This document shows positions 1 to 64,000 of a stretch of 64,000 nucleotides of DNA, one piece after another (within the stretch, counting starts at the first letter, position 1; every line of letters starts with the position of its first letter). The translations under genes were made by a program, and so were the position numbers. Source of the DNA: Bacillota bacterium (GTDB lineage Bacteria > Bacillota > Limnochordia > DUMW01); NCBI GenBank assembly GCA_012839765.1, contig DUMW01000031.1:11829-75828 (forward strand), written 5' to 3'. The notes under the pieces were generated by a model. It was not told where the DNA came from. It searched no databases and worked only from the letters and a program-made list of their open reading frames with translations.

Positions 1-88
1 CACCAGGTTCATGGTTGAGACAACGTATTCGGGGTCTACCGCGGTTTTCGCTTCCCAACTTCACTGTTTACCCCCAAAGGACTTCAAA

Positions 89-117
89 TTGTAATCACTT
101 AACCCCTATGATATAAT
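89..117 (+). promoter_or_regulatory. sigmaA-type promoter of ftsH
   Basis: TTGTAA(89-94)-17 bp-TATAAT(112-117) with extended -10 TG at 109-110. Confidence 0.75.
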
Positions 118-190
118 AGCTGGGAATAAGGAGAAATGTGTTCCTCCTTCACCCATTGTGCCGGTGTTATCACCGAAGGGAGGGTATTTT

Positions 191-2134
191 TTGAATAGGT
201 TTCTAAGAGGTTTGAGCGTATACCTCTTAATTGCGATTGTAGCCGTCTTCATGGTGAATATGTTCTACAGCGATCCTACCACCGTGCGCGAGGTAGGGTA
301 TAGCGAGTTTCTGGACTATGCGGCTGCGGGACAAATCGAATCGGCCCGGGTAATTGGCAGTCAACGGGTCGAAGGAAAGCTGTGGGATGGTTCCGTGATT
401 TTTGCGGAGATTCCCTATGGTACTCAGAATCTGGCGGACAGACTCTATGAATTGGGAATCAGTGTCAGTGCTGAACCGGAAAAGGACCGGGCGTGGTGGT
501 GGTCCTTGTTGCCCACGGTCTTCACCATCGTAGTGGTCGTGGTGCTTTGGATTTTCTTGATTAACCAGATGCAAGGTAGCGGCAACAAGGCCATGTCCTT
601 TGGGAAAAGTCGGGCGAGAATGTATTCGGAAGAAAAAAGCCGCGTTACCTTTGATGATGTGGCTGGCTTGGATGAGGCCAAGCAGGAATTGATGGAGATA
701 GTTGAGTTTTTGAAGCACCCGAAGAAGTTTGTGGAGCTGGGGGCGAAGATCCCCAAGGGTGTGCTGTTGGTTGGTCCCCCTGGCACGGGGAAAACCTTGT
801 TGGCTCGGGCGGTGGCCCGAGAAGCGGGGGTACCCTTCTTCAGTATTAGTGGTTCAGATTTCGTAGAGATGTTCGTTGGTGTGGGCGCCGCCCGGGTGCG
901 GGATCTTTTTGATAACGCCAAGAAAAACAGTCCCTGTATCGTGTTCATCGACGAATTGGATGCGGTGGGCCGGCAGCGGGGAACGGGGCTTGGTGGGGGC
1001 CATGATGAGCGGGAGCAGACCCTCAACCAGCTGTTGGTGGAGATGGACGGTTTTGAGTCCAACACAGGGATTATTGTGATGGCCGCAACTAACCGTCCAG
1101 ATGTGTTGGATCCTGCCTTGTTGCGCCCAGGACGTTTCGACCGCCGCGTGGTGGCGGATGTTCCCGATGTGCGCGGTCGGGAAGAGATCTTGAAGATTCA
1201 TGCCCGGGGTAAGCCCATGGGCAAAGATGTCGATCTGCGGGTTCTGGCTAAGCGGACGCCCTATTTCTCCGGCGCGGATCTGGCTAATCTGATGAACGAA
1301 GCTGCCATTTTGGCCGCCCGTAAGGGTCAGCGGGTCGTTACCATGGCCGAATGTGAAGAGGCCATTGACCGTGTGCTGATGGGGCCGGAACATCGCAAAC
1401 GGGTTCTCAGTGACAAGGACAAGCTGGTTTTTGCTTATCACGAGGCTGGTCATGCATTACTGGCCCATTACTTGCCCCATGCAGACCCTGTCTACAAAGT
1501 AACCATTATAGGACGGGGACGAACCGGTGGGCATACGGCTACTTTGCCGGTGGAGGAACGCTACGTCACCACCAAGTCGGAACTGCTAGATGAATTGGCG
1601 GTTCTTTTGGGGGGCCGGGCTGCGGAGGAATTGGCCTTCGACGGTGAGGTCAGTACCGGAGCCCAGAATGACCTGGAACGGGTTACGAAGTTGGCACGTA
1701 AGATGGTTACTGAGTGGGGTATGAGTGAGACCCTAGGCCCGTTGACCTTCGGACGTCGGGATGAGACCCAGGTGTTCCTAGGCCGAGACCTTGGTCGGGA
1801 TCGGGACTACAGTGAGAGTGTGGCAGCGCAAATCGACCGGGAAGTCAGAACCTTTGTGGAAGGAGCCCATAAGCAGGCTACTGAGGTTTTGGCGCAGCAC
1901 CGGGAAGAACTAGATAAAGTGGTGGAGGCCCTGCTAGAGCGGGAGACCCTCAACCGGCACGAGTTCGAATTGGCCTTGAAGTATGGTGCCAATATACCGG
2001 AGGAGGAACTGCAAAAGCGCTCTGCGGAAGAAAAGGAAAGCGCGCCCGAAGTGACGACCAAGGCCACCGGGGATTCTAAGGACGACACGCCTGTCCTGCA
2101 AAGAAAGCACTCCCCGGCGGTGGAGGCAGAATAG
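191..2134 (+). CDS. ftsH: ATP-dependent zinc metalloprotease FtsH
   Basis: Two N-terminal TM segments, Walker A GPPGTGKT, Walker B IFIDELD, SRH region, HEAGH zinc motif. TTG start at 191 chosen after GGGAGGG RBS (ORF track starts at 158). Confidence 0.97.
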
Positions 2135-2198
2135 AGCATAACAGACAGGATATGGGGAAGAATAGTCCTGCTGGGACTACACTTCAAGGAGGAGTAGC

Positions 2199-2573
2199 AT
2201 GGCCAGCGATCGAATCAGGCTGAACAACATGGTGTTTTACGGCTATCACGGTGCCTTTTCGGCCGAAAAGGAGCTAGGGCAAAGGGTCGAGGTTGACCTG
2301 GAACTGGTCTTGGATCTGGCGACCACCGGCAAAACCGATGATCCCGAATTGTCGGTGAATTACGTGGATATTTACACCATTGTTAAGGATTTAGTGGAAG
2401 AAGGAGACTTCAACCTATTGGAGGCCTTAGCGGAGAGTATCGCCGACGCTGTGTTCGACGCTTTTGGCATTGACGAGGTCGTGGTCAGAGTGCGCAAGCC
2501 CCAGCCTCCGGTGGGAGGTCTGATGGCTTCCGTTGAAGTGGAGATCGTCCGCAGGCCAGCAGCAGGATTCTAG
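2199..2573 (+). CDS. folB: dihydroneopterin aldolase
   Basis: FYGYHG..EKELGQR, SVNY, LLEALAE, VRVRKP motifs; GGAG RBS. Confidence 0.93.
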   Translation: MASDRIRLNNMVFYGYHGAFSAEKELGQRVEVDLELVLDLATTGKTDDPELSVNYVDIYTIVKDLVEEGDFNLLEALAESIADAVFDAFGIDEVVVRVRKPQPPVGGLMASVEVEIVRRPAAGF

Positions 2574-2608
2574 GATTTCTCCCCATTGTTGACTTTGTGT
2601 TTTGCGAA

Positions 2609-2640
2609 TTAAGCCCATGGGTATCAGCCCATGGGCTTAA
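2609..2640. repeat. perfect 13-bp inverted repeat (possible terminator or operator downstream of folB)
   Basis: TTAAGCCCATGGG-tatcag-CCCATGGGCTTAA. Confidence 0.6.
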
Positions 2641-2782
2641 TTAGTCTACGCATAGGTCGCATCGGACCACCTATGGTAGAGCTTCGTCCTCTTGTCTATG
2701 GCCTGTATGTAGATTACGTAGACCTTTCCCTTCTTCCTTTAGGGGCATGCAAATATGGGTGGGATAGGTCTAATGTCTGTGG

Positions 2783-2823
2783 AAAAAGAAGAAGCCTGCG
2801 GGAGGAAGGCTTCTCCCGCAGGC
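2783..2823 (-). terminator. intrinsic terminator of htrA
   Basis: GCCTGCGGGAGGA/TTCTCCCGCAGGC stem followed on the minus strand by TTCTTCTTTTT. Confidence 0.75.
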
Positions 2824-2829
2824 CAAGGA

Positions 2830-4023
2830 TTACTGGGCTTCTTCCAGGGTGACCGTGACCAGCATGGGAGTACCCTGGCGTTCAATAACCAGAATAACTT
2901 TATCCCCCGGCCGCTTCTTGGCGATATAGTTCACCACATCGTCGTGGGAGGTGATGGGTGTATCATCGATGCGACGGATCACATCGTACACCTTTAGACC
3001 TGCCTTGTCCGCAGGGCTGTTGCGGAACACCGTGGCGATGACGGCTCCTTCCGTGACATCGGTCCCCAGCCAATTGGCAATGTCCTGGGTTAAGGAGGCT
3101 ACTTGTATCCCTAGCCAGGCCCTGGTGACCTTTCCTTCGTTAATCAGCATGTCGAGAACGTCCTTAGCCGTATTGATGGGGATGGCAAAGCCGATCCCTT
3201 GGGCCGTACTATGAATTGCGGTGTTAATCCCGATGACTTCACCCCACACGTTGATCAAAGGTCCACCACTGTTTCCGGGGTTGATGGAGGCATCGGTCTG
3301 CATCAATTCCCGGTAAGTGCGGGTCTGGTTGGTATCGGAATCCTGAATCTGGATGCTCCGTCCCTTGGCACTGATTACTCCCACGGTGAGGGTGTGGTCA
3401 AAGACCTCCCCGTAGGGATTGCCAATGGCGATTACCCAGTCTCCCTGACGGGTGGCGGAGGAGTCGCCCAAAGGGATGGTGGGGAGCTTATCCAGTTCCT
3501 TTGGCTTTTCGATCTTCAGTACCGCTAGATCCAACGTCCAGTCGGAACCGACGAGTTCCGCTGGGATCTCCCCTTTAAACTCGGGGGTGGACAAGGTCAC
3601 CGTAATCTTCTGGTTGTCTCCCTTGTTTCCCACCACGTGCTGATTGGTGAGGATATATCCCTCCTCATTGATGATGAACCCCGTTCCTAGGCGCGGTTGC
3701 CGCTGGGGATTCTGCTGGGGTATGGAGAAGAAGGGAAACCAGAACTGGTCGTAGATGCTCCACTGGGGTTCCTCCCGGGGAAACTCTACACTGATATATA
3801 CCACAGCAGGACTGACGCGTTCGGCAATATTGGCGAAGGTATCGCTCCACAGCGGAATACCGGCTCGGTCAGTATCTGCCGACTGCTCGGAAGCAGCATG
3901 GGAGACATCATTGCGACCGTATTCGGCCAACAGTGGTTCTCTGACCAAAACAGAGAATGCCAGGCCACCTAGTAGAAAGGATACTAACGCGATGACGAGA
4001 AAAGAAGATTTTCGTGTCTGCAT
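2830..4023 (-). CDS. htrA: HtrA/DegP-family serine protease with one PDZ domain
   Basis: N-terminal TM, LTNQHVV (His), DLAVLK (Asp), INPGNSGGP (Ser), C-terminal PDZ; AAGGAGG RBS. Confidence 0.93.
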   Translation of the reverse strand: MQTRKSSFLVIALVSFLLGGLAFSVLVREPLLAEYGRNDVSHAASEQSADTDRAGIPLWSDTFANIAERVSPAVVYISVEFPREEPQWSIYDQFWFPFFSIPQQNPQRQPRLGTGFIINEEGYILTNQHVVGNKGDNQKITVTLSTPEFKGEIPAELVGSDWTLDLAVLKIEKPKELDKLPTIPLGDSSATRQGDWVIAIGNPYGEVFDHTLTVGVISAKGRSIQIQDSDTNQTRTYRELMQTDASINPGNSGGPLINVWGEVIGINTAIHSTAQGIGFAIPINTAKDVLDMLINEGKVTRAWLGIQVASLTQDIANWLGTDVTEGAVIATVFRNSPADKAGLKVYDVIRRIDDTPITSHDDVVNYIAKKRPGDKVILVIERQGTPMLVTVTLEEAQ

Positions 4024-4138
4024 TGAGATTTCCTCCTTTAACGTTGAAAAGAAGGTAGGTGGGTCCTTGATGTCTAAAAATAATTATAATACAAAAAAAC
4101 GAATCCTGCAAAATACATTGCTCCATGGGAGTGACCAT

Positions 4139-5119
4139 ATGAAGGAAAGACTGTTGGAGTACCTGGAGGCCCAGGAGGGCGGCTACGTTAGTGGCGCCGC
4201 TCTTTGTGACCAGCTGGGTATCACCCGCAGTGCCATTTGGAAATGGGTTGAGCAGCTGCGTAAAGATGGTTACAAGATAGAGGCTGTATCTAGCCGAGGT
4301 TACCGCCTCGTGGAAAAACCCGATCGGTTGTATCCTTGGGAGGTGGGCCGGGGACTGGGGACGGAGATCATCGGTACCCGGTTCCACTATGAACCGGTCC
4401 TCGATTCTACCAATACCAAATGTAAGAAATTGGCCCGGGATGGTGCCCCGGAAGGCCTGGTGGTGTTGACGGAAGAGCAACGGGCAGGGAGGGGGCGGCG
4501 GGGCAGGAACTGGGTCTCTCCTCCCTATCTGGGGATTTACTGTTCTGTGTTGCTAAGACCCCAAATCCCCCTGCAGCAAGTAGCCCAAATGTCTTTGATG
4601 ACCGCGGTGGCCCTCCAGGCAGAAATCGAGGGCAGTACCATCAAGTGGCCCAATGATCTTTTGATTGGAGACCGAAAGCTTGGTGGGATCCTGGTGGAGG
4701 TCGATGCGGAGCCGGATTTGGTGAAAGCGGTCATTGTGGGCTTTGGTATCAATGTCAACCAGGAACAGGACCAACTGCTGCTGGACTTACAAAAAACAGC
4801 CACTAGCTTACGCATCAGTCACCAAAGATCCTTTGCCCGCGTAGCCCTTTTGCAGCGGTTGCTGTTGAGTCTGGAAAGAACATACAAAGGCTTTCTAAGC
4901 GAGGGTTTCGGTCCCATTCTGCAACGATGCAAGGCGGTTTGTTCCACTCTCAAGCGGGAAGTGGTGGTCTATAAACCCGGTGGCGACATCCTGCAGGGAA
5001 CGGCCCTGGATATCGCCGCGGATGGGGCCCTCGTTGTCCAGAGCACCACCGGCGGACTTGTGCCTGTATACGCGGGTGAGGTGAGTGTGCGCACCCAGAA
5101 TCAGGCCTTTCTGGAATAA
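4139..5119 (+). CDS. birA: bifunctional biotin operon repressor / biotin-protein ligase (group II)
   Basis: N-terminal wHTH (VSGAALCDQLGITRSAIWK), GRGRRGR, KWPND, KLGGIL. Start ATG 4139; the upstream extension overlaps htrA. Confidence 0.95.
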   Translation: MKERLLEYLEAQEGGYVSGAALCDQLGITRSAIWKWVEQLRKDGYKIEAVSSRGYRLVEKPDRLYPWEVGRGLGTEIIGTRFHYEPVLDSTNTKCKKLARDGAPEGLVVLTEEQRAGRGRRGRNWVSPPYLGIYCSVLLRPQIPLQQVAQMSLMTAVALQAEIEGSTIKWPNDLLIGDRKLGGILVEVDAEPDLVKAVIVGFGINVNQEQDQLLLDLQKTATSLRISHQRSFARVALLQRLLLSLERTYKGFLSEGFGPILQRCKAVCSTLKREVVVYKPGGDILQGTALDIAADGALVVQSTTGGLVPVYAGEVSVRTQNQAFLE

Positions 5120-5129
5120 GAAGTCATAC

Positions 5130-5158
5130 TTGAGAATTATAGGAAATTATCTTATTAT
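5130..5158 (+). promoter_or_regulatory. sigmaA-like promoter of AbrB-family gene
   Basis: TTGAGA-17 bp-TATTAT in an AT-rich stretch. Confidence 0.5.
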
Positions 5159-5197
5159 AGTAAGGAGAGCATTAAGAGTTTCCTTGGGGGATAGGCT

Positions 5198-5569
5198 ATG
5201 GATTCAGTTCGTTATGTGAAGATTACCTCGAAACGACAATTCACCATTCCGAAGGACTTCCACGAGGCTTTGGGATTTGGTGTCAATGCCTGTTGTTACA
5301 TCGAAGGTGGTCGGCTGATCATTGAGCCCGTGAGGACTGCCAGTGCCTATCGCGGGATCATCGAAGACTTGATCAGGGAGCTAGAGGCCGAAGGTTACTC
5401 TGGGGATCAGCTACTTAAGAAGCTAGAAGAGCGGAAGCGGATGGTCGATGAAGCCTTCGTGGAAGCCCTCGCCGAGACCAAGGACCAAGCCGCCGCGGCC
5501 AAAGCGGAAGCGGAATCCGAGGAGATTCTCACCCCTTGGGACGAAGATGAATTTGATATCGAACTGTAA
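5198..5569 (+). CDS. AbrB/MazE/SpoVT-family DNA-binding protein (antitoxin-like)
   Basis: N-terminal KITSKRQFTIPKDF swapped-hairpin signature, acidic C-terminus; GGGGG RBS. Confidence 0.75.
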   Translation: MDSVRYVKITSKRQFTIPKDFHEALGFGVNACCYIEGGRLIIEPVRTASAYRGIIEDLIRELEAEGYSGDQLLKKLEERKRMVDEAFVEALAETKDQAAAAKAEAESEEILTPWDEDEFDIEL

Positions 5570-5571
5570 CT

Positions 5572-5601
5572 ACCTTGAAGAGCGCGGCCTCTTCAAGGTA
5601 T
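5572..5601. terminator. hairpin between convergent AbrB-like gene and thiI
   Basis: TACCTTGAAGAG-cgcggc-CTCTTCAAGGTA perfect 12-bp stem. Confidence 0.6.
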
Positions 5602-6756
5602 ATCAATCAACTCCAAGGTGTCCACGCATTGGTCGATGAGCCCTGCCCAGTCTACTCCTGCCTCGGCCTTTTCCGCGTCTAGAATGCTGGGTTTTGTGCT
5701 GGGATGCTTGGGTACAAAGACGGTACAGCAGTCCTCATAGGGGAGGATGGAGATGTTGTAGGTCCCGATTTCCTGGGCTTTGGTGATGATCTCATGCTTA
5801 TCATAGGTGACCAAAGGACGGATAATCTGCATCGGAATTGCCGAACCAATGGTGTGCATGCTCTCTAGGGTTTGACTGGCCACCTGTCCAATGCTTTCAC
5901 CGGTGATGAGTACTAGGGCTTTGATCCTTTCCGCCAGGCGATGGGCGATCCGCATCATCATGCGTCGCATGATAGTCACCCGCAGGGCCGGAGGACAATG
6001 GACGTGGATGGCCTTCTGGATTTCAGTGAAGTGGGCGATCCACAGCCGCATCCCGTGGTTATAGGGTGCGAGGGCATTGGCCAGTTGGACCACCTTTTCC
6101 TTGGACTGTTCCCCGGTGAAGGGGAAACTATGAAAATGGAGAGCCTCCACCTTCACACCCCTTTTCATGGCCAGCCAGCCGGCCACGGGACTGTCGATGC
6201 CGCCGGACAGAAGCAACAATCCCTTGCCCGTGACTCCTACGGGCAGCCCGCCAGGGCCCGGGAAGCTTTCCAGGAATAAGTACGTGGATTTCTCCCGCAC
6301 CTCGATGCTGAGCCGCAGTTGCGGTTCTGTCAAATTGACTTTTAACCCTTCCACCTTGGGGAGAATATGGGCGGATACTTCCCTGTTGATCTCCATGGAG
6401 TTCAAAGGAAAGGATTTATTTGACCGGCGCGTATCTACTCGGAAGGTGGTGCCGGGGACAGGATTCTGCCTTTGTACCAGCTCCAGACCCGAGGCTTTGA
6501 TTTGTTCCAGATCGTTTTCCGTTTGAAAGACTGGGCTGATGGAGACGATGCCGAAGACGTCTTGTAATCGGCGGATCGCGGTATTGATTTGGCTCAAGCC
6601 GCTGACGAAAATCCGCCCGTAGGTTTTGTGTACCTGCACATTACCCAAATCGGCCAGCCTGGAGCGGATATTGCCCACCAACCGATCTTCAAAAAACCGG
6701 CGGTTGTTCCCCTTCAGACTAATCTCACCATAACGGACCATAATTAGTTCTTCCAT
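5593..6756 (-). CDS. thiI: tRNA 4-thiouridine(8) synthase ThiI
   Basis: RYGEISLKG, THUMP domain, SGGIDS PP-loop, GESIGQVASQT, PYEDCC. Confidence 0.95.
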   Translation of the reverse strand: MEELIMVRYGEISLKGNNRRFFEDRLVGNIRSRLADLGNVQVHKTYGRIFVSGLSQINTAIRRLQDVFGIVSISPVFQTENDLEQIKASGLELVQRQNPVPGTTFRVDTRRSNKSFPLNSMEINREVSAHILPKVEGLKVNLTEPQLRLSIEVREKSTYLFLESFPGPGGLPVGVTGKGLLLLSGGIDSPVAGWLAMKRGVKVEALHFHSFPFTGEQSKEKVVQLANALAPYNHGMRLWIAHFTEIQKAIHVHCPPALRVTIMRRMMMRIAHRLAERIKALVLITGESIGQVASQTLESMHTIGSAIPMQIIRPLVTYDKHEIITKAQEIGTYNISILPYEDCCTVFVPKHPSTKPSILDAEKAEAGVDWAGLIDQCVDTLELIDIP

Positions 6757-6777
6757 GTTCCAGTCTCCTCTGCAAAA

Positions 6778-7938
6778 TCATACGAAATGTACCAGTTCCG
6801 CTAGGGTTTCTTTAATGATCCTGACGGCCCGGGGGATCTCTTCTTCGGTGTTGAGTCGGCCCAGGCTGATCCGACAGGAGCCAGCGATGGCTTCATCGCT
6901 GAAGCCCATAGCCCGCAGCACGTGACTTCCCTGGGCTTTGCGGGAGCTACAGGCTGCTCCGGTGCCGATGTACAATCCCTTGGCTTCCAGATGGTGAAGA
7001 AGCATTTCCCCGGGAAATCCCAGAAAGGACACGTTGAGAATATGGGGTACCGAACACTCCAGGGGTGTATTAATCTGGCAACCAGCAATGTCCTTCAGCT
7101 CTTCCACTAAGCGATTGCGCATCCGAAGAATCCGCTGGGAGCTTACGGCGAGATCCTCTATCGCCAACTTCACGGCCAAGCCCAGGGCATGGATCCCTGG
7201 GACATTCTCCGTGCCGGAACGCAGCTGTCCCTCCTGACCGCCACCGTGGAAGAGGGGGATTAAGTTGAGATCCTGCTTGATCTTTGCGGCCCCTACCCCC
7301 TTTGGTCCATGGATTTTGTGACCGCTGACGGTGAGCAAATCGATCCCTGGAGCCAATTCATTCAAGGGGAGTTTGCCTAGGGCTTGTACCGCATCCACGT
7401 GTAGCAAGGGGCGGGGCGTGGCCTGCTCAAGAAGCCGACAAATGTCCCCGATAGGCTGGATGGCCCCCGTCTCGTTATTGACCCACATAATGCTGACTAA
7501 GATTGTCTCGGGGGTGAGGGCCTTCGCTAACTGCTCCACGTTGACGATACCGGACTGATCCACATCTAGATAGGTAACCTCAAATCCCACCGTCTCCAGG
7601 TATTTGCAAGTTTCCAGCACCGAGGCGTGTTCTATTTTCGTGGTGATCACGTGCTGTCCCAACCGGCGGCGGGCCCAAGCGGCCCCCTTGATACACAGAT
7701 TATTGGCCTCGGTACCCCCGGAGGTGAAGAAGATCTCTTCGGCGGAGCAAGCCAAGGCTAAAGCCAAGCTGCGTCTGGCTTCATTGATAAGGGAGTTGGC
7801 CTTGGTGCCGAGGCGATGGGGAGAAGAGGGGTTTCCATAGTATTCTTCCAAGCAGGAGACCACCGCATCCCTGATGGGAGGGATGACTTTCGTGGTGGCG
7901 CTGTTGTCAAAATAGATTATATCGTTCAAAATGGTCAA
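6778..7938 (-). CDS. cysteine desulfurase (IscS/NifS family), likely sulfur donor for ThiI
   Basis: YFDNSATT, FTSGGTEANN, SGHKIHGPKG (PLP Lys), RSGTEN, GAACSS (catalytic Cys); directly upstream of thiI. Exact TTG start uncertain. Confidence 0.92.
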   Translation of the reverse strand: MTILNDIIYFDNSATTKVIPPIRDAVVSCLEEYYGNPSSPHRLGTKANSLINEARRSLALALACSAEEIFFTSGGTEANNLCIKGAAWARRRLGQHVITTKIEHASVLETCKYLETVGFEVTYLDVDQSGIVNVEQLAKALTPETILVSIMWVNNETGAIQPIGDICRLLEQATPRPLLHVDAVQALGKLPLNELAPGIDLLTVSGHKIHGPKGVGAAKIKQDLNLIPLFHGGGQEGQLRSGTENVPGIHALGLAVKLAIEDLAVSSQRILRMRNRLVEELKDIAGCQINTPLECSVPHILNVSFLGFPGEMLLHHLEAKGLYIGTGAACSSRKAQGSHVLRAMGFSDEAIAGSCRISLGRLNTEEEIPRAVRIIKETLAELVHFV

Positions 7939-8047
7939 GCTCCTCCAGACTCCATAGGTTGCGCGTTGGTTCTATTATGCTCATTCCTTCTTTATTCTAC
8001 CAAGCATCTGGATCTGGAGCAAGCTGGAAGGAACCCAGGGCGCTGGA

Positions 8048-8212
8048 TTACCCGGTTTGCATTTCCAGCTCCCTTAGGGCACGCTTGTAGGCCTGTTCGA
8101 GGACCCGCAGGCCCCTCTCTTTGAAGCGCCCATCTTGATTGGGATCTTCTTGGATCGCTTTCATGGCCTGTTGAAACATAAGTAGGCGAGATTGTTGTTT
8201 GTCCAGTTTCAC
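8048..8212 (-). CDS. small hypothetical protein (54 aa), probably forespore-expressed
   Basis: GGGAGG RBS before GTG at 8212; near-perfect sigG promoter upstream. Confidence 0.6.
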   Translation of the reverse strand: MKLDKQQSRLLMFQQAMKAIQEDPNQDGRFKERGLRVLEQAYKRALRELEMQTG

Positions 8213-8245
8213 GACCGAACCCTCCCGCAATTACTGGTCACTAGC

Positions 8246-8275
8246 TAGTATGTGCAGTTTAGGGGGGAATTATAC
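8246..8275 (-). promoter_or_regulatory. sigmaG-type forespore promoter
   Basis: Minus strand GTATA-18 bp-CATACTA, matching the B. subtilis sigG consensus. Confidence 0.65.
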
Positions 8276-8324
8276 ATAAATGGCAGAAAAAAAGGGTGCT
8301 GCATATATTAATACTGCCCGGGAT

Positions 8325-8354
8325 GTATAGAAATCTTTTTGATGGGAGATTCTG
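8325..8354 (+). promoter_or_regulatory. sigmaF-like promoter of Myb/RsfA-like gene
   Basis: GTATA-15 bp-GGAGATTCTG, one mismatch to GGnnAnAHTR. Confidence 0.4.
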
Positions 8355-8396
8355 TTCTTGCGGGAGTAACTGTATTTACTGGAATGGAGGGTGTAT

Positions 8397-9281
8397 ATGA
8401 GTGTCGAATTAGAAAGCCGTGCCAATCGGAACTATACCGAGGCGGAGGACGCGCTAATCTTAGAATCCTGGTGGAATCTGAAACAAAGGGATGAACTGGT
8501 GCGGCGTCTGGGTAGGAGCAAAGCCGCGGTGGCCCAGCGTTTTTATGCCCTACTTAAGGAGTATCAGATTGATCCTAAGATATATAGAAAACAGATGAAA
8601 CAGAGCAAAAATCGGCGGGAAGTGCTATCTCAGCTTTTGGGCAAGCCCCTACCGGAGTTCACCTGGACCAATGAACTGGAGATGAATCTTTGGCGGTGGG
8701 CCAAACAGGGATTGGATTGGGAGACTATCAGCAGCCGACTGCCAGGAACCACGGCCCAAATGTGCCAGGAGCGTTATGAGGAGCTCATGAAGGAACATGC
8801 ACCGGAGGCTGGCCTCCCGGCGGTACAAGAAGAATACAGTAGTGAGGATTTAATCACCGCCCTGAAGGAATTTCCCAGCCGGGCCTTTGCCCTTGATCAA
8901 CGGATCAAAGTGTTAGAAGCAGAAATGGCCACCTTGCAAGGTAGTGTCACGGAATTGTTGGGGGAGTTTACCCGGGGGTTGACCAATGTCTGTAATCTGT
9001 TTCAGAACCGCGGGCGGGTGCTGAATGAGCTGGAGCGTCTGAAGGAAGAGAATCAGCGGCTGCGGGAGAAAGTGATGGCCCTGGAGGCGAAGCACAACGA
9101 AGAAAAGCAGGAGTTGCGCCGGGTCTACAGCGAGATCGACTTTTGGCTGGGTGAGTTTATGCAGCTGAGAAAGCCCGAGAAGGTGGCTAGCCTCGGTGAG
9201 ATCATGCCGCGGCTTAAGGCATCCTATGAACGCTTTGGAGCCCTCCTGGATATGCAAGAGGAGCGGGCCATGGGATATTAG
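8397..9281 (+). CDS. tandem Myb/SANT-like repeat protein with coiled coil (RsfA-like regulator)
   Basis: YTEAEDALI...LGRSKAAVAQRF and WTNELEMNL...W..I...LPGTTAQMCQERY repeats; heptad-rich C-terminal half; GGAGG RBS before ATG 8397. Confidence 0.65.
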   Translation: MSVELESRANRNYTEAEDALILESWWNLKQRDELVRRLGRSKAAVAQRFYALLKEYQIDPKIYRKQMKQSKNRREVLSQLLGKPLPEFTWTNELEMNLWRWAKQGLDWETISSRLPGTTAQMCQERYEELMKEHAPEAGLPAVQEEYSSEDLITALKEFPSRAFALDQRIKVLEAEMATLQGSVTELLGEFTRGLTNVCNLFQNRGRVLNELERLKEENQRLREKVMALEAKHNEEKQELRRVYSEIDFWLGEFMQLRKPEKVASLGEIMPRLKASYERFGALLDMQEERAMGY

Positions 9282-9299
9282 ACTCCTCCCATGGGATGA

Positions 9300-9330
9300 T
9301 ACAGGCCGGGAAGACGCCTCCCGGCCTGTA
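9300..9330. terminator. hairpin between convergent genes
   Basis: TACAGGCCGGGA-agacgcc-TCCCGGCCTGTA. Confidence 0.65.
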
Positions 9331-9491
9331 CATTCATAGCCACACCCTCCAGCCCTAAACCTTTTCCTAAAGCCTCAGGTTCTTTCCCACCGTCTTCGGC
9401 TCTGTTGATAATGGATGACTCCCCTTTCATCAAAAGACGCTTCCTAAGATATCTTGGGAACCCCTTACGGGGAAACGGGTGTTCTTTGGCA

Positions 9492-10667
9492 TTAGGCCAG
9501 GGGTTCGGTGGTATAAAAATGGCCGTTTTTGTGGATTACCCCGTAGATCCGATACGCGATTTCCGCACAAAGGACCTTGCCCCCTTCGATGAAGAGACGA
9601 GGTATATGGGGAGGGATGGAGGTGAACCGCTGATAGATGGCCACTGGTTCCTGGATTTGCGCGGATACCCCAGGGGGAATCCGGATGGTGGCCATGCCCA
9701 TGGACGTCCGGCCCAGGAAGTGTGTGGGTTGTCCCTGGATGCGCACTAGTTGTCTTTCTTTGTGCAGGAGCTTCCGGCCCAGGGCCCCGAGGGAACTTTG
9801 AATATCCCCCGGCGGATCCAGCAAGAGTCCATCTCCATAGCCCAAAGGGATGGTGCCGATCTGCAGTGGGGCTGGCGCCCGGTAGGTGCTACCGTAGCCG
9901 AGGGTTTCGCCTTTGGCCAGCTCCTTCACTAAGACAAGATAGGTCTTTAGACACCAGGCCGTCTCCGTGGGTAAAGGGGCACACTGGCCGTAGAGGGCGT
10001 TGCCGAGGCGGCAAAGGTCTAACCTGCTTTCCGGCACTAGCACCGCGGCGGCACTGTTGGCCGCGTGGACCCAGGTGAAGGTGAAGCCATGTTTGTCTAA
10101 TTCCTCTACCGTCTTCAAGAAGCGGTCCAGCTGCCTTTTGGTTTGGGGGATGTTATGACTGGTGGGGAAGTGGGTGTAAATCCCTTCCCAAAGCAGACGC
10201 CTTTTCCTATCCAGGGCGCTCACCTGGCGGAGGAAAGCCAAGGCCTCCTCGGGTTTAATGCCACTTCGCCCCATGCCGATATCGATCTTTAGATGCACCC
10301 GGATCTTCCTTTTGTACTTCTCCCCTGCCCGAACTAGGGCCTCGGCCATGGGCAGGGTGCACAAAGTTTGGGTAAGGTCATACAAGGCCACCTGCTCCCC
10401 TTGGAAAGGGAAGCCGGGATGGAAGATGAGAATGGGACCGCGGATGCCACGACGCCGCAAGGTCCGGGCCTCTTCCAGGCTGTTTACTGCCAGGCCCCGG
10501 GCACCTAGGCGGAGAAAGAGCCGACTGGTTTGCACTAACCCGTGGCCATAGGCGTTGTTTTTCACCACGGCAAAGAAATCCGTTGGTATAGCCCTTCTTA
10601 CCTTGCTGAGGTTTTCTTTGAGTTTACCCGTATCGATTTCCACCCAAACCGGGGGTAAAGGATCCAT
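9492..10667 (-). CDS. alr: alanine racemase-family PLP enzyme (atypical)
   Basis: AVVKNNAYGHG (PLP Lys), KIDIGMGRSG, YTHF, HAANSA, GYG catalytic Tyr, IPLGYGDG; C-terminal motifs divergent. Confidence 0.85.
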   Translation of the reverse strand: MDPLPPVWVEIDTGKLKENLSKVRRAIPTDFFAVVKNNAYGHGLVQTSRLFLRLGARGLAVNSLEEARTLRRRGIRGPILIFHPGFPFQGEQVALYDLTQTLCTLPMAEALVRAGEKYKRKIRVHLKIDIGMGRSGIKPEEALAFLRQVSALDRKRRLLWEGIYTHFPTSHNIPQTKRQLDRFLKTVEELDKHGFTFTWVHAANSAAAVLVPESRLDLCRLGNALYGQCAPLPTETAWCLKTYLVLVKELAKGETLGYGSTYRAPAPLQIGTIPLGYGDGLLLDPPGDIQSSLGALGRKLLHKERQLVRIQGQPTHFLGRTSMGMATIRIPPGVSAQIQEPVAIYQRFTSIPPHIPRLFIEGGKVLCAEIAYRIYGVIHKNGHFYTTEPLA

Positions 10668-11746
10668 TAGCCACGACTCCCTAGAAGTTTCAGTTTTTCT
10701 TGGAGGGGGCCTTTAAGGAGGATCATTTGCCTTAGCAAGGGTTCACCTTTGTTATATAAACTCCAAAGAAGTTTGTTGTAGGGCAGATCCAGCTCCCCGA
10801 TGTATTCCACCAAGGTGGGGTTAAACCCCTCCTTGAACCGATACAGCCCATACAAGGGATGGTTGGGATCTAAATTGCCGCTTACCCCGCGAAAATCATA
10901 AACCTGGCACCCCCGTTGCTTGGCGTAGCGGATCATGGCCCACTGGATGGCGTAGTTGGGCTGCAGGTTCCTAAGCTCGTTGCTCGAGGCGCCGTATAGA
11001 TACCAGGCTTGGCTGCCAAAGACAAACAAGAGTGTGGCGGACAGTAATTGCCCTTGGTAGTAGGCCAAGAATAGCCGGGCCATGTTCCGGGGGACAAACA
11101 GATCCCACATCCGGGAAAAGTAACCGTAGTTGCGCACGGCAAATCCGTCCCGCTGGCAGGTTTCCAGAAGTAACGAATAGAATTTGGACAGATCCCTTTT
11201 GTCCGCGGAGCAGCGGACTTGGACTCCCTTCCGCTGGGCATAGCGGATGTTGTAACGGGTTTTGGACTTCATCTCCGCCAAAAGCTGTTCTTCGCTCTTG
11301 TCGATATTCAAGCGGAAGACGAATTTGGGCTGGACGTTCTCGAAGGCCTTGCCCTTGTTCACCGAGCGAAAACCGGCCTTGAGCAGATGTTTGTGGAACT
11401 GGAGGTTTTCCTTGGGGATGGGCGGATCGATCTTGAGGAAGATGGCCCGGTGTTCTTTGGCAATGGGGCGGATTTCCCCGAGCAGTGGTTCCAGATGCTT
11501 TGGATCCGCCAGGACGGGTCCGTGGGGTGCGTAGAAAAAACTCCGGCCCAAGGGGATCCCTCGTTTGAGAATGGAGACGGCCCCAAGGATCTCGTCCTTG
11601 TCCTCCAAGATTAAGCGCAGAGGTTCCCATCCGGTATAGGCCTTCAATTCACCCCACTCGTAGGATTGTAGAAAACTACCCTGTTGCCTTGCCAGAAAGC
11701 CATTAAACAGATCCCGCTCATTGTTATGTATTAGCCGCAGGTGCAT
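10667..11746 (-). CDS. FemX/FemAB/MurM-family aminoacyl-tRNA-dependent peptidoglycan bridge ligase
   Basis: FLQSYEWGELK, FYAPHGPV, IFLKIDP, KSKTRYNIRYAQRKGV, WYLYGAS, YDFRG, LYRFKEGF; stop overlaps the alr start (TAATG). Confidence 0.9.
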   Translation of the reverse strand: MHLRLIHNNERDLFNGFLARQQGSFLQSYEWGELKAYTGWEPLRLILEDKDEILGAVSILKRGIPLGRSFFYAPHGPVLADPKHLEPLLGEIRPIAKEHRAIFLKIDPPIPKENLQFHKHLLKAGFRSVNKGKAFENVQPKFVFRLNIDKSEEQLLAEMKSKTRYNIRYAQRKGVQVRCSADKRDLSKFYSLLLETCQRDGFAVRNYGYFSRMWDLFVPRNMARLFLAYYQGQLLSATLLFVFGSQAWYLYGASSNELRNLQPNYAIQWAMIRYAKQRGCQVYDFRGVSGNLDPNHPLYGLYRFKEGFNPTLVEYIGELDLPYNKLLWSLYNKGEPLLRQMILLKGPLQEKLKLLGSRG

Positions 11747-11860
11747 GCCGTCGCCCCCCTTGTGCTAATCAGTTTATGCAGTAACCGTGGGGATGTTCAT
11801 CGGCATAAAGCTACGTCCTGGGCAATATATTTTACAAAAAACATTAGCAGGTGATGCGGG

Positions 11861-13018
11861 GTGGCAAAAGAGGGACGTGCGGTTGTTTGGTGGGTGAGTT
11901 TGCTTTCGGTCTTGTCATTGCTTTCCGGTGTGACCTGCGCCGAGGAACTCCGCCTTGCCGCAGAGGCGGTGGCCTTGGTGGATGGGCAGACCGGCGTACT
12001 ACTTTACGGTAAAAACGCCTTTACCCGGCGGTCCATTGCCAGCCTCACCAAAGTGATGACCATCTTTCTGACCGCAGAAAACATCCAAGCGGGGAAGATC
12101 AAAATGGATGACGTGGTGGTGGCGGACGCCAAGGCCCAGTCCCTGGAGGGGACGGAACTGAAGGTGAAGCAGGGCCAGTCCTTCACTGTGGAAGAGCTTC
12201 TTTATGCTGCCGCCCTGATTTCCGCCAACGACGCTGCATATATGCTGGCGGTGCACCAAGCGGGTTCCGAGGCTGCCTTTGCCCAGCAGATGACGCAGCG
12301 AGCCAGGGAACTGGGCCTGGAGGATACCAACTTCACCGATGCCACGGGTCTTAACCCCAGCTGGGAAGGAAACTACTCCACCGCCTATGACTTGGCCCAA
12401 CTCTTTCGGGTGGCCATCCAAAATCCCATCTTCGCCCGGGTGGTGGGCACCGCCCGGTACCGAATCAATTCTCTGGGTCTGGAGATTACCAACTCCAATC
12501 CCCTCCTCGGGGAGTATCCGGGGAATGAGGGGGGGAAGACCGGTTTCACCACCCCCGCGGGGCACAGCCTCGTTACCTCGGCCACCATTGAGGGCTGGAG
12601 GCTGGTGGCGGTAGTCCTGGGAGGACCAAACCGGGAGGCCCGGCAGCAAGATACCAAAGAGCTTCTGAATTATGGGTTTGAAAACCTCCAGTTGGTGATC
12701 CGCAAAGGAGAAGTGGTGGGGACCGGTCCCCTTTCTGGTGGAGCCCGCAGCAAAGTGCAGCTGGTGGCCGGATCCGACTTCAAGGCCCATGTCCCACCAG
12801 GCTATGACGGACCACCCTTGGAAAGAAGGTTGGAGCTGGATTCCCCACCACCGGAGGCCCCCGTGGACCCGGGCCAGCCCTTCGGCCGCCTTGTCTTTTA
12901 CCGGGGGGAGGAAGAAGTGGGTTCCATCCCTGCGGTGGCTAAGCACGGGGTAGGGACGGCAAACGTGGTGACTAGAGTAATCAGTTGGTTTTTGGGCCTT
13001 TTCGGCCGCAGACCCTAG
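11861..13018 (+). CDS. D-alanyl-D-alanine carboxypeptidase (peptidase S11, DacF/DacA-like)
   Basis: SxxK (ASLTK), SxN (SAN), KTG (GKTGFT), C-terminal PBP5 domain, signal peptide. Confidence 0.92.
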   Translation: MAKEGRAVVWWVSLLSVLSLLSGVTCAEELRLAAEAVALVDGQTGVLLYGKNAFTRRSIASLTKVMTIFLTAENIQAGKIKMDDVVVADAKAQSLEGTELKVKQGQSFTVEELLYAAALISANDAAYMLAVHQAGSEAAFAQQMTQRARELGLEDTNFTDATGLNPSWEGNYSTAYDLAQLFRVAIQNPIFARVVGTARYRINSLGLEITNSNPLLGEYPGNEGGKTGFTTPAGHSLVTSATIEGWRLVAVVLGGPNREARQQDTKELLNYGFENLQLVIRKGEVVGTGPLSGGARSKVQLVAGSDFKAHVPPGYDGPPLERRLELDSPPPEAPVDPGQPFGRLVFYRGEEEVGSIPAVAKHGVGTANVVTRVISWFLGLFGRRP

Positions 13019-13033
13019 CGGGGAGGATTAGCC

Positions 13034-14986
13034 TTGTATTACGATGCCCTGTTGGTCAGCAGAAAACGAATTCTGTGGCTCTTTTGTGCTGTGGCTGTGT
13101 TCTTCGTGGTGGTGGTGCTGCGCCTGTTTTATGTGCAGGTTTTGCAGTACCAGTTCCTCCAGGGACAGGGACTGAAACAACGATTACGACCCATTCCTGT
13201 GGATGCAAAGCGGGGGACCATCTATGACCGTAACGGCTATGTATTGGCCACCACGATTAGTGCCTCGTCGGTCTACGCTATCCCAGTGGAGATCACAGAA
13301 CCGGAGAAGACTGCTCAGCTGTTGGCGGAAGTGCTGGACTTGGACTATGACTTTGTCTTGAAGCGGGTCACGGCCAACAGTGCCGCCGAGTGGATCAAAA
13401 AGCGGGTCACCGATGCGGAGGTGACCCTGGTGCGGAGTTTAGATCTGCCGGGCATTGGCATCGTGGAAAATCCCGTGCGGTATTACCCCGATGGGACCAT
13501 TGCCCCCCAGGTATTGGGGATCGTGGGCATCGATAACCAGGGCCTGGAGGGAATCGAGTTCCAGTACGACGCGATCTTGCGGGGGCGTCCGGGGGCTGTG
13601 TTGGTGGAACGGGATTCCATGGGCCGGGAGATTCCGCACGGTGTCCACACCTATGTTAAACCGGTGGACGGCTATGATATTTACCTGACCATCGATCGGA
13701 ACATCCAACTGATGGCCCAAAGGGAGATTGCCCGGGTTACCCAGGAAACCGGCTCGAAGCAGGGGTTGATCCTCGTGATGGATCCTGGAACCGGGGAGAT
13801 CCTGGCTACGGCCATTTATCCCTCTTTTGACGCGGCCAACTATGCGGACTATCCGGACAAATACCGGCGGAATGTGGCCATCACCGACAATTACGAGCCC
13901 GGTTCCACCTTCAAGGCGGTTACCGCCGCGGCGGCCTTAGACGCAGGGATCACCACCCTCCAAACCCGCTATTTCGACCCCGGTTTTATCCGCGTTTCCG
14001 GGTGGACGATCAAATGTTGGCACAGCGCCGGACACGGCTCCCAAAACTTCATTGAGACCCTGGAAAACTCCTGTAACCCCGTGTATGCCCGCCTGGGCAT
14101 GGAATTGGCGGAACTGAAGGAAGGACGCGGTTTTTATGAATACATCCGTGACTTTGGTTTCGGTGAGCCCTTGGGCGTAGACTTTCCCGGTGAGGCGGTG
14201 GGGATTTTGTATCCCCCCAGTCCCGATGTGCCCGCGGTCACCTGGGCCAACATCGGTTTTGGGCAGAGTATCAGCGTGACCCCCCTGCAGCTGTTGAATG
14301 CCATGAATGCCATCGCCAATGGCGGTAACCTGATGCGACCCTACTATGTAATGAGGATCGTGGATAAGGACGGGAATGTCATCGAGGAGAGGGAACCGGA
14401 GGTCATTCGTCAGCCGGTCTCGCGGGAGGCCGCGGAGCAAGCGGCCCTGATGCTCCGTTCCACTGTGGCCAATGGCACCGCCAGCGGTGCCGACATCCCT
14501 GGCTACCGGGTGGGGGGCAAGACGGGTACAGCCCAGGTGGCCGAAGGGGGAGTGTACAGCCGCTCCAAGGTGATTGCCTCCTTCTTTGGGATCGCACCGA
14601 TGGATGATCCCCAATTTGCGGCCCTTATTGTCCTTTGGGAGCCTACCGGTGCTTACTACGGCGGTGTGATTGCGGCACCGGCCTTTGGAATCTTCGCCCT
14701 GCCGATGCTGCGGTACTTGAACGTGGAACAGCGGCTGGAGGATAACGGTGAGGAAAGAACGGTGCAAGTGCCAAAGGTTGTCGGGCTACCATTGGCGGAG
14801 GCGGAACGATTGATCACCCAACAGGGACTGACCTACGGAATCATGGGGATCGGACCCGTGGTTACCTATCAGACTCCCTTACCCAACGTCTATGTGGCCC
14901 AAGGGGCTAAGGTCATCCTCTACACAGATCCCACCGAGCTGTTGGAAACGGGTCTGGTGGTACGGGATGGGCCTACACTCCATTGA
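13034..14986 (+). CDS. class B penicillin-binding transpeptidase (SpoVD/FtsI-like) with PASTA domain
   Basis: N-terminal TM, RGTIYDRNG, EPGSTFK, SCN, KTGTAQ, C-terminal VPKVVGLPLAEA PASTA; GGGAGG RBS before TTG. Confidence 0.92.
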   Translation: MYYDALLVSRKRILWLFCAVAVFFVVVVLRLFYVQVLQYQFLQGQGLKQRLRPIPVDAKRGTIYDRNGYVLATTISASSVYAIPVEITEPEKTAQLLAEVLDLDYDFVLKRVTANSAAEWIKKRVTDAEVTLVRSLDLPGIGIVENPVRYYPDGTIAPQVLGIVGIDNQGLEGIEFQYDAILRGRPGAVLVERDSMGREIPHGVHTYVKPVDGYDIYLTIDRNIQLMAQREIARVTQETGSKQGLILVMDPGTGEILATAIYPSFDAANYADYPDKYRRNVAITDNYEPGSTFKAVTAAAALDAGITTLQTRYFDPGFIRVSGWTIKCWHSAGHGSQNFIETLENSCNPVYARLGMELAELKEGRGFYEYIRDFGFGEPLGVDFPGEAVGILYPPSPDVPAVTWANIGFGQSISVTPLQLLNAMNAIANGGNLMRPYYVMRIVDKDGNVIEEREPEVIRQPVSREAAEQAALMLRSTVANGTASGADIPGYRVGGKTGTAQVAEGGVYSRSKVIASFFGIAPMDDPQFAALIVLWEPTGAYYGGVIAAPAFGIFALPMLRYLNVEQRLEDNGEERTVQVPKVVGLPLAEAERLITQQGLTYGIMGIGPVVTYQTPLPNVYVAQGAKVILYTDPTELLETGLVVRDGPTLH

Positions 14987-15117
14987 GCACCGTCCCGTTC
15001 TCAATTTGGTCCCCTGGGGGCTCTAGTTGGGGTTTACTACCGTTAAGAACCATCATCTCTTGGGAACGATGAAACAAAATTCCGCAAAAAATTAGGTGCC
15101 AGAAACGCGTTTGCCTA

Positions 15118-15146
15118 GCAGGGATGTGCTATATTTCCATAAGAAT
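15118..15146 (+). promoter_or_regulatory. sigmaH-like promoter candidate for secreted-protein block
   Basis: GCAGGGATG...AAGAAT resembles RNAGGAWWW-N11/12-RNNGAAT. Confidence 0.3.
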
Positions 15147-15323
15147 TAATATATAAGTCCAGGAGATGTATACAAGTGGTATGCAGGACTGATTACTGTG
15201 TCTTGATAGTTTTGGCCTGTGGGCCGCTGAGCACATACTTCTTTCGGGAGGTGGTAGATAAAGGAGGAAGCCCGATAGTCTTACCAAGGAACGATTAACA
15301 GATTCAAATCAGGAGGAGAAGCG

Positions 15324-15884
15324 ATGCGAAGGCTCTTTGTTCCAATTCTGATTGTGCTGGCAATCGTGAGTGTATCAGTGTGTGGTTTTGCCAAGGAAGT
15401 GGACCTGTTTACCCTGCTGACCGGGGACTGGGAAGCCCTTCCCCACTGGATTTCTGCAAACTGTACCGCGGCCACGGACTATGTTGTGGACCTGGTGCCC
15501 GCCCCCGAAGAGGTCTCCCCCTGGGGGATGGCCTGGCGGTTCCAGGTAAACCAGCCCAATACGGCGATGAAGTGGAGTACCCCCGTATCTCTGCTCACCG
15601 GGGAAACCCCCTATTTGGTGGTGACCTACCGGGCGGTGGGGATTGACACGGCGGATTCCGGTGTCGCCGGTGACGATTGGTTCGTATTCTTTTACGGTGC
15701 CGAGTTTTCACCGATGATCGGCTTTCTGTATGAGCTGGAGTCCGACGGTGAATGGCATACCATCGTGTTCTCTGTGCCAGAGATTACCATGTGGTACCTA
15801 GACTTCCACGTCAAAGCTGCCGATGTGGAGGAGGCTTTTATCGAGATTGCGGATCTCCGTTTGGTATCCGAGATCGAAGAGTAA
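15324..15884 (+). CDS. secreted acidic hypothetical protein (possible beta-sandwich/CBM-like fold)
   Basis: Signal peptide, AGGAGG RBS, beta-strand patterning with aromatics, ends IEIADLRLV. Confidence 0.65.
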   Translation: MRRLFVPILIVLAIVSVSVCGFAKEVDLFTLLTGDWEALPHWISANCTAATDYVVDLVPAPEEVSPWGMAWRFQVNQPNTAMKWSTPVSLLTGETPYLVVTYRAVGIDTADSGVAGDDWFVFFYGAEFSPMIGFLYELESDGEWHTIVFSVPEITMWYLDFHVKAADVEEAFIEIADLRLVSEIEE

Positions 15885-15962
15885 GGCACGAATCTACCAA
15901 AGGGCACGTTTTGCCCTTTGCAGCTCAATCCAACCAAAATCCATGATGGAGGTTAGAAAGCG

Positions 15963-17234
15963 ATGTCAAATTGGAAGTTTAAGGTTCTTGTTCTGGTTGT
16001 CTTGGCGATGATTCTGTTGCCGTTGGTTGGCACTGCAAAGACTATCCTGCGGGTGCAAGACTGGAAGATTAACGAAACGGAAGATACCAGACGCTGGTAC
16101 GAGGAGGCAAAGCGGCTCTTTGAGGAAAGGTATCCCGATGTAGAGATCCAGTATGATGGGATTGGTTTTGGGAACGAATACGTGGAGAAACTCTACATCA
16201 CCACCGCCACCGATACCGCCCCGGATGTGGCCTTTGTTTCGGTGGCCTGGGCCCGGGATCTCTTTGAGGCCGGCGCTTTGCTGCCCTTGAACGACTACGT
16301 CGCGAAGTCGCCTCACGTGGCGCCGGATCAATTCATTCCCACCACCCAAATCTACAACCAGAAGGACGGCATCATCTACGGGATTACCTTTGCTTTGGAT
16401 GCAGACTTCATCGTTTACAACATGAACCATTTCGATGAGATGGGTCTGAGCACCGATCCATACGCCATGGCAACCTGGGAGGATTTCATCAACTTTGGTC
16501 GGAAACTGATGGTGTATGACGCCAATGGCAATCCCACCCGTTACGGTTTTGACTTCCTCCCCGGTACTACCGCATTTAGTGCGTTCCTGGATTCCAACGG
16601 TGGCAGCTTCTACAATTCCGACTTCACCGGGCTCAATATTGATACTCCCCAGGGGCAGGAAGTCTTGCAGCTGTTCTACGACATCCGCCTAGAGTACGGC
16701 TTTGCGTCGGATAGCTATACCGCTGCTTGTAACTTCTTGGCCAATACCGCGTCCATGGGGATGGGTGGAATCTACCACTCCTACTGGGCGCCCCATTACG
16801 TGCCGGGCATTCGGTTGGGCTTCACCACTGTTCCGGTGGGTCCCTCGGGAGACAAGCGGGGTGCGGTGGTGTACGGTAATATGTATTCCATCAGCTCCGC
16901 CAGCAAGAACCCGGATCTGGCCTGGAAGTTCATCGAGTTCATGACAAGCCTTGAGGCTGCGGAGCTGCATTACCGGATCACTGGTACCGTGCAGTCCCCG
17001 CGGTTGGACTTCTATCAGAGTGATCTGTGGGTGTCCACCATCCACGAGGCCCAGTGGCGGCAGATGATCCCCTACATCGGTATGACCACTGGTATCTGGC
17101 CCTTCGTAGGCTACGACCGCATCAACCAGGTATGGGGTCCCTTGATCTCGGATCCTCTGTCCGGCAAGGCACCTTTGAGCACCAATGCCCTCAGCGAGGT
17201 GCAGCGGCTGGTTAACCAGTACCTTGCCCAGTAA
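15963..17234 (+). CDS. ABC transporter substrate-binding protein, carbohydrate type
   Basis: FEERYPDVEIQ, TAPDVAFV, LLPLNDY, IYGITF, VYNMNHF, ATWEDF, SKNPDLAWKFIEFM; signal peptide without lipobox Cys. Confidence 0.88.
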   Translation: MSNWKFKVLVLVVLAMILLPLVGTAKTILRVQDWKINETEDTRRWYEEAKRLFEERYPDVEIQYDGIGFGNEYVEKLYITTATDTAPDVAFVSVAWARDLFEAGALLPLNDYVAKSPHVAPDQFIPTTQIYNQKDGIIYGITFALDADFIVYNMNHFDEMGLSTDPYAMATWEDFINFGRKLMVYDANGNPTRYGFDFLPGTTAFSAFLDSNGGSFYNSDFTGLNIDTPQGQEVLQLFYDIRLEYGFASDSYTAACNFLANTASMGMGGIYHSYWAPHYVPGIRLGFTTVPVGPSGDKRGAVVYGNMYSISSASKNPDLAWKFIEFMTSLEAAELHYRITGTVQSPRLDFYQSDLWVSTIHEAQWRQMIPYIGMTTGIWPFVGYDRINQVWGPLISDPLSGKAPLSTNALSEVQRLVNQYLAQ

Positions 17235-17260
17235 CAAGGGACCTTTGGTCCATAAACGTA

Positions 17261-17294
17261 GATGGGATGGTCGCGGACCGTCCCATCTTTCTTT
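17261..17294 (+). terminator. intrinsic terminator after SBP gene
   Basis: GATGGGATGGTC-gcg-GACCGTCCCATC followed by TTTCTTT. Confidence 0.65.
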
Positions 17295-17315
17295 ACGTCC
17301 GGTAGGAGGGATCCT

Positions 17316-18707
17316 ATGGCTAGAAGACATGTAAGGTGGTTGGTTCTATTCATGTTACTGTTTTCCAGTATTGCCTTAGCGCAAGAAACCAGTGAAGTTG
17401 TCCCCAGTATCTATTTGGATCAAAGCAGGGAGTTCCTCTTTCGGGTGTCCTGGGATTGGCCCCGGGGTCTGCGGAGCCAATACCGAGTGACGGTGGGCGA
17501 GCAGACCTTGTCTTTGGAGCTTTTGGCCGATTACGATATCCTCATCCTCCCCGCCTCCTCCGGGACGGTGGAATATTCACCAGAGGAGATCGAGGCCATC
17601 AAGGACTACTTGGAGGCGGGGGGTGGCGTGTTGCTCTGCAATCCTGGATACACCCCCAGTACCCCGGCCACTAAGCTGTTGATGAACTTGGGCCTTCTCA
17701 CCTTGCGGTTTAGCATTAACAAAGCCACCGGCGAACTGCGCACCCCCGCGGGGGAACCCCTAGGAGTAGAAGCCTGGGGCGGAAACACCATTAACATCCT
17801 GGCCAACCGTATGCCCGAAGGCTTTTCGGTGGGGGTCGTGGATGCCCAGGATCGTCCGGTCTTGCTCACCGGAACCCTTGGCCAGGGGCGGTTTGCTATG
17901 GTCAGTGATGATGCGGTGCTTTTCATCAACAACGGTCGGGAGCTTACTCCTGGGGGAGTGGAGCTTTTGCAGTGGCTGGGGGAAAACCGCATCGGGAAAA
18001 ACCAAGGTTACGTGGCCCAGCGTCTGTATCCGGAATTGACCCTGACCCATGGGGAGATCACAGTCCATTACTCCCAGGTGCTTAAGGACTATGTAGAGCT
18101 CATCATCGAACATGCCGACGAGATTTTCGAGTTTCTTGAGGACTACCATGGTCATGCCCTTTCACAGATGCGGGTGGTCCTTCTGGCCTGTGCCGGCAGT
18201 GGCTATGCTGCCGGAGGCGAAGTGGGAATCGGCGTCTTGGGAGAGCGGGCCAATGTGATCGAAGTAATGGGTCATGAATTGACCCATGAATGGGTGCGGC
18301 CGGCTATTCTACCCTCCACCATGAACGAAGCCTGGGCAATTATCATGGGGCTGCGGGTAACAAACCTGGTGGGGTTTGCGGAGCACTATGAGGAGGAAAT
18401 GGCCCGATTGAAGAACGCGTACGAGAACGCCAAGACGTTGGGGGTCAACATGGACCTGCGTCTGACGAAGGAAGAAACGGGGGATCATTGGTTCGGTTTC
18501 ATCGGCAAAGTGTTGCAGCTGGTGGAAACTGCGGAAGCCATGTACGGTGACCATTTCTCCCGGGATTTCTTCACTTTGGCCATCCAACGGATCCAAGAGG
18601 GTAAAGCCCACAGTCCCTTGACTATTCGGGATATTGCCAATGTGGCCGGAGAGGTCCTGAATATGGATCCGGAAGTGATTTACGAGAGGTTGCAGGGCGG
18701 GCATTAG
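17316..18707 (+). CDS. secreted protein: class I GATase-like domain plus gluzincin-type metallopeptidase domain
   Basis: Signal peptide; YDILILP...IKDYLEAGGGVLL; GHELTHEW followed by NEAWA; start ATG 17316 after AGGAGGG. Confidence 0.65.
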   Translation: MARRHVRWLVLFMLLFSSIALAQETSEVVPSIYLDQSREFLFRVSWDWPRGLRSQYRVTVGEQTLSLELLADYDILILPASSGTVEYSPEEIEAIKDYLEAGGGVLLCNPGYTPSTPATKLLMNLGLLTLRFSINKATGELRTPAGEPLGVEAWGGNTINILANRMPEGFSVGVVDAQDRPVLLTGTLGQGRFAMVSDDAVLFINNGRELTPGGVELLQWLGENRIGKNQGYVAQRLYPELTLTHGEITVHYSQVLKDYVELIIEHADEIFEFLEDYHGHALSQMRVVLLACAGSGYAAGGEVGIGVLGERANVIEVMGHELTHEWVRPAILPSTMNEAWAIIMGLRVTNLVGFAEHYEEEMARLKNAYENAKTLGVNMDLRLTKEETGDHWFGFIGKVLQLVETAEAMYGDHFSRDFFTLAIQRIQEGKAHSPLTIRDIANVAGEVLNMDPEVIYERLQGGH

Positions 18708-18732
18708 GCCCTGCGAAACGGGGGTTTGAGTT

Positions 18733-20817
18733 GTGCGCACCATTGTTAGTGTTTTGCTGATCTTCTTGATTGCTTTTACTGCCCTACCGGTAGCCGCGGC
18801 TAGCATCCGCCGTCCGACAGTCTACATCGATCAGAGCAGAGAGTTTCTATTCCGCTTGTCCTGGGATCTAGCCCGGATGCTGCGGGAGCGGTATGTGGTC
18901 ACCGTGGGCGAGTGCACTCTGACGCCAGAGGTTTTGGCTCCCTATGATGTCCTGATTCTCCCCGTCTCCCGCCAGGTGGGGTATACGGCCCAGGAGTTAG
19001 TGGCCATTGAGGACTTTCTAAAGCGGGGGGGCGGCGTACTGGTGTTGGACTTTTCCCGTTCCGTCAGTGAACCGGCCCACCAGATCTTGGCCCATTTGCA
19101 GGTACCCCTGCGGGGTGGCAGTACGGCCGCAGTGGGGGAACTGACCAGTGGGGCCCAAGGACCCTTGGGGGTTACTGCCACGGGCAAGACCATCAATATC
19201 TTGGGGTCTGGCTTTGAGGTGACCGTCACCGACCGGAATCAGCGGCCGGTGCTGGTGGAAGGTGGCTTTGGGGCCGGGCGGTTAGCGGTGGCTGGAGACG
19301 AAGGGATCCTGCTTACCAATGACTACTCTAAGCTTACCGCCGGGGCCTTGGAACTGGTGGAGCGGTTAGCGGGAAATCTGTCGGGAGAGCCCCGGGATGT
19401 TATCCCGGACAGGTTGTACCCGGAGCATACCCTCCAGCACGGCACCATCACCCTCTATTACTCCCAGGTCCTCGCGCAGTACGTGGAATTCTTGGTGGAA
19501 CATGCCGATGAGGCCTTTGATTTTATCGGCAAACTCCACGGTCATGAGCTGCCCGCGGGATTACGGGTGGTACTGTTGGCCTGCGCTGGTAGTGGTTATT
19601 CTGCCCATGGCGAAGTGGGGATCGGGGTTTTAGGGGAAGCAGCTAATGTGATCGACGTCTTCGGCCATGAATTGACCCATGAGTGGGTCTGGCCTGCGAA
19701 GATGCCGTCTTCCATCGAAGAGGGTTGGGCCTCCCTGGCCGGGGCCCGGCTATGCGCGTATCTGGGTTTCGACGATTACGCCCAAAGGCAGCAGGCGAGC
19801 TATGCCAATGCCTTCGAGCGGACCAAGGCGGAGTTGGGACACCTTGATCTGCTCACCGGCCACCAGACCGAAGGGGTGCATTGGGCCGGGCACATGGGCA
19901 AGACCATGTACCTGGTGAAAAGGGCAGAAGAACTCTATGGACCCACCTTCACCCCGGACTTCTTCACCCTGGCTATTGAGCGGATCCAGCGGGGTGAGGC
20001 TAGCAGTCCGCTGACCATCGAAGATATTGCCCGGATCGCTGGTACTCTGCTTCAGATGGATCCGGAACTGGTCTACGATCACCTACGGGGTGCTGCCTAC
20101 ATTGAGGTAAGCTCTCCTAAGGCCGGTGCCTATGTGCGGGGGGATTTGCCCTTGGAAGTTCGGATTCCCCAGGGAAAGGACCACCGGGTCCGGGTGACCC
20201 TCAACGATCAAGAGCTTTACGTGGGACCCTGGGAGCCTTTGGTGATTGATACCACGGTCTTCCCCGATGGGGAGTACCGGCTTACCCTGGAGCTTTTTGC
20301 CCAGGATACCCTGGTGAACCGCCAGACGCTGACCATCTATCTGGACAACTGGCAGCGGGTGGAGGATCATCTCCGGCCGCCGTTGGAGTCCCCCTGGTTT
20401 GGGACGGTAAAGCAATCCCGCTACCTGGATTGTACCCCCGGCTGGCGCCATGATACCGATCGGGCCCAGGATTTCTTCGGTGATGCCCACCGCTTGACCT
20501 GTGTGGGAGAAGCCCTGGAATCGGTAATCTATGCCGCGGTGGAGGTGCGGGAGTTTGCCGTTACCGTATATGCCAAGGGCGACAGCCTGCAGGGCATCCT
20601 CGCGGTGGAGGTCTCCCCGGATCAAGTAGAATGGAGCCCCCTACCCTATGAGGAGGAAGTTGTAGAGGTGGCCGGGGACTGGCGCAAGGTGATCATCAGC
20701 GGTAGGGAGCTTCCCAGTGCCGGTACCAGCTTCTTACGGATCACCGTGGATGGCAGCCAGGTGCCGCCAGAAAATGTGGTCCTGGGGTATGTGGAGTATA
20801 TCGCAAAGGTGGAATAG
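18733..20817 (+). CDS. paralog of preceding gene with extra Ig-like and C-terminal beta-rich domains
   Basis: Shares DQSREFLFR, RVVLLACAGSGY, GEVGIGVLGE, GHELTHEWV and SPLTI with 17316-18707; IEVSSPKAGAYVRG Ig-like segment. Confidence 0.65.
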   Translation: MRTIVSVLLIFLIAFTALPVAAASIRRPTVYIDQSREFLFRLSWDLARMLRERYVVTVGECTLTPEVLAPYDVLILPVSRQVGYTAQELVAIEDFLKRGGGVLVLDFSRSVSEPAHQILAHLQVPLRGGSTAAVGELTSGAQGPLGVTATGKTINILGSGFEVTVTDRNQRPVLVEGGFGAGRLAVAGDEGILLTNDYSKLTAGALELVERLAGNLSGEPRDVIPDRLYPEHTLQHGTITLYYSQVLAQYVEFLVEHADEAFDFIGKLHGHELPAGLRVVLLACAGSGYSAHGEVGIGVLGEAANVIDVFGHELTHEWVWPAKMPSSIEEGWASLAGARLCAYLGFDDYAQRQQASYANAFERTKAELGHLDLLTGHQTEGVHWAGHMGKTMYLVKRAEELYGPTFTPDFFTLAIERIQRGEASSPLTIEDIARIAGTLLQMDPELVYDHLRGAAYIEVSSPKAGAYVRGDLPLEVRIPQGKDHRVRVTLNDQELYVGPWEPLVIDTTVFPDGEYRLTLELFAQDTLVNRQTLTIYLDNWQRVEDHLRPPLESPWFGTVKQSRYLDCTPGWRHDTDRAQDFFGDAHRLTCVGEALESVIYAAVEVREFAVTVYAKGDSLQGILAVEVSPDQVEWSPLPYEEEVVEVAGDWRKVIISGRELPSAGTSFLRITVDGSQVPPENVVLGYVEYIAKVE

Positions 20818-20830
20818 ACCTTAGTACATC

Positions 20831-20861
20831 AATCGGCACAGCTTTCCAGGCTGTGCCGATT
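20831..20861 (+). terminator. hairpin downstream of peptidase pair
   Basis: AATCGGCACAGC-tttccag-GCTGTGCCGATT. Confidence 0.55.
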
Positions 20862-20963
20862 CCACGTTCAGGGGAAAACCTCCAAAGTGGGAACTGTTAA
20901 AAGGATCGGGTTTGTGGTATTGTACAAGATGGGAAACTATCATGGTTGAAGGAAGGTTATGTT

Positions 20964-22583
20964 ATGGAGATTGTAATTGGACTTGCCGGTGGGTTGGCCC
21001 TGTTTCTCTTTGGTATCGAGCAGATGTCCGAAGGCCTGCAACAAGCAGCCGGTCGTCGGTTGAGTAATGTACTTAGTTTCTTGACGAAAAACACCTTTGT
21101 CGGCGTGTTGTCAGGTCTTATCCTTACCATGTTGATCCAAAGCAGCAGTGCTACTACGGTGATGCTGGTGGGCTTTGTGAAGGCGGGATTGATGACTTTA
21201 CAACAGACCATCGGTCCTATCCTTGGGGCTAACATCGGTACCACCATTACGGTCCAGATGGTCTCCCTTAAACTGACAGATCTGGCTTTGCCCGCTGTGG
21301 CCCTTGGTTTTGTGTTGTACTTTGGTGGCAAGTCTAGACGGTGGAAACTAATCGGGGAGAGCATCCTTGGGTTTGGTCTTCTTTTCCATGGGATGGAGCT
21401 GATGTCCACCAGTCTTGAGCCCCTACGGAATAGTGCTGTATTTGCCGACATCATCGCTCAGTTTGCCCAGCATCCCATGCTGGGGGTCTTGATAGGGATT
21501 ATCGGTACTGCCATCGTGCAAAGTAGTAGTGCTTTTACCGCAGTGGTGCTGGCTTTGGCCATGCAGGACTTGGTTACCCTGGAGTCCGGTGTTGCGTTGG
21601 TGTTGGGAAGCAATATTGGCACCTGTGTCACCACGTTGTTGGCTTCCATTGGAGGCGGCGTGACTGCTTTGCGGGTGGCGGTGGCCCACCTTTTATTTAA
21701 TACCGTGGGCGTTGTTCTTTTCCTCCTTATCTTCAACCCCTTTACTTCTCTGGTCAGCCTGACCTCTCCAGTGGTGGCGCGGCAGCTGGCCAACGCGCAT
21801 ACCCTCTTTAACGTGGCCAATACCTTGTTGTTCCTGCCCTTTGTTGGGGTTTTTGTGAAGTTTTTGGAGCGCATCATTCCCGGCGAAGACGAGATCGTGG
21901 AACGGCGTGTCAAATACCTGGATGTCAGTGCCCTGAAGTATCCCCGGGTTTCCTTGGAACTGGCTGCTAAGGAGATCAACCGGATGGCGACTTATACCGA
22001 GGCGATGCTGTCCGGGGCCCGAAAAGCCTTTCTAGAGGGGAACCGCGACTCCATCTACAAGGTGCAGCAGAGTGAGGATCTGGTGGACATGCTCCAAGAG
22101 GAGATTCTGGAGTACATGTCTAGTTTGTTGACGAGCAATATAAACCTTTCCGATGTGGAGTCGGAGCGGGCTACCGGTTTAATGATGGTAGTCAATGACA
22201 TTGAACGAATTGCAGACCATGCCAACAATATTGCGGAATTTGCCCAGGTGATGATGGATGATGAATTGAAGTTCTCCGAAGAGGCCACCGCTCAACTTAC
22301 GAAGATGTTTGACCTAGTGCAGGAGATGGTACGGCTTAGTGTGCAGGTCTTGGCCAATCAGGACAAGGAAGCCGCGCAGAAAATCTGGGATATTGAACGA
22401 CTGGTGGACGAGATGGAGGAAGAGATGCGCCAGGGCCATATGAAACGGATGTACGAAGGAGTCTGCATCCCCCGGGCGGGGATTGTCTATGTGGAGATGG
22501 TGACGAACCTGGAGCGGATTGGCGACCACACTACAAACATTGCGGATATGGTCCTCACGGACCAATTGCCCGCTTCCAAGTAG
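20964..22583 (+). CDS. Na+/Pi cotransporter family protein with PhoU-like repeats
   Basis: QSSSAT and QSSSAF repeats, GANIGTT/GSNIGTC, C-terminal ERIADH and ERIGDH PhoU motifs. Confidence 0.92.
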   Translation: MEIVIGLAGGLALFLFGIEQMSEGLQQAAGRRLSNVLSFLTKNTFVGVLSGLILTMLIQSSSATTVMLVGFVKAGLMTLQQTIGPILGANIGTTITVQMVSLKLTDLALPAVALGFVLYFGGKSRRWKLIGESILGFGLLFHGMELMSTSLEPLRNSAVFADIIAQFAQHPMLGVLIGIIGTAIVQSSSAFTAVVLALAMQDLVTLESGVALVLGSNIGTCVTTLLASIGGGVTALRVAVAHLLFNTVGVVLFLLIFNPFTSLVSLTSPVVARQLANAHTLFNVANTLLFLPFVGVFVKFLERIIPGEDEIVERRVKYLDVSALKYPRVSLELAAKEINRMATYTEAMLSGARKAFLEGNRDSIYKVQQSEDLVDMLQEEILEYMSSLLTSNINLSDVESERATGLMMVVNDIERIADHANNIAEFAQVMMDDELKFSEEATAQLTKMFDLVQEMVRLSVQVLANQDKEAAQKIWDIERLVDEMEEEMRQGHMKRMYEGVCIPRAGIVYVEMVTNLERIGDHTTNIADMVLTDQLPASK

Positions 22584-22591
22584 CCAATCAC

Positions 22592-22615
22592 GCCCCCGTT
22601 TGGGGGCTTTTTTTT
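22592..22615 (+). terminator. intrinsic terminator of Na/Pi transporter
   Basis: GCCCCC-gttt-GGGGGC followed by T8. Confidence 0.8.
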
Positions 22616-22617
22616 AT

Positions 22618-22689
22618 TGGAGCGGGCGAGAGGACTTGCACCTCTACCTTCCGGTGGGACCGGACGTCATACTCTTTGACCACGCCCGC
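22618..22689 (-). tRNA. atypical tRNA-Gly(CCC)-like gene, 72 nt, with encoded CCA
   Basis: GCGGGCG-TG-GTCA-AAGAGTA-TGAC-G-TCCGG-TCCCA-CCGGA-AGGT-AGAGG-TGCAAGT-CCTCT-CGCCCGC-T-CCA: four paired stems, G1-C72/C2-G71/G3-C70/U73 and CCC; non-canonical T-loop, D-loop and anticodon arm. Confidence 0.85.
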
Positions 22690-22848
22690 TCGGTGTCTTT
22701 AGCATAATTCTATGCGGTGACTGGGATAATATGCCGAAGGGATCTGGATACTATACCTTAGACGGCGATTTGGGGACTAATTTGCAGAAAGTGGGACCTA
22801 AGTCCCCAAAAACCATAGGTATCGGCCATGAATGGCAAATTACACCTA

Positions 22849-22876
22849 TTGCGCTCCCGAAGGATTGTGCTACAAT
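22849..22876 (+). promoter_or_regulatory. sigmaA promoter of ctsR operon
   Basis: TTGCGC-16 bp-TACAAT with extended -10 TG. Confidence 0.6.
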
Positions 22877-22886
22877 AAGGGCGAAA

Positions 22887-22903
22887 GGTCAAGAAAGGTC
22901 AAA
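22887..22903 (+). promoter_or_regulatory. CtsR operator
   Basis: GGTCAAG-AAA-GGTCAAA versus consensus RGTCAAA-NAN-RGTCAAA. Confidence 0.85.
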
Positions 22904-22956
22904 GATGTGGAAAGGGCCTCGTAAAGCAGGTTAGACGATGACGAGTCTCCCGGGTC

Positions 22957-22973
22957 TTTGACCTTGCTTGACA
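22957..22973 (-). promoter_or_regulatory. second CtsR operator, inverted orientation
   Basis: Minus strand TGTCAAG-CAA-GGTCAAA. Confidence 0.65.
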
Positions 22974-23019
22974 TTGTGAAAGGGAGGTAGCAACTCGTTC
23001 TAGGAAAGGATGTGTTGGG

Positions 23020-23484
23020 ATGACCTTAGCCGATCTGATTGAGCAGTATATCAAAAAACTGCTGGTCAGCACGGCCACCGATATGGTAATCATTCGGCGC
23101 CAAGAGCTTGCGCAGATGTTTGACTGCGTACCCTCCCAGATAAATTACGTGCTGCAAACCCGTTTTACCCCGGAAAAGGGGTACATCGTGGAAAGTAGGC
23201 GGGGCGGTGGCGGATATATCCGCATCGTCCGCATGGAAGCTCCTAGCCGGGGCGAGGTGATCAGGAACCTGATCTTGAACATCCGCCCCCCCATGGAGCA
23301 GCGGGAAGTGGAGGAGGTCTTGGAACAGCTGGTTGACTTGGATGTGTTGGAGGAACGGACGGCAGCGTGGTTAAGAACCTTGATCAGGCACGAGTGTAAT
23401 GAGTACAACCCCGAAATCGCAGACTATGTGAGGGCGTCATTGCTTAAGGTGACCTTGCTGATGAAGTTAGGAGAGAACTCCTAG
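23020..23484 (+). CDS. ctsR: class III heat-shock repressor CtsR
   Basis: LADLIEQYIK, FDCVPSQINYVLQTRF, VESRRGGGGYIRI. Confidence 0.97.
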   Translation: MTLADLIEQYIKKLLVSTATDMVIIRRQELAQMFDCVPSQINYVLQTRFTPEKGYIVESRRGGGGYIRIVRMEAPSRGEVIRNLILNIRPPMEQREVEEVLEQLVDLDVLEERTAAWLRTLIRHECNEYNPEIADYVRASLLKVTLLMKLGENS

Positions 23485-23507
23485 GGAGGCACGGAAGGGA
23501 GTATTCA

Positions 23508-24020
23508 ATGATGCTTTGCGAAAAATGCAACAAGCGCATGGCGACGGTACACCTGACGAAGATTATTAATAATAAGAAAAGTGAGATGCATCTGTGTCAA
23601 GAATGTGCCAAGGAATCGGGTGAATTCGAGTTTACTTTCCAACCGTCCTTCGGTTTTCAAAACCTGATTAGCGATCTATTTGAACCGGGTCCCTTCACCG
23701 TGGGGATCGGTGAACGAAACCGCTGTTCAGTATGCGGCATGAGTCTTGCGGACTTCAAGCAGACGGGTCGGTTAGGCTGTGGACATTGCTATGAGGTCTA
23801 TGCCCAGCAGTTGCTGCCCATCTTGCACCGGGTCCAAAAGGGCCAGGAGCACATTGGCAAGGTGCCCCACCGGGCTGGGGAGCACCTTAAGGATAAGCGC
23901 CGGATGGAAAGGCTCAGGGCCCAACTCCAGGAGGCCATTGCCAAGGAGGAATACGAGCGGGCCGCGGAGATCCGGGACGAACTGCGCAGGTTGGAGCGGC
24001 AGATGGGGATAGGAGGTTAG
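23508..24020 (+). CDS. mcsA: McsA (CxxC motifs, UVR domain)
   Basis: CEKC, CQEC, CSVC, GRLGCGHCY; C-terminal EEYERAAEIRDEL. Confidence 0.95.
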   Translation: MMLCEKCNKRMATVHLTKIINNKKSEMHLCQECAKESGEFEFTFQPSFGFQNLISDLFEPGPFTVGIGERNRCSVCGMSLADFKQTGRLGCGHCYEVYAQQLLPILHRVQKGQEHIGKVPHRAGEHLKDKRRMERLRAQLQEAIAKEEYERAAEIRDELRRLERQMGIGG

Positions 24021-24024
24021 GACC

Positions 24025-25098
24025 ATGGGTTTGGAGGATTTGCTGCGGAACAATATGAGTTATTGGATGCGGGGAAAGGGACCGGCCAACGATATCGTTT
24101 TGGCCAGTCGGATTCGTTTGGCCCGGAACCTAGATGGGATTCCGTTTCCGTCGGTGGCCTCCGATGACGAACTGAACCGGGTGCTAAAGCAGGTGCAGGC
24201 GGTGGCCAAAAACAGCCGGGACCTGGGGGAGTATCGCTGGATTGCCCTTTCGGAGACTTCCCCGCTGCAGCGGCAATTGTTGGTGGAACGGCATTTGATT
24301 AGCCCCAACCACTGTGAGAACGTCCGGTACAAGGCCGTGGTCCTGCGGAATGACGAAGCGGTGAGCATCATGGTCAACGAGGAGGACCACCTGCGGTTAC
24401 AGGTGATCTATCCTGGATTGCAGTTGAAGGCCGCTTGGGAACTGTGTAATGAGGTTGACGATTACTACGAATCCCGGTTGGATTACGCCTTCTCCGACCA
24501 GGTGGGCTATTTGACCTGTTGCCCCACCAACGTGGGAACCGGGTTGCGGGCCTCGGTAATGGTGCATTTGCCGGCCCTGGCTATTGGGAACCAGATCCAG
24601 GGTGTGTTGTCCACTATCTCCCAGTTCGGGGTAACGGTCCGGGGCTTATATGGAGAAGGTACCGAGTCCGCAGGGAATATTTATCAGATCTCGAATCGGG
24701 TGACCTTAGGTGTTACCGAAGAAGATATCATGCAGCATTTGGACAATATCACCAGGCAGGTACTGGAGCAGGAACGGAGTGCGAGGGAACAGCTTTTGAA
24801 AAAGTCGAAGCTGCAGCTGGAGGACCTGGTCTACCGGGCCCTGGGGACCTTGGCCCACGCGCGGATTTTGAGTACCAGTGAGACCTTGGAATTGCTAAGC
24901 AGCCTGCGTTTGGGTATTGATTTGGAACTGGTACAGAACTTCGATCCGGCGGTATTGCAGGAATTGTTGGTGAGTATTCGGCCGGCCCACCTGCAGGAGC
25001 TGATGGGCCGGGATATGGACGCCCATGAGCGGGATGCCTACCGTGCCGCTTTGGTACGGGAGCGCATAAGAGCAGGCGGACAAAAGGACAATAACTAG
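24025..25098 (+). CDS. mcsB: protein-arginine kinase McsB
   Basis: SRIRLARN, VERHLISP, NEEDHLR, YLTCCPTNVGTGLRAS, GLYGEG. Confidence 0.97.
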   Translation: MGLEDLLRNNMSYWMRGKGPANDIVLASRIRLARNLDGIPFPSVASDDELNRVLKQVQAVAKNSRDLGEYRWIALSETSPLQRQLLVERHLISPNHCENVRYKAVVLRNDEAVSIMVNEEDHLRLQVIYPGLQLKAAWELCNEVDDYYESRLDYAFSDQVGYLTCCPTNVGTGLRASVMVHLPALAIGNQIQGVLSTISQFGVTVRGLYGEGTESAGNIYQISNRVTLGVTEEDIMQHLDNITRQVLEQERSAREQLLKKSKLQLEDLVYRALGTLAHARILSTSETLELLSSLRLGIDLELVQNFDPAVLQELLVSIRPAHLQELMGRDMDAHERDAYRAALVRERIRAGGQKDNN

Positions 25099-25116
25099 GG
25101 AGGAAGGTGACGGCAA

Positions 25117-27573
25117 ATGTTCAGCAGGTTTACGGAACGGGCACAGAGGACTATCATCTTTTCCCAGGAAGAAGCCCGCAGACTCGGGCACAACGTGGTG
25201 GGAACTGAGCATATCCTTTTGGGTTTAATAAAAGAAGGTGACGGAGTCGCCGCGAAGGCCCTACAGAGTTTGGGCATTCGCTTGGATCAGGTGCAGGAGG
25301 AAGTAGAAAGGATCGTCGGCCGGGGCGATGCCAAGCTGACGGGACCCGCGTTGGGGTTCACTCCCCGGGCAAAACGTGTATTGGAACTGTCCCTGGAGGA
25401 GGCCCGCCGGTTGGGCCACACCTATGTGGGTACGGAACACATCCTCCTTGGGCTCATCCGGGAGGGTGAGGGTGTGGCCGCCCAGGTACTTAGGAACCTG
25501 GGGGCCGATGTGGAAAAGATTCGCTATCAGGTGGTGGAGCTGCTCAATGGCGGAGGCACCACCAGCAAGAAGCCAGGGCGGCAAAGCAAACGGGAGGCCA
25601 AAACGCCGACTTTGGATCAGTTTGGTCGGGATCTTACGGAGATGGCGGAGGAAGGCAAACTAGATCCGGTTATCGGCCGGGAAAAAGAGATTGAACGGGT
25701 CATGCAGATCCTGAGCCGGCGGACCAAGAACAACCCCTGCTTGATCGGTGAACCGGGGGTGGGTAAGACCGCCATTGCCGAAGGTTTGGCCCAGCGCATC
25801 GTCGATGGGGATGTGCCCGAACTGCTGTTGAATAAGCGGGTGGTGACCTTGGATCTGGGTGCCATGGTGGCGGGTTCCAAGTTCCGGGGCGAATTTGAGG
25901 AGCGGCTGAAGAAGGTAATCGATGAGATCCGCAACGCGGGTAACGTGATCCTGTTCATCGATGAGTTGCATACCATCGTGGGAGCCGGTGCCGCGGAGGG
26001 AGCGATCGATGCTTCTAATATCTTGAAGCCAGCCCTGGCCCGGGGCGAACTGCAGACCATCGGAGCCACCACCCTCGATGAGTACCGCAAGTACGTGGAA
26101 AAGGATGCGGCCTTGGAACGTCGGTTCCAACCCATCATGGTGGAAGAGCCTACGGTGGAGGAGACGGTGCAGATCCTGATGGGACTTAGGGATCGCTATG
26201 AAGCCCATCACCGGGTGAAGATCACCGATGAGGCCCTGAAGGCGGCGGCCCAGCTTTCCAACCGGTTTGTGGCGGACCGCTACCTGCCGGACAAAGCTAT
26301 CGATTTGGTGGATGAGGCGGCCTCCAAGGTGCGCTTGAAGGGTCTAGTGGCTCCGCCGGAGCTGAAGCAACTGGAGAAGGAGATCGAGGAGATCTGCCTG
26401 GAAAAGGACTCCGCGATTAGAAACGAAGAATTCGAAAAGGCCGCAAAGCTGCGGGACAAAGAGCAAAAGCTGCGGAAGGAATTGGAACAGCGCCATCAGG
26501 AATGGAAGAGCAACAGCAACCGGGCCGAGGGTACGGTGACCGCCGAGGATATTGCCGAGGTAGTCAGCAGCTGGACGGGGATCCCGGTGCGCCAGCTGAC
26601 CCAGGAAGAGACCGAACGGTTGCTGAATCTAGAGGAAGAACTGCACAGGCGAGTGGTGGGCCAGAAAGAAGCGGTGGAGGCGGTTTCCAAGGCCATTCGC
26701 CGGGCCTACGCGGGCCTCAAGGACCCAAAGCGGCCTGTGGGCTCCTTCATCTTCCTGGGACCCACGGGGGTCGGTAAGACGGAGCTGGCCCGGGCCTTGG
26801 CCGAAGCCCTCTTTGGCGATGAAGACTCTATGATCCGCCTTGATATGAGTGAGTACCAGGAGCGGCACACGGTGGCCCGCCTGGTGGGAGCACCTCCGGG
26901 CTATGTGGGATACGAAGAAGGGGGACAGCTGACGGAAAAGGTGCGGCGCCGACCCTATTCGGTGGTCCTTTTGGATGAAATCGAGAAGGCGCACCCCGAG
27001 GTCTTCAATATCCTGTTGCAGGTCTTGGAGGATGGTCGCCTGACCGATGCCCAGGGACGCACCGTCAGTTTCCGGAACACGGTGCTGATCATGACCTCTA
27101 ACGTTGGCGCCAGTGAGCTGGATCAGGATTCGGCCATTGGCTTCCGGGTCAATGTGGACGAAAAGGCGGAGCACGAAGATATGCGGAAGCGGGTCATCGA
27201 GTCGTTGCGGCGGACCTTCCGGCCCGAGTTCATCAACCGGATCGATGAGATTATCGTGTTCCACGCCCTGAATAAGGAGCACATCCGGCAGATTGCCGAC
27301 ATTATGCTCCGGGAGACCAGGGAGCAGCTGCGGGAGCAGGATGTGGACATCGTGGTCACCGATGCCGCCAAGGAGGTCCTGATCGAGGAAGGCTTCGATC
27401 ACAAATATGGTGCGAGACCTTTGCGTCGGGCAATTCAAAGGCTATTGGAAAACCCACTTTCGGACCTCATCCTCGAAGGCAGGTTCAAGGCGGGGGACGT
27501 GATTGTGGTGGGCGCAGAGGACAAGAAGTTGGTCTTCAACCGGCAGGAGGAACCTTCGCCGGTGGAGAGATAG
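25117..27573 (+). CDS. clpC: ATP-dependent Clp protease ATP-binding subunit ClpC
   Basis: Two Clp-N repeats, [11 protein letters not shown] middle domain, [15 protein letters not shown]. Confidence 0.97.
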
Positions 27574-27579
27574 TCGAGG

Positions 27580-27607
27580 GAGGGGGCGACAGTTGCCCCC
27601 TCTTTTG
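27580..27607 (+). terminator. intrinsic terminator after clpC
   Basis: GAGGGGGC...GCCCCCTC followed by TTTTG. Confidence 0.75.
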
Positions 27608-27771
27608 TTATGACTTGGAAAGCTTGGTCTTTCCTTGCCTTAGCCCAGTGGCTGGGGGCTAGGAGTCTGGGGGAGTATAGAAGCGAAGACAGAGATAGAA
27701 TTGTATTAACAATTTTGGAAATAGATGTTCTTAGGCTGGGCAAAGGGCGGCAAATAGGCACTCTTGCTTGC

Positions 27772-27800
27772 TTGTGTTGAACTGGGGCTAATGATATAAT
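27772..27800 (+). promoter_or_regulatory. sigmaA promoter of radA-disA
   Basis: TTGTGT-17 bp-TATAAT with extended -10 TG. Confidence 0.65.
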
Positions 27801-27848
27801 TGACCATAGGAGGGTAGGCAGGGAATACCGATAGGTTGAGGCGTTTGC

Positions 27849-29207
27849 ATGGGTAAAAAAGAGCGTGTCCAATATGTTTGTAAGGCCTGTGGTTATGTGA
27901 GCCTAGGTTGGATGGGTCGGTGCAGCAGCTGTGGCCAGTGGGATTCCCTGGTGGAGCAGCGCAGTGAGCCCGAGGGCAAAGAACAGCGTACAGTACCACA
28001 GGCGATTCCCATCACTCAGCTAGTCAAGGATTCCCGTCCCAAGCTGTCCTTGGGTATTGAGGAGTTCGATCGGGTGGTGGGCGGCGGTCTCCTGCCAGGC
28101 ACGGTGGTGCTGGTGGGGGGACAGCCGGGAATCGGCAAGTCTACCCTTTTGTTGCAGGTTGCCGCAACGGTGGCCCAAAGGGGCCCTGTGGTCTATATAT
28201 CCGGAGAGGAATCCGCAGAGCAAATTCACCACCGGGCCAGACGCCTGGGGGCCACAGTGGATAATCTGTTCTTACTCACCGCCACCGACGTCTTGGGTTA
28301 TCTAGAACAGTTGATGGAATATCATCCCCGCCTGGTGGTAGTGGATTCCATTCAAACCATGTACCACGCAGAAGCCAGTGGCTATCCCGGCAGTGTTAGC
28401 CAAGTGCAAAAATCCGCCGATGCCCTCATTGCCTGGGCGAAGACCTATGAAGTGCCGTTGGTGATCGTAGGTCACATCACCAAAAGCGGGGCCTTGGCGG
28501 GGCCAAAGGTGTTGGAGCATGCCGTGGATTGCGTACTGTACTTCGATGGCGAGTCCCACACGGATTACCGCATCCTACGGGCGGTGAAGAATAGATTCGG
28601 TCCCACCAACGAGGTGGGGGTTTTTGAAATGAAGCAGGAAGGCCTGAAGGCGGTGCCGAATCCTTCCTGTATTTTTCTGGCCGATCGCCCCCTGGGGGTG
28701 GCTGGTTCCGTGGTGGCCCCCAGTATGGAGGGGACCCGCAGCCTGCTGGTGGAAATCCAGGCCCTTGTGGCCCCTGCGCTGTACGGCGGTACCCCCCGCC
28801 GCTTGACCACTGGACTTAACTACAACCGAACCTCCATTGTTTTGGCGGTCTTGGAGAAACGCCAGGGTTGTAAACTGGCTAACCATGATGTGTACCTTAA
28901 TGTGGCTGGGGGACTCCGGGTGGAGGAGCCCGCGATGGATCTGGCCGTGGCAATGGCGGTGGTTTCTAGTCTAAACGACTTGCCGGTGCCCCCGGACCTG
29001 GTGATCGTAGGAGAGATCGGCCTTACCGGGGAAGTGCGGCCGGTAGGGCATATGGAACGGCGCTTGCAGGAGTCCCGGGATCTGGGCTTCAAACGTTGTG
29101 TGCTTCCCGCGGCAAACTACAGAGACTTGGATCTGGGCGCCTGGGGGATGAAGCTTCACCCCGTGCGAAATGTGAAGGAAGCTTTGCAGGCCGTGTTTAG
29201 TGATTAG
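27849..29207 (+). CDS. radA: DNA repair protein RadA/Sms
   Basis: C4 zinc finger, GQPGIGKS, KNRFG, Lon-like C-terminus. Confidence 0.97.
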   Translation: MGKKERVQYVCKACGYVSLGWMGRCSSCGQWDSLVEQRSEPEGKEQRTVPQAIPITQLVKDSRPKLSLGIEEFDRVVGGGLLPGTVVLVGGQPGIGKSTLLLQVAATVAQRGPVVYISGEESAEQIHHRARRLGATVDNLFLLTATDVLGYLEQLMEYHPRLVVVDSIQTMYHAEASGYPGSVSQVQKSADALIAWAKTYEVPLVIVGHITKSGALAGPKVLEHAVDCVLYFDGESHTDYRILRAVKNRFGPTNEVGVFEMKQEGLKAVPNPSCIFLADRPLGVAGSVVAPSMEGTRSLLVEIQALVAPALYGGTPRRLTTGLNYNRTSIVLAVLEKRQGCKLANHDVYLNVAGGLRVEEPAMDLAVAMAVVSSLNDLPVPPDLVIVGEIGLTGEVRPVGHMERRLQESRDLGFKRCVLPAANYRDLDLGAWGMKLHPVRNVKEALQAVFSD

Positions 29208-29216
29208 TTCGGGAGG

Positions 29217-30299
29217 ATGGGGACTATGGCAGAGGAGAGGACCAATAAGGAGAGGTTGAAGGAAATCCTTAGACTGATTTCACCGGGCACACCGTTGTAC
29301 GAAGCCTTGGAAAACATTCTCCGGGCCCGGACCGGAGGGCTAATTGTCATCGGTGATTCCGAAGAGGTGATGGCCCTAACCAATGGTGGTTTTCGGATCG
29401 ATGCGGATATGCATCCTGCGGCCTTGTACGAGTTGGCCAAGATGGACGGAGCCATCGTCCTTAACGAAGAGGCAAACAAGATCCTACTGGCCAATACGCA
29501 GCTCACGCCAGATCCTCTCATTCCCACCCTGGAGACCGGGGCCCGGCACCGCACCGCAGAACGGGTGGCCCGGCAGACGGGGAACATCGTGATTTGTATC
29601 TCCCAGCGCCGGAATGTAATCACGGTCTACCAGGGCAATTTCAAGTATGTGGCCCGGGATATCGGCGTAGTGCTGGCTAAGGCCAACCAGGCCCTGGAGA
29701 CTTTGGAGAAATACAAGAGTGTGTTGCAACAGTCCTTGACCAACCTCAGCGCCTTAGAATTCGAGGATCGGGTCACGGTCTTCGATATTGTTACCGTGCT
29801 ACAACGGGCCCAGATGGTCTGTCGAATTAAAGAGGAGATCGAGTTCCACATCTATGAGCTAGGGGTGGAAGGGCGCTTGGTGGCGATGCAGCAGGAAGAG
29901 TTGATGGTGGGCATTGAGGGCCAGGGCCTTTTGGTGATCAAGGATTATTGTCATGAAAAGGACAATGCGGAAAAGATTTGGGAGAATCTCATGGAGTGGG
30001 AGTCCGAAGACCTGTTGGAACCCACCACCTTGGCCCGGGCCTTGGGCTTTTCCTCGGCCATGGATGTCCTGGACAAACAGGTGACACCCCGGGGCTACCG
30101 GATTTTGAGTAAGATTCCCCGCTTGCCGCTGCCGGTGATCGAGAACCTCATCCAACATTTCGGTAATCTACCCCGGGTGATGAGTGCGGATATTACCGAA
30201 CTCGATGATGTGGAAGGCATCGGCGAAGTACGGGCTAGGTCCATCAAAGAGGGACTACGCAAGATGAAAGAGCAAGTGTTAATCGACCGACAGCTTTAG
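29217..30299 (+). CDS. disA: DNA integrity scanning diadenylate cyclase DisA
   Basis: KMDGA, TGARHRTAER, C-terminal HhH (DDVEGIGEVRA). Confidence 0.97.
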   Translation: MGTMAEERTNKERLKEILRLISPGTPLYEALENILRARTGGLIVIGDSEEVMALTNGGFRIDADMHPAALYELAKMDGAIVLNEEANKILLANTQLTPDPLIPTLETGARHRTAERVARQTGNIVICISQRRNVITVYQGNFKYVARDIGVVLAKANQALETLEKYKSVLQQSLTNLSALEFEDRVTVFDIVTVLQRAQMVCRIKEEIEFHIYELGVEGRLVAMQQEELMVGIEGQGLLVIKDYCHEKDNAEKIWENLMEWESEDLLEPTTLARALGFSSAMDVLDKQVTPRGYRILSKIPRLPLPVIENLIQHFGNLPRVMSADITELDDVEGIGEVRARSIKEGLRKMKEQVLIDRQL

Positions 30300-30373
30300 T
30301 ACAAGGACCTGAAAGGAGCTTTGCGCATACAATTAAGAAGAGGGGTGTTGGGAAGTAGGAAAGGTGGGAAAAG

Positions 30374-30856
30374 ATGTTTCAAGTAGGCGATAAAGTAGTA
30401 TACCCCATGTATGGTGCCGGCATCATTGAGGCCATCGAAGAGCAGGAGGTCCTAGGGGAGCGGGAACTGTACTATGTAATTCACCTACCCTTCGGTGACC
30501 TGCGGATGTTGATCCCGGTGGACCGGGCCGAGGAAAGTCGACTGCGGGATGTGATAGAACCGGAGGAGGTACAGAGGGTATTAACCATCTTGGAAGGGGA
30601 GCGCGGCAAACCCATCTCCAACTGGAACGTGCGCTTTCGGACCAACATGAATAAACTAAAAAGCGGTGATCCCTACAAAGTGGCGGAAGTGGTTCGGGAT
30701 CTTTCGGCCCGGGAACGGAAGCAGGGTCTTTCCAGCAGGGAACAGCGCTGTTTAGAGCAGGCCCGGACCATCCTGGGTAGTGAACTGATGTTGGCGACAG
30801 GACAGTCCAAGGAGAAAATCGAGAATCTTCTCGATGGAACTATGCAGGCTGGGTAA
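30374..30856 (+). CDS. CarD-family transcriptional regulator
   Basis: FQVGDKVVYPMYGAG, NWNVRFR, KLKSGD, AEVVRDL. Confidence 0.9.
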   Translation: MFQVGDKVVYPMYGAGIIEAIEEQEVLGERELYYVIHLPFGDLRMLIPVDRAEESRLRDVIEPEEVQRVLTILEGERGKPISNWNVRFRTNMNKLKSGDPYKVAEVVRDLSARERKQGLSSREQRCLEQARTILGSELMLATGQSKEKIENLLDGTMQAG

Positions 30857-30991
30857 GGGTATAAGCAATCATTTATTTTCTACCTCTCTTTTCATCCAAT
30901 GCTAGTCTTTTCTGCGCTGATCTTGGATAATACTACCTGAAAATGTGCATACTGATCCTGTCGCTCAAATCTTTGACAGGAGGTGAAGAGG

Positions 30992-32086
30992 ATGAATGAA
31001 AAACTCTTTCGGTTTGTATGCGGGATTGTGGGCCTGGTGATCGGCTACAACAGCATCGCCGCGGGCTTGGAGCAGCTGTTCAGCGCCCAGGAATCCCTGG
31101 AGCCTTTGATCGGCTGGGCCGGTATTCTAGGTGGGCTACTGGGCCTGTGTATCGGCGTGCTTTTGGCTCCGGCCATCTATGGCGTGTGGCAACGCACGGT
31201 GGTGGGTGTTACCAGTGCGCTCCAGAATACACCGATCACCGACATGGTCGCCGGGGTGATTGGTCTGGTCTTGGGCTTACTCATCGTCATTTTGGCCACG
31301 ATGCCCTTCCCCGCCGGTTTGGTGATCAGCTACATCCGGTTGTTTGTGGTGCTCTTTGGCGGCTATGCGGGGGCCTACACCGCGGTGAAGAAAAAGGACG
31401 AACTTCTCGGTATGCTGGGCTTAGACCCGGAAAACCGGTCCAAGGATAGCCATTTATCTGGTGCCAATGGGGACACGACCAGTTACAAGATTCTCGATAC
31501 CAGTGTTATTATCGATGGCAGGATTGCCGATATTTCTAAAACTGGTTTCTTAGAAGGGACCCTGATCATCCCCCAATTTGTCTTGGAGGAATTGCAACAT
31601 ATTGCCGATTCCCCCGATTCCTTGAAACGCAACCGTGGTCGGCGCGGTTTGGATATCCTCAACAAGATTCAGAAGGAGTCGGTGATCCCCATCGAGATCG
31701 TGGATCAGGATTATCCCGATGGGCAAGATGTGGACAGTAAGCTGGTGCGGCTGGCGAAGGAATATAACGGAACTGTCCTCACCAACGACTACAACTTGAA
31801 CAAGGTCGCGGAGTTGCAGGGGGTGCCGGTCCTGAACATAAACGAACTGGCCAATGCGGTGAAACCCGTGGTATTGCCCGGTGAAGAGATGTTAGTACAG
31901 GTGATCAAAGATGGCAAGGAACAGGGGCAAGGGGTGGCCTATCTAGATGATGGCACCATGATCGTGGTGGACAGCGGTAAGAAGCACATCGGTCAGGAGA
32001 TCGAGGTGATGGTGACCAGTGTGCTGCAGACCGCGGCGGGCCGAATGATCTTCGCCCGGCCGAAGGTGATGGAAAAGGCACTCTAA
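30992..32086 (+). CDS. yacL: PIN/TRAM domain membrane protein (YacL-like)
   Basis: TM helices, [32 protein letters not shown]; start ATG 30992 after AGGAGGTG. Confidence 0.9.
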
Positions 32087-32108
32087 ACGCACCTTGGGGC
32101 AACCCCAT

Positions 32109-32145
32109 AAAGGATTTCGTCAGTTTTTGGCGAAGTCCTTTTTTT
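32109..32145 (+). terminator. intrinsic terminator after yacL
   Basis: AAAGGATTTCGTCA/TGGCGAAGTCCTTT stem (two G-U pairs) plus T run. Confidence 0.7.
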
Positions 32146-32166
32146 GATGTCTTTGGAGGGTGAAAG

Positions 32167-33339
32167 ATGCCAAAGGTCTATTGTATTGTGCCCGCGGCCG
32201 GCAGTGGCACCCGGATGGGGAAAACCGGCTTTCCCACCAAGCAGTACCTTCTCCTTGGGGGAATTCCGGTGCTGGTGCGGACCTTGCGGACACTGCAGCA
32301 GAGTAACTTAATTGATGAGATGATCGTGGCGGTGCGTCCAGAGGATGTGGACTACGCCCGGGGCCTTTTCGAGGACTATGGCCTGGCGGGGATCAAACTC
32401 ATCGCCGGGGGGGAAACCCGTAGTCACACCGTCAAGGGGGCCTTGGCCGAGATCCAAGGGGACCCAGGGGACCTGGTGGCTATCCATGATGGGGCTCGGC
32501 CCCTGCTGACAAGACAGGCTTTGGCGCGGGTTTTGGAAGCGGCTAGGATCCACGGTGCGGCGGCCCTGGGTGTTGCGGTGTGGGACACGGTGAAAAGGGT
32601 GGATGAGGCGGGTTTTGTAACCGGCACTCTGCCCCGAACCCAATTGCGGCTGATTCAGACTCCCCAGGTCTTTACCCTAGATCTTTTGCGGCGGGCCTAC
32701 CGGCAGGATCTGACCGGGGCCACCGATGACTGTGCCCTGGTGGAACGGCTGGGTGTGCCGGTGAAACTGGTGGAGGGCGAAAGGACCAATCTGAAGATTA
32801 CAACACCGGAGGATTTGAAGATGGCGGAGATGTATCTAAAGGGAACCCAGCCCCCGCTGAGGATCGGACACGGCTATGACGTCCACCGGTTAGAACCGGG
32901 CCGGAAGTTGATCCTGGGCGGTGTGGAGATTCCTCACCACCTGGGTTTGCTGGGCCACTCCGATGCCGATTGCCTGGTCCATGCCCTCATGGATGCCCTG
33001 TTAGGGGCTGTGGCCTTGGGAGATATTGGCCAGCACTTCCCCGCTGGGGACCCCGCCTATGCGGGAATCGACAGCTTGGTCCTGTTGAGACAGGTGGGGG
33101 ATCTGCTCCGGGACCGAGGTTATGTCATCTATAATCTCGATGCCACCGTGGTGGCCCAAAGGCCCCGCCTTGCGCCCTATCGGGAGAAGATGCGGGAGAA
33201 TATTGCCCGGACCCTGGATATCCCAGTGGAGCAGGTGCATGTGAAGGCCACCACTACCGAAGGGTTAGGTCCCGTGGGCGAGGAAAAGTGTATCGAGGCC
33301 CATGCGGTGGCGTTAGTGGGAGGTAACCCCCATGACTGA
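32167..33339 (+). CDS. ispDF: bifunctional IspD/IspF (MEP cytidylyltransferase / MECDP synthase)
   Basis: PAAGSGTRM, HDGARP, QTPQ, NLKITTPED; then RIGHGYDVH, GHSDAD, VKATTTEGLG. Confidence 0.95.
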   Translation: MPKVYCIVPAAGSGTRMGKTGFPTKQYLLLGGIPVLVRTLRTLQQSNLIDEMIVAVRPEDVDYARGLFEDYGLAGIKLIAGGETRSHTVKGALAEIQGDPGDLVAIHDGARPLLTRQALARVLEAARIHGAAALGVAVWDTVKRVDEAGFVTGTLPRTQLRLIQTPQVFTLDLLRRAYRQDLTGATDDCALVERLGVPVKLVEGERTNLKITTPEDLKMAEMYLKGTQPPLRIGHGYDVHRLEPGRKLILGGVEIPHHLGLLGHSDADCLVHALMDALLGAVALGDIGQHFPAGDPAYAGIDSLVLLRQVGDLLRDRGYVIYNLDATVVAQRPRLAPYREKMRENIARTLDIPVEQVHVKATTTEGLGPVGEEKCIEAHAVALVGGNPHD

Positions 33340-34531
33340 ACCGGTGCAGGTGCCGCGGGCTCCCAAGTTTCCTTGGCGCACCGCGTTGTATGTGCTGATC
33401 ATGTTTGTCTTGGGGTTAGTGTTGGGTATTTACAGCCATCGGCAGCAAGGGATCGGCTCCACCAACGAAACCCCCATTGCCGGGGCGTGGGTGGTACGCT
33501 ATGCCCTCACGACCCGGGAGGACATCGACCAGGTCTTTGCCTTGGCGTCGAAGCTGGGCTTCCGAGAATTAATGCTGCAGGTCAATGGGCGGGGGGAGGC
33601 CTATTACCGGTCGGAACTGCTCCCCCAGGCGGTGGTGGACTTTGACCCTTTGGCCTATGCCTTGGCCCAGGGCCAACGGTACGGGATTAAGGTCCATGTT
33701 TGGGTCAATGTCCTCACCATCAGTTCCTTTCTTAGTCGTTCCCAAGATCCTAAGCATGTGATCAACAGTCATCCCCAGTGGATTACCTACGATGTGGATG
33801 GTCGTTCTCTCCTTGCCTACGACCCGTTGGATGTTTCAAGCCTGCCTGCGGATCTGCCAGCCATTATGCTGGATCCGGGCGTCCCCGAGGTGCGGGATTT
33901 CCTAGTGCAAGTTTGCCGGGAACTGGTGGAAAACTATCCCGTGGATGGTCTGCATCTGGACTATATCCGCTATGCGGGCCTGCGGTATGGTTTCCATCCC
34001 CAGGTGCGGCAGCATTTTAAGGCTCAGTATGGGGTGGATCCGGTGGATGTGGAGCGGCGGCGTTTCACCGCCGGCGGGGCCCAGCAGGCCCTCCTTTGGG
34101 ACGATTTTCGCCGGCAACAGATTACGGATCTGGTGGAGGCCATCTACCGGGAAGTAAAAAGCGCGAAGCCCCAGCTGCCGGTGTCTGCTTCGGTTACCGC
34201 CCATTACCAAGTGGCCCGGGACAACCATTTTCAGGATTGGCAACACTGGCTGGAGAGGGGGATCATTGATTTTGTTGTCCCCTTGGCTTACGATCTCGAT
34301 CCCAGTGTCGTATACTATAGGCTGGAGGAGGTCGTGGCGCACTGGGGTCCAGGGAAGATCTCCGCGGGGGTGCGGGCCTACGAACTGGGTGAAGACCCAC
34401 AGCTGTTGCGGGAACTGGTGCAGGCCGCCCGGGATGCGGGCTGCCAGCGGATCCTCCTTTTCTCGTACAACTCCATCGCGGAAGAGCCCCAGTTGCAAAA
34501 GATCATTTCCAGATTGCAGGAAGCACGTTAG
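33332..34531 (+). CDS. membrane-anchored glycoside hydrolase-like family 10 (GHL10/DUF187, YngK/YddW-like) protein
   Basis: AWV, GEAYYRS, FDPLAYAL...IKVHVWVN, LDPGVPEVRDF, YPVDGLHLDYIRY, QDWQHWL..G.IDFVVP.AY. Confidence 0.8.
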   Translation: MTEPVQVPRAPKFPWRTALYVLIMFVLGLVLGIYSHRQQGIGSTNETPIAGAWVVRYALTTREDIDQVFALASKLGFRELMLQVNGRGEAYYRSELLPQAVVDFDPLAYALAQGQRYGIKVHVWVNVLTISSFLSRSQDPKHVINSHPQWITYDVDGRSLLAYDPLDVSSLPADLPAIMLDPGVPEVRDFLVQVCRELVENYPVDGLHLDYIRYAGLRYGFHPQVRQHFKAQYGVDPVDVERRRFTAGGAQQALLWDDFRRQQITDLVEAIYREVKSAKPQLPVSASVTAHYQVARDNHFQDWQHWLERGIIDFVVPLAYDLDPSVVYYRLEEVVAHWGPGKISAGVRAYELGEDPQLLRELVQAARDAGCQRILLFSYNSIAEEPQLQKIISRLQEAR

Positions 34532-34549
34532 GTACTGGAGGGAAGACTT

Positions 34550-35998
34550 GTGATTCGTGTGCGATTTGCCCCTAGCCCCACGGGCTATTTACACATAGGC
34601 AATGCCCATACGGCCCTATTCAACTGGCTCTTTGCCCGGGGCCGGGGTGGTAAGATGATCCTCAGGATCGAAGACACGGACCTGGAGCGGTCCGCGGTGG
34701 AGTATGAAAGGGCCCTCTTTGAGGATCTCCGCTGGCTGGGGATGGACTGGGACGAAGGGGTGGATGTGGGAGGAGACTACGGCCCCTATCGGCAGTCGGA
34801 GCGGCTGGAGATCTATCGCGAATACGCGCGGCGGCTGGAGGAGGCTGGGTGGGTGTACCCTTGTTTTTGTACTCCCGAGGAGCTAGCCGCCGAGCGAGCC
34901 CAATATGAGGCCCAGGGTTTGATGCCTCGATACGGGGGCCGTTGTCGTCATCTTACGGAGGAAGAAAAAAAGGCCTATCTAGATCGGGGAGTGGTCCCCT
35001 CTTTGCGTTTCCGGGTTCCCGAAGACCGGGAATTGGTTATTAAGGATCTCATCCGGGGGGATGTGGTTTTTAATACGGATAATATCGGGGATTTTGTGAT
35101 CATGCGGCCTAATGGGTATCCTACCTACAACTTCTGTGTAACCGTCGATGATCTCCTCATGAAGATTACCCACGTGATCCGGGCCGATGAGCATCTGTCC
35201 AATACCCCCCGGCAGCTTTTACTCTATGAGGCTCTGGGAGAGGAGCCACCTTTGTTTGCCCATGTCTCCATGCTTTTGGGTCCGGACCGGACGAAGCTGA
35301 GCAAGCGGCATGGGGCTGCTTCGGTACGGGAGTACCGGGAGGCGGGGTATTTGCCCGAGGCCATGTTAAATTACTTGGCCCTCTTGGGCTGGTCCCCCCA
35401 AGGAGAAGAGGAGTTCTTTTCGGTGGAGGAGCTTTGTGCCCACTTTGAGCTGGAGCGGGTCTCTAAGAGTCCAGCGGTCTTCGATGTGGAAAGGCTCCAG
35501 TGGATGAACAGCCAATACCTGCGTCGGTTGCCCATTGGAGAGTTGGCCCGGCTTAGCCGTCCCTACCTAGAAAACGCAGGGCTCCATGCTCCAAATGAGG
35601 AGTGGCTCTGTCGCCTGCTGGATCTCATGAAGGACCAAATCCGGTATTTTGCCGAACTGCCGGAACAGGTGAATTTCCTTTTCGGGGATGTGCCCGCTAC
35701 CTTGGAAGAAAAGGCCCGGGAGCTTTTGGAGCGTCCCGAAAGCCAGGAGATCCTAACTAAAGTGCGGCAGGAAATTGAATGTTGGCCTGGGGAGTTCTCT
35801 CCCGAAGAGGCCCTGGAGCTTTTGCATGTTGTGCCCAATAAGCTGGGTGTGAAAAAAGGGCAGTTCTTCCGGCCCCTACGGGCCGCGGTGACGGGGAAGA
35901 CTTCGGGACCCGAGCTCCATTATGTTTTAAGTCTGTTGGGCCAAGGAAGGATCTTGCGGAGATTGGATTGGGCTTGTGAAAAAAGCAGCGGCCGATAG
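34550..35998 (+). CDS. gltX: glutamate--tRNA ligase
   Basis: RFAPSPTGYLHIGN, LRIEDTD, KLSKR. Confidence 0.97.
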   Translation: MIRVRFAPSPTGYLHIGNAHTALFNWLFARGRGGKMILRIEDTDLERSAVEYERALFEDLRWLGMDWDEGVDVGGDYGPYRQSERLEIYREYARRLEEAGWVYPCFCTPEELAAERAQYEAQGLMPRYGGRCRHLTEEEKKAYLDRGVVPSLRFRVPEDRELVIKDLIRGDVVFNTDNIGDFVIMRPNGYPTYNFCVTVDDLLMKITHVIRADEHLSNTPRQLLLYEALGEEPPLFAHVSMLLGPDRTKLSKRHGAASVREYREAGYLPEAMLNYLALLGWSPQGEEEFFSVEELCAHFELERVSKSPAVFDVERLQWMNSQYLRRLPIGELARLSRPYLENAGLHAPNEEWLCRLLDLMKDQIRYFAELPEQVNFLFGDVPATLEEKARELLERPESQEILTKVRQEIECWPGEFSPEEALELLHVVPNKLGVKKGQFFRPLRAAVTGKTSGPELHYVLSLLGQGRILRRLDWACEKSSGR

Positions 35999-36010
35999 CC
36001 GCTGCTTTTT
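35980..36010. terminator. bidirectional terminator overlapping the stops of gltX and the ACT gene
   Basis: AAAAAGCAGCGGC-cgata-GCCGCTGCTTTTT. Confidence 0.75.
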
Positions 36011-36443
36011 AAATCCTGTATACCTCCTCCGCCGGCACCACGGTAACACCGTGCCTTTGCAGAAGCTCGATGGCTTCGTCCAGGTTGTTCAGGCTGAGGA
36101 TAACCAACGCGTTGTCTTCGCTTTTTTCCACGAAGGCGTACATGTACTCGATGTTAAACTGCCCCGTTTCCACTACTTTCAGGATCTCCGCAAGTCCGCC
36201 GGGACGATCCGGCACTTTGATGCAGATTACCGACGTGCGGTTCACCGCAAAGCCCGCATCCCTCAGGGCGGAGAAACCGCGATCGGGATCGTTGAGAATG
36301 AGTCGAAGGATACCGAAATCTGAGGTGTCCGCAATGGATAAAGCCCGAATATTTACACTTGCGTCCGCCAGGATCTTTGCCAGGGTGGCCAACCGGCCGG
36401 ACTTGTTCTCCAAGAACACAGAAATCTGGGTTACCTTCACCAC
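36009..36443 (-). CDS. tandem ACT domain protein (PaaK-associated)
   Basis: QISVFLENKSGRLA, NIRALSIADTSDFGILRL, PDRPGGLA, NIEYMYAF. Confidence 0.9.
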   Translation of the reverse strand: MVKVTQISVFLENKSGRLATLAKILADASVNIRALSIADTSDFGILRLILNDPDRGFSALRDAGFAVNRTSVICIKVPDRPGGLAEILKVVETGQFNIEYMYAFVEKSEDNALVILSLNNLDEAIELLQRHGVTVVPAEEVYRI

Positions 36444-36460
36444 AGACCTCTCCCCCTTCT

Positions 36461-37762
36461 TTAGAGTTCTCTTCGGTCTATGACACGCTTTGCTTTGCCT
36501 TCGGTCCGTTCAATGGTCTTAGGTTCCACCAATCTGACCCGTACATTGATTCCCAATGTGCTTTGAATCTCTTGCCGGATCTGTCTGCTCAAATCTTCCA
36601 GCTTCTTCACTTCATCGATGATCTCTGTGGAGACCTCCACCCAGACTTCCAGTTCATCCAGCACCTGCTTGGACCGATCCACCACTAAGAGATAGTGGGG
36701 TTCCGTCTGACCCATGCTCATCAGCACCGACTCGATCTGCGAGGGGAAGACGTTCACCCCGCGGATGATGAGCATATCATCGGTGCGGCCCATGACTTTG
36801 TGCATGCGGACCATGGTCCGTCCACAGTCACATTGGGTGTAGTCCAGTTTAGAGATGTCCCTGGTCCGGTAACGGATGATGGGGAAGGCTTCCTTAGTCA
36901 AGGAAGTGAAGACTAGCTCCCCTTCACTGCCCGGGGGCAGGGGCTTTTCGGTCACCGGATCGATGATCTCGGGGATGAAATGATCCTCAAAGATATGCAA
37001 GCCCTGTTGGCACAGACATTCCGACGCCACGCCGGGCCCAATGACCTCACTGAGGCCATAGATGTCGATCGCGGTAACACCTAGTTTTTCCTCAATCTGC
37101 TGGCGCAGCTCATTGGACCAGGGTTCTGCGCCGAAGAGGCCCACCCGCAGTTTCAGGGTGGAGGGGTCTATGTTCATTTCCCGCATGGTCTCTGCTAAGT
37201 ACAGGGCGTAGGAAGGAGTGCAGGCCAGTACGGTACTGCCGAAATCCTGCATCAGCATGATCTGGCGCTTGGTGTTGCCTCCGGAGATGGGGATTACCGT
37301 GGCCCCCAAACGCTCCGCCCCGTAATGGACACCTAGTCCCCCGGTGAACAGACCATAGCCGTAGGCGATTTGGACGATGTCGTCCTTGGTTGCTCCGGCG
37401 CACACCAGGGTGCGGGCCATGAGTTCCGCCCAGATGTCGATGTCCTTGGCGGAATAGCCCACCACTGTGGGTTTTCCGGTGGTGCCGGAGGAGGCATGCA
37501 CCCGCACCACATCGGAAAGAGGAATGGCAAACATTCCAAAGGGGTAGTTATCCCTGAGGGCCTCCTTTGTGGTAAAGGGCAGCTTTGCCAGATCGTCGAG
37601 GCTTTGGATGTCCTCGGGATGGACTCCGGCTTTGTCGAATTGGGCCCGGTAGTAGGGCACTTTTTCATAGACCCGTCTTACGGTCTGCTGCAGCCGGGAC
37701 AGCTGCAAAGCCTCTAACTCTGACCTATTCATTGATTCACAGGTCGGGTTGAACTTGTTCAT
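36461..37762 (-). CDS. paaK: phenylacetate--CoA ligase family protein (copy 2)
   Basis: [48 protein letters not shown]; start ATG 37762. Confidence 0.9.
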
Positions 37763-38364
37763 GACGATCTCCTTCCTTGCGCAAAGCGTTGACCAAGGGC
37801 AAAGGCCTCCTGGTTGATCTTGCACAGGCGCTCAGGGATGCAACCGAGGATGCTTTTCTGCCAGCAGCTGTCGTTAATTTCCATGAAGACCGACAACGCC
37901 CCCAGCATGATGAGGTTTACCACCCGGGGATTACCCAGTTCCTGGGCAAGATCTAAGGCGGGAATCAGCAATGCATTGTGCTCCTCGAGGCGTTCCTCCA
38001 GATCCGTAGGATATATCGCGTTGCCTGCGGCCACACTCAAAGGAGGCATTTTCTGTGTATTGCTTATGATCAATCCCCCTGGTTTAACGAAGGGAAGGCT
38101 GCGGGCCGTCTCTAGAAGTTCAAAACCCAGCAGGCACTGGCCGCTGCCCAGCTCCACCGTGGGGGAGAAGACCTCCTGACCCAGGCGCACATGGGTGACG
38201 ACGCTGCCGCCCCTTTGGGCCATGCCGTGGGTTTCGGCCACCTTGACGTCAAAGCCCGCCGACATCGCCGCTTGGCCCAAGATTTGGCTAGCGAGAATGA
38301 TCCCCTGTCCGCCTACACCGACAATGACAATATCTCTAATCTTTTCCATCTTATCCTGGCGCAT
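37759..38364 (-). CDS. iorB: indolepyruvate:ferredoxin oxidoreductase beta subunit
   Basis: [26 protein letters not shown]. Confidence 0.9.
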
Positions 38365-38409
38365 CCGACCGGATGCACCGGCACCTCCCTATCCAAAAGC
38401 AAAGCAGCC

Positions 38410-40149
38410 CTATTGTTGGCTGATGGCATCGAACTTGCAAACCTGGGCGCACAGGCTACAACCAGTGCACAACACAGGATCAATCTGGGCGCGGCCGTCG
38501 CTAAAGCTGATCGCGGGGCAACCCAGTCGCAGACAGGCCTTACAGCCTGTGCACTTGTCCGGGTTCACCTGGAAAGCCGGTTCCCGGAACTTCACCAGCA
38601 AAGCACAGGGCCGGTTGGTGATGATTACCGACGGTTCCCTTGCGGCCAGTTCTTCTTTGATCACCCGCTGTAGAGCCTCTAGGTCGTAGGGATCCACCGT
38701 GACCACCCGCTTGACCCCCAGGGCTTCCACCAGTTTGGACAGATCCACCGCATAGGTGCTCTGGCCGGCCAGGGTCTTGCCGGTGCCCGGGTGCTCCTGC
38801 ATACCGGTCATGGCCGTGGTGGAATTGTCCAGGATGATGATGGTGCTTGTTCCTTGGTTGTACACGGTGTTCATCAGGCCCGTAATTCCCGAATGCAGGA
38901 AGGTGGAATCCCCGATAACACCCACTGTCCTTTGGGCTGCTTCCCCATCGGCCAGCTCCCAACCATGGGCCATACCCACCGCGGCACCCATGCAAAGGCA
39001 ACTGTCCATTGCCCCTAGGGGCGGCAGAGCACCGAGGGTGTAACAGCCAATATCCCCCGTCACATTAACCCGCAGCCGCTGTAGGGTGTAGAAGACACCC
39101 CGGTGCGGACAACTAGGACACAGGGCCGGGGGCCGCTTGGGCAGCTCCGTGGAGGACGAGGCGATCTCCGGGCTTACATATTCGACGATACCTAGTTTGG
39201 CTAGTCCCTGCTTGACCAAAGTGGTGGACAGTTCCCCTTCCCGGGGGAAGTATTCCTTACCCACACAGGGGATGCCCATGGCCTTTACCTGCATCTCGAT
39301 AAAGGGCTCTAGTTCTTCTACGACCACGATCTTTTCTACCTTGGCGGCGAAATCCCGAATTAGCCTTTCGGGCAAAGGATGGACCAACCCGAGCTTCAGG
39401 ATGGAAAGCTGGGGTGCCGCCTCCTTGACATATTGGTACGCGATACCACTGGTGATAATGCCTACGTCCTTGGTTCCCCAATGAACCGTGTTTACTGGAC
39501 TATCCACCGCATCTTCCGCTAGTCTTTCCATTCGCTCCAGGACCTTGGTGTGCCGCGCCTTGGCATTGGCAGGCAACATGACGTACTTGGCCATATCCTT
39601 TTTGTAGGGCTTGTTCGGCACCGCACTTTTTTCCCCGAAAGTCACCACGGTCTTGGAGTGGGAAAGCCGGGTGTTGGAGCGCAGAATCACTGGTGTATCG
39701 TATTGCTCACTCAGCTCAAAGGCTAGGCGCATGTACTGCCGGGCCTCTTCGCTGGTGGCGGGCTCCAACAACGGCACCTGGGCGAAGAGGGCATACATTC
39801 TAGTGTCCTGCTCGTTTTGGGAGCTGTGCATCCCCGGATCGTCGGCGCAAATGATCACCAGCCCACCGTTCACCCCGGTGTAACTTAAGGTAAGCAAGGG
39901 GTCCGCGGCCACGTTCAGGCCTACGTGTTTCATGGTGACAATGGTCCTGGCGCCTCCGAGGGAGGCTCCCGCAGCCACTTCCAGGGCCACCTTTTCGTTA
40001 GGGGCCCACTGGGCCTTGATTCCTTCATACTTCACAATATTCTCGAGGATCTCGCTACTGGGAGTTCCCGGATAGCCTACCGCCACCTTGGCGTCGGCTT
40101 CGTAGGCTCCCCGCGCGATGGCCTCGTTTCCTGAAAGCAATTGTTTCAT
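38410..40149 (-). CDS. iorA: indolepyruvate:ferredoxin oxidoreductase alpha subunit
   Basis: GNEAIARG, YPGTPSSE, MKHVGLNVAAD, CPSCPH, GDIGC, GDSTF, C-terminal 2x[4Fe-4S] motifs. Confidence 0.95.
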   Translation of the reverse strand: MKQLLSGNEAIARGAYEADAKVAVGYPGTPSSEILENIVKYEGIKAQWAPNEKVALEVAAGASLGGARTIVTMKHVGLNVAADPLLTLSYTGVNGGLVIICADDPGMHSSQNEQDTRMYALFAQVPLLEPATSEEARQYMRLAFELSEQYDTPVILRSNTRLSHSKTVVTFGEKSAVPNKPYKKDMAKYVMLPANAKARHTKVLERMERLAEDAVDSPVNTVHWGTKDVGIITSGIAYQYVKEAAPQLSILKLGLVHPLPERLIRDFAAKVEKIVVVEELEPFIEMQVKAMGIPCVGKEYFPREGELSTTLVKQGLAKLGIVEYVSPEIASSSTELPKRPPALCPSCPHRGVFYTLQRLRVNVTGDIGCYTLGALPPLGAMDSCLCMGAAVGMAHGWELADGEAAQRTVGVIGDSTFLHSGITGLMNTVYNQGTSTIIILDNSTTAMTGMQEHPGTGKTLAGQSTYAVDLSKLVEALGVKRVVTVDPYDLEALQRVIKEELAAREPSVIITNRPCALLVKFREPAFQVNPDKCTGCKACLRLGCPAISFSDGRAQIDPVLCTGCSLCAQVCKFDAISQQ

Positions 40150-40154
40150 TCGAT

Positions 40155-41462
40155 CTACTCTCCAATTTTCCGCTTATCGATCACCCGTTGGGACTTACCC
40201 GCGGTCCTCTCTAGACTCCGGTATTCCACCAGCTTCACCACGGGACTGATCCCTAGGGTGGAGCGCAGTTGTTCTTCTACGGTACGACGCAATTCTTCTA
40301 GCTGTCGGTAGGTACCGGCAAAGCAGTCACGACTCACTTCCACCTGCACTTCCAAGTTGTCCAGCCTGCCCTCCCGGGAGACTACCAACAGATAGTGGGG
40401 TCCTACACCAGGAATGTTGGTTAGGACGCTTTCCACTTGGGAAGGATATATATTGACGCCCCGGATGATGAGCATGTCATCGGTGCGACCAGTTACTTTC
40501 TCCATTCTAACATGAGTGCGCCCACAGGGACAAGGTTCGTAATTTAGGCTGGTAATGTCCCTCGTGCGGTAGCGAAGCACCGCAAAACCTTCCTTGGTGA
40601 GGGGGGTAAGGACCAGTTCGCCCTTTTCTCCCGGGGGCAGGACTTCACCGGTTTCGGGATCAATGACCTCGGGGATGAAGTGGTCTTCCGCGATATGCAT
40701 CCCCTCACCCATGGTACATTCCCCGGACACTCCCGGTCCCATCACTTCACTGAGACCGTAGTTGTCGGTGGCCTTCATCTTGGGCCAAAGCTGCTGCAGT
40801 TCCTGGCGCATGCCTTCACTCCAAGGCTCTCCCCCGAAAAGCCCCAGGCGGACATTAAGGCTGCTGGGATCGATGCCCATGTCTATGGCCACTTCGCCTA
40901 GATACAACGCATAGGAGGGGGTACTCACCAAAGCGGTGGTGCCGAAGTCCCTCATCAGCTGGATCTGTCGCCGGGAGTTGCCGCTGGAGGCGGGAATCAC
41001 CGAGGCTCCCACCTTTTCCAGGCCGTAGTGCAGACCAAAACCACCGGTGAACAGGCCGTAGCCGAAGCAGATCTGGACGATGTCCTCGTCAGTGACCCCG
41101 GCCTGGCAGACGATGCGGGCTACCAGTTCCGACCAGGTCTCTAGATCCTTGCGGGTGTACCCCACGGCGGTGGGTTGTCCCGTGGTGCCCGAGGAGGCAT
41201 GGACACGGACGATGTCCTTCATGGGTGCCATGAACAGCCCATAAGGATAATGGTTCCGCAGATCATCCTTAGTGGTAAAGGGCAGTTTCCGCAGATCTGC
41301 CAAGGTTTGGATGTCTTCCGGCTTGATCCCTGCCTCGTCCAACTTCTTCTGATAGAAGGGCACCTTGTTATAAAGTTTGTGAACTAAGGCACGAAGCCGC
41401 TCCTCCTGGAGCTTTACAATCTCTTCCCGTGGCATCGTTTCACAGGACGGATTCCATATCAC
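40155..41462 (-). CDS. paaK: phenylacetate--CoA ligase family protein (copy 1)
   Basis: [48 protein letters not shown]. Confidence 0.9.
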
Positions 41463-41519
41463 CTAAACCATCTCCAATTACGGGTAGTCTCCCGCTGATT
41501 TTCAATTGTAATAGAATAT

Positions 41520-41546
41520 ATTCACCGCCTTCTTCGAACCTCCTGC
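41520..41546 (-). promoter_or_regulatory. sigmaH-like promoter of paaK-ior operon
   Basis: Minus strand GCAGGAGGT-11 bp-GGTGAAT. Confidence 0.5.
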
Positions 41547-41668
41547 CGAAAATGGGGACGAAATTCACTAGTGAAGCCGATGGGGATGTGCAAAGCGAGG
41601 AAAGACCTGGGGACGGGCCGTCGGCCGGTGTAGAAAAAAGGGGGATGACGCGGGTGCGCCATCCTCCC

Positions 41669-43153
41669 CTAAGCGGTTAGCACGGCTAATTGGCGGGCAA
41701 GGGCGTTCTTGTACAGCCCCATGTATTCTGCAGCAGACCGGTTCCAGGAGTGGTCTTCCTGCATGGCCCGTTTCACCAGGGATTGCCAGACCCGAGGGCT
41801 GTCGTAAAGCTCAAGGCCGCGGTCGATGGCTGCAAGTAAGGCACTGGAGTCATAGGGGGCAAAGGAAAACCCGTTTCCACTGCCTGTGTCGGGGTTGTAC
41901 TCGATGACCGTATCCCGTAGACCACCGGTGGATCGCACGACGGGGATCGTGCCGTAGCGGAGGCTGATCAATTGACCCAGGCCGCAGGGTTCAAAGGCTG
42001 AGGGCATCAGGAACATGTCACAGCCGGCGTAAATCCGCTGGGCCAAGGTGACGTTGAACCCGATTTCCACCCCGATGCGATCCGGATACAGGCTACGCAG
42101 TTCCCGGAACATGTCTTCGTAGTAGGCATCGCCGGTACCTAGCACCACCAACTGCATGGGCCGCTCCATCAAATCCCGACTGATGTCCGCGATGAGATCC
42201 AGGCCCTTTTGGTCCACCAGGCGGGAGACGATGCCCAGCAAGGGCACATCCAGCTGGGGTAGGCCCATTTCCCGTTGGAGCTCCATCTTGTTGCGCCTTT
42301 TTCCCTCCAGGTCCTCCGCAGTGTAGTTGTGGTAAATCCGCGGGTCGGTGGCCGGGTTGTATTCATGGATGTTGATCCCGTTGCAGATCCCGTACAGGTC
42401 CTGGCTGCGCTGCCGCAGGATTCCATCCATTCCCTCACCGTAGTGGGGATCCTGGATTTCCTCCGCATAGGTGCGACTTACGGTGTTCAATACATCGGAC
42501 CAAAGGAGCCCTGCCTTCATAAAGCTGATGTTGCCGTAAAACTCCAGCCGTTCCGGGGTGAAGTATTCATCTCCCAAGCCCAAAAGATGGAGGGTCTCCT
42601 TAGGGAAATTCCCTTGGTAGCGGAGATTATGGATCGTAAAGACGGTACCGATTCCCCGGAAGAAGGGATCCCACTGATATTGTTCCTTCAGTAACAAAGG
42701 AATGGGTCCCGTCTGCCAGTCGTTACAGTGGATGATATCCGGCTTGAAGCCCAGCATCTTTGTCATTTCTAGAACCGCCCGGCAGAAGAAGGCATATCGT
42801 TCCGCCTCGTCCCAGTAGCCGTAGATCTGGTCCCGGTCGAAATAGTGGTAGTTGTCGATGAAGTAGACCGGGATTTTCCTAAAGACCCCGTCCATGCGGG
42901 CTTCGATCTCACCTTCCCGGAGGATGGCAGTCTCTTTGCGGTAGCCCACCTGTACGGGGAAGTCCCCGATGGTCCGGGTGGGCTGGATTCGGGCGTATCT
43001 TGGCATCACGATCCGCACATCATTGCCGTAGGTGGCAAGGGCCTTCGGTAGGGACCCGGCCACATCCGCCAGACCTCCGGTCTTGGCAAAGGGTACCACT
43101 TCCGCGGAAGCAAACAGGATTTTGTAGGTTTCATCAAATTCCATGCGACCCAT
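41669..43153 (-). CDS. glgA: glycogen synthase (ADP-glucose type, GT5)
   Basis: KTGGLADV, IHCNDWQ, FTIHNLRYQG, SRLVDQKG, MPSAFEPCGL. Confidence 0.95.
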   Translation of the reverse strand: MGRMEFDETYKILFASAEVVPFAKTGGLADVAGSLPKALATYGNDVRIVMPRYARIQPTRTIGDFPVQVGYRKETAILREGEIEARMDGVFRKIPVYFIDNYHYFDRDQIYGYWDEAERYAFFCRAVLEMTKMLGFKPDIIHCNDWQTGPIPLLLKEQYQWDPFFRGIGTVFTIHNLRYQGNFPKETLHLLGLGDEYFTPERLEFYGNISFMKAGLLWSDVLNTVSRTYAEEIQDPHYGEGMDGILRQRSQDLYGICNGINIHEYNPATDPRIYHNYTAEDLEGKRRNKMELQREMGLPQLDVPLLGIVSRLVDQKGLDLIADISRDLMERPMQLVVLGTGDAYYEDMFRELRSLYPDRIGVEIGFNVTLAQRIYAGCDMFLMPSAFEPCGLGQLISLRYGTIPVVRSTGGLRDTVIEYNPDTGSGNGFSFAPYDSSALLAAIDRGLELYDSPRVWQSLVKRAMQEDHSWNRSAAEYMGLYKNALARQLAVLTA

Positions 43154-43169
43154 AGGACCATCCCCTTTC

Positions 43170-44183
43170 TCAACTGTAGGTAACGATCTCTTCCTCCACC
43201 TGTCGGAGGCTTTCGGCGGCCAGTTCCGGCGCCGTGGGGTTGATGTAATATCCGGAGCCTAGCTCAAAGCCCGCAATGATGGTCAGCCGCGGCAGAATCT
43301 CCAAATGCCAGTGGTAGTATTCGTGCCCTGGCTCGAAGGGTGTGGTGTGCAGAACCATGTTGTAGGGGATGACTTCGAAGGCGGTCTCTAGCCTACGGAA
43401 CCCCATGCTGAGGATCTCGCAGAGGGGTTCGATTTCCTCATCGGCCAATAGGCCAAAGTCATGGTTGTGCCGCCGGGGCAGGATCCACATCTCATAGGGG
43501 AACCGGGAAGCGAAGGGACAAAACACCAGGAAGTGTTCGTTTTTCGCCACCAGGCGGGGACCTGCCGGTTCGGTTTCCACCATTGCGCAATAAAGACAGT
43601 GTCGGTGCTCTTCGAAATATCTTTTGGCTATAGTCAGTTTGTGGGCCACAGTGGCGGGTACCATGGGCGTGGCGATAATCTGACAGTGGGCGTGCTCCAA
43701 AGAAGCCCCCGCCACCCGGCCAGAGTTCTTAAAGAACTGTAGGTATTTCAGCTGTGGATTGCTCCGTAAAGTGTAGTACCGTTGCAACAGTGCCTTGATG
43801 ATGCTTTTCAACTGACCTTTGGAGTGACTGCCGAAGGTGGAATCATGATGGGGCGATTCGATAAACACCTCATGGACCCCGATGCCCGGCATTTCTCTGT
43901 AGAGGGGTGGAACGACCTCCTCTCGCGCTTGTGCCTCTAGGGAGAGGGCGGGAAACAGGTTCGGCACCACCCGTACAGTCCAGCCGGGGCTGTTGGGCAC
44001 GTCTACTTCCCGGCCGCTAGCATAGACCTCCGGTGGTGTCTGGTTCTCGTTGCCGTAGCAGAAAGGGCATTCACCACCCCGGCGCTCCAAGGGGGCGATT
44101 TTGAAATCATGGGGACGTTTTCCCCGTTCCGTAGCGATGACTACCCAAGAATCCGTACTGGGATCGTATCTTAACTGGGACAC
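43170..44183 (-). CDS. GalT-like hexose-1-phosphate nucleotidyltransferase (HIT superfamily)
   Basis: RGKRPHD, CPFC, RVVPNLFP, GASLEHAHCQ, YHWHLEI, GFELG; start GTG 44183 after AAGGAGAGG. Confidence 0.85.
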   Translation of the reverse strand: MSQLRYDPSTDSWVVIATERGKRPHDFKIAPLERRGGECPFCYGNENQTPPEVYASGREVDVPNSPGWTVRVVPNLFPALSLEAQAREEVVPPLYREMPGIGVHEVFIESPHHDSTFGSHSKGQLKSIIKALLQRYYTLRSNPQLKYLQFFKNSGRVAGASLEHAHCQIIATPMVPATVAHKLTIAKRYFEEHRHCLYCAMVETEPAGPRLVAKNEHFLVFCPFASRFPYEMWILPRRHNHDFGLLADEEIEPLCEILSMGFRRLETAFEVIPYNMVLHTTPFEPGHEYYHWHLEILPRLTIIAGFELGSGYYINPTAPELAAESLRQVEEEIVTYS

Positions 44184-44892
44184 AGCAACCTCTCCTTGCC
44201 CAAAGACTAACCGCGATCTTTCCCTCATAACATGTGGTAGAAGCCTGCTGATTATGCTTCTAAAAGGTCTTTACTTTCTACCAACAAAGCCAACAACTGC
44301 TCTTGCTCGGCATTGGGGACACGGTTGTTTGTCCAAGGGCAAAGGAGGCCGAGTTTCACCCCCATCCTCCCAGTGGTCAAATACTTGTCCTAGGAAACAG
44401 GGTTATGCATATACACGGGGCGTGGGTAAGCTTGTGGGGTGCTTGGACGCAGACAACCACAGATGTAAGGCTAGTTTTCGGGATCGATCTTCGCTGTGCT
44501 AACATTTTCGCTAGTATTGCAGACGTGCACAGGCTCGATTAGGGATCAATCGCTTGTAGCCACAACCGTTTGGATACTTTTTCGTCCCTTTTCGGTGGAA
44601 ACGGAACGGGTACTTTTCGGGTTCGATCCATTCAGGCAAACACTTGAATTGCGGACACTATCCCTGGTTTTACGTAAGATGCCACGTATGCTTCATGGTT
44701 CCATCTAGCTGCGATGGTTGTTCGCTCATTGGAAAGACGTGGTCAATGACGGAAAAACCCTTGCCCCATGCTTTACATAGACTGTAAGTGCGGGCTTCTC
44801 CTTTTTTCCCCAACACTTACCAGGAAACGGTGTTGGTCTTTATCGGGCTTTTGGCCAGACTATAGGGAAAAGAGAGTAAGGAGGGAGCCCAA

Positions 44893-45078
44893 TTGCCTAG
44901 CAAATCGCAGTTACTTGCGGTAGGAGAGACTTGTTCGGAGTTTTCCCCCAGAATGGAACAGGTTCAGCGGACCTGTGAGCATTGCCAACATTGGGAGAAG
45001 CAAGTATGTCGGTTGGGGATTTTCCGTAACCAGCTGGCCAATCTTGACGAACCCGGAGGGATGGGACTTCGAATGTAG
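44893..45078 (+). CDS. small Cys-rich hypothetical protein (61 aa)
   Basis: GGAGGGAG RBS before TTG; C-x13-CxxC-x7-C pattern. Confidence 0.55.
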   Translation: MPSKSQLLAVGETCSEFSPRMEQVQRTCEHCQHWEKQVCRLGIFRNQLANLDEPGGMGLRM

Positions 45079-45146
45079 GCAGGAATCGGCGGGTATAATG
45101 TCGTAAGTATGTTAATGAAGCAACTCTATAAGGGGGAGGGGTAACT

Positions 45147-45338
45147 GTGGGTGTTGCTTGGAATCAGCTGTTGGAGCTGGAGAAACAAGGTTACTCCATT
45201 ACGAAAGTAATGGAGCTTGGCGGCGGTGGTGCCAAGGTGATCATGACCAACGTGGAGACCAACGCCAAGAAGGTAGTCAGATTGAATCCGGAAGACAAGA
45301 CGTTACTGGACGCACGGAATGCCCGACGCAAGTTCTAG
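45147..45338 (+). CDS. small hypothetical protein (63 aa)
   Basis: GGGGAGGGG RBS before GTG; fills the gap up to the convergent ogt. Confidence 0.5.
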   Translation: MGVAWNQLLELEKQGYSITKVMELGGGGAKVIMTNVETNAKKVVRLNPEDKTLLDARNARRKF

Positions 45339-45862
45339 CGATGTTTCGGACGGTTTGCCCGTTCTAGCGTGAGGAGGTATTCCTTGATCTTCGGATCCGG
45401 GGTGAAACCACCCCGGCCCGAGGTGCTGACTACCCGGTGGCAGGGAATCAGGATCGGGAGCGGATTTCTCGCTACAGCACCGCCCACTGCTCGGGCGTAA
45501 CCTCGTTCGCCTAGTTCACGGGCTAGCTCTCCGTAGGTACGTACGTTACCGTAGGGAATCTGACGCACAAGGCCAAGGACGCGCTGTTGGAAGGGAGTAC
45601 AGTATAGTTTGTACTCGATTCCTTCCAAAGTGCGTCGTTGGCCTAAAAAATACTCTTCCAGCAGGTGGGTGTAGGCCCAGCCTACCTGTTTGCTCAGGAT
45701 TACTGCTCTTTTCAGTTGCCTTTCTAGCCTTGCCGCCAGTTGCTTCGTCTCACCGTCAAAAGCGATGGCTACGGCCCGCTGATCCGGTTGGTACACCACC
45801 GTGATTTGTCCCAGGGGGTAGTGGATCCTCTGATAAAACAACTGTACCTCAGAATTGGACAT
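45335..45862 (-). CDS. ogt: methylated-DNA--protein-cysteine methyltransferase
   Basis: TPFQQRV, IPYG..RTYGELA, ARAVG, IPCHRVV active-site motif. Confidence 0.92.
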   Translation of the reverse strand: MSNSEVQLFYQRIHYPLGQITVVYQPDQRAVAIAFDGETKQLAARLERQLKRAVILSKQVGWAYTHLLEEYFLGQRRTLEGIEYKLYCTPFQQRVLGLVRQIPYGNVRTYGELARELGERGYARAVGGAVARNPLPILIPCHRVVSTSGRGGFTPDPKIKEYLLTLERANRPKHR

Positions 45863-47501
45863 GGTTGTTCTCCCGCCTCAAGTCGAGCAACTTCCAATTG
45901 GGATCAATGACAATTCTCTGCAATTGGCCTTGGAAATCCACCTTCAGGGTGTTTTGGGTCGTATCCAGTACGACATTGATAGTTTTCGTCTCTTCGGTGG
46001 TCTGGATCAAAACCTCCACCGGGCCCCGGTGCTGGAGATTCCCTTGGTTTGTGATACTCACCGTAGCTTGTCTTCCGGTAGTTTTCACCTCGTTAATGGC
46101 AAAGTCCACCGTTCCCGCACCCCGGACCCAGGAGTTGAAGAACCAGGTAAGGTTTTGGGTGCTCACCTTCTGGATGGCATCCTGCCATTGCTGCAGAGAG
46201 ATGGTGCCGCCTCTTGTCCGGTCGTACAGTTCTTTGAGTACTGCCTTGTAGTTTTCCTCACCGATGAGGTCCGCTGCCATTTGATGGACGAACACCCCTT
46301 TATGGGTCAGTAGGGGAAAGTGATCCTGGTAGATGAAGGTGATCTTCGCCAAAGGCATTTCCTTTTCTCCCTGGGACCGCAGGTATTCGATGATATAAAG
46401 ATAATTAGCATAGTTGTCTTGCATCAACCGCAGGGCCTCCGTCTCCTGGCGGGACTGAAGGAAGAGCTTGGCGGAGTACTCCGCTAACCCTTCGGCTAAA
46501 AGCCAACCTTCGGTCAGCAAGGGTACAGTGGTGTAGCCCCAGTAATAGTGGGCGAGTTCATGGGCGATGGCGTGGGTGAGCACCGAAAAGTTTTGGCTGT
46601 ACATTCCCACGGCCACAAGGTTGCTAGCCACTACCACACTATAGGGGCTGGAGTAGGCGACATCCCATAGGGAGTCCACCACGACTACACTGGTGCTTTC
46701 AACGTTGTAGGGTCCAAAGGTTTGTTCGTAGAAGCGGCGTACCTGGCGTACAGTGTCCGCGATGGCCGCCGCAGCCGGTTCATACCGAGAAGGATAGTAA
46801 ACGTGTACCGGTTCCCCATCGGGATATTCGAAAGTGGATTTTTCGACCCTCAGGGCCAGGAAATGGATCAAGGGGCTTGGAATGGTCGACTCAAACCGAT
46901 AGCCCATCCTCTGATCCTGTTGGGTCTGGACTTCCACCAATTCTGCCGGGGCGATGGGGGTCAAGCCCGCGGGTAAGGTGGCCTCGAGGCTGAAGGTGTA
47001 AAGGTTCTCCCTCAGCATGCTGGGATACCATGCCATGGCGGTGTTGTAATGGATCTCTGGCAGATTGTAGAGAGATTCCACGCGATGGGTGTAGGAAATG
47101 GTCACCTGGGTTACTGCGTCCTTGGCCAGTTTCTTGGGGAAATCCACCCACCAGACCGAAAGGAGGCCACTGGGGATTTGCCATCTGGAGAATTTGGCCC
47201 GTTGGCCGTTGATGGTGACGTCCTTCAGTTCAAACCCCTCATCCAAGAAAAAGTACATGGAGCCTACGTTATTCTTCAAAGCTTGTACTGTCAAAGTGGC
47301 GGCGAAATCCACCTCTAGTGCCCGGCGATTGGCCTCCGTAGAGCCTATGTCCCTGATATCCAATTCCAGGTCATAGTGGGTGATGGCCACATCACTGCGC
47401 CCGTACAGATAAAGGGCACCCTTCTCAATGAGGGAGGTGCAGCCGGCGGTGATAAGACAAAGGACAACGAATAGGAAACCAAAGGTCAGCTTTCTCATCA
47501 T
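45849..47501 (-). CDS. M1-family aminopeptidase-like lipoprotein
   Basis: Lipobox LITAGC; HELAH-x18-E (WLLAEGLAEY); THYDLEL N-terminal domain. Confidence 0.8.
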   Translation of the reverse strand: MMRKLTFGFLFVVLCLITAGCTSLIEKGALYLYGRSDVAITHYDLELDIRDIGSTEANRRALEVDFAATLTVQALKNNVGSMYFFLDEGFELKDVTINGQRAKFSRWQIPSGLLSVWWVDFPKKLAKDAVTQVTISYTHRVESLYNLPEIHYNTAMAWYPSMLRENLYTFSLEATLPAGLTPIAPAELVEVQTQQDQRMGYRFESTIPSPLIHFLALRVEKSTFEYPDGEPVHVYYPSRYEPAAAAIADTVRQVRRFYEQTFGPYNVESTSVVVVDSLWDVAYSSPYSVVVASNLVAVGMYSQNFSVLTHAIAHELAHYYWGYTTVPLLTEGWLLAEGLAEYSAKLFLQSRQETEALRLMQDNYANYLYIIEYLRSQGEKEMPLAKITFIYQDHFPLLTHKGVFVHQMAADLIGEENYKAVLKELYDRTRGGTISLQQWQDAIQKVSTQNLTWFFNSWVRGAGTVDFAINEVKTTGRQATVSITNQGNLQHRGPVEVLIQTTEETKTINVVLDTTQNTLKVDFQGQLQRIVIDPNWKLLDLRRENNHVQF

Positions 47502-47586
47502 GGATGGACCCCTTTTTTTGCAATGGTCTCTCCTTTTCTTCCCGATCTCTGACCAAGATTCCTGCTACACAGATAGCGGAAAAACT

Positions 47587-47613
47587 GCAGGGTTTCTTGG
47601 CGATGTAGCGAAA
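47587..47613 (+). promoter_or_regulatory. sigmaH-like promoter candidate of araB-ldh
   Basis: GCAGGGTTT-11 bp-AGCGAAA. Confidence 0.3.
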
Positions 47614-47648
47614 TATTCCCATAAGAATGGAAACAAGGAGGAATCCGT

Positions 47649-49304
47649 GTGAGATACACTATCGGCATAGATTTCGGGACGCAATCGGGACGCGCGCTTT
47701 TGGTGGAGGTGGAGACTGGCCGGGAATTGGCTTCGGCGGTCTATGAATATGCCAATGGGGTCATTGATGAAGTGCTGCCCCAGGGGAACATCCGGTTGGG
47801 TCCCGACTGGGCCCTGCAGGATCCCCGGGATTATCTGGAGGTGCTAAAGCGGACGGTGCCCGCGGTGATCAAAGAGGCTGGGGTGCGGCCTGCGGATGTG
47901 ATTGGCATCGGTATCGACTTTACCGCCTGCACCATCTTGCCCGTGGATCAGGCGGGGGTACCTTTGTGTATGAAACCCGCCTATAGGGACAACCCCCATG
48001 CCTGGGTGAAACTGTGGAAACATCATGCGGCCCAAGGGCAGGCTAACAGATTGAATCAATTGGCCCGGGACCGTAACGAGGAGTTTCTTGCCCGCTATGG
48101 CGGCACCGTCTCCTCCGAGTGGTTCTTTCCCAAGGTCTTGCAGATTATCGAAGAGGCGCCGGAGGTTTATGAAGCCGCGGACCGGATCCTGGAGGCCGCC
48201 GATTGGATCGTGTTGCAGTTGACCGGCGTGGAGGCCCGCAATGCCTGTACCGCTGGATACAAGGCCCTGTGGTCCCGACAGGAGGGGTATCCTTCCCGGG
48301 AGTTCTTGGCGGCCTTGCATCCTAAACTGGAGAACATCGTCCAGGAGAAGATGTCCGAGGACATCTATCCTGCGGGTAGCAAGGCCGGTTACCTTACCCC
48401 TGAGTGGGCGGAACTTATGGGATTAACCACCAACACGGCGGTGGCAGTGGGCGGTGTAGACGCCCATGTGTCGGTGCCTGCTGCCACAGTGACCGAGCCG
48501 GGGAAGATGGTGATGGTGATGGGAACTTCCATCTGCCACATGGTTCTGGGCACCGAGGAACGGTTCATCGAGGGTATGTGCGGGGTGGTGGAGGACGGGA
48601 TCCTTCCTGGTTACTTTGGCTATGAGTTGGGTCAGGCTGCGGTGGGGGACATCTTCGAGTGGTTTGTAAATAACTGTGTACCGGCCAGATATGAAGCGGA
48701 GGCCCAGGAGCGGGGGATCAACATTCACCAGTTCCTTACGGAGAAGGCGGCGGAGCTTGCGGTGGGGCAAAGTGGGCTTTTGGCCCTAGATTGGTGGAAT
48801 GGGAACCGCTCGATCCTGGTGGATGCGGACCTGTCAGGTATGATTATCGGGATGACTTTGAATACTAAGCCCGAAGAGATCTATCGTGCCCTGATCGAGG
48901 CTACGGCCTTCGGGACCCGGCGGATTATTCAGGCCTGTGAGGAGGCGGGGGTGGCCATTCAGGAGCTTTATGCCTGTGGGGGTTTGCCCCACCGAAATCC
49001 GTTGCTTATGCAGATCTACGCCGACGTCACCGGTCGGACCATCAAGGTGGCCCGAACCACCCAGGCGGGCGCGTTGGGGGCCGCCATGTTTGCCGCGGTG
49101 GCCGCGGGAAGCGAGGCCGGGGGCTATGATGATATCGTGGAAGCGGCAAAGAAGATGGCTCAGCTGAAGGATGAAGTCTTCATCCCCGACCCAAAGCGGC
49201 ATCGGGTATATACCCAGCTTTATGGGGAATACGAACAGCTGCATGACTACTTCGGCCGGGGCCAAAACGATGTGATGAAGAGGTTGCGCGTACTGCGGCG
49301 GTAG
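47649..49304 (+). CDS. araB: ribulokinase (FGGY family, Bacillus AraB type)
   Basis: [47 protein letters not shown]. Confidence 0.88.
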
Positions 49305-49353
49305 GATGCGATTTTAGGGTCTCTTCAAGTCTTCGGTAAAGGTGGTTGGGAAA

Positions 49354-50376
49354 ATGACAGAGCCAGTGCACAAGGGAGCAAAGGTTGTGGTGGTGGGTAC
49401 GGGGATGGTGGGCGCTAGCTTTGCCTATACCGCGGTGATGAAGGGATTAATCTCTGAGCTAGTGCTCATTGACCTGGATCGCGATCGGGCCGAGGGGGAG
49501 GCCATGGATCTGAACCATTCCCTACCCTTCGCTTCCCCGATGAAGATCTACGCGGGGGATTACCCTGACTGCGCCGATGCCCAGATCATTGTGATTTGTG
49601 CCGGGGCCCCGCAGAAGCCGGGGCAGACTCGGTTGGATTTGGCCAAAACCAATACCCAGATCATGAAGGACATCGTCCAACGGATTACCCGGTATAACAA
49701 CGACACTATTTTACTGGTGGCCAGTAATCCGGTGGACGTTCTTACCTATGCGGCCATCGAGTACTCTGGCTTCTCACCCCGGCGGGTTATTGGTTCTGGG
49801 ACGATCTTGGATACGGCCCGTCTTAGATACCTGATCGCCGAACAGATGGGCCTTGATCCCCGTAGTGTCCATGCCTACGTGATCGGAGAACACGGGGACT
49901 CGGAGTTGGTGGTGTGGAGTTCGGCTAATATCGCGGGGATTCGCATCCAGGATTTTTGTCCCGTCTGTCGGTCCTACTACAACGGTCCGATCCTGGAGGA
50001 GATCTTCCATAATGTCCGCAATGCGGCCTATGAAATCATCAAGCGCAAGAAGGCTACCTATTACGGTATTGCCATGGGCCTGCACCGCATTGTGGAGTCG
50101 ATCCTGTTGGACCAGGGTTCTGTTTGGACCGTGTCTACTTTAGTCAATGACTACTATGGGGTGAACGATGTCTGTCTGGGGATGCCCGCGGTGATTAACA
50201 GTACCGGTATTGATAAGATCCTAAGGATTCCCCTAAACGAGGAAGAGGAAAAGCTGTTCAAGGCCTCCGCGGAGATTGTGAAAGAGGTTACCTACGGGGC
50301 CTTGGGCCGGAGTCAGGAGAGGACCAACGGCACCTTAGACAGCTATGTCTTGGACAACCCAAGGGCCGATCAGTGA
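49354..50376 (+). CDS. ldh: L-lactate dehydrogenase
   Basis: GTGMVG, GAPQKPGQTRLDL (Gln specificity residue), NPVD, GEHGDS, KKATYYGIA. Confidence 0.92.
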   Translation: MTEPVHKGAKVVVVGTGMVGASFAYTAVMKGLISELVLIDLDRDRAEGEAMDLNHSLPFASPMKIYAGDYPDCADAQIIVICAGAPQKPGQTRLDLAKTNTQIMKDIVQRITRYNNDTILLVASNPVDVLTYAAIEYSGFSPRRVIGSGTILDTARLRYLIAEQMGLDPRSVHAYVIGEHGDSELVVWSSANIAGIRIQDFCPVCRSYYNGPILEEIFHNVRNAAYEIIKRKKATYYGIAMGLHRIVESILLDQGSVWTVSTLVNDYYGVNDVCLGMPAVINSTGIDKILRIPLNEEEEKLFKASAEIVKEVTYGALGRSQERTNGTLDSYVLDNPRADQ

Positions 50377-50395
50377 CGGCCCTTGGGTGGAAAAC

Positions 50396-52105
50396 CTAGC
50401 CTTGCAGTTTCCTCAAGTTTGACAACTCTGTGCTGACGAAGTCCATCAATTCTGCCAGGACCGGTTCCGAGAAGGCGAACTGGATCTCCGCGGCCTGGTA
50501 GATCTCCAACAGGGGCCTTGAGCCGCCTAAGGACAGGGCACGTTTGTAGTTTTCGATGGCCCGGCGGGGATCCTCTTTGTATTGTCGCCACAGCTGCAGG
50601 GCTCCCAGCTGGGCAATGGCGTATTCGATATAATAAAAGGGGTTGCCAAAGATGTGGCTTTGGGCCTTCCACGCGTGGCTCAGTTCCCGTTCAAGCCCAG
50701 ACCAGTCGGTATAGTGATGGCTGAACTGGGACGCGATTTCCCGGAATTTCTCATTGCGCTCCTGGGCTGTGTGCTCAGGATGCAGGTAGAGCCAGTGCTG
50801 GAAACGGTCCACGGTGACGGCCCAGGGCAAGAATTTGATCACATCTTCCAGTTGATCAATTTGCGCCCGGATCAGGTCCTGTTCCTTATAGAACCGGCCC
50901 CAGTGCTCCATGGTCAAAAACTCCATAGACATGCTGGCAAATTCCGCCGCCTCCATGGGCGCATGCTTATACCGGGCTAAGGGATGGTGGGCTGCTAGCT
51001 TGTTGTGGATGGCATGGCCACACTCATGGACTAGGGTGATCAGGTCCTGATGGGTGCCGGTGCAGTTCATGAAGATGAAGGACCGATTGGAGATCGGTAG
51101 GTCGCAACAAAAGCCGCCGGGAGCTTTCCCCACCCGGGGCACCAGGTCCAAGGTGTGGTTCTCCTGCAGATCCTTTAGTACTTCCGCAAAGAGGGGATCC
51201 AGGCGGTGGAGGATCTCCTTGGTCCCTTCCACGAGCTCTTCCACCTCGGTGAAGGGGATCAAAGGCTTTTGGCCCTGGGGAGTGCCTTGGATATCCCACG
51301 GCCGGTATTCGGTAAGTCCTAGTTTTTCTTGATGTCGTTTTTCCACTTCGTCCTTCAGGGGGACGACGCATTTTTTCACCGCCTCATGGAACCGAAGACA
51401 ATCCTCGGGGGTGTAGGAGAAACGTTCATAGACTCTGAACATGTATTCTCGGTAATCTGCTAACCCCGCATTTACCGCCATCCGATGGCGCAGCTGCACC
51501 AGCTGGTCCATAATCCCATCGAGTTTTTCCCAATCCTGGCTACGGCGGGCGGTGGTCTTCTCCCACGCGGCTTTGCGGACTTGTCGGTCGGGGTCCTTCA
51601 GGAACATGGTCATCTCCGGCAGGGTCTTTTCCTGGCCCTCCCAAATGATGGTAGTGTTCCCAATGGTAACTGCATATTCATCGGACAGGGCCGTTTCCTG
51701 GACCATCAGTTCGATGTTCTCCTCCCGGAACAGCTCCACCGCCACGGCTTTACTCTGAAGGAGAATCTCGTACTTCCTTTTCTCCAGCTCTTCCCGATAG
51801 GGACTATCCCAGAATTTTCTGTCCAGCAAAGCCTCGTACTTCTTCAACAGGGGGATGACTTTGGTCTGATTGAACTGATGACGTTGGGCAATGGCTTCAT
51901 CGTTGCTGTAACAGTTGAAGAGGATGTAATCGCCGTTGAGTACTTCGCCAATGGCCTCCATGAGTTTGCTTTCCTCAAGTAAGTACTTCTCCAAATCTTC
52001 CACGGAGGTGATTTCCCGTTCCACTAGGTTCCGCAGTTGCTCCTCTAGCGCGGCCAGATCCTCCAGGGAGATCAACTCTTGATAAAACTTCTTTCTTTCC
52101 GACAT
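50396..52105 (-). CDS. M3-family oligoendopeptidase (PepF-like)
   Basis: GKAPGGFC, HECGH, EAAEFAS, FYYIEYAIAQLGALQ. Confidence 0.9.
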   Translation of the reverse strand: MSERKKFYQELISLEDLAALEEQLRNLVEREITSVEDLEKYLLEESKLMEAIGEVLNGDYILFNCYSNDEAIAQRHQFNQTKVIPLLKKYEALLDRKFWDSPYREELEKRKYEILLQSKAVAVELFREENIELMVQETALSDEYAVTIGNTTIIWEGQEKTLPEMTMFLKDPDRQVRKAAWEKTTARRSQDWEKLDGIMDQLVQLRHRMAVNAGLADYREYMFRVYERFSYTPEDCLRFHEAVKKCVVPLKDEVEKRHQEKLGLTEYRPWDIQGTPQGQKPLIPFTEVEELVEGTKEILHRLDPLFAEVLKDLQENHTLDLVPRVGKAPGGFCCDLPISNRSFIFMNCTGTHQDLITLVHECGHAIHNKLAAHHPLARYKHAPMEAAEFASMSMEFLTMEHWGRFYKEQDLIRAQIDQLEDVIKFLPWAVTVDRFQHWLYLHPEHTAQERNEKFREIASQFSHHYTDWSGLERELSHAWKAQSHIFGNPFYYIEYAIAQLGALQLWRQYKEDPRRAIENYKRALSLGGSRPLLEIYQAAEIQFAFSEPVLAELMDFVSTELSNLRKLQG

Positions 52106-52249
52106 ATTTCTTCCTCCCCTTTCTCCCTTACGTGACTAGTACGACGGATTTTGGCAAAATCCTTTGGGGCCCTCACCAAGGATAGAAAGCAGCCCAACCT
52201 TGCAAAATGGGACTTACCAGACAATTCTTGCAGGAAAGGGGATAGGGTT

Positions 52250-53146
52250 ATGGAAAAAAGAAAACATACTACTACGAAAGAAGGGGTTTCCTTGACTTGG
52301 AAGCAGCTGGGAGGGATCGTGGCGGTTCTCATCTTACTTGTGGCCTGTTTACATAGGACGTCCGGGCCCCTGCCTGCCCTTTCGGGAAGCTTCCTACAGG
52401 AGCTGCCCCAGGAACCTGTCACCACCCTTACGGTGATGACTTATAACATCAACTATGGGCGTGACAGTGACGGTACTTTGGATCTGGAGGCCACCCAACG
52501 GGCGATGATCCAAGGGGGTCTGCCGGATTTGATCGGCCTGCAGGAGGTGGATGTCCGGTATGCCCGGCGCTCCTTGCATGAGGATCAAGTGCGGACCCTG
52601 GCCGAAGGATTGGGTATGTATTACGCCTATGGCCCGGCCCTGTCCCGGATCTGGAACGGCTATTTCGGCAATGCCCTGTTGAGCAAATACCCCATTGTAG
52701 AGGTGTCCAATCACCGGTTGCCCCAGATTGGTACGCAGGAGGATCGGTCTTTCCTCCATGCGGTGGTGGATGTGCCGGGGTTCGGCCTGGTGAACGTGAT
52801 CGTGACCCATCTGGGGCTGAAGGCCCAGGAACGGTTGAGCCATGTCCAAACGATCTTGGAATACACCACCAGGCTTGAGGGGCCGGTGATCCTCTTGGGG
52901 GATTGGAATGCGGAAAGGGAAGATTCCCTGTGGCTTTTGGAGGAACACTATGTGGATGCCGGCCGCCTGTTTGATCCCCAAGGGAGTACCTTCCCCAGTT
53001 CTTCCTCCACCGGGGCCCGGATCGATCGCGTCTATCTTTCCCCTGATCTTGTACCCAAGGCTTATCAGGTCATCGATGCCCAAGCATCGGATCACCGCCC
53101 GGTGGTGGTAAAACTAGAAAAGGTTAATCCTGAAGATCGGCATTAG
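52250..53146 (+). CDS. endonuclease/exonuclease/phosphatase family protein with N-terminal membrane anchor
   Basis: MTYNI, LQEVD, GNALLS, THL, LGDWN, RIDRV, SDHRP; start ATG 52250. Confidence 0.88.
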   Translation: MEKRKHTTTKEGVSLTWKQLGGIVAVLILLVACLHRTSGPLPALSGSFLQELPQEPVTTLTVMTYNINYGRDSDGTLDLEATQRAMIQGGLPDLIGLQEVDVRYARRSLHEDQVRTLAEGLGMYYAYGPALSRIWNGYFGNALLSKYPIVEVSNHRLPQIGTQEDRSFLHAVVDVPGFGLVNVIVTHLGLKAQERLSHVQTILEYTTRLEGPVILLGDWNAEREDSLWLLEEHYVDAGRLFDPQGSTFPSSSSTGARIDRVYLSPDLVPKAYQVIDAQASDHRPVVVKLEKVNPEDRH

Positions 53147-53185
53147 GCGCGTACAAGGGTCTTTTCCTTCGCGGCTTTTTACTAT

Positions 53186-53806
53186 TCACTTCCCCGTGAG
53201 GAAGAAGACTGCCAACTGGGTGCGATCGCGCAGCCCTAGTTTTTCCAGGATCGTGCTTAGATAGTTGCGTACCGTCCCTTCGCTCAGGTGCAGAGTCTGA
53301 GCGATCTCTTTGTTGCTTAATCCCTGAGCCACCAGTTCAATGATCCGTTGTTCCCGTTCGGTGATGTCAAACTGGCGGAGATCCCTTGGTCTGTCCTCCT
53401 TTAGAAGGGTAGGCAGTTTGGTGATGATGGCCTCCCCGAAGACGCTTTGGCCTCGATGGACCGCCTTCAGCGCGGGTACAATCCCTTCGAAATCCTGTTT
53501 GAGGATATATCCCTTGGCGCCCAGTTTGAGGGCTTGGAGGATATATTCATCATCGGAAAAGGTGGTGAGAAACAGGATCCGGGCCTGGGGATGGTGGCGC
53601 AGGATTTCTTGGCAAGCGGTCAGTCCCGAGGTCCCCTTCATCCGGATGTCCATCAGTAGGACATCGGGCTGTAGTTTGGAGAAAAGCGCGATGGCCTGTT
53701 GGCCGTCGTAACCTACTCCCACCACTTCCAGGTCTGGGTTTGCCTCCAGGATGGTCTTCAATGCTTGGCACACCAGGGGGTCGTCATCGATGATGAGAAC
53801 CTTCAC
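53186..53806 (-). CDS. NarL/LuxR-family response regulator
   Basis: IIDDD, LMDIRM, LTTF, YILK; LuxR HTH (GLSNKEIA..L..SEGTVRNY). Confidence 0.95.
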   Translation of the reverse strand: MKVLIIDDDPLVCQALKTILEANPDLEVVGVGYDGQQAIALFSKLQPDVLLMDIRMKGTSGLTACQEILRHHPQARILFLTTFSDDEYILQALKLGAKGYILKQDFEGIVPALKAVHRGQSVFGEAIITKLPTLLKEDRPRDLRQFDITEREQRIIELVAQGLSNKEIAQTLHLSEGTVRNYLSTILEKLGLRDRTQLAVFFLTGK

Positions 53807-54890
53807 GGGTTTTGCCTCCCTTCGGAATGGAGATAAAGATCCTAAAGCCCCCCTCTTGGTCGATGGTCATTTGACCCTGCAGGGTCTGAACCCGTTCCAG
53901 CATACTCTTTAGACCCAGTCCCTGTCCAGTATCCGGACGGGCCCCAGCACCGTTATCCTGCAGGATGAGCTGATAGAGGGCCGGGTGTTCCAAAAGCATG
54001 AGGGTGGCTTGGGTAGCCCCGGAGTGACGCATGATATTGTTCAAGCCCTCTTTGATCACCGCCAGGAAACAATAGGCGATGTCCTTCGACGGCTCCCTTT
54101 CCAAGCGATAGTCCAGGCGAATGGGGCAGAAGGTGAACTCCTGGACCAAGGCTTCCACCTGGGTCCGCAGTTCGAAGGATTCAGCGTGCAGATCATGGAC
54201 GCTTTTTCGCATCTGTTCCATGGCCTGGGCGAGGGTGTCTTTGATCATTGTTAAGCTTTCTTGGTGGGGGCCGTGGGGTTTTGTGACCAGTAAAGCACCT
54301 ACCTGCAAAAGACATCGGGAAAGAAGATGTCCCACATGATCATGGATCTCCCGGGCGATGCGGCTTCGTTCGTTTAAGGTAGCCAGGCGAATTTCGTAAT
54401 CCTGTTTAGCTAACAGCTCTTGGTTTTGACGTTGGAGCAACAGGGTTAGCTCATGGGCGTTGTCTCGGAGGGTCCTGGCCATCTTATCGTTCTTTTCTAG
54501 GGCCACGGTGTAATAGGCCAATAGATAGCTTACCCCCAGTAAAGCCCCCACCGAGAGTCCTGTGGCCACCGGCAGATTGACCACCGTTACGCCGAAAGCA
54601 CCGATGACGGCCAGAAGCCAGCCCGGTCGGTCCGTGGCCTGGAACATCACTAGGGCGTCATAGCACACCAAGGGGACAAATAGGCCGAAAGGGGGCCAGA
54701 GCATGCAGGCGAGGATGTACAGGCCCAAAGTGACACCAAGGACGGGCTTTGCTTGCAGATAACCATTTAACGCGCTGCTGGTCAAGGCCGCAAGGAGCGC
54801 CACCACTGCGCTCACATCCTCCGCTTGTCCTGGCAGCAGGGTAATACAGCAGGCCAGCAATACTAGCCGCAGCAAGACTCCCATGATCAC
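53784..54890 (-). CDS. membrane sensor histidine kinase (HisKA_3 type)
   Basis: Several TM segments, ERSRIAREIHD.VGH, EGLNNIMRHS, DNGAG, GLGL. Confidence 0.92.
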   Translation of the reverse strand: MIMGVLLRLVLLACCITLLPGQAEDVSAVVALLAALTSSALNGYLQAKPVLGVTLGLYILACMLWPPFGLFVPLVCYDALVMFQATDRPGWLLAVIGAFGVTVVNLPVATGLSVGALLGVSYLLAYYTVALEKNDKMARTLRDNAHELTLLLQRQNQELLAKQDYEIRLATLNERSRIAREIHDHVGHLLSRCLLQVGALLVTKPHGPHQESLTMIKDTLAQAMEQMRKSVHDLHAESFELRTQVEALVQEFTFCPIRLDYRLEREPSKDIAYCFLAVIKEGLNNIMRHSGATQATLMLLEHPALYQLILQDNGAGARPDTGQGLGLKSMLERVQTLQGQMTIDQEGGFRIFISIPKGGKTREGSHHR

Positions 54891-54943
54891 GTCTCCTTTG
54901 TTACCAGATTAGCATATCCCCCGGTGGGGGGCAATTTCTCCTG

Positions 54944-54955
54944 TGACAATTGTCA
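54944..54955. promoter_or_regulatory. perfect palindrome, candidate response regulator site
   Basis: TGACAATTGTCA between the divergent HK and ABC genes. Confidence 0.55.
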
Positions 54956-55037
54956 TGGAAGCTTTTGATCTTCGTTACTTCTTAGGAAGGCTGCCTTTTA
55001 GTAGAATGGGGCTAGGTAAGGAAAAGGAGGAGCAACT

Positions 55038-55970
55038 ATGCTGGTACGGGTGGAAAACTTGGTGAAACGCTACGGCAATGTGCTGGCCCTGGACCACTTT
55101 AACCTCCAGGTGAAAAGGGGAGAGATTGTGGGCCTTCTGGGACCTAACGGGTCCGGTAAGACCACGGCCATCAACTGCATCTTGGCTTTGTTGAAATATG
55201 ATAAGGGCACCATTGAAGTCTTTGGGCAGCCCATGCGGCCCGATGCCTATGAGATTAAGCAGAGGATCGGGATTGTGATGCAAAACGTGGCGGTCTTTGA
55301 TGAATTGCGGGTGGAAGAAAACGTAGACTACTTCTGCGGCCTTTATGTGCAGGACGCGGCGACCCGGAAGAAACTGGTGCAGGAGGCCATCGAGTTTGTG
55401 GGACTCGACGACTTCCGGCGGACCTATCCCCGGAAGCTTTCGGGGGGCTTGCTTCGCCGACTGAACATTGCCTGTGGCATTGCCCACCGACCGGAACTGT
55501 TGATCCTGGACGAACCCACGGTGGCGGTGGATCCCCAAAGTCGTAATAAAATCCTGGAGGGGATCAAGGAGCTGAACCGCCATGGTACCACTGTCATCTA
55601 CACCTCCCACTACATGGAGGAGGTGGAGCAACTGTGCACCCGGGTGGTGATCATGGATCAGGGGAAGACCGTGGCCGAAGGGACCACCGAGGAATTGAAA
55701 GGGATGATCAACCACGGGGAGCGCATCAATGTTGAAGTCTATTTCCTCCCCCCCGAAGATCTAGCCCAGATCCGGCAACTGCCCAATGTGACCCGGGCCA
55801 CCTTCGCGGATAATCATCTTTTGGTGCACTTTGAAGGGGGGCAGCACAATTTGCTCCACCTATTGGATTACCTCAAGTCCCGGGAGATCTCCTTCAATCG
55901 GGTGTTTTCCACCCAGCCTACTTTGAACGACGTGTTTCTAGAGATCACCGGCCGCCAACTGCGGGATTAG
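55038..55970 (+). CDS. ABC exporter ATP-binding protein
   Basis: GPNGSGKT, LSGG, ILDEPT, SHYMEE. Confidence 0.95.
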   Translation: MLVRVENLVKRYGNVLALDHFNLQVKRGEIVGLLGPNGSGKTTAINCILALLKYDKGTIEVFGQPMRPDAYEIKQRIGIVMQNVAVFDELRVEENVDYFCGLYVQDAATRKKLVQEAIEFVGLDDFRRTYPRKLSGGLLRRLNIACGIAHRPELLILDEPTVAVDPQSRNKILEGIKELNRHGTTVIYTSHYMEEVEQLCTRVVIMDQGKTVAEGTTEELKGMINHGERINVEVYFLPPEDLAQIRQLPNVTRATFADNHLLVHFEGGQHNLLHLLDYLKSREISFNRVFSTQPTLNDVFLEITGRQLRD

Positions 55971-55982
55971 GGAGGGGTAGGA

Positions 55983-57125
55983 ATGTTTGCCTTTTTGTAC
56001 TTTTACCGCCTGAAGTGCCTGCTGCGTGACCGGATGCTGGTTTTTTGGACTTTGCTCTTTTCTTTGGTGTTGGCCACCCTGTTTTATTTTGCCTTCGGAC
56101 GGTTGACCACGGAATTTGAGCGCTTTGAGCCCATCAAAGTGGCCGTAGTGGATAACCCAGCATACAGGACCCAGGTGGCCTTTCGGGATCTTTTGGATAA
56201 CCTCTCCCAGTCGGGGGAGCAGCAGCTTTTGGACTTGGCGGTGGTGGATGAAGCCACAGCAGAAAAGATGTTGGAGGAAGACAAAGTGGTGGGCCTGATC
56301 CGGGTAACCGATGGTCTGGAGTTGGTGGTGAAGGGGCCCGGACTTAAACAAAGCATCCTGAAAGGGATCCTTGATCAGTACCTCCAGACCGGAGAGACGG
56401 TGACAAGAATTGTGAAGGAAAACGCCGGGGTATTGAATGAACTTTTGGCGGGCCTGGGCAACCAGCAGGAGTACACCCGCCAGGTGGCCTATTCCGACGC
56501 GGTGCCCGAGACCGTGCTCACTTATTTCTATGCCTTGATTGCCATGACGTGCCTTTACAGCGGGTTTTGGGGCCTGCGGAACACTAAAGACATCCAGGCG
56601 GATCTATCGCCCGAGGGTGCCCGCCGCAGTGTGGCCCCTACCCATAAACTGCAGGTGGTTCTGGCGGATACCGCGGCGGTGGTGACCGCTAGTTTCGGGG
56701 AAGTCTTAATTCTGCTAGCCTATATGGCCTTGGGGCTGGGGATCCAGTTCGGCAGTGAAACGGGCTACGTACTGCTGACCTGTTTTGCCGGCTGTCTTGT
56801 CGGGGTGTCTTTGGGTAATCTTATCGGTACCGTTCTTCCCGGTGGGGAGGGGGTTAAGGTGGGGGTTCTCATCGGGGTTAGCATGTTGATGAGTTTCCTC
56901 AGCGGGTTGATGTATGTGGAGATGAAACACATTGTGGACCGCTCGCTTCCCTTTTTGTCCCTCATTAATCCGGCGGCCCTGATCACCGATGCCTTTTACA
57001 GTCTTTACGTTTACGATACCCATCGGCGCTTTTTCATGAACATCGGGATGCTGTTGCTGCTTTCTTTGGTGATGAGCTTGGTGAGCTTTTTCTGGCTGAG
57101 GAGGGAACGGTATGCAAGTATTTAA
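55983..57125 (+). CDS. ABC-2 type exporter permease
   Basis: N-terminal TM, large extracellular loop, C-terminal TM bundle (FLSGL, INPA). Confidence 0.85.
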   Translation: MFAFLYFYRLKCLLRDRMLVFWTLLFSLVLATLFYFAFGRLTTEFERFEPIKVAVVDNPAYRTQVAFRDLLDNLSQSGEQQLLDLAVVDEATAEKMLEEDKVVGLIRVTDGLELVVKGPGLKQSILKGILDQYLQTGETVTRIVKENAGVLNELLAGLGNQQEYTRQVAYSDAVPETVLTYFYALIAMTCLYSGFWGLRNTKDIQADLSPEGARRSVAPTHKLQVVLADTAAVVTASFGEVLILLAYMALGLGIQFGSETGYVLLTCFAGCLVGVSLGNLIGTVLPGGEGVKVGVLIGVSMLMSFLSGLMYVEMKHIVDRSLPFLSLINPAALITDAFYSLYVYDTHRRFFMNIGMLLLLSLVMSLVSFFWLRRERYASI

Positions 57126-58281
57126 AGCCTATCTGAAGGTAATCCGTAGTTCCATAGGTTCCTTGGTAATTCCCTTTGGGGTCTTTCTGAGCATCGCCCT
57201 GCTGGTGGGCCCCGCGGAGGAGGCGACCCAGTATTTCACTCCCACCAAGGTCCCCATCGCCGTGATTAACCGGGATACCGAGGGAATTGTTGCCCAGGGA
57301 TTGGTGGACTATCTAGACCAGACCTTTCGGTTAATGTCCTATCCCGATGACCCCCAGCTTTTGCAGGATGCGCTTTTTTATCGCAGTGTGGAATATGTGG
57401 TTATCATTCCTGCAGGGTTTTCCGCAGGTTTCCTGGCTGGTGAAAAGGTGCAGATCGAAAAGGTGATTGTGCCCGCCTCCTCCACCAGTTTCTACGTAGA
57501 CCTGGCGGTAAACAGGTTTCTCAATACTCTGCGGTTATACCGGGACTATGGCCCCCAGGGTTCCCCGGGACAACTGGTTCAGGCGACCCTCGGGGACTTA
57601 CGGGTGGAAACCCGGGTAAGCCTTTACGGGGAGGGGCCCTCCAGCACTGTCGACAAGCCCTATTCCTTCTATTTCCGCTACAGTGCCTATGCTTTGTTGG
57701 GTATGATCACCATGGGCGTCAGTACGGTGATGCTGGCCTTTAACCGACGGGACCTGCTTTTACGCAACTACTGTGCGCCCCTACCCCGGCGGCAGATGCA
57801 CCTGCAATTGTTCCTGGGCCATGGAGTCTTTGCTTTGGGTTCTTGGATACTGGTTTTCTTGCCGGGTCTGCTCCTTTATGGTCGGAAGAGCCTTCTTCCC
57901 ATGAACCTGTTGGGGTTGTATGCCCTGAATACAGTAATCTTTGCGGTGGTTTGTGCCACCATTGGTTTTATGGTGGGTAGCCTTGTGAAGAACCGCAACA
58001 TTCAGCCGGGAGTGGTGAACGTTCTTTCTATAGGCATGAACTTCCTGGGCGGAGTCTTCGTTCCCCAGGCCTTCATGAGCGACTCGGTCCTGGCGGTGGC
58101 CCGATTCCTGCCGTCCTATTGGTTTGTCCGGGCCTGTGATCTAACCGCAAGCCTCACCAAGCTCAATCCTAGCACCCTCCGGCCTATCTACGGCAGTATG
58201 TTGATCCAATTGGGGTTTGCGGTGGCGATCTTCTCCGTGACTTTGCTGCTGACCAAGGAACGCAAGCTGTCCCAGTTTTAG
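57112..58281 (+). CDS. ABC-2 type exporter permease
   Basis: Same topology; FLGGVFVP, ARFLPSYW. Confidence 0.85.
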   Translation: MQVFKAYLKVIRSSIGSLVIPFGVFLSIALLVGPAEEATQYFTPTKVPIAVINRDTEGIVAQGLVDYLDQTFRLMSYPDDPQLLQDALFYRSVEYVVIIPAGFSAGFLAGEKVQIEKVIVPASSTSFYVDLAVNRFLNTLRLYRDYGPQGSPGQLVQATLGDLRVETRVSLYGEGPSSTVDKPYSFYFRYSAYALLGMITMGVSTVMLAFNRRDLLLRNYCAPLPRRQMHLQLFLGHGVFALGSWILVFLPGLLLYGRKSLLPMNLLGLYALNTVIFAVVCATIGFMVGSLVKNRNIQPGVVNVLSIGMNFLGGVFVPQAFMSDSVLAVARFLPSYWFVRACDLTASLTKLNPSTLRPIYGSMLIQLGFAVAIFSVTLLLTKERKLSQF

Positions 58282-58294
58282 GGTGGCTTTCTAG

Positions 58295-58327
58295 AGGCAA
58301 GCCTTTTGTGCAGGGCTTGCCTTTATT
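58295..58327 (+). terminator. intrinsic terminator after ABC operon
   Basis: AGGCAAGCCTT/AGGGCTTGCCT stem plus TTATT. Confidence 0.6.
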
Positions 58328-58356
58328 CTAAGGCGGTTTTCCTCTATTGTTCTGAA

Positions 58357-58385
58357 TTGTGTCGGCGACGAAAAGTTGGTATACT
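58357..58385 (+). promoter_or_regulatory. sigmaA promoter of small membrane protein gene
   Basis: TTGTGT-17 bp-TATACT with extended -10 TG. Confidence 0.55.
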
Positions 58386-58419
58386 ATTGACAGCACTTTC
58401 CATATAAGGAGGAAATGAG

Positions 58420-58785
58420 ATGGCGTGGCAGAAGCGGATAAACTGGTTGGGCTTTCTGGGCTTCCTGGGCTTTTTGGGTTTTCTTAAGTCTTCCCAAGGG
58501 GAACCGCAGTACATCTTCTTTGTCTTCTTTTCCTTCTTTGCCTATTTTCTCCCTACCCCGTCCCGCTGGGAGCCGGCGATGGAACACCGTCTGTTCTCCT
58601 GGATGGTTTCCATCTACTCGATTTTGCTCTTCCTGTTGTATATCCTCTTGGTTCTCAACAAGACAATCTTCCATGTGACCTCCATCTCTATCCATACCGT
58701 GGAACTGGTGGTTTCTATCTTCCTCGCGGTGACCACGGTGCTGTTTGTCTTCCTACGGTACGTTATCTCCAAAGGGGGGAAATGA
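58420..58785 (+). CDS. small multi-pass membrane protein with LGF repeats (DUF3796-like)
   Basis: WLGFLGFLGFLGFL, FFVFFSFF; AAGGAGG RBS. Confidence 0.7.
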   Translation: MAWQKRINWLGFLGFLGFLGFLKSSQGEPQYIFFVFFSFFAYFLPTPSRWEPAMEHRLFSWMVSIYSILLFLLYILLVLNKTIFHVTSISIHTVELVVSIFLAVTTVLFVFLRYVISKGGK

Positions 58786-58940
58786 GTAGTTTCTTTTGGG
58801 TCGACGGGAATTTGGAAATAGGGTATAGTGGGTTCGGTAGCCGTTGGCTTTGGAGGATAAAGGACCGATGGAGGGGATGACCGCAAGCCAAGGGGTCATC
58901 CCCTCCACAGAGGATTCTTCCAAATGCCATGGGAGGATGA

Positions 58941-59702
58941 GTGGAAGTCATGGTGGATCGGAACAGATTGCGACAGGAGTGGCTCGCCCTGGCTCCGGCC
59001 TGGATTAGGGAGTGCCGGGAGGGGAAAAACTCGGTGCGGGCGGGTATGTTGGACGCGGTGATGCTGGAGGCCTGTGGGACTGTGACGGGCTTACGGGTCT
59101 TGGACTCTGGGTGTGGTGAAGGGCGCTTTTGCCGGATGCTAGTGGAACGGGGCGCCGCCTATGTACTGGGTTTGGATCTGTGTCCGCCTATGATCGAAGC
59201 CGCCCGGCAATTGCAGTCCCAAAGAGACGAATACCGAGTGGCGGATGTCCAGGATCTGAGTTTCCTGGAAAGTGAAACCTTTGATCTGGCCGTTTCATAT
59301 CTTAATCACTGTGACCTTCCGGACTTTGCTGCTAATACAAGGGAGATCTTCCGGGTGCTTAAGGGGGGCGGTCGGTTCGTAATTGCCAATCTGCACCCCA
59401 TGCGGTCCGCCTCGGGAAAGTGGTACCGGGACGATCAGGGCAATAAGCTCCACGTGATCCTAGACGACTACTTCGACGAAGGGGAACGGCACTGGACCAT
59501 GCTGGGGGTAGAGTTCACTAATTTCCACCGTTCCCTGTCAACGTGTATCAATAGCTTTATTGAGACAGGCTTTTCCCTGGTAAGGCTGATCGAACCGACG
59601 GTGACCGAGGAGCAGTTGGTTCCGTATCCGGATTTGGATGATGAGATGCGTGTACCCAACTTCATCGTTTTTGTCCTGGAAAAGCCCGAGGGTGCTAGGT
59701 AA
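58941..59702 (+). CDS. class I SAM-dependent methyltransferase
   Basis: VLDSGCGEG, GLDL, ADVQDL, FDLAVS, RVLKGGG. Confidence 0.88.
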   Translation: MEVMVDRNRLRQEWLALAPAWIRECREGKNSVRAGMLDAVMLEACGTVTGLRVLDSGCGEGRFCRMLVERGAAYVLGLDLCPPMIEAARQLQSQRDEYRVADVQDLSFLESETFDLAVSYLNHCDLPDFAANTREIFRVLKGGGRFVIANLHPMRSASGKWYRDDQGNKLHVILDDYFDEGERHWTMLGVEFTNFHRSLSTCINSFIETGFSLVRLIEPTVTEEQLVPYPDLDDEMRVPNFIVFVLEKPEGAR

Positions 59703-59794
59703 AGATGCCAGATGAGCGGTTTAGCGGTTGTTTTGAGGGTTATTGACTGCTTTCCAGCAGTGTGATAGGATAGGAAAGGACAAGTGAATAAAGG

Positions 59795-59900
59795 CTCATC
59801 GAGAGTGGTGGAGGGACTGGCCCAATGAAACCCGGCAACCGGTGGAATAATCCCACAAGGTGCTAAATCCTGCAGAATGGTAACCGTTCTGAGAGATGAG
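59795..59900 (+). ncRNA. SAM-I (S-box) riboswitch aptamer
   Basis: CTCATCGAGAG-TGGTGGAGGGACTGGCCCAATGAAACC-CGGCAACC...GGTGCTAAATCCTGCAG...CTGAGAGATGAG upstream of metK. Confidence 0.95.
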
Positions 59901-59920
59901 ATTACTATAGCAAAACTAGT

Positions 59921-59954
59921 TGACCTCATCCGTAAGCGCGGTGAGGTCATTTTT
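59921..59954 (+). terminator. riboswitch expression-platform terminator
   Basis: TGACCTCA...TGAGGTCA followed by TTTTT; CTCATC(59925-59930) can pair with aptamer GATGAG as antiterminator. Confidence 0.85.
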
Positions 59955-59968
59955 GTATGGAGGTCAAA

Positions 59969-61183
59969 ATGTTGACAGGCAAAAGGGATTTCTTGTTTAC
60001 TTCTGAATCGGTGACCGAAGGTCATCCGGACAAAATGTGTGATCAGATTTCCGATGCCATCCTGGATGCCATCATCGCCCAGGACCCCGAGGCGCGGGTG
60101 GCCTGCGAGGTGGCCGTTACAACAGGGATGGTCCTGGTGATGGGAGAGATCAGCACCGTGGCCCAGGTGGACATCCCCAAACTGGTCCGAAACACCATTC
60201 GGGAGATCGGCTATGATCGGGCTAAATACGGGTTTGATGCTGACACCTGCGCGGTGCTGGTCGCCCTCGATGAGCAGTCGCCAGATATTTCCATGGGTGT
60301 GCAGCGGGCCTTGGAAGTGCGCAACCAGGTGGACGGCAACTCCAGACTGGAATACCTGGGGGCAGGGGATCAGGGCCTGATGTTCGGGTACGCCTGCGAT
60401 GAAACCCCTGAACTGATGCCTTTGCCCATTGCCCTGGCCCATCGGTTAGCCCAGCGGCTGAGCCAGGTGAGAAAGTCCGGGGAGCTGGCCTATCTGCGTC
60501 CCGACGGGAAGGCGCAGGTGACGGTGCAGTATCGGGATGACCGACCGGTGCGGATTGATACGGTGGTGGTCTCCACCCAGCATAGCCCCGAGATTACCAG
60601 AGAACAGTTGGAGCGGGATCTTTTGCACCATGTGATTAACCCACTTCTACCAGCGGACTTGGTGGATGGGGAGACGAAGTATCATATTAACCCCACCGGC
60701 CGGTTCGTGATTGGTGGTCCCCAGGGTGACGCGGGCCTGACGGGAAGGAAGATTATCGTGGATACTTACGGGGGTATGGCCAGACATGGGGGCGGGGCCT
60801 TCTCGGGCAAGGATCCCACCAAGGTAGATCGGTGTGCCGCCTATGCCGCCCGGTATGTGGCCAAGAACATCGTGGCTGCGGGCTTGGCTAGCCGGTGTGA
60901 GATCCAGGTGGCCTATGCCATCGGGATGATGCATCCGGTTTCCCTCATGGTAGACACCTTTGGGACCGGGATCATCTCCGATGGGGAGATTACGGCGTTG
61001 GTCCGCAAGAACTTTGACCTGCGGCCCGGGGCGATCATTCGGGACTTGGATTTAAGAAGGCCCATCTACCGTCAGGTGGCGGCCTATGGTCATTTCGGCC
61101 GGCCGGATTTGGACTTGCCCTGGGAGAGGATCGACAAAGCTGAGCTGCTGCGGCAACAGGTTTCCAGTACTGTCCGGAACTGA
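59969..61183 (+). CDS. metK: S-adenosylmethionine synthetase
   Basis: [48 protein letters not shown]; ATG 59969 after GGAGGT. Confidence 0.98.
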
Positions 61184-61806
61184 ACAATGAGGACCGTTAG
61201 TCTATCCGGTGATTGCACCGTTTAAAGGCAGCTGGATATTACTCTGCGGTGATCCATGTCCTTCGGGTATCCCCATCCCCTAAAAGGAGAAGTCGACTGG
61301 GCACCTGCACCGGTTAAGGACTATTCCCGTTGAACACTTTCCTTTTGTACCGCCCGGAAGCGTATGTGTGAAGCTGGTGGCAAGGTGTCCAGACGTGCTT
61401 TTCTATCCGCGGATGATGCCCAAGGTCCTTATTAGTTCTTTCTGGTATTATCATTCAAGCGGTGTTTTGGTTATCCACATACAAGCTTCCCCACCGTCTC
61501 CCGGCCAAGACCAGGCGAAAAAAGTCGGCTATTCGTCCTTTCTTTGTTTACCCTAGCGCGTTTCAGCCGGCCCGTCTTGGCGTCTCCTCTAGCGTTCAAA
61601 GGTCTGTGGTGAGAATACTGTGAAATCTGGAAAGGTTAACAGTTTCTTAAAAGACGAAGCGTATGCTGTTGTTAAGGTCTTGTTTGCCCGCGGTAGTTTC
61701 GTTGTCCAGTGGGGTTCATCGGGCTAGGGTTTTATGTTGGCACGGGAAAGGTTGTGAACTAAGGGGCCTTGTGCAGGCTTGGCTTGTTAATAGGGGGTTG
61801 AACATA

Positions 61807-63024
61807 ATGCAGAAGAAAAAGTGGTTTTTGGTGACGCAGATAACAGAGAACCTAAGGGGTGCCGTTCTCCAGAACAGGGAATGCATCAAGAGAGTACCGC
61901 TGCCATCTGTCTGCTTGGTCACACTGGTCTGTTTCCTTCTTTTCAGTGTGGCGGTCCAGGCCCAAGGTTCCGCACCGCTGGAACCTACCAATGGTACAGG
62001 GTCTAATCTTGCTTTTTTAGAGCCTCCAGAGGGACGGGTCTACCATGGGGCCTCACCCCATACCGCAGACGTGGATGCTTACATTGCGGCCCTGGGGGAT
62101 CCTGACCTTTATCCCGCGGTGGAGGGCATACATGCGGCCGTCCCCGGGACCAGACCTCGGTACCTGGAACGGACCATCCGGGAGTTTCTGGAACGGGTCA
62201 GGGCTGCAGGACGGATTCCCCATTTGTCCTTTTCTATGAGCATCGGGGATGGTGAACCGGTGGATGATGTGATCGCCCTAAGTGATCGATACGACGACTT
62301 GATCCGGACCGTGGGCCGGGTGATCCGGGATTACGGTGATCCGGTGTTTGTGCGGATCGGTTTTGAGTTCAACGGTGCCTGGAATGGCTATCACCCGGGG
62401 GTGTATCCAGTGGCCTTCCGCAAGTTTGTAGATCTCCTGCGGGAGGAGGGCGCGGACAACTTCGCCACCATCTGGTGCTATGAGCCCAATGGGCCCGGTG
62501 ACTTCGATGCCCTGGATTCCGACGGCCAGCCCCTTTGGTATCCGGGGGACGACTATGTAGATTGGTTTGGCCTGGATCTGTTTTACCACACCTATTTCGA
62601 TCCCGATGCCGAACCTCTCTTCCGGGGTATGGAGGGGGGACGACGGGAAGGACGTGGTAGTCTTCGGGTCCAAGAGAGTCCCTATGAGCGGGCTGTGCAG
62701 TTTCTGGAGATGGCGCGACGGCACGGGAAACCGGTCTTCCTGTCGGAAGTGGCGGCGGTGGATGCCCACCTAACCCCGGACGATGCCGATCCAGGCTTTG
62801 CCGATGGGAAGGCAGATTGGGAACTGTGGTTTGAGCCGTTCTTTGCTTTTCTAGCTGCCCATCCCCAAATCAAAGGCTTTAACTATATGAGTCAGGATTA
62901 CCGGGGGACTCGGTACGAAGACCTGGGCTGGGGTGATGCTCGGATCCAGATCAATAGTTTCGTGAGGGAACAGTGGATCAAAACCCTCCGGGACCACCGT
63001 TTCATACACGCGACGGATCTATGA
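61807..63024 (+). CDS. secreted glycoside hydrolase, GH26-like (clan GH-A)
   Basis: PVFVRIGFEFNG (acid/base), WYPGDDYVDWFGLD, KPVFLSEV (nucleophile); hydrophobic signal ending VQA. Start uncertain. Confidence 0.8.
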   Translation: MQKKKWFLVTQITENLRGAVLQNRECIKRVPLPSVCLVTLVCFLLFSVAVQAQGSAPLEPTNGTGSNLAFLEPPEGRVYHGASPHTADVDAYIAALGDPDLYPAVEGIHAAVPGTRPRYLERTIREFLERVRAAGRIPHLSFSMSIGDGEPVDDVIALSDRYDDLIRTVGRVIRDYGDPVFVRIGFEFNGAWNGYHPGVYPVAFRKFVDLLREEGADNFATIWCYEPNGPGDFDALDSDGQPLWYPGDDYVDWFGLDLFYHTYFDPDAEPLFRGMEGGRREGRGSLRVQESPYERAVQFLEMARRHGKPVFLSEVAAVDAHLTPDDADPGFADGKADWELWFEPFFAFLAAHPQIKGFNYMSQDYRGTRYEDLGWGDARIQINSFVREQWIKTLRDHRFIHATDL

Positions 63025-63077
63025 GTTGGTTCCTATCTTCTTGCCAAGCCTCTTCTGAAAAGAACCGCAGGGACGAG

Positions 63078-63462
63078 GTGGTGACTAATCTCGTTTCCTG
63101 CGGATTTTACCATTTCTCCCCTTAATCTCCTCCTGAAACCCGTAGTGGATTCCATGAGGCTATCCACCCGCTGGAAGGGGATATTTATGAAGTGGAGGCC
63201 AAAAACCTGCTGATGGAGAAAGAAGAGGTTTACCTGATTCTCCGTCCTCCCGCAGCCGATGTGAGGTGAGTTGGTGTTTAACGGTTAGGTAAACGGAGAC
63301 AAAGGGATGGAGGATATCGGCTGGGAGTGGTTCGTTCCTTTGACCGGTGCAGTGCCCCACCGCATACCCAATGCCCCGAAAACTGATCGAAATGGAGATT
63401 GGTTTACGATCTACGTAAACAGCATTGAGTTCGTCGCCCCAGAGGCCAAGGCATCCATCTGA
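63078..63462 (+). pseudogene. possible degraded gene remnant
   Basis: Protein-like reading (…HPLEGDIYEVEAKNLL…VYLILRPP / GELVFNG*VNGDKGMEDIGWEWF…DGDWF-like NGDWFTIYVNSIEFV) interrupted by stops and one frameshift. Confidence 0.25.
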
Positions 63463-64000
63463 TGACTTGGATTCAAGTGGGATGCTCCTGCATCAGTTGG
63501 GATTTGGTTGAAGGCCAGAATAGGGACTGAAGCCCAAGGTGATGATGGTTCAACGGGTTCCCACTTTGGGAGCCTGTTTCTGGATAAGCGCGGGCTTGGG
63601 CTTGGACAGTTGACCGGTATGGTGAAATCAGGGCTGGGGGTCTTGCTAAAAACTGCTAGTATAAATATGCAGTACCTTTCTTGGCTTTCGCTTTCCGTTT
63701 GATTATAATTAATACGGATACGCCCAAGAAGAGGCATTCTTGTCGGTTTTTCCATTAGCATGCACTCATGTAATTGCGTTGGTTAAATTTTCATCTTGTA
63801 AGGTGTTCATCCTGCGCGCATATATCCTGAGGGAATCTGCAAAACTCTATTGATGCTGGCTTGAAAGTCAATCCTGTCTAAGGTCTACGGGCAAGGTAGT
63901 TGTGTTGGGTGAGTGGGTGAAACTATTGAGAGACGTAAAACTAGAAGCATTGTTGCTGGAACTGGAGCTTACGCAAAGCCGCCTTGATAAGATCTCAAAG

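Follow-up and report, generated by a model that had tools for sequence, protein, structure and literature searches.

Does the femX gene of this locus draw on an atypical tRNA-Gly encoded about 11 kb away to branch peptidoglycan stem peptides, or do the two genes simply share a neighbourhood? We addressed this question in a stretch of 64,000 nt (hereafter, the window) from an uncultured Limnochordia-class bacterium, a spore-former type originating from anaerobic (biogas) digesters. A first-pass annotation had joined femX, a racemase, two PBPs and the tRNA into one branching pathway, and we found every feature that it listed in place in the window. The cell-wall module formed by femX, the racemase and the PBPs is real: its gene arrangement goes far beyond chance, because the same arrangement recurs in other genomes. 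That the tRNA is the dedicated donor of FemX is plausible but unproven, and this part of the proposed pathway was only partly supported. We therefore hold the full explanation, a peptidoglycan side-chain and cross-linking module with the odd tRNA as its private glycine carrier, tentatively, as somewhat short of probable.

A conserved cell-wall module around femX

The femX gene (10667-11746, minus strand) encodes a 359-aa Fem-family aminoacyl-tRNA-dependent transferase of the short type, which has no coiled-coil arm. Its first-pass assignment to the FemX/MurM family was confirmed by a match to Pfam FemAB (E = 1.9e-63). The closest PDB sequence was the S. aureus lipid II:glycine glycyltransferase 6SNR (E = 7e-47), whose residues 232-288, the coiled coil, were skipped in the alignment. 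Equivalents of K36, D108, R211, Y215, F304 and K305 of Weissella viridescens FemX (FemX_Wv) were invariant in 30 homologues, and an AF2 model (pLDDT 90.7) gave TM-scores of 0.84 to 6SNR and 0.79 to FemX_Wv. As modelled, FemX retains the Fem catalytic residues and fold and is devoid of the staphylococcal coiled-coil arm. The depth of femX was low in bulk digester metatranscriptomes, a type of data that cannot separate vegetative from sporulating cells.

Directly downstream lies an alanine-racemase-family gene (9492-10667, minus strand; 391 aa), which matched Pfam Ala_racemase_N (E = 8e-58) and Ala_racemase_C and scored 238 bits on NCBIfam TIGR00492 (cut-off 168). At the junction, GGCTAATGGAT, one base is common to the stop codon TAA and the start codon ATG. 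The two genes are translationally coupled, as stated at first pass, and the same TAATG overlap occurs in two further Limnochordia species. The racemase keeps the motifs with the PLP-lysine (VVKNNAYGHG), Arg136, His166, Arg219 and Tyr265 and carries an insertion of ~25 aa after GYGDG; the canonical CMD motif is replaced, by GMQ in the family and by SMGMA in the window. When its C-terminal 122 aa were searched alone, no PDB racemase was found. The protein is 58% identical to its L001 counterpart, compared with 72-82% for its neighbours, indicating faster evolution. It represents a distinct subfamily, always located downstream of femX.

On the opposite strand, divergent from femX, are a low-molecular-weight PBP, an S11 D-Ala-D-Ala carboxypeptidase of the DacB/DacF type (11861-13018, plus strand; Pfam Peptidase_S11, E = 2e-54, and PBP5_C), and a SpoVD-like class B PBP with PBP_dimer, Transpeptidase (E = 1.5e-68) and PASTA domains (13034-14986, plus strand). 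The best NCBIfam match of the latter was spoVD_pbp, at 573 bits under the 688 cut-off, with the next family at 341. The divergent arrangement reported at first pass recurs in L001 and L147: the carboxypeptidase adjoins femX in both (73% and 51% identity, respectively), and the class B PBP is 82% and 56% identical. Overall, the divergent dac/spoVD-like pair was present in all three Limnochordia loci readable on the PBP side (the window, L001 and L147), and femX and alr were adjacent in 8/8 Clostridia/Limnochordia lineages examined, among them the window, L001, L147, L148 (labelled Thermoanaerobacterales), L149, Calderihabitans and Desulfosporosinus. femX, the racemase and the two PBPs are thus a conserved cell-wall module.

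Upstream of femX lies a promoter-like element, AACATCCCCACGGTTACTGCATAAACT (11771-11797, minus strand), of the mother-cell sigma-K/sigma-E-like form AC-N16-17-CATAnnnT, in which CATAAACT (11772-11779) is 32 nt 5' of the femX start. CATAnnnT with AAC 16-17 nt upstream occurs at the same position in three species; the boxes are kept and the spacer has diverged in L001 (AACATC...GCATACACT) and L147 (AAC...GCATAGTCT), at -29 to -33 from the start codon. The motif was absent upstream of femX genes that follow pyrG, and within the window its frequency was, by itself, no rarer than chance. Relatives contain a femX-alr-spmA-spmB operon. spmAB are among the conserved genes of sporulation, and expression of dacB depends on sigma-E (bioRxiv 10.1101/2022.02.25.481979). 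The positioning of the motif and the relatives' operon strengthen the earlier hint of sporulation: a link of the module to this process is modestly supported, and a sigma-K/E promoter for femX may be suggested weakly, the consensus being a weak one.

A maintained tRNA derivative beside ctsR

The sole tRNA that ARAGORN detected in the window is a 72-nt tRNA-Gly(CCC)-like gene with an encoded CCA (22618-22689, minus strand). Rfam missed it with default filters and scored it at 47.9 bits with permissive ones, two loop positions being deleted. The D-loop, AAGAGUA, is without G18G19; in the T-loop, UGCAAGU, G55 replaces U55; and the anticodon arm, 5 bp with the 5-nt loop UCCCA, is 2 nt shorter than that of any canonical tRNA. 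The gene is thus as atypical as the first-pass annotation had described it. The glycine acceptor identity is complete (G1-C72, C2-G71, G3-C70, U73 and the encoded CCA).

We found orthologues in three other Limnochordia species (L135, L147 and L154). The four species, between which the neighbouring proteins are down to ~50% identity, keep all 21 stem pairs (84/84 stem cells paired), five of them with double compensatory changes. The acceptor stem, U73, CCA and U54-G55-C56 are invariant. The anticodon loop differs, reading UCCCA, ACCAA or CCCAA, with CCC in the window and L135; ARAGORN labels one orthologue tRNA-Trp and fails on one. A decoding tRNA with fixed amino-acid identity could not tolerate the change from U-CCC-A to A/C-CCA-A, and decoding is therefore unlikely. 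Judged by sequence conservation, the gene is a structurally maintained tRNA derivative, whose RNA probably does not read codons.

In all four species, 50-330 nt separate the tRNA-like gene from ctsR, which heads a ctsR-mcsA-mcsB-clpC-radA-disA operon (Pfam CtsR, UVR, ATP-gua_Ptrans and ClpC). In the window, ctsR together with its CtsR operator repeats (GGTCAAA-type heptads, 22885-22975) spans 22885-23484 on the plus strand. The tRNA-like gene is co-oriented with ctsR and 50-200 nt upstream of it in two species, and divergent in the window and L135, which have the same flanking genes. Only one species has the femX cluster adjacent, and femX is within 3-13 kb of the tRNA-like gene in 4/4. In L147, the spoVD-like gene is followed after 124 nt by the tRNA-like gene, which is 3.3 kb away from femX. 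For the fourth species, the protein accessions of CtsR and FemX, both from one MAG, are separated by 12 (longest contig listed for both, 188,831 nt). A TOBE-domain gene is directly upstream of the L154 copy. Four related ctsR loci that lack the femX cluster (L150-L153) lack the tRNA-like gene too. In four other lineages, where femX-alr comes after pyrG, we detected no tRNA within 10 kb of the pair; members of this FemX family therefore generally function with no special tRNA encoded nearby. The four tRNA-bearing species possibly belong to a single clade, and the tRNA and femX may therefore have come together only once. The association of tRNA and femX proposed at first pass thus held for proximity in these species, but the tRNA is anchored to ctsR, and femX-alr occurs elsewhere without it.

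The module and the tRNA are separated by an accessory block (15324-22583, plus strand; Pfam and NCBIfam annotation). It encodes a 186-aa hypothetical protein, a sugar-type ABC solute-binding protein, a Na/Pi cotransporter-PhoU fusion and two large paralogous hypothetical proteins (481 and 694 aa) with weak GIFT/ABC_transp_aux matches. Positions 15171-20887 form a single metatranscriptome contig, with 5-20x the depth of femX. In the more distant Limnochordia locus L147, the order runs from the spoVD-like gene to the tRNA-like gene to ctsR with no genes between; the 15-22.6 kb block is therefore an insertion, as had been surmised. It is not recent, because L135, a relative at ~72% protein identity, also carries it beside the tRNA. 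Neither an integrase nor a direct repeat of the tRNA end was found at the block flanks. A GC-rich hairpin with T-run and A-run flanks (22592-22607, no strand assigned) lies in the gap that separates the Na/Pi gene from the 3' end of the tRNA, and could act as a bidirectional terminator.

Glycine donor or another role

In the explanation that we tentatively prefer, FemX would take an aminoacyl-tRNA, most likely Gly-tRNA, and add the first branch residue to the stem-peptide diamino acid. The PBPs would then trim and cross-link the branched stems, and the racemase would supply a D-amino acid, most simply D-Ala, to the same precursors. In this lineage, the module would probably be turned on in the sporulating mother cell, as suggested by the sigma-K/E-like promoter and the relatives' spmA-spmB operon. 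GlyRS would recognise the odd tRNA by the acceptor stem and charge it, and the changes in the elbow and the shortened anticodon arm would keep it off EF-Tu and the ribosome. It could thus reserve its glycine for FemX, in the way that the staphylococcal non-proteinogenic tRNAGly species serve FmhB.

This donor role is partly supported: it is favoured by the conserved and apparently non-decoding tRNA, its glycine-type acceptor and the nearby femX in 4/4 species. The coiled-coil arm missing from the modelled FemX counts against it, as the staphylococcal arm has been proposed to read the tRNA D and T loops (PMC7826273). G55-type tRNA-Gly genes also occur within ordinary tRNA runs of CPR bacteria, and in phages; G55 alone is therefore no proof of a cell-wall role. 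C36 is a GlyRS identity element in bacteria, and two of the orthologues have A36 in its place, so glycine charging is uncertain in those species.

Alternatively, the RNA may be unrelated to FemX and have a non-decoding role tied to the ctsR stress operon, with the proximity of femX reflecting inherited synteny. We consider this possible but rather unlikely. It would fit the adjacency of ctsR in all four species, co-oriented in two, the TOBE-domain gene beside the L154 copy and the femX-alr pairs elsewhere that have no linked tRNA; the A36 variants may escape glycylation, and Gly-tRNA has further non-ribosomal uses (PMC13219725). Yet the gene is divergent from ctsR in the window and L135, so co-transcription is not general, and it is missing from ctsR loci without the femX cluster. 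In addition, what never varies in the RNA is precisely what aminoacylation requires and what a short-type Fem enzyme needs in order to recognise the acceptor arm (PMC7826273), and no aminoacyl-tRNA-using enzyme other than FemX was seen in any neighbourhood. A ctsR-linked RNA might, for example, be an element for processing or stability, divert tRNA-targeting enzymes as a decoy, bind a regulatory RNA or act as donor to another aminoacyl-tRNA-dependent enzyme.

An ordinary decoding tRNA-Gly(CCC) of odd shape, serving the ribosome and lying near femX by chance, seems improbable. Such a tRNA would be useful here, as GGG is the joint commonest glycine codon (29.8% of glycine codons); the window and L135 share U33, the anticodon CCC and A37, both ARAGORN and Rfam call a tRNA, and the CPR genes show that G55 can occur in ordinary tRNA runs. 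However, a 7-nt loop would leave an anticodon stem of only four pairs, the alternative being 5 bp and a 5-nt loop with an invariant G-C closing pair, and the arm is 2 nt too short for a canonical tRNA. G18G19 and U55 are missing as well, and the orthologues with A33 or C33 combine CCA with a glycine-type acceptor stem, so that, if decoding, they would insert glycine at Trp codons. Finally, a decaying relic of no present function seems equally improbable, whether as a tRNA pseudogene or as a former integration site next to which the block was inserted. The drifting loop, the ARAGORN failure and the adjoining insertion hot spot with different content in three lineages would fit a relic. Against it stand the 21/21 stem pairs kept amid diverged neighbours, five of them by double compensatory changes, an invariant acceptor stem, T-loop core and encoded CCA, and block flanks free of integrase and tRNA-end repeat.

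Comparison with known systems

The UGC T-loop and U19 are hallmarks of the staphylococcal non-proteinogenic tRNAGly, a lineage confined to staphylococci (PMC7826273). The window tRNA resembles these RNAs (S. aureus NP1-3 and S. epidermidis Ia/Ib, which operate with FmhB, FemA and FemB) in its glycine acceptor identity, its UGC T-loop with G55, U instead of G at position 19 and a 5-nt loop closed by a 32-38 pair, and in both systems the genome also codes for a Fem transferase. The window copy further shares A49-U65 and A51-U63, but these T-stem pairs are not conserved among its orthologues. In contrast to the staphylococcal RNAs, it has CCC (CCA in orthologues) rather than UCC at the anticodon position, an anticodon stem one pair shorter and a location as a single gene beside ctsR instead of in a tRNA cluster. 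It also belongs to a different lineage, and its putative partner FemX has no coiled-coil arm.

Similarly, FemX resembles FemX_Wv, a UDP-MurNAc-pentapeptide:L-alanine transferase, in being a short, two-domain GNAT-like protein with no coiled coil, in the six conserved residues and in fold (TM-score 0.79). FemX_Wv reads its tRNA by the acceptor arm only (PMC7826273). The two are only ~27% identical, however, the window protein reaches just 149 on the NCBIfam equivalog (cut-off 500 bits), and in sequence it is closer to S. aureus FmhB (164 versus 106 bits). Its acceptor may be a nucleotide or a lipid precursor, with either Lys or DAP.

The racemase shares with canonical Alr/DadX enzymes (e.g., G. 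stearothermophilus 1SFT) the N-terminal barrel with the PLP-lysine, Arg136, His166 and Arg219, as well as Tyr265, and passes the NCBIfam alr cut-off. It differs in the ~25-aa insertion after GYADG, the replaced CMD and a C-terminal segment, bearing Tyr354 in the canonical enzymes, that does not align.

Compared with the mother-cell cortex genes of B. subtilis (the dacB-spmA-spmB operon, spoVD and the second alanine racemase), spmAB are missing from the window and its class B PBP falls below the SpoVD equivalog cut-off. Both sets nevertheless cluster an S11 carboxypeptidase, a SpoVD-like PBP, spmA-spmB (here in the relatives) and an alanine-racemase-family gene, and a putative CATAnnnT-type -10 is found at femX as well. 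The present cluster additionally includes a Fem transferase, which to our knowledge is known in no sporulation operon.

The cell-wall gene cluster and its racemase

The window belongs to a bacterium, as yet uncultured, that is found in biogas and anaerobic digesters. Its femX gene, a FemAB family member on the minus strand (10667-11746; Pfam E value 1.9e-63), leads into an alanine-racemase-family gene on the same strand (9492-10667; NCBIfam alr 238 bits, cut-off 168), with the femX stop and the racemase start having one base in common in a TAATG overlap. The opposite strand carries, 115 nt away from femX, a gene for an S11 D,D-carboxypeptidase (dac, 11861-13018) and one for a class B penicillin-binding protein (PBP) with a PASTA domain, whose best family match is SpoVD (13034-14986). 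An accessory block of five genes follows (15.3-22.6 kb): one small hypothetical gene, the gene of an ABC solute-binding protein, those of a pair of large hypothetical paralogues and a gene for a Na/Pi-PhoU transporter. The sole tRNA gene of the window, a tRNA-Gly(CCC) on the minus strand (22618-22689), comes next, and beyond it stands the ctsR-mcsA-mcsB-clpC-radA-disA-carD operon, which has CtsR operator repeats. The first-pass annotation had placed the femX gene, the racemase, the TAATG overlap, the two divergent PBPs and the tRNA-Gly accurately. It had further joined these parts into one pathway for branched stem peptides; the cell-wall module proved real and conserved, while the part of the tRNA in that pathway is something we still infer. 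Elsewhere in the window, a SAM-I riboswitch (59793-59902; Rfam 91 bits) precedes an ORF at 59957-61183.

By sequence and predicted structure, the window protein is a genuine Fem transferase. It scored 215 bits against Pfam PF02388 (cut-off 24), and its AF2 model (pLDDT 90.7) adopts the tandem GNAT-like fold seen in the solved FemX and FemA structures. Foldseek matched the model to the Staphylococcus aureus lipid II:glycine glycyltransferase (6SNR; E value 1e-30, TM 0.84), which is also the nearest protein by sequence, to FemA (TM 0.81) and to Weissella viridescens FemX (TM 0.79). In the alignment, K35, D107, R205, Y209, F304 and K305 correspond to K36, D108, R211, Y215, F304 and K305 of the Weissella enzyme, and the six equivalents of its catalytic and substrate-binding residues were invariant among 30 homologues. 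Residues 232-288 of 6SNR were unmatched in the alignment and the AF2 model has no helical arm; since this coiled-coil arm occurs only in the FemA/FemB/FmhB subtype, the window FemX belongs with the short, Weissella-like subtype. It is the genomic context, namely the PBPs and the racemase, that points to a peptidoglycan precursor as the acceptor for the predicted aminoacyl-tRNA transfer.

Comparison of gene order indicates that the femX-racemase pair is strongly conserved. FemX of the window shares 72% identity with that of a MAG labelled Limnochordia, and both other readable Limnochordia species carry the pair with the identical TAATG overlap. Beyond these, the pair was found in Calderihabitans, in Desulfosporosinus and on contigs L148 (labelled Thermoanaerobacterales) and L149, placed after argS-pyrG amid housekeeping genes.

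In canonical alanine racemases, a Cys-Met-Asp motif is contributed to the active site by the second subunit, and Tyr354 serves as a gate. The femX-linked racemase scored above the TIGR00492 cut-off and retains the PLP lysine, Arg136, His166, Arg219 and Tyr265, with Lys39 and Tyr265 invariant in seven femX-linked members. It carries an insertion of about 25 residues after the GYADG motif, the Cys-Met-Asp motif is replaced by GMQ in the femX-linked family and by SMGMA in the window racemase, and the C-terminal segment that bears Tyr354 in canonical racemases gave no alignment to it. The gene also diverges more quickly than its neighbors. On these sequence features, the femX-linked racemases (window, L001, L147, L006, L008, L148 and L149) form a distinct subfamily. 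Supply of D-alanine is the simplest role; with the Cys-Met-Asp motif and the Tyr354 gate missing, a substrate other than free alanine is a possibility. Our literature searches found no paper connecting FemX, alanine racemase and sporulation, nor any that gave the peptidoglycan type of Limnochordia.

A tRNA-Gly-like gene and its orthologues

The tRNA-like gene of the window (GCGGGCGUGGUCAAAGAGUAUGACGUCCGGUCCCACCGGAAGGUAGAGGUGCAAGUCCUCUCGCCCGCUCCA) was missed by Rfam with default filters and scored 47.9 bits with permissive ones. A metagenome pattern scan, ctsR-anchored look-ups and a covariance model together recovered three orthologues: L135, from a sample shared with the 72% relative; L147, from a Limnochordia bacterium with 49% FemX identity; and L154/L155, one species whose CtsR is 66% identical to that of L147. 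Across the four sequences, 84 of 84 stem cells were paired, and in five pairs both partners had changed. A dead gene is ruled out by this preservation of the cloverleaf. No variation was seen in the acceptor stem, U73, CCA or U54-G55-C56; the acceptor stem and discriminator (G1-C72, C2-G71, G3-C70, U73) are thus of the tRNA-Gly type in all four.

The remaining features depart from the canonical elongator criteria (5-bp stem with 7-nt loop, U33, and the G18G19/T54-Psi55-C56 elbow). The D-loop reads AAGAGUA or AAGUA among the orthologues, without GG, and their T-loop is UGCAAGU (the window form), UGCAAAU or UGCGACU, position 55 being a G in every case. The anticodon arm of the window gene has 5 bp and a 5-nt loop (alternatively 4 bp and 7 nt), 2 nt below any standard tRNA. 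T-stem pairs 49-65, 50-64 and 51-63 are A-U, G-C and A-U in the window and L135, G-C, G-C and A-U in L147, and G-C throughout in L154. Two species have the loop U-CCC-A, the third A-CCA-A and the fourth C-CCA-A, so that U33 becomes A or C in two of the orthologues. Of the glycine anticodon nucleotides that serve as GlyRS identity elements, C35 and C36, both are present in the window and L135; L147 and L154 have C35 and A36, and A36 may weaken charging by GlyRS, a point against the donor role. ARAGORN missed one orthologue and called another tRNA-Trp. A glycine-type acceptor stem, together with a loop that shifts between Gly and Trp triplets and loses U33, fits poorly with decoding. We concluded from this comparison that the gene probably encodes a functional, non-decoding tRNA derivative, for which donor to FemX would be the most economical function. 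Counting against both the non-decoding and the donor readings, GGG makes up 30% of the glycine codons in the window.

Genomic neighborhood and the sporulation hint

The link between the tRNA-like gene and femX can be read from the neighborhoods of the orthologues. In L147, the order is femX-alr-spmA-spmB, the divergent dac and spoVD-like genes, the tRNA-like gene 124 nt further on, and then ctsR; there is no accessory block, and the tRNA-like gene therefore lies 3.3 kb from femX. In the window, the five-gene block separates the spoVD-like gene from the tRNA, which is inverted relative to L147. For the fourth species, CtsR (MGI6034548.1) and FemX (MGI6034560.1) belong to one MAG, 12 protein accessions apart, with the same longest contig of 188,831 nt listed for both. 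Overall, femX was near the tRNA-like gene in all four species; however, the constant neighbor is ctsR, which adjoins it in four of four, whereas the femX cluster adjoins in one of four. The tRNA-like gene was absent from four related ctsR loci (Limnochordaceae, a Firmicutes MAG, Thermaerobacter and L153), the first three serving as negative controls and L153 being a frameshifted, uninformative long-read contig. At the Limnochordaceae and Firmicutes MAG loci, spmB-spmA stand directly 5' of ctsR and the femX cluster is absent. Against the link, no tRNA gene was found within 10 kb of femX-alr in four other lineages, and the four species with the tRNA-like gene may all go back to one evolutionary event.

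The first-pass annotation had also suggested that the 15-22.6 kb block was a later insertion, and the L147 locus, where the block is missing, supports this. By gene content, the insertion does not appear recent, because L135 has block genes too, beside its tRNA. The hyp481 and hyp694 paralogues are 74% identical over a 167-nt stretch and gave weak GIFT/ABC_transp_aux matches. In digester metatranscriptomes, which are assembled contigs without strand and include one DNA-like run, femX transcription was evident and the block was a separate transcript expressed above femX: 15171-20887 (hyp186, SBP, hyp481 and hyp694) fell on one contig at 5-20x the femX depth. Around the block we found no integrase, repeat scar or tRNA-end duplication. 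An inverted repeat of 14 nt without mismatch (14905-14918 and 23018-23031) brackets the block and the tRNA, with one arm within the spoVD-like gene and the other across the ctsR start codon; it is probably a coincidence, because the chance expectation is about 0.1 such repeats and this one lies within coding sequence. In the 72% relative, four independent assemblies (L001:1-110 and the ends of L002-L004) stop about 140 nt past the spoVD-like gene, where an ORF (MSTISIPRLFGFKRIK...) starts. This ORF may belong to a repeated mobile element at the same insertion hot spot.

A sigE/sigK-like -10 element upstream of femX had been taken as a weak hint of sporulation control. The consensus used for sigma-E and sigma-K has AC or ATA at -35 and CATA---T(A) at -10. 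The femX box (CATAAACT; AAC, 16-17 nt, GCATA(A/C/G)nCT, at -29 to -33) was conserved at three of three Limnochordia loci despite a divergent spacer, and it is absent from the femX genes that follow pyrG. The hint thereby gained some weight, as it did from spmA and spmB, which in two relatives continue the operon after alr; however, the AAC-N16/17-CATAnnnT pattern by itself is common by chance. In two other relatives spmA and spmB stand on ctsR flanks, and the entire 64-kb window lacks both genes. These are conserved sporulation genes, and Bacillus subtilis dacB is sigma-E dependent (bioRxiv 10.1101/2022.02.25.481979). The spoVD-like PBP scored 573 bits against TIGR02214, below the cut-off of 688, with SpoVD still its best family and the domain order the same, including PASTA.

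Upstream of the tRNA-like gene, a GCATA(G/T)nA box stands 17-18 nt 5' of the mature 5' end in three species (window 22690-22760, L135:7540-7603 and L154:320-365), with CAAC a further 16 nt up in two of the three, resembling the femX box. On this weak consensus, the two genes could be co-regulated. Candidate promoter consensus sequences for the tRNA and dac, with suggestive CATA boxes, were rejected as too weak.

Comparison with known cell-wall tRNAs

A genome-collection scan with a loose G55 tRNA-Gly pattern returned, among the matches listed, more than 100 Streptomyces loci and CPR bacteria, and has no bearing on Firmicutes. Among these matches (L010-L129), more than 100 Streptomyces and Actinacidiphila species have a tRNA-Gly(UCC) whose T-loop is of the UGC type (G55), with a D-loop AGUAGUA and an irregular T arm, in 1-4 tandem copies beside the canonical tRNA-Gly(GCC) (e.g., L021:5449-5861 and L052:1413-1603), many of which ARAGORN overlooks. 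Streptomyces peptidoglycan is of the glycine-bridged LL-DAP type, so these tRNAs may serve the cell wall. A Fem gene near a G55 tRNA was found at one CPR locus among the matches listed and at none of the metagenome matches. At this locus (L073, Levyibacteriota), a G55 tRNA-Gly(GCC) at 170-242 lies between tRNA-Phe and tRNA-Gln, and 3 kb from it is a FemX-like ORF (3237-4172) with 28% identity to FemX of the window. A scan of viral contigs with the tRNA pattern gave one match. Three phage-like contigs bear short tRNA-Gly-like genes of the G55 type whose anticodon loops are tiny: L130:4591-4662, with terminase and DNA methylase genes; L140:6875-6947, with a gp32-like protein; and L133:10714-10786, identical in tRNA sequence to L140, with a tRNA-Arg alongside and a tmRNA-like gene 3 kb off. 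In the L133 copy, as in L138, the anticodon reported by ARAGORN has two bases. The G55-type tRNA-Gly is therefore widespread (Streptomyces, CPR bacteria and phages) and often missed by standard tRNA finders, and its presence in ordinary CPR tRNA runs and in phages counts against a tie to femX.

Overall, the observation was confirmed and its interpretation borne out in part: the module stands as a new member of known families, and the donor function of the tRNA-like gene, the interesting part, is one we infer. Taken as a whole, the picture of a Limnochordia clade with a sporulation-controlled branching module (FemX, a divergent racemase, DacB-like and SpoVD-like PBPs, and SpmAB) and its own non-decoding glycine-type tRNA seems to us unlikely. 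The pairing of femX and the racemase with spmAB, dacB-like and spoVD-like genes raises the question of whether some spore-formers make branched peptidoglycan during sporulation; if so, this would be the first sign of tRNA-dependent branches in spore cortex or germ-cell-wall peptidoglycan.

Staphylococcal cell-wall tRNAs resolve the competition between protein and wall synthesis for Gly-tRNA, and to our knowledge staphylococci are the only known case of dedicated cell-wall tRNAs. Their non-proteinogenic tRNAGly lineage is described as confined to staphylococci (PMC7826273). It shares with the tRNA-like gene a UGC or UGU T-loop in place of UUC, the lack of G18G19, and U19 and, with the window gene, A49-U65, A51-U63 and a 5-nt loop with a 32-38 closing pair; A49-U65, U50-A64 and A51-U63 are its weak EF-Tu-binding T-stem pairs (PMC7826273). 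The tRNA-like gene falls outside that lineage, differing in host class, anticodon and arm geometry. The arm that the window FemX lacks is proposed to read the D and T loops in staphylococci, which counts against a donor role, and the short W. viridescens FemX reads the acceptor arm alone (PMC7826273). On comparative structure and neighborhood, the gene is predicted to be a novel form of cell-wall tRNA outside staphylococci. If true, it would be the first dedicated cell-wall tRNA beyond staphylococci, independently evolved and paired with an arm-less Fem enzyme. Had a distant class arrived at it independently, and with another Fem architecture, the dedicated-tRNA solution would be shown to be general, and there would be a second system for studying how a tRNA is kept off the ribosome.

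What the first reader, a model, noticed from the sequence alone, without database searches (positions are those of the whole stretch)
9492..10667. Alanine racemase homolog with an altered substrate-side C-terminal domain
Seen: the PLP Lys (AVVKNNAYGHG) and catalytic Tyr (LGYG) are intact. The usual GRxxMD motif reads GRTSMGM (Asp replaced by Gly), about 25 residues (DPPGDIQSSLGALGRKLLHKERQ) are inserted after GYGDG, and the INYE-type Tyr354 segment is not recognisable (RFTSIPPHIPR). Established: changes around Tyr354 accompany altered specificity in the VanT serine racemase. Inference: the enzyme may racemise a non-Ala amino acid for the coupled Fem ligase pathway or the spore cortex.
Basis: partly seen in the sequence, partly recalled or inferred. 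Interest (0 to 1): 0.55.

Follow-up and report, generated by a model that had tools for sequence, protein, structure and literature searches.

The report
FemX-coupled remodelled alanine-racemase paralog
This gene is a second, rebuilt copy of alanine racemase that is almost always encoded right behind a cell-wall branch-adding enzyme (FemX) in many bacteria, which points to an undescribed stereochemical step in building branched peptidoglycan.

Summary
The 391-aa protein has the alanine-racemase fold and keeps the PLP Lys, the second catalytic Tyr, and the Arg136, His166 and Arg219 equivalents. Asp313 is Gly, Arg290 is Leu, and the Tyr354 segment is deleted. A basic helix is inserted at the entryway.

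It is not a one-off. It belongs to a near-monophyletic family with at least 1156 cluster representatives, no solved structure, and only the label "alanine racemase". In 401 sampled genomes, 129 carry the variant, 127 of those also have FemAB, and at least 112 of 130 variant genes lie directly behind femAB. The pair also occurs in Armatimonadota and an Actinomycetota MAG. This genome has a canonical alr elsewhere (contig C86) and a single femAB.

Best reading (0.65): an active PLP racemase/epimerase dedicated to the FemX branch pathway, acting on something other or larger than free alanine. The substrate is not established. The spore-cortex idea is not general.

The scan has noted similar femAB-racemase pairs on other DNA before (e1-1351560, e1-4872324, e1-5269984).

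The parts
9492..10667 (-). alr-like gene (P0001, 391 aa), a member of the FemX-coupled variant Alr family
   Evidence: ORF. PF01168 196 bits plus a partial PF00842 match. TIGR00492 238 bits, covering only model positions 3-334 of 369. AF2 pLDDT 95.5. Foldseek TM 0.79-0.83 to solved Alr structures.
10560..10562 (-). codon of Lys36, the PLP-binding Lys (equivalent to Lys39 of G. stearothermophilus Alr)
   Evidence: Aligned to the Lys of AVVKANAYGHG in 1bd0/1sft. Invariant in 111/111 family members.
9894..9896 (-). codon of Tyr258, the second catalytic base (equivalent to Tyr265')
   Evidence: HMMER alignment to 1bd0 with an offset of +7. Conserved in 109/111 members.
9753..9827 (-). family-specific insertion (residues 281-305) directly after the entryway Tyr277 (equivalent to Tyr284'); includes Leu283 at the Arg290' position
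   Evidence: Alignments A1 and A3. Helix 292-302 with pLDDT 72-76. Across the family it is basic (median K+R 7, D+E 2, net +5) and amphipathic (muH 0.66 vs 0.48 for shuffled residues).
9696..9698 (-). codon of Gly324, at the position of Asp313' in the GRxxMD motif
   Evidence: Across the family: Gln 83, Gly 11, Asn 6, Asp 3 of 111.
9600..9650 (-). short segment (residues 340-356) that replaces the canonical ~45-residue stretch holding Ile352/Tyr354; carries the family-conserved Arg347
   Evidence: Gap in canonical-versus-variant alignment A1. Arg347 in 91/111 members; the next position is Arg/Lys in 85/111 (Phe in P0001).
9495..9599 (-). C-terminal extension (residues 357-391) predicted as four extra beta strands
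   Evidence: DSSP on the AF2 model. Its length varies within the family.
10667..11746 (-). FemAB-family (FemX-type, no coiled-coil arm) aminoacyl-tRNA-dependent peptidoglycan branch transferase; the only FemAB gene in this genome
   Evidence: PF02388 215 bits. Best PDB matches are S. aureus FemX 6snr (267 bits) and W. viridescens FemX (180 bits). Single copy in G000.
10665..10681 (-). gene junction: GGGAG (10681-10677), 9 nt, then TAATG, so the femAB stop (10669-10667) and the alr start (10667-10665) share one base
   Evidence: Read directly from the sequence.
11747..11860 (.). 114-bp divergent intergenic region between femAB-alr and the dacF-like/spoVD-like genes; presumed promoter region
   Evidence: ORF map. 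No sigma-70 consensus site was found there.
11861..14986 (+). lineage-specific context: a D,D-carboxypeptidase (Peptidase_S11) and a SpoVD-like class B PBP
   Evidence: Pfam and NCBIfam. The same arrangement occurs in L005-L007 and L009 but not in L008, L020 or L021.

Best explanation
P0001 is not the housekeeping alanine racemase. It belongs to a distinct, near-monophyletic subfamily of alanine-racemase-fold PLP enzymes that is encoded immediately downstream of a FemX-type aminoacyl-tRNA-dependent peptidoglycan branch transferase. Here the two genes are translationally coupled.

Shown: the fold, the complete two-base racemase machinery (PLP Lys, the Tyr265' equivalent, and the Arg136, His166 and Arg219 equivalents), the rebuilt C-terminal domain, the conserved pairing with FemAB, and the presence of a canonical alr elsewhere in the genome.

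Inferred: it is an active PLP racemase/epimerase that serves the FemX branch pathway of a DAP-type cell wall, and its substrate is other or larger than free L/D-alanine. The reasons are as follows. The residues that close the alanine pocket and entryway (Tyr354 segment, Asp313', Arg290') are gone. They are replaced by a basic amphipathic helix and new Arg residues, which suggests a bulky and/or anionic substrate.

My split of the odds within this reading:
- About 35%: it epimerises a centre on a pathway-bound substrate. Candidates are the free distal alpha-amino-acid centre of the DAP residue of the precursor before FemX acts, the N-terminal residue that FemX adds, or the aminoacyl-tRNA donor.
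- About 30%: it racemises a free non-alanine amino acid used in or around the branch.
For: Fold and catalytic residues.

Rebuilt substrate side, conserved in 111 family members: the Asp313 position is Q83/G11/N6/D3; the Arg290 position is L/V/M; the Tyr354 segment is deleted; new signatures are LYGQxP and Arg-Arg; the insertion is basic and amphipathic.

Family size and coherence: 1156 representatives at E<=1e-10 with the C-domain profile. A tree built only from the shared N-terminal 280 residues needs 2 label changes, against 41 for shuffled labels.

No solved structure has this C-domain, and NCBIfam lumps the family under alr.

Coupling to FemAB: the TAATG overlap. The pair is found in L005-L009, L020 and L021 with different flanks. 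At least 112 of 130 variant genes have FemAB directly upstream. At genome level the counts are 127 both, 2 variant only, 38 FemAB only, 234 neither. 58 of 80 FemAB-clade loci have the alr-like ORF directly downstream. No third gene is conserved.

A canonical alr coexists with the variant in this genome and in G220, G379 and G116.

MurE has the DNPR motif (DAP type, by established knowledge) in this genome and in 30 of 30 pair-carrying genomes from 30 families.
Against: The protein still passes the alanine-racemase equivalog cut-off (238 vs 168 bits), and every residue needed for alanine racemisation chemistry is present, so alanine activity cannot be excluded.

From established work on G. stearothermophilus Alr, changing Tyr354 broadens specificity but does not abolish alanine turnover.

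Known FemX enzymes use L-aminoacyl- or glycyl-tRNA and need no racemase.

The FemAB partner is closest to a glycyl transferase, and a tRNA-Gly-like gene lies 11 kb away. Glycine has no stereocentre.

One pair-carrying genome (G226, 96% complete) shows no clear canonical alr.

FemAB exists without the variant in DAP-type genomes, so the partner is not obligatory for FemAB function.

No member of this fold is known to act on a peptide- or tRNA-bound residue.
Confidence: 0.65

Rival explanations
1. It is an ordinary alanine racemase isozyme, a second alr like B. subtilis alr/yncD or E. coli alr/dadX. It is co-expressed with FemX only to balance the L-Ala and D-Ala pools when branched precursors are made. 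The C-terminal changes would be neutral or affect only kinetics or regulation.
For: It passes TIGR00492. All catalytic residues are intact. Genome G226 may rely on it alone. Many bacteria have two alanine racemases (established knowledge).
Against: The rebuilt entryway is conserved across a large old family with its own new conserved residues, so it is under selection and not drifting. The gene depends on FemAB almost absolutely (127 of 129 genomes), which a pool-balancing isozyme would not require. A canonical alr is kept alongside it.
Confidence: 0.2
2. It is a catalytically silent or regulatory partner, such as a scaffold, a substrate-binding subunit or a PLP-dependent sensor, that assists FemX without doing racemase chemistry.
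For: The genes are tightly coupled. The racemase-like partner diverges faster (30-35% identity) than FemAB (44-72%).
Against: The full catalytic set is conserved at 97-100% over the whole family, which is not expected of a pseudoenzyme.
Confidence: 0.07
3. The pair has nothing to do with peptidoglycan. The FemAB-family enzyme would be a tRNA-dependent peptide-bond former of secondary metabolism (as in the valanimycin, pacidamycin or dehydrophos pathways), and the racemase would supply or modify its amino acid.
For: FemAB-fold enzymes do occur in natural-product pathways (established knowledge). PDB hits include 'aminoacyl-tRNA-dependent peptide synthase' 9wqy at 37 bits.
Against: The partner matches bona fide FemX enzymes far better (267 and 180 bits). 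The flanks are cell-wall or housekeeping genes and never biosynthetic clusters. The pair is present in about a third of sampled genomes as a single-copy core-like unit.
Confidence: 0.05

Closest known systems
Alanine racemase Alr, EC 5.1.1.1 (G. stearothermophilus 1sft/1bd0; T. tengcongensis 4y2w; C. difficile 4lus)
   Same: Fold-type III PLP barrel plus a beta domain (TM 0.79-0.83). PLP Lys, Tyr265', Arg136, His166, Arg219, Ser204, Tyr284', Arg309' and Met312' are all kept.
   Different: Asp313' is Gly (Gln in most of the family). Arg290' is hydrophobic. The segment with Ile352/Tyr354 is deleted. There is a 17-25-residue basic helix after Tyr284', a new Arg-Arg motif and extra C-terminal strands. 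The gene is always a second copy and is tied to femAB.
VanT / VanTG serine racemase (4ecl)
   Same: An Alr-fold paralogue with an altered Tyr354 position that works for a dedicated cell-wall pathway.
   Different: VanT has a point substitution at Tyr354, not a deletion. It has no insertion. It is linked to van ligase genes and often to a membrane domain. P0001 scores 185 bits against the 460-bit cut-off; TM 0.77.
Broad-spectrum, lysine and histidine racemases of the Alr fold (BsrV 7agz, 4dyj, 4dza, 5zl6)
   Same: Alr-fold enzymes whose widened entry channel admits long side chains.
   Different: They keep the canonical C-domain topology. Bsr enzymes are periplasmic and have signal peptides. 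None is paired with FemAB. Sequence scores are 83-96 bits over the N-domain only.
MurD2/MurL pathway of Xanthomonas (PMC8788868, PMC5808125)
   Same: It is a precedent for making a D-centre of peptidoglycan after the L-residue has been ligated to the nucleotide precursor, with the ligase and epimerase genes paired.
   Different: MurL is not a PLP enzyme and acts on the C-terminal Glu of UDP-MurNAc-L-Ala-L-Glu. There is no relation in sequence or fold. This is an analogy of logic only.
RacD + Aslfm/AslA D-aspartate branch pathway of enterococci and lactococci (recalled, not tested here)
   Same: A racemase gene is paired with the enzyme that adds the side branch to the stem peptide.
   Different: That racemase is PLP-independent (Asp/Glu racemase fold). 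The ligase is an ATP-grasp enzyme that uses free D-Asp, not a tRNA-dependent FemX.

Membership tests
Alanine racemase (TIGR00492 / PF01168 + PF00842) | Fold-type III PLP barrel followed by a beta-strand C-domain | tested here: met
   PF01168 196 bits and PF00842 55 bits. AF2 model with TM 0.79-0.83 to 1sft, 4y2w and 4lus.
Alanine racemase (TIGR00492 / PF01168 + PF00842) | PLP-binding Lys and second catalytic base Tyr265', plus Arg136, His166 and Arg219 | tested here: met
   K36, Y258, R134, H166 and R220, aligned to 1bd0. Conserved at 97-100% in the family.
Alanine racemase (TIGR00492 / PF01168 + PF00842) | Curated equivalog score over the whole model | tested here: inconclusive
   238 bits exceeds the 168-bit cut-off, but the match covers only model positions 3-334 of 369. 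Most relatives stop at about position 286.
Alanine racemase (TIGR00492 / PF01168 + PF00842) | GRxxMD motif (Met312'-Asp313') | tested here: not met
   The motif reads GRTSMGM. Met is kept and Asp is replaced by Gly. Across the family: Q83/G11/N6/D3.
Alanine racemase (TIGR00492 / PF01168 + PF00842) | Conserved entryway: Tyr354 and Ile352 (inner and middle layer), Arg290' | tested here: not met
   The segment is deleted in alignment with canonical Alr sequences. The Arg290 position is Leu/Val/Met. Tyr284' and Arg309' are kept.
Alanine racemase (TIGR00492 / PF01168 + PF00842) | Alanine racemase activity | not testable with these tools
   Needs an enzyme assay or complementation of a D-Ala auxotroph.
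VanT serine racemase | Curated model score; Tyr354 replaced by Asn; van-cluster context | tested here: not met
   NF033131 185 vs 460 bits, NF033132 111 vs 900, NF033133 76 vs 750. No van genes are nearby.
Broad-spectrum racemase (Bsr) subfamily | Curated model score; secreted, with a signal peptide | tested here: not met
   NF009879 107 vs 434 bits. The N-terminus MDPLPPVWVEID runs straight into the barrel with no signal peptide.
FemX-coupled variant Alr family (defined in this report) | 43-56 residues between GYxDG and G[RK]xxM; non-Asp after the Met; Tyr354 segment absent; short ...R(R)...PRxY tail | tested here: met
   P0001 has 43 residues start-to-start (38 between the motifs), M-G, and the tail QRFTSIPPHIPRLF. 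It scores 238 bits on profile A2, which it helped to build, while relatives score 78-264 bits.
FemX-coupled variant Alr family (defined in this report) | Encoded directly downstream of a FemAB-family gene on the same strand | tested here: met
   1-nt overlap here. At least 112 of 130 in the phylum sample. 58 of 80 FemAB-clade loci.
FemX-coupled variant Alr family (defined in this report) | Clusters apart from canonical Alr when the defining C-terminal columns are left out | tested here: met
   N-terminal-only tree: 2 label changes vs 40.9 for shuffled labels, 0 of 500 shuffles as low. A single origin is not excluded by well-supported branches.

The most novel reading that the evidence does not exclude
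The variant Alr would be the first PLP-dependent epimerase that works on a peptidoglycan-pathway intermediate and not on a free amino acid. One version: it inverts the free distal centre of the DAP residue of the precursor (meso to LL) so that FemX can branch it, which would explain how LL-DAP-Gly (A3-gamma-type) walls are made. Another version: it inverts the N-terminal L-residue that FemX has just added, or the aminoacyl-tRNA donor, giving a D-configured acceptor end. The basic amphipathic helix and the new Arg residues would bind the nucleotide- or lipid-linked muropeptide or the tRNA.
Probability: 0.3. Interest if true: 0.85.

Novelty: new variant of a known kind. Interest (0 to 1): 0.62.

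Why it matters
About a third of the sampled genomes of this large, mostly anaerobic Gram-positive phylum carry a conserved femAB plus alr-like unit whose chemistry is unknown. So do members of Armatimonadota and one Actinomycetota MAG. Databases label the gene plain "alanine racemase". All carriers examined have DAP-type MurE, yet tRNA-dependent branching of DAP-type peptidoglycan is barely studied.

If the enzyme sets a stereocentre in the branch or on DAP, it would define a new step of cell-wall synthesis. It would also explain a classical chemotype and correct thousands of annotations. The pair occurs in culturable genera (relatives of Desulfitobacterium, Thermincola, Syntrophomonas), so the question can be tested directly.

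Tried and rejected
1. Complex prediction of P0001 with its FemAB partner, with alignments for both: no verdict (score 0.00). This is neither for nor against binding.

2. Word-based homologue search restricted to the C-terminal 130 residues found only the protein itself and P0003. The exhaustive profile search was needed to see the family.

3. The search for related loci with the diverse C-domain alignment A4 failed for lack of a conserved stretch. The FemAB alignment A5 worked instead.

4. Ten literature searches found no paper on a femAB-alr pair. They also found no text to verify my recollection that Desulfitobacterium, Dehalobacter and Desulfosporosinus have LL-DAP-Gly walls. That link is therefore only a lead. 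Among 41 sampled genomes of the Paradesulfitobacterium family, 37 carry the variant.

5. DAP-route check in the window's own genome: DapF is present and a Ddh-like gene is present. This does not discriminate between hypotheses.

6. Test of the prediction 'FemAB without the variant means a non-DAP wall': 7 of 23 FemAB-only genomes have a DNPA, DNPK or DNPE MurE, against 0 of 30 pair carriers, but 16 show only DNPR. This is inconclusive. The background is 24 of 29 DNPR.

7. Sporulation-specific role: rejected as a general explanation because flanks differ between lineages and the pair occurs in Armatimonadota.

8. ESM Atlas look-up of the C-terminal part: only 'alanine racemase' clusters, so nothing was added.

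9. A sigma-70 promoter and terminator scan around the pair found nothing above chance.

Full report
**1. What is at the coordinates**

Window 9492..10667 is one ORF on the minus strand, 391 aa (P0001).
- Pfam finds Ala_racemase_N (196 bits) and a partial Ala_racemase_C match (profile positions 4-92 of 127).
- NCBIfam's alr equivalog TIGR00492 scores 238 bits (cut-off 168) but covers only model positions 3-334 of 369. All VanT, DadX and Bsr models fall far below their cut-offs.
- HMMER alignment to G. stearothermophilus Alr (1bd0/1sft) runs from residue 7 to 282 and then stops. It fixes the equivalences Lys36=Lys39, Tyr258=Tyr265', Tyr277=Tyr284' and Leu283=Arg290'.

**2. The altered C-terminal domain is real**

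I aligned P0001 with canonical Alr proteins, including this genome's own. This gives three results.
- Gly324 sits at the Asp313' position.
- There are 38 residues between GYGDG and GRTSM, against 21 in the canonical paralogue.
- A gap of about 25-30 residues replaces the '...TIxYE...' segment that carries Ile352 and Tyr354.

An AlphaFold2 model built on a 111-sequence family alignment is confident: pLDDT 95.5, pTM 0.92. The insertion is less confident (pLDDT 72-76) and contains a helix at 292-302. Four extra strands lie at 357-389. Foldseek gives TM 0.79-0.83 to solved alanine racemases and 0.77 to VanTG and to lysine racemase.

**3. It is a second copy**

The genome (2.56 Mb, 96% complete, Limnochordia-like by the names of the nearest database hits) has four Ala_racemase_N genes. 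The best-scoring one, on contig C86 (L001:1066-2202, minus strand, 378 aa), has canonical GNICMDQ and SYEV...RVPR motifs and lies next to an Nnr-type gene. P0001 aligns to it only over the first 280 residues, at 38% identity.

**4. It is a family, not an oddity**

P0003 (58% identical), P0004 and P0005 (35%) share the insertion, the M-G motif and the deletion.

A profile of their C-terminal domains, searched exhaustively against 1.84 billion cluster representatives, found 1156 proteins at E<=1e-10. The top 150 almost all have:
- 43-56 residues between GYxDG and G[RK]xxM,
- a non-Asp residue after the Met,
- a short ...RR...PRVY tail without TIxYE.

In 111 full-length members:
- The catalytic set is conserved: Lys 111, Tyr265' 109, Arg136 108, His166 110, Arg219 111, Ser204 107.
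- The Asp313 position is Gln 83, Gly 11, Asn 6, Asp 3.
- The Arg290 position is Leu, Val or Met.
- New conserved positions appear: Gln in LYGQxP (79/111), Arg347 (91/111), and Arg/Lys at 348 (85/111).
- The insertion is basic (median K+R 7, D+E 2, net +5) and amphipathic (maximal helical moment 0.66 against 0.48 for shuffled residues; 96% of members exceed their own shuffle).

P0001 belongs to a minority M-G clade with a shorter insertion.

A maximum-likelihood tree built only from the shared N-terminal 280 residues needs 2 changes of the variant/canonical label, against 41 for shuffled labels. Well-supported branches allow a single origin.

No PDB entry has this C-domain: the best match is 63 bits in two fragments. 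NCBIfam labels all tested members alr.

**5. The conserved partner**

The upstream gene (10667..11746, minus strand) is a FemAB-family protein (215 bits) and the only one in the genome. It is closest to S. aureus FemX (6snr, 267 bits) and W. viridescens FemX (180 bits), and it lacks the coiled-coil arm. The junction reads GGGAG-N9-TAATG, so the stop and start codons share one base.

The same femAB then alr-like order is found as follows:
- With P0003, P0004 and P0005, including one locus with entirely different flanks.
- In an Armatimonadota genome and in another Bacillota MAG.
- In 401 genomes sampled from the window's phylum: 130 variant-type matches in 129 genomes, FemAB in 165 genomes. At least 112 of the 130 have FemAB directly upstream on the same strand. 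This is a lower bound, because FemAB rows were truncated and several exceptions lie at contig ends.
- At genome level: 127 both, 2 variant only, 38 FemAB only, 234 neither. Relatedness inflates any P-value, but the asymmetry is clear. The variant needs FemAB, and the reverse does not hold.

I then started from the FemAB side and took 80 loci from species-representative genomes. These came from Syntrophomonadaceae, Peptococcaceae, Desulfitobacteriia including cultured Paradesulfitobacterium ferrireducens, Thermincola, gut Clostridia, Armatimonadota, Abditibacteriota, Saganbacteria, Margulisiibacteriota and one Actinomycetota MAG. In 58 of them the alr-like ORF lies directly downstream.

No third gene is conserved. 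The flanks are pyrG/argS/fbaA in about 19 loci, a class A PBP plus DUF1189/FtsH in gut Clostridia, and DacF/SpoVD in Limnochordia. A canonical alr coexists with the variant in G220, G379 and G116. G226 shows none.

**6. What it most likely does**

The chemistry-competent core argues for an active PLP racemase/epimerase. Four points argue that it is not simply making D-Ala:
- the loss of the three elements that close the alanine pocket and entryway;
- a gain of positive charge at the same place;
- the retention of a canonical alr;
- the near-absolute dependence on FemAB.

MurE has the DNPR motif here and in 30 of 30 carriers from 30 families. By established knowledge this means DAP-type stems, so this FemX clade acts on DAP.

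I consider three substrate classes.

(a) A pathway-bound centre. One candidate is the free distal centre of peptide-bound DAP, which offers exactly the free amine and carboxylate that the retained Arg136 and Met312 would bind. Others are the N-terminal residue added by FemX, or the aminoacyl-tRNA. This class explains the coupling, the gene order and the basic helix. It has no precedent in this fold. The MurD2/MurL pathway is only a logical precedent (PMC8788868, PMC5808125).

(b) A free non-alanine amino acid. This fits everything known about the fold, but known FemX enzymes do not use D-amino acids.

(c) Alanine itself.

A test of one prediction of (a), that FemAB without the partner should go with non-DAP walls, was inconclusive. 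7 of 23 FemAB-only genomes have DNPA, DNPK or DNPE MurE paralogues, some adjacent to femAB, but 16 show only DNPR.

My recollection that Desulfitobacteriia have LL-DAP-Gly walls could not be verified in the paper library. The variant is present in 37 of 41 genomes of that family.

**7. Comparison and novelty**

The protein is a member of the Alr superfamily by fold and catalytic residues. It fails three defining substrate-side features of alanine racemase proper. It is not a VanT and not a Bsr. I file it as a new variant of a known kind: a FemX-coupled Alr subfamily with a rebuilt C-terminal domain.

No description was found in the searched literature. The scan itself has noted femAB-racemase pairs or remodelled Alr paralogues on other DNA (e1-1351560, e1-4872324, e1-5269984). 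I did not test those notes.

Noticed in passing
window 22618-22689 (-): ARAGORN calls a tRNA-Gly(ccc) with the anticodon at position 32, i.e. an unusual anticodon arm, about 11 kb from femAB. No tRNA lies near the pair in L005, L008 or L009.
   Followed up: partly
L005:5724-6853 (+) and own genome G000:C103:9240-9934: In the closest relative, the alr-like gene is followed by two Gate-domain genes that look like spmA/spmB. This gives a SpoVD-DacF <> femAB-alr-spmAB block. In the window's genome, small Gate-domain ORFs of matching size (163 and 166 aa) lie on another contig.
   Followed up: partly
G241:C90:43434-45871; G113:C1:730-6046; G089:C70:1441-4025; G231:C38:3937-6520; G129:C445:3396-7714; G104:C110:36053-38261: In genomes whose FemAB gene (or second FemAB copy) is not followed by the variant alr, that FemAB gene often sits next to a second MurE-like ligase. 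Where read, the ligase motif is DNPA or DNPK and not DNPR. This may be a separate 'alternative MurE + FemAB' module.
   Followed up: partly
window 8391-9281 (+): A 296-aa ORF convergent with the alr-like gene has only weak Myb-like (20.6 bits, below cut-off) and coiled-coil matches. A 291-293-aa gene with no Pfam hit on record occupies the equivalent place in L005 and L006.
   Followed up: no
L001:1066-3649 (own genome contig C86): The canonical alr overlaps the end of a 488-aa ORF that I took, from its sequence alone and without a family scan, to be a bifunctional Nnr-type (NAD(P)HX epimerase/dehydratase) gene. A glycosyltransferase-like ORF follows. This is the housekeeping alr context.
   Followed up: no
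G405 (genome of L087, Saganbacteria): This genome has a FemAB of the same clade but no variant alr at E<=1e-15 anywhere in the 2.0-Mb assembly. Several Armatimonadota, Abditibacteriota and Margulisiibacteriota loci also lack it directly downstream.
   Followed up: partly

Follow-up and report, generated by a model that had tools for sequence, protein, structure and literature searches.

A tRNA-like RNA gene at positions 22618..22689 on the minus strand of the 64,000-nt stretch of DNA analysed here (the window) is real, conserved, structured and under purifying selection. Because its glycine-accepting end has been kept while its anticodon arm is unable to read codons, the RNA most likely supplies glycine to cell-wall synthesis and not to protein synthesis, and the chances that FemX uses it as a dedicated glycine donor with no part in decoding are about even. 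The only tRNAs proven to be set aside for cell-wall synthesis are the NP tRNAGly species of staphylococci, a lineage described as present only in these bacteria (PMC7826273, PMC13443448), so the placement of such a tRNA outside Staphylococcus appears new.

Detection and structure of the RNA gene

The 72-nt RNA was parsed as GCGGGCG UG GUCA-AAGAGUA-UGAC G UCCGG-UCCCA-CCGGA AGGU AGAGG-UGCAAGU-CCUCU CGCCCGC U CCA, with the encoded CCA at 22618-22620 and the discriminator U at 22621. ARAGORN reported a tRNA-Gly(ccc) with exactly these limits (22618-22689, minus strand), and a region search with permissive filters gave 47.9 bits (E = 4e-9) for the Rfam tRNA model RF00005, compared with a gathering score of 29. 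The gene was missed in a whole-window Rfam gathering run, which was an effect of the filters. With our own covariance model of the family, the window RNA scored 97.2 bits and the four lineages that carry it 88-98 bits, as opposed to 56 bits or less for ordinary tRNAs. The minimum-free-energy fold of the RNA was the cloverleaf (z = -2.8 relative to shuffles), and a degenerate pattern of its features had 0.00 expected occurrences in the shuffled window.

The 5' strand of the acceptor stem (GCGGGCG, 22683..22689, minus strand) pairs with 22622-22628 (CGCCCGC), and the bacterial glycine identity set, i.e., the GlyRS determinants G1-C72, C2-G71, G3-C70 and U73, is present. On the same strand, the D arm (GUCA-AAGAGUA-UGAC, 22666..22680) has a loop without GG and the T arm (AGAGG-UGCAAGU-CCUCU, 22629..22645) has G55 in place of the universal U or pseudouridine. 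The anticodon arm (UCCGG-UCCCA-CCGGA, 22650..22664, minus strand) is truncated to 15 nt instead of 17, as indicated by conservation in four lineages and by the Rfam alignment, in which the anticodon loop has four positions in the RNA and six in the model. All of the sequence features listed in an earlier, sequence-only reading of this DNA were found in place. That reading had also predicted a low-scoring, pseudogene or undetermined call, which was not the outcome for the window copy, called as tRNA-Gly(ccc); an oddity was evident only among orthologues, where the RNA of lineage L050 received no call and that of lineage L179 was called as tRNA-Trp.

The length of the 72-nt call was identical in eight independent assemblies, and an assembly error as the source of the 2-nt shortfall was thereby ruled out. 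Among the seven assemblies that were aligned, the sole difference in the RNA was G or A at one position of the variable loop. In one strain variant (L003), an island junction was noted approximately 25 nt past the 3' end of the RNA.

Conservation and covariation among orthologues

Orthologues of the RNA were found in three further Limnochordia-like lineages (L044, L050 and L179), every time adjacent to ctsR, which in the window (23020..23484, plus strand, assigned by Pfam) is the first gene of ctsR-mcsA-mcsB-clpC-radA-disA. Across the four RNA-bearing lineages, identity of the CtsR proteins falls to 47%. All 21 base pairs of the RNA were nevertheless kept in all sequences, with standard pairs in each of the 105 pair cells. 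Double-sided (compensatory) changes occurred in five pairs, and none of 500 shuffles matched the observed values, which come from five distinct sequences only. Six of the seven acceptor-stem pairs were invariant in these sequences, with one change from C-G to U-G, and the glycine identity set was invariant in all five. Compensatory changes were noted in two of the four D-stem pairs, next to a D-loop that is AAGUA in orthologues, and the anticodon stem was paired in all sequences, with one compensatory change from U-A to C-G. Between the window and L044, the RNA was identical at 66 of 70 positions (94%) whereas the flanks were 52% and 35% identical.

G55 was kept in every orthologue, in T-loops that read UGCAAGU, UGCAAAU or UGCGACU. 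The short anticodon arm, the D-loop without GG and G55, all of which had been singled out as departures from elongator tRNAs, are common to all lineages and are not the result of random decay. A different outcome was noted for the proposal that A49-U65 and A51-U63 act as weak T-stem pairs for EF-Tu binding, an argument specific to the lineage of the window. Pairs 49-65 and 51-63 shift from A-U to G-C within the family, so that 49-65, 50-64 and 51-63 are A-U, G-C and A-U in the window, 49-65 is G-C in L050, and the T-stem of L179 is all G-C, including these three positions.

The pattern of conservation leaves a very low probability that the RNA is a decaying tRNA pseudogene or an integrase attachment-site remnant without a function of its own. 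Although tRNA genes are common integration sites and the island junction of L003 lies close to the 3' end, the cloverleaf has been kept with compensatory changes across lineages in which CtsR is just 47% identical, and the RNA is far better conserved than its flanks. Moreover, the same 'defects' appear in every lineage rather than at random, and both the CCA end and the terminator have been kept.

A genome-collection scan with a pattern that combined CCC, G55 and a glycine-type acceptor returned 35 matches and no homologues; the species of the window was absent from the matches, which comprised G55 tRNA-Gly(CCC) genes of ordinary length, tRNAs belonging to arrays and matches due to chance. When metagenomes were scanned with the family pattern in relaxed form, 113 loci were returned, only two of which (L097 and L151) were exact family members; the main value of this set lay in the related and contrasting types of tRNA-Gly that it contained. 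A scan of viral contigs returned four matches, one of which (L172) repeats another (L089), and no family member.

Anticodon arm and decoding capacity

The anticodon arm was 15 nt long in all four lineages, compared with 17 nt in an elongator. Its loops varied (UCCCA, ACCAA and CCCAA), with only CC and the last A conserved, whereas the G-C pair that closes them was invariant. The position preceding the triplet was occupied by U, A or C, and U33 is not a conserved feature. ARAGORN calls on the orthologues were Gly(ccc), none (L050) or Trp(cca) (L179), on a glycine-type acceptor stem common to all. Since the triplet is CCC in the window and CCA-like in L050 and L179, the name tRNA-Gly(CCC) first applied to the RNA is a misnomer. 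The accompanying proposal of a decoding-incompetent anticodon arm, on the other hand, was supported by a conserved 15-nt arm with no conserved triplet or U33.

Compared with a canonical elongator tRNA-Gly (RF00005), the RNA has the same 7-bp acceptor, 4-bp D and 5-bp T stems, U73 and encoded CCA but differs in its 15-nt anticodon arm, its lack of a conserved U33 or anticodon, its lack of G18-G19 and its G55. The combination of a 5-bp stem, a 7-nt loop with U33 and a conserved, matching anticodon that marks elongators was absent, as were the elbow contacts between G18-G19 and U54-U55-C56, the D-loop being AAGAGUA or AAGUA. The kept base pairs, the varying loop and the conservation in it of only CC and the last A therefore argue against both a decoder and a pseudogene in decay. 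Judged from its sequence, the RNA is a glycine-type acceptor for which decoding is very unlikely.

It is very unlikely that the RNA is a working elongator tRNA-Gly(CCC) that reads GGG with a 4-bp anticodon stem and the 7-nt loop GUCCCAC. Both ARAGORN and Rfam accept the RNA, and in the copies from the window and L044 this arrangement yields U33, a CCC triplet and A37. In the other orthologues, however, the same arrangement gives A33 or C33 and CCA on an unchanged glycine-type acceptor stem, which would place glycine at Trp codons. In addition, the loop-closing G-C pair is invariant, the fold prefers the closed stem, and the arm has one base pair fewer than normal ribosome geometry requires.

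G55 and a D-loop without GG had been put forward in favour of a nonproteinogenic role, but they are not diagnostic, as many normal-length tRNA-Gly(UCC/GCC) genes in housekeeping tRNA clusters share both. Such genes from environmental bacteria (e.g., L058, L091 and L126) resemble the RNA in U8-G9, the GG-less D-loop and a UGCAAxU T-loop but have a standard anticodon arm (5 bp + 7 nt with U33) and score at most 56 bits on the family model. Because of this standard arm and their position in housekeeping clusters (Pro-Gly / Arg-His), they are probably ordinary translational tRNAs.

Comparison with staphylococcal NP tRNAGly

The staphylococcal NP tRNAGly species lack G18-G19 and U55 and contain TGC in the T-loop, and in their anticodon arm an additional Watson-Crick pair leaves a 5-nt loop (PMC7826273, PMC13443448). 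Likeness of the RNA to these species was judged from the features stated in the two papers. Like NP1, NP2 and NP3 tRNAGly(UCC) of S. aureus and S. epidermidis, the RNA has a glycine-type acceptor stem and a TGC triplet in the T-loop and lacks G18-G19 and U55, its 5-nt anticodon loop is closed by a Watson-Crick pair, and a Fem-family transferase (femX) is present in the same genome. The window copy also has A49-U65 and A51-U63, but G50-C64 where the NP species have U50-A64, and the weak T-stem pairs, unlike those of the NP species, are not kept across the family. Further differences include an arm of 15 nt (5 bp + 5 nt) as opposed to 17 nt (6 bp + 5 nt), which makes the RNA a more extreme version, and an unconserved triplet (CCC or CCA, rather than UCC) and U33. 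In addition, the RNA occurs as one copy next to ctsR in a Limnochordia-like anaerobe, and its origin, given this host lineage, is likely independent of the staphylococcal NP clade. The interpretation given in the sequence-only reading was supported in part, the absence of G18-G19 and U55 being insufficient by itself because it recurs in apparently ordinary tRNA-Gly genes. The description of the host in that reading as a sporulating lineage found no backing, there being no clear sporulation gene among the ORFs scanned.

Another chromosomal tRNA-like RNA that can be aminoacylated and is not a normal elongator is tRNA-Other of Bacillus cereus. This RNA differs from the one described here in its Lys/Trp-related identity, different architecture, proposed regulatory role and lack of a known Fem link.

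FemX and the proposed role of the RNA

The FemX-like protein to which the sequence-only reading had referred is encoded in the window at 10667..11746 (minus strand), and its gene is syntenic with the RNA in the relative L050. The 359-aa product, a FemX-type aminoacyl-tRNA-dependent transferase and the candidate user of the RNA, matched PF02388 (FemAB) with 215.1 bits (cutoff 24) and PF13480 with 70.8 bits, whereas its score with the NCBIfam FemX equivalog (149 bits) was far below the cutoff of 500. Its best solved relative was S. aureus FmhB, the lipid II:glycine glycyltransferase (PDB 6snr, aligned in two stretches with E = 7e-47), and the source annotations of homologues read 'lipid II:glycine glycyltransferase'. 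The product is 49-50% identical to the FemAB protein of L050. It is also colinear with the 335-aa FemX of W. viridescens, an alanine enzyme (E = 3e-29), and alignments to 6snr and 1lrz skipped approximately residues 232-312 of those chains, corresponding to an absent coiled-coil insert. This insert is present in FmhB, FemA and FemB and absent from W. viridescens FemX. The putative partner enzyme therefore differs from staphylococcal FmhB, the coiled-coil domain of which has been proposed to read the D and T arms. According to PMC2655667 and PMC7826273, W. viridescens FemX, which has no such domain, needs only the aminoacylated acceptor arm, and the acceptor-arm helices described there as its substrates fit an RNA that has conserved just its acceptor/T half and the contacts to GlyRS. 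Those substrates were synthetic and carried alanine, in contrast with the natural gene, full non-decoding cloverleaf and glycine identity noted here.

In the window, femX abuts an alanine racemase gene (alr, 9492..10667) on the same minus strand, with which it is possibly co-transcribed, and is divergent from genes on the plus strand for an S11 D-Ala-D-Ala carboxypeptidase (dac, 11861..13018) and a class B penicillin-binding protein with a PASTA domain (pbp, 13034..14986), the last gene of this cell-wall block (all three assigned by Pfam). The alr-femX pairing was also noted in L050, L174 and L176, and the order of femX and dac in L050 and L174. While femX is 11 kb from the RNA gene in the window, with transporter genes between, the order in L050 is alr-femX / dac-pbp followed directly by the RNA and then by ctsR. 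In five related lineages (L047, L052, L055, L178 and L181), neither the RNA nor the femX block was found at the ctsR locus, and the RNA was likewise absent from the ctsR loci of their near-duplicates, which brings the lineages covered to six. No family RNA was found within 10 kb of the distant FemX homologues of L176 and L177, so FemX enzymes elsewhere clearly work without such an RNA. The synteny of femX and the RNA in the window, L044 and L050 may reflect inheritance and not function.

From these results we infer that the RNA is transcribed, matured, charged with glycine, excluded from EF-Tu and the ribosome, and used by FemX. In the proposed mechanism, a tRNA-derived RNA that is no longer an adaptor would have been retained to carry glycine. 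Its charging by GlyRS would proceed via G1-C72, C2-G71, G3-C70 and U73, probably aided by the two conserved C residues of the loop, which would correspond to C35 and C36. With its 5-bp stem, its closed 5-nt loop and its lack of a conserved U33 or triplet, the arm could not present an anticodon on the ribosome, and the charged RNA would for this reason be kept out of translation. The resulting private pool of Gly-RNA would feed the FemX-type transferase of the alr-femX-dac-pbp block, which would add glycine to the peptidoglycan stem peptide and, without a coiled-coil domain, might need the acceptor arm only. If this is correct, the minimum tRNA needs of GlyRS and of a coiled-coil-less FemX could be read from the conserved features of the family, and the RNA would represent a natural, orthogonal, ribosome-excluded aminoacyl carrier. 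It would also mean that automated annotation overlooks such genes or gives them a wrong name (tRNA-Gly(CCC) or tRNA-Trp(CCA)), which would distort inferences about tRNA sets and codon capacity for these genomes.

An unlikely but more serious competitor than those above is that the RNA is a dedicated donor of its amino acid to a tRNA-dependent enzyme other than FemX whose gene lies at another place in the genome, such as an aaPGS/DUF2156-type lipid or glycan aminoacylase, a natural-product Fem-like ligase or a cyclodipeptide synthase, and that its proximity to femX reflects inherited gene order. The distance of 11 kb in the window and the identity of the tightest conserved neighbour, which is ctsR rather than femX, are in line with this explanation, as is the fact that, in other phyla, related closed-loop tRNA-Gly variants are coupled to tandem-GNAT enzymes other than FemX (L084/L062, see below). 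Against it, no tRNA-dependent transferase besides femX was found among the window ORFs scanned, the RNA of L050 directly follows the femX-dac-pbp block, and lineages that lack the RNA at this locus lack the block as well.

Relation of the RNA to ctsR

A GC-rich hairpin identified in a terminator scan (22592..22607) lies between the RNA gene and a convergent Na/Pi transporter gene and is a canonical terminator on the plus strand, possibly bidirectional; in L179, the RNA has its own strong terminator directly 3' of CCA. On the other side, the region upstream of ctsR contains GGTCAAA repeats that resemble CtsR operators (22884..22963). No convincing sigma-70 promoter was found directly upstream of the RNA in a window scan, just a distal minus-strand match (22892 to 22864) that overlaps these repeats and faces the RNA gene. 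An equivalent sigma-70-like match was noted in L044, both being consensus matches only.

The arrangement bears on whether the RNA is a regulatory tRNA mimic, i.e., a decoy or sensor, charged or not, for GlyRS, a glycine T-box, RelA or a tRNA-targeting toxin, or one tied to the CtsR regulon, which we regard as improbable. The RNA does adjoin ctsR in four lineages, the only same-strand sigma-70-like match in the window and L044 overlaps CtsR operator repeats, and non-translational tRNA-like regulators are known (review PMC4052509). However, CtsR boxes are downstream of both the RNA and its terminator in L050 and L179, which indicates that control of the RNA by CtsR is not conserved, and sensing by a T-box or at the ribosomal A-site requires an anticodon, which the RNA lacks. 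Moreover, tRNA genes are commonly located upstream of ctsR in Firmicutes.

Parallels in other bacteria

Dedicated, non-decoding glycine donor RNAs could have recurred among bacteria as part of a general module of 'private tRNA plus transferase' and not be peculiar to staphylococci, an extension of the FemX-donor reading that we put forward tentatively and at somewhat less than even odds. As part of this extension, a tRNA of Limnochordia-like Bacillota would have been cut to an acceptor/T-arm carrier with a 15-nt stub that presents two GlyRS identity cytosines, while closed-loop G55 tRNA-Gly variants would have been placed just upstream of different tandem-GNAT aminoacyl-tRNA transferases in at least two distant lineages (a high-GC bacterium and CPR Portnoybacteria). 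If so, the evolution of a private carrier would be a way in which cells have repeatedly settled the competition of ribosome and cell wall for Gly-tRNA.

When the flanks of all G55 tRNA-Gly loci were searched by tblastn and with a FemX profile, a Fem-like neighbour was evident only for L121, and adjacency to FemX is thus not general for G55 tRNA-Gly genes. In L121, a G55 tRNA-Gly variant with a loop closed by a G-C pair is located approximately 50 nt upstream of a FemAB-superfamily gene. Similarly, G55 tRNA-Gly variants with G-C-closed loops in a CPR bacterium (L084/L062) are 5-8 nt upstream of a gene for a tandem-GNAT protein. Assignment of this neighbour in L084 from sequence only was weak and was settled by structure prediction and a fold search, in which the best structural matches of the L084/L062 protein were DUF2156, MprF, FemX and Sba18.

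The RNA gene and its genomic setting

The RNA gene at 22618-22689 (-), 72 nt as read from the sequence (GCGGGCG UG GUCA-AAGAGUA-UGAC G UCCGG-UCCCA-CCGGA AGGU AGAGG-UGCAAGU-CCUCU CGCCCGC U CCA), was called tRNA-Gly(ccc) by ARAGORN with exactly these boundaries and was the only tRNA call in the 64 kb. The Rfam tRNA model, applied to this region alone (700 nt), gave 47.9 bits versus a gathering score of 29, with 4 anticodon loop positions aligned versus 6 in the model; the RNA was absent from whole-window Rfam output at gathering thresholds because Infernal speed filters mask this atypical tRNA. Thermodynamic folding gave a cloverleaf with the anticodon arm closed further, to 6 bp and a 3-nt loop. 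All features listed in the sequence-only reading, i.e., the glycine identity set, GG-less D-loop, GUGC T-loop, weak T-stem pairs and an anticodon arm two bases short, were found in the sequence.

Assembly error as the source of the 2-nt shortfall was ruled out by independent copies. The CtsR protein encoded 330 nt from the RNA was found on 23 public contigs, and the same 72-nt gene was present in 8/8 of those fetched, which came from different biogas and anaerobic-digester assemblies; the sole difference among seven aligned copies was G or A in the variable loop. One strain variant (L003, 1-2600; compare window 22560-22610) departed from all others approximately 25 nt beyond the CCA, within a terminator hairpin, and carried a 973-aa T5orf172/MUG113/ResIII gene where the others have a Na/Pi transporter gene. 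This point of divergence probably marks the border of an island or mobile element beside the tRNA-like gene.

The RNA gene is isolated on the minus strand, flanked by a Na/Pi-cotransporter/PhoU gene (+), the terminator hairpin of which (22592-22607) lies just beyond the 3' end of the RNA, and by the ctsR-mcsA-mcsB-clpC-radA-disA operon, ahead of which are GGTCAAA repeats resembling a CtsR operator. The only sigma-70-like match on the RNA strand, 175-190 nt upstream of the gene both in the window (22864-22892 (-)) and in the related locus L044 (3012-3041 (-)), overlapped these repeats. The arrangement hints at divergent transcription of the RNA under CtsR control at these two loci, where the RNA diverges from ctsR; no such arrangement was seen in the more distant loci L050 or L179. 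Elsewhere in the window, a SAM riboswitch (S-box leader; 59793-59902 (+), 91.1 bits) lies directly 5' of an ORF at 59957-61183 (+), and no clear sporulation gene was found among the window ORFs scanned.

Orthologues and selection

Orthologues were sought outward from CtsR homologues, the identity of which ranged from 81% down to less than 50% (Limnochordia, Thermaerobacter and other Bacillota), and the same RNA adjoining ctsR was found in three further lineages. The copy in L044/L045/L097 (CtsR 81% identical) was 70 nt long, with D-loop AAGUA and with anticodon and T arms identical to those of the window. In L050/L051, a Limnochordia MAG with CtsR 47% identical to that of the window, the RNA (GCGGGUG UG GCCU-AAGUA-AGGU G CCCGG-ACCAA-CCGGG AGAU GGAGG-UGCAAAU-CCUCC CGCCCGC U CCA) scored 45.4 bits with the Rfam tRNA model and received no ARAGORN call. 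The L179/L180 copy, with anticodon arm UCCGG-CCCAA-CUGGA and T arm GGGGG-UGCGACU-CCCCC, was labeled tRNA-Trp(cca) by ARAGORN.

Trained on the window type together with its variable-loop variant (L002), L044 and L050, a covariance model scored family members at 88-98 bits versus 56 bits or less for every ordinary tRNA in approximately 550 kb of fetched DNA. Among five distinct sequences, standard pairs occupied 105/105 pair cells versus approximately 50% with partners slid, and both-sided changes were noted in five pairs of the D, anticodon and T stems; these values were reached by 0/500 shuffles. Covariation in so small a sample is supportive rather than conclusive of a conserved structure. 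In the comparison of the window with L044, identity was 66/70 for the RNA versus 52% (5' side) and 35% (3' side) for the intergenic flanks. Judged from these sequence comparisons, purifying selection acts on the RNA, the departures of which from canonical tRNA are common to the lineages rather than random; a decaying pseudogene is therefore excluded.

Decoding and glycine identity

Features conserved throughout the family were the acceptor stem pairs G1-C72, C2-G71 and G3-C70, the discriminator U and encoded CCA, U8-G9, a short GG-less D-loop, G at T-loop position 55 and a 15-nt anticodon arm with an invariant G-C pair closing the loop. Within the 5-nt loop (UCCCA, ACCAA or CCCAA), only the second and third residues (CC) and the last (A) were constant; the residue in place of U33 and the nominal anticodon varied. 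GlyRS recognizes the acceptor set together with C35/C36, to which we infer that the loop CC corresponds. The pattern fits an RNA that would still need GlyRS recognition but not codon contact.

An alternative reading of the arm, as 4 bp and a 7-nt loop, would turn the orthologues into glycine acceptors that bear a Trp anticodon but lack U33, a combination that is not credible in a decoder. The interpretation offered in the sequence-only reading was upheld in part. The proposal that the RNA is conserved and does not decode was supported by the shared 15-nt arm and drifting triplet, which are the decisive features, but not by the weak T-stem pairs A49-U65 and A51-U63, which are G-C in L050 and L179. 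The window RNA is very probably a functional, selected, non-decoding tRNA-like RNA and, with somewhat less assurance, is likely to be a glycine acceptor.

The non-proteinogenic tRNAGly of staphylococci lack G18-G19 and U55 (T-loop TGC or TGT for TTC), contain the weak EF-Tu pairs A49-U65, U50-A64 and A51-U63, and are hypomodified and of low abundance (PMC7826273; PMC13443448). The window RNA shares with them the absence of G18-G19 and U55 (TGC) and a closed 5-nt loop, and goes beyond them in the loss of one further stem pair and of any fixed triplet. No report of such RNAs elsewhere was found in the literature searched.

The D- and T-loop features, although present as described, did not by themselves hold up as marks of non-ribosomal use. 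A metagenome scan revealed many 74-nt tRNA-Gly(UCC/GCC) genes in which G9, G55 and a D-loop devoid of GG are combined with a normal 5 bp and 7 nt anticodon arm; these genes belong to a conserved tRNA cluster (Pro-Gly | Arg-His) and look like ordinary translational tRNAs; G55 without GG is therefore not by itself a sign of non-ribosomal function. D-loop AGCAGCA and T-loop UGCAAAU occurred in normal-length tRNA-Gly(UCC/GCC) of L058, L059, L083, L091, L126 and many further loci in the range L057-L169, and this alternative elbow design seems to be standard for tRNA-Gly of some uncultured lineage(s). G55 was also noted in tRNA-Gly(CCC) copies within dense arrays of 16-38 tRNA genes from Planctomycetota and other MAGs (L009, L011, L013, L015, L037 and L039). 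Several of these arrays hold short or odd members; in L011, for example, one tRNA-Gly(ccc) is 69 nt long and one tRNA-Trp 68 nt.

Association with a FemX cell-wall block

Genes for alanine racemase and a 359-aa FemAB-family protein (femX, 10667-11746 (-)) lie 11 kb from the RNA on the minus strand, in one cell-wall block with divergent genes for an S11 DD-carboxypeptidase and a class B PBP. Similarity of the Fem protein was greatest to Staphylococcus aureus FmhB, the lipid II:glycine glycyltransferase (6snr, E = 7e-47), in two alignment pieces with the coiled-coil region left out between them; with Weissella viridescens FemX, an enzyme devoid of a coiled coil, it is colinear. FmhB prefers non-proteinogenic tRNAGly through D- and T-arm determinants, whereas W. 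viridescens FemX reads the acceptor arm alone (PMC7826273; PMC13443448). The nearest Fem homologues had source names such as 'Limnochordia bacterium' (72% identity). Together with the CtsR identities, these names place the organism in a poorly sampled, Limnochordia-like part of the Bacillota.

In L050 the order was alr-femX (-), dac-pbp (+), RNA (+) and ctsR (+), with the RNA approximately 125 nt past the PBP gene. The block is the same in the window, except that an insert of transport genes (7.5 kb) parts the PBP gene from the RNA and that the RNA is inverted. This segment, which does not intervene in L050, includes a pair of large ORFs (481 and 694 aa; 17262-20817 (+)) after a solute-binding protein gene, with only sub-threshold GIFT/ABC_transp_aux matches. 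In the lineage with 72%-identical FemX (L174/L175), the block lies at the edge of its contig, and the L044-type RNA, adjoining ctsR, occurs on another contig of that sample (L097). Both the RNA and the femX block were missing from the ctsR loci of five related lineages (L047, L052, L055, L178 and L181), so both are present or both absent at this locus. Such co-occurrence is suggestive, although the carrier lineages are related to one another and do not count as independent evidence.

No family RNA was found within 10 kb of two distant FemX genes (L176 and L177). That the window RNA feeds the nearby FemX is plausible but unproven, with the balance about even; the main rival is that it serves another tRNA-dependent enzyme, and a regulatory mimic, a true GGG decoder and a relic all rank lower in likelihood. 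In L174 (5724-6853), alr is separated from the gene after it by two 'Gate'-domain genes (PF07670). The same pair flanks ctsR in lineages without the femX block, and no such pair occupies the syntenic place in the window (9282-9491).

Parallels in other lineages

The independent cases below lend support to a general notion, namely that closed- or shortened-loop tRNA-Gly variants travel with tRNA-dependent transferases. In L121 (67-2129 (+)), a contig of 69% GC, a G55 tRNA-Gly(UCC) with the loop closed by C32-G38 has a sugar-transferase (Bac_transf) gene upstream, and an ORF of at least 334 aa for a GNAT of the FemAB superfamily starts approximately 50 nt after its CCA; this ORF matched Acetyltransf_6 (47.8 bits) and FemAB-family models (PF02388, 17.6 bits, below cutoff; TIGR03019, E = 9e-7). 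Two contigs of Candidatus Portnoybacteria (CPR; L084, 8241-11121 (-), and L062, 1-2853 (-)) share a cassette, with 77% protein identity between them, in which a NodU-like carbamoyltransferase gene is followed by a G55 tRNA-Gly(UCC) (D-loop AAAGUA, loop closed by G32-C38) and, 5-8 nt downstream, by a gene for a 351-aa protein. The latter was predicted to be a tandem GNAT (mean pLDDT 91.5), with best structural matches to DUF2156 (2hqy, E = 4.5e-14), MprF/aaPGS catalytic domains, W. viridescens FemX and the Gly-tRNA-dependent Sba18/Sbb17.

A 73-nt relative (L089, 10632-10786 (-), L134 and L172) combines the D-loop (AAGAGUA) and T-loop (UGCAAGU) of the window RNA with a 6-nt anticodon loop, and was labeled 'tRNA-??? 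(cc)', with a 2-base anticodon, by ARAGORN. This variant lies 5 nt from a tRNA-Arg(tct), with a tmRNA gene and a DUF932 gene nearby, and one copy (L172) is on an IMG/VR contig classed as viral.
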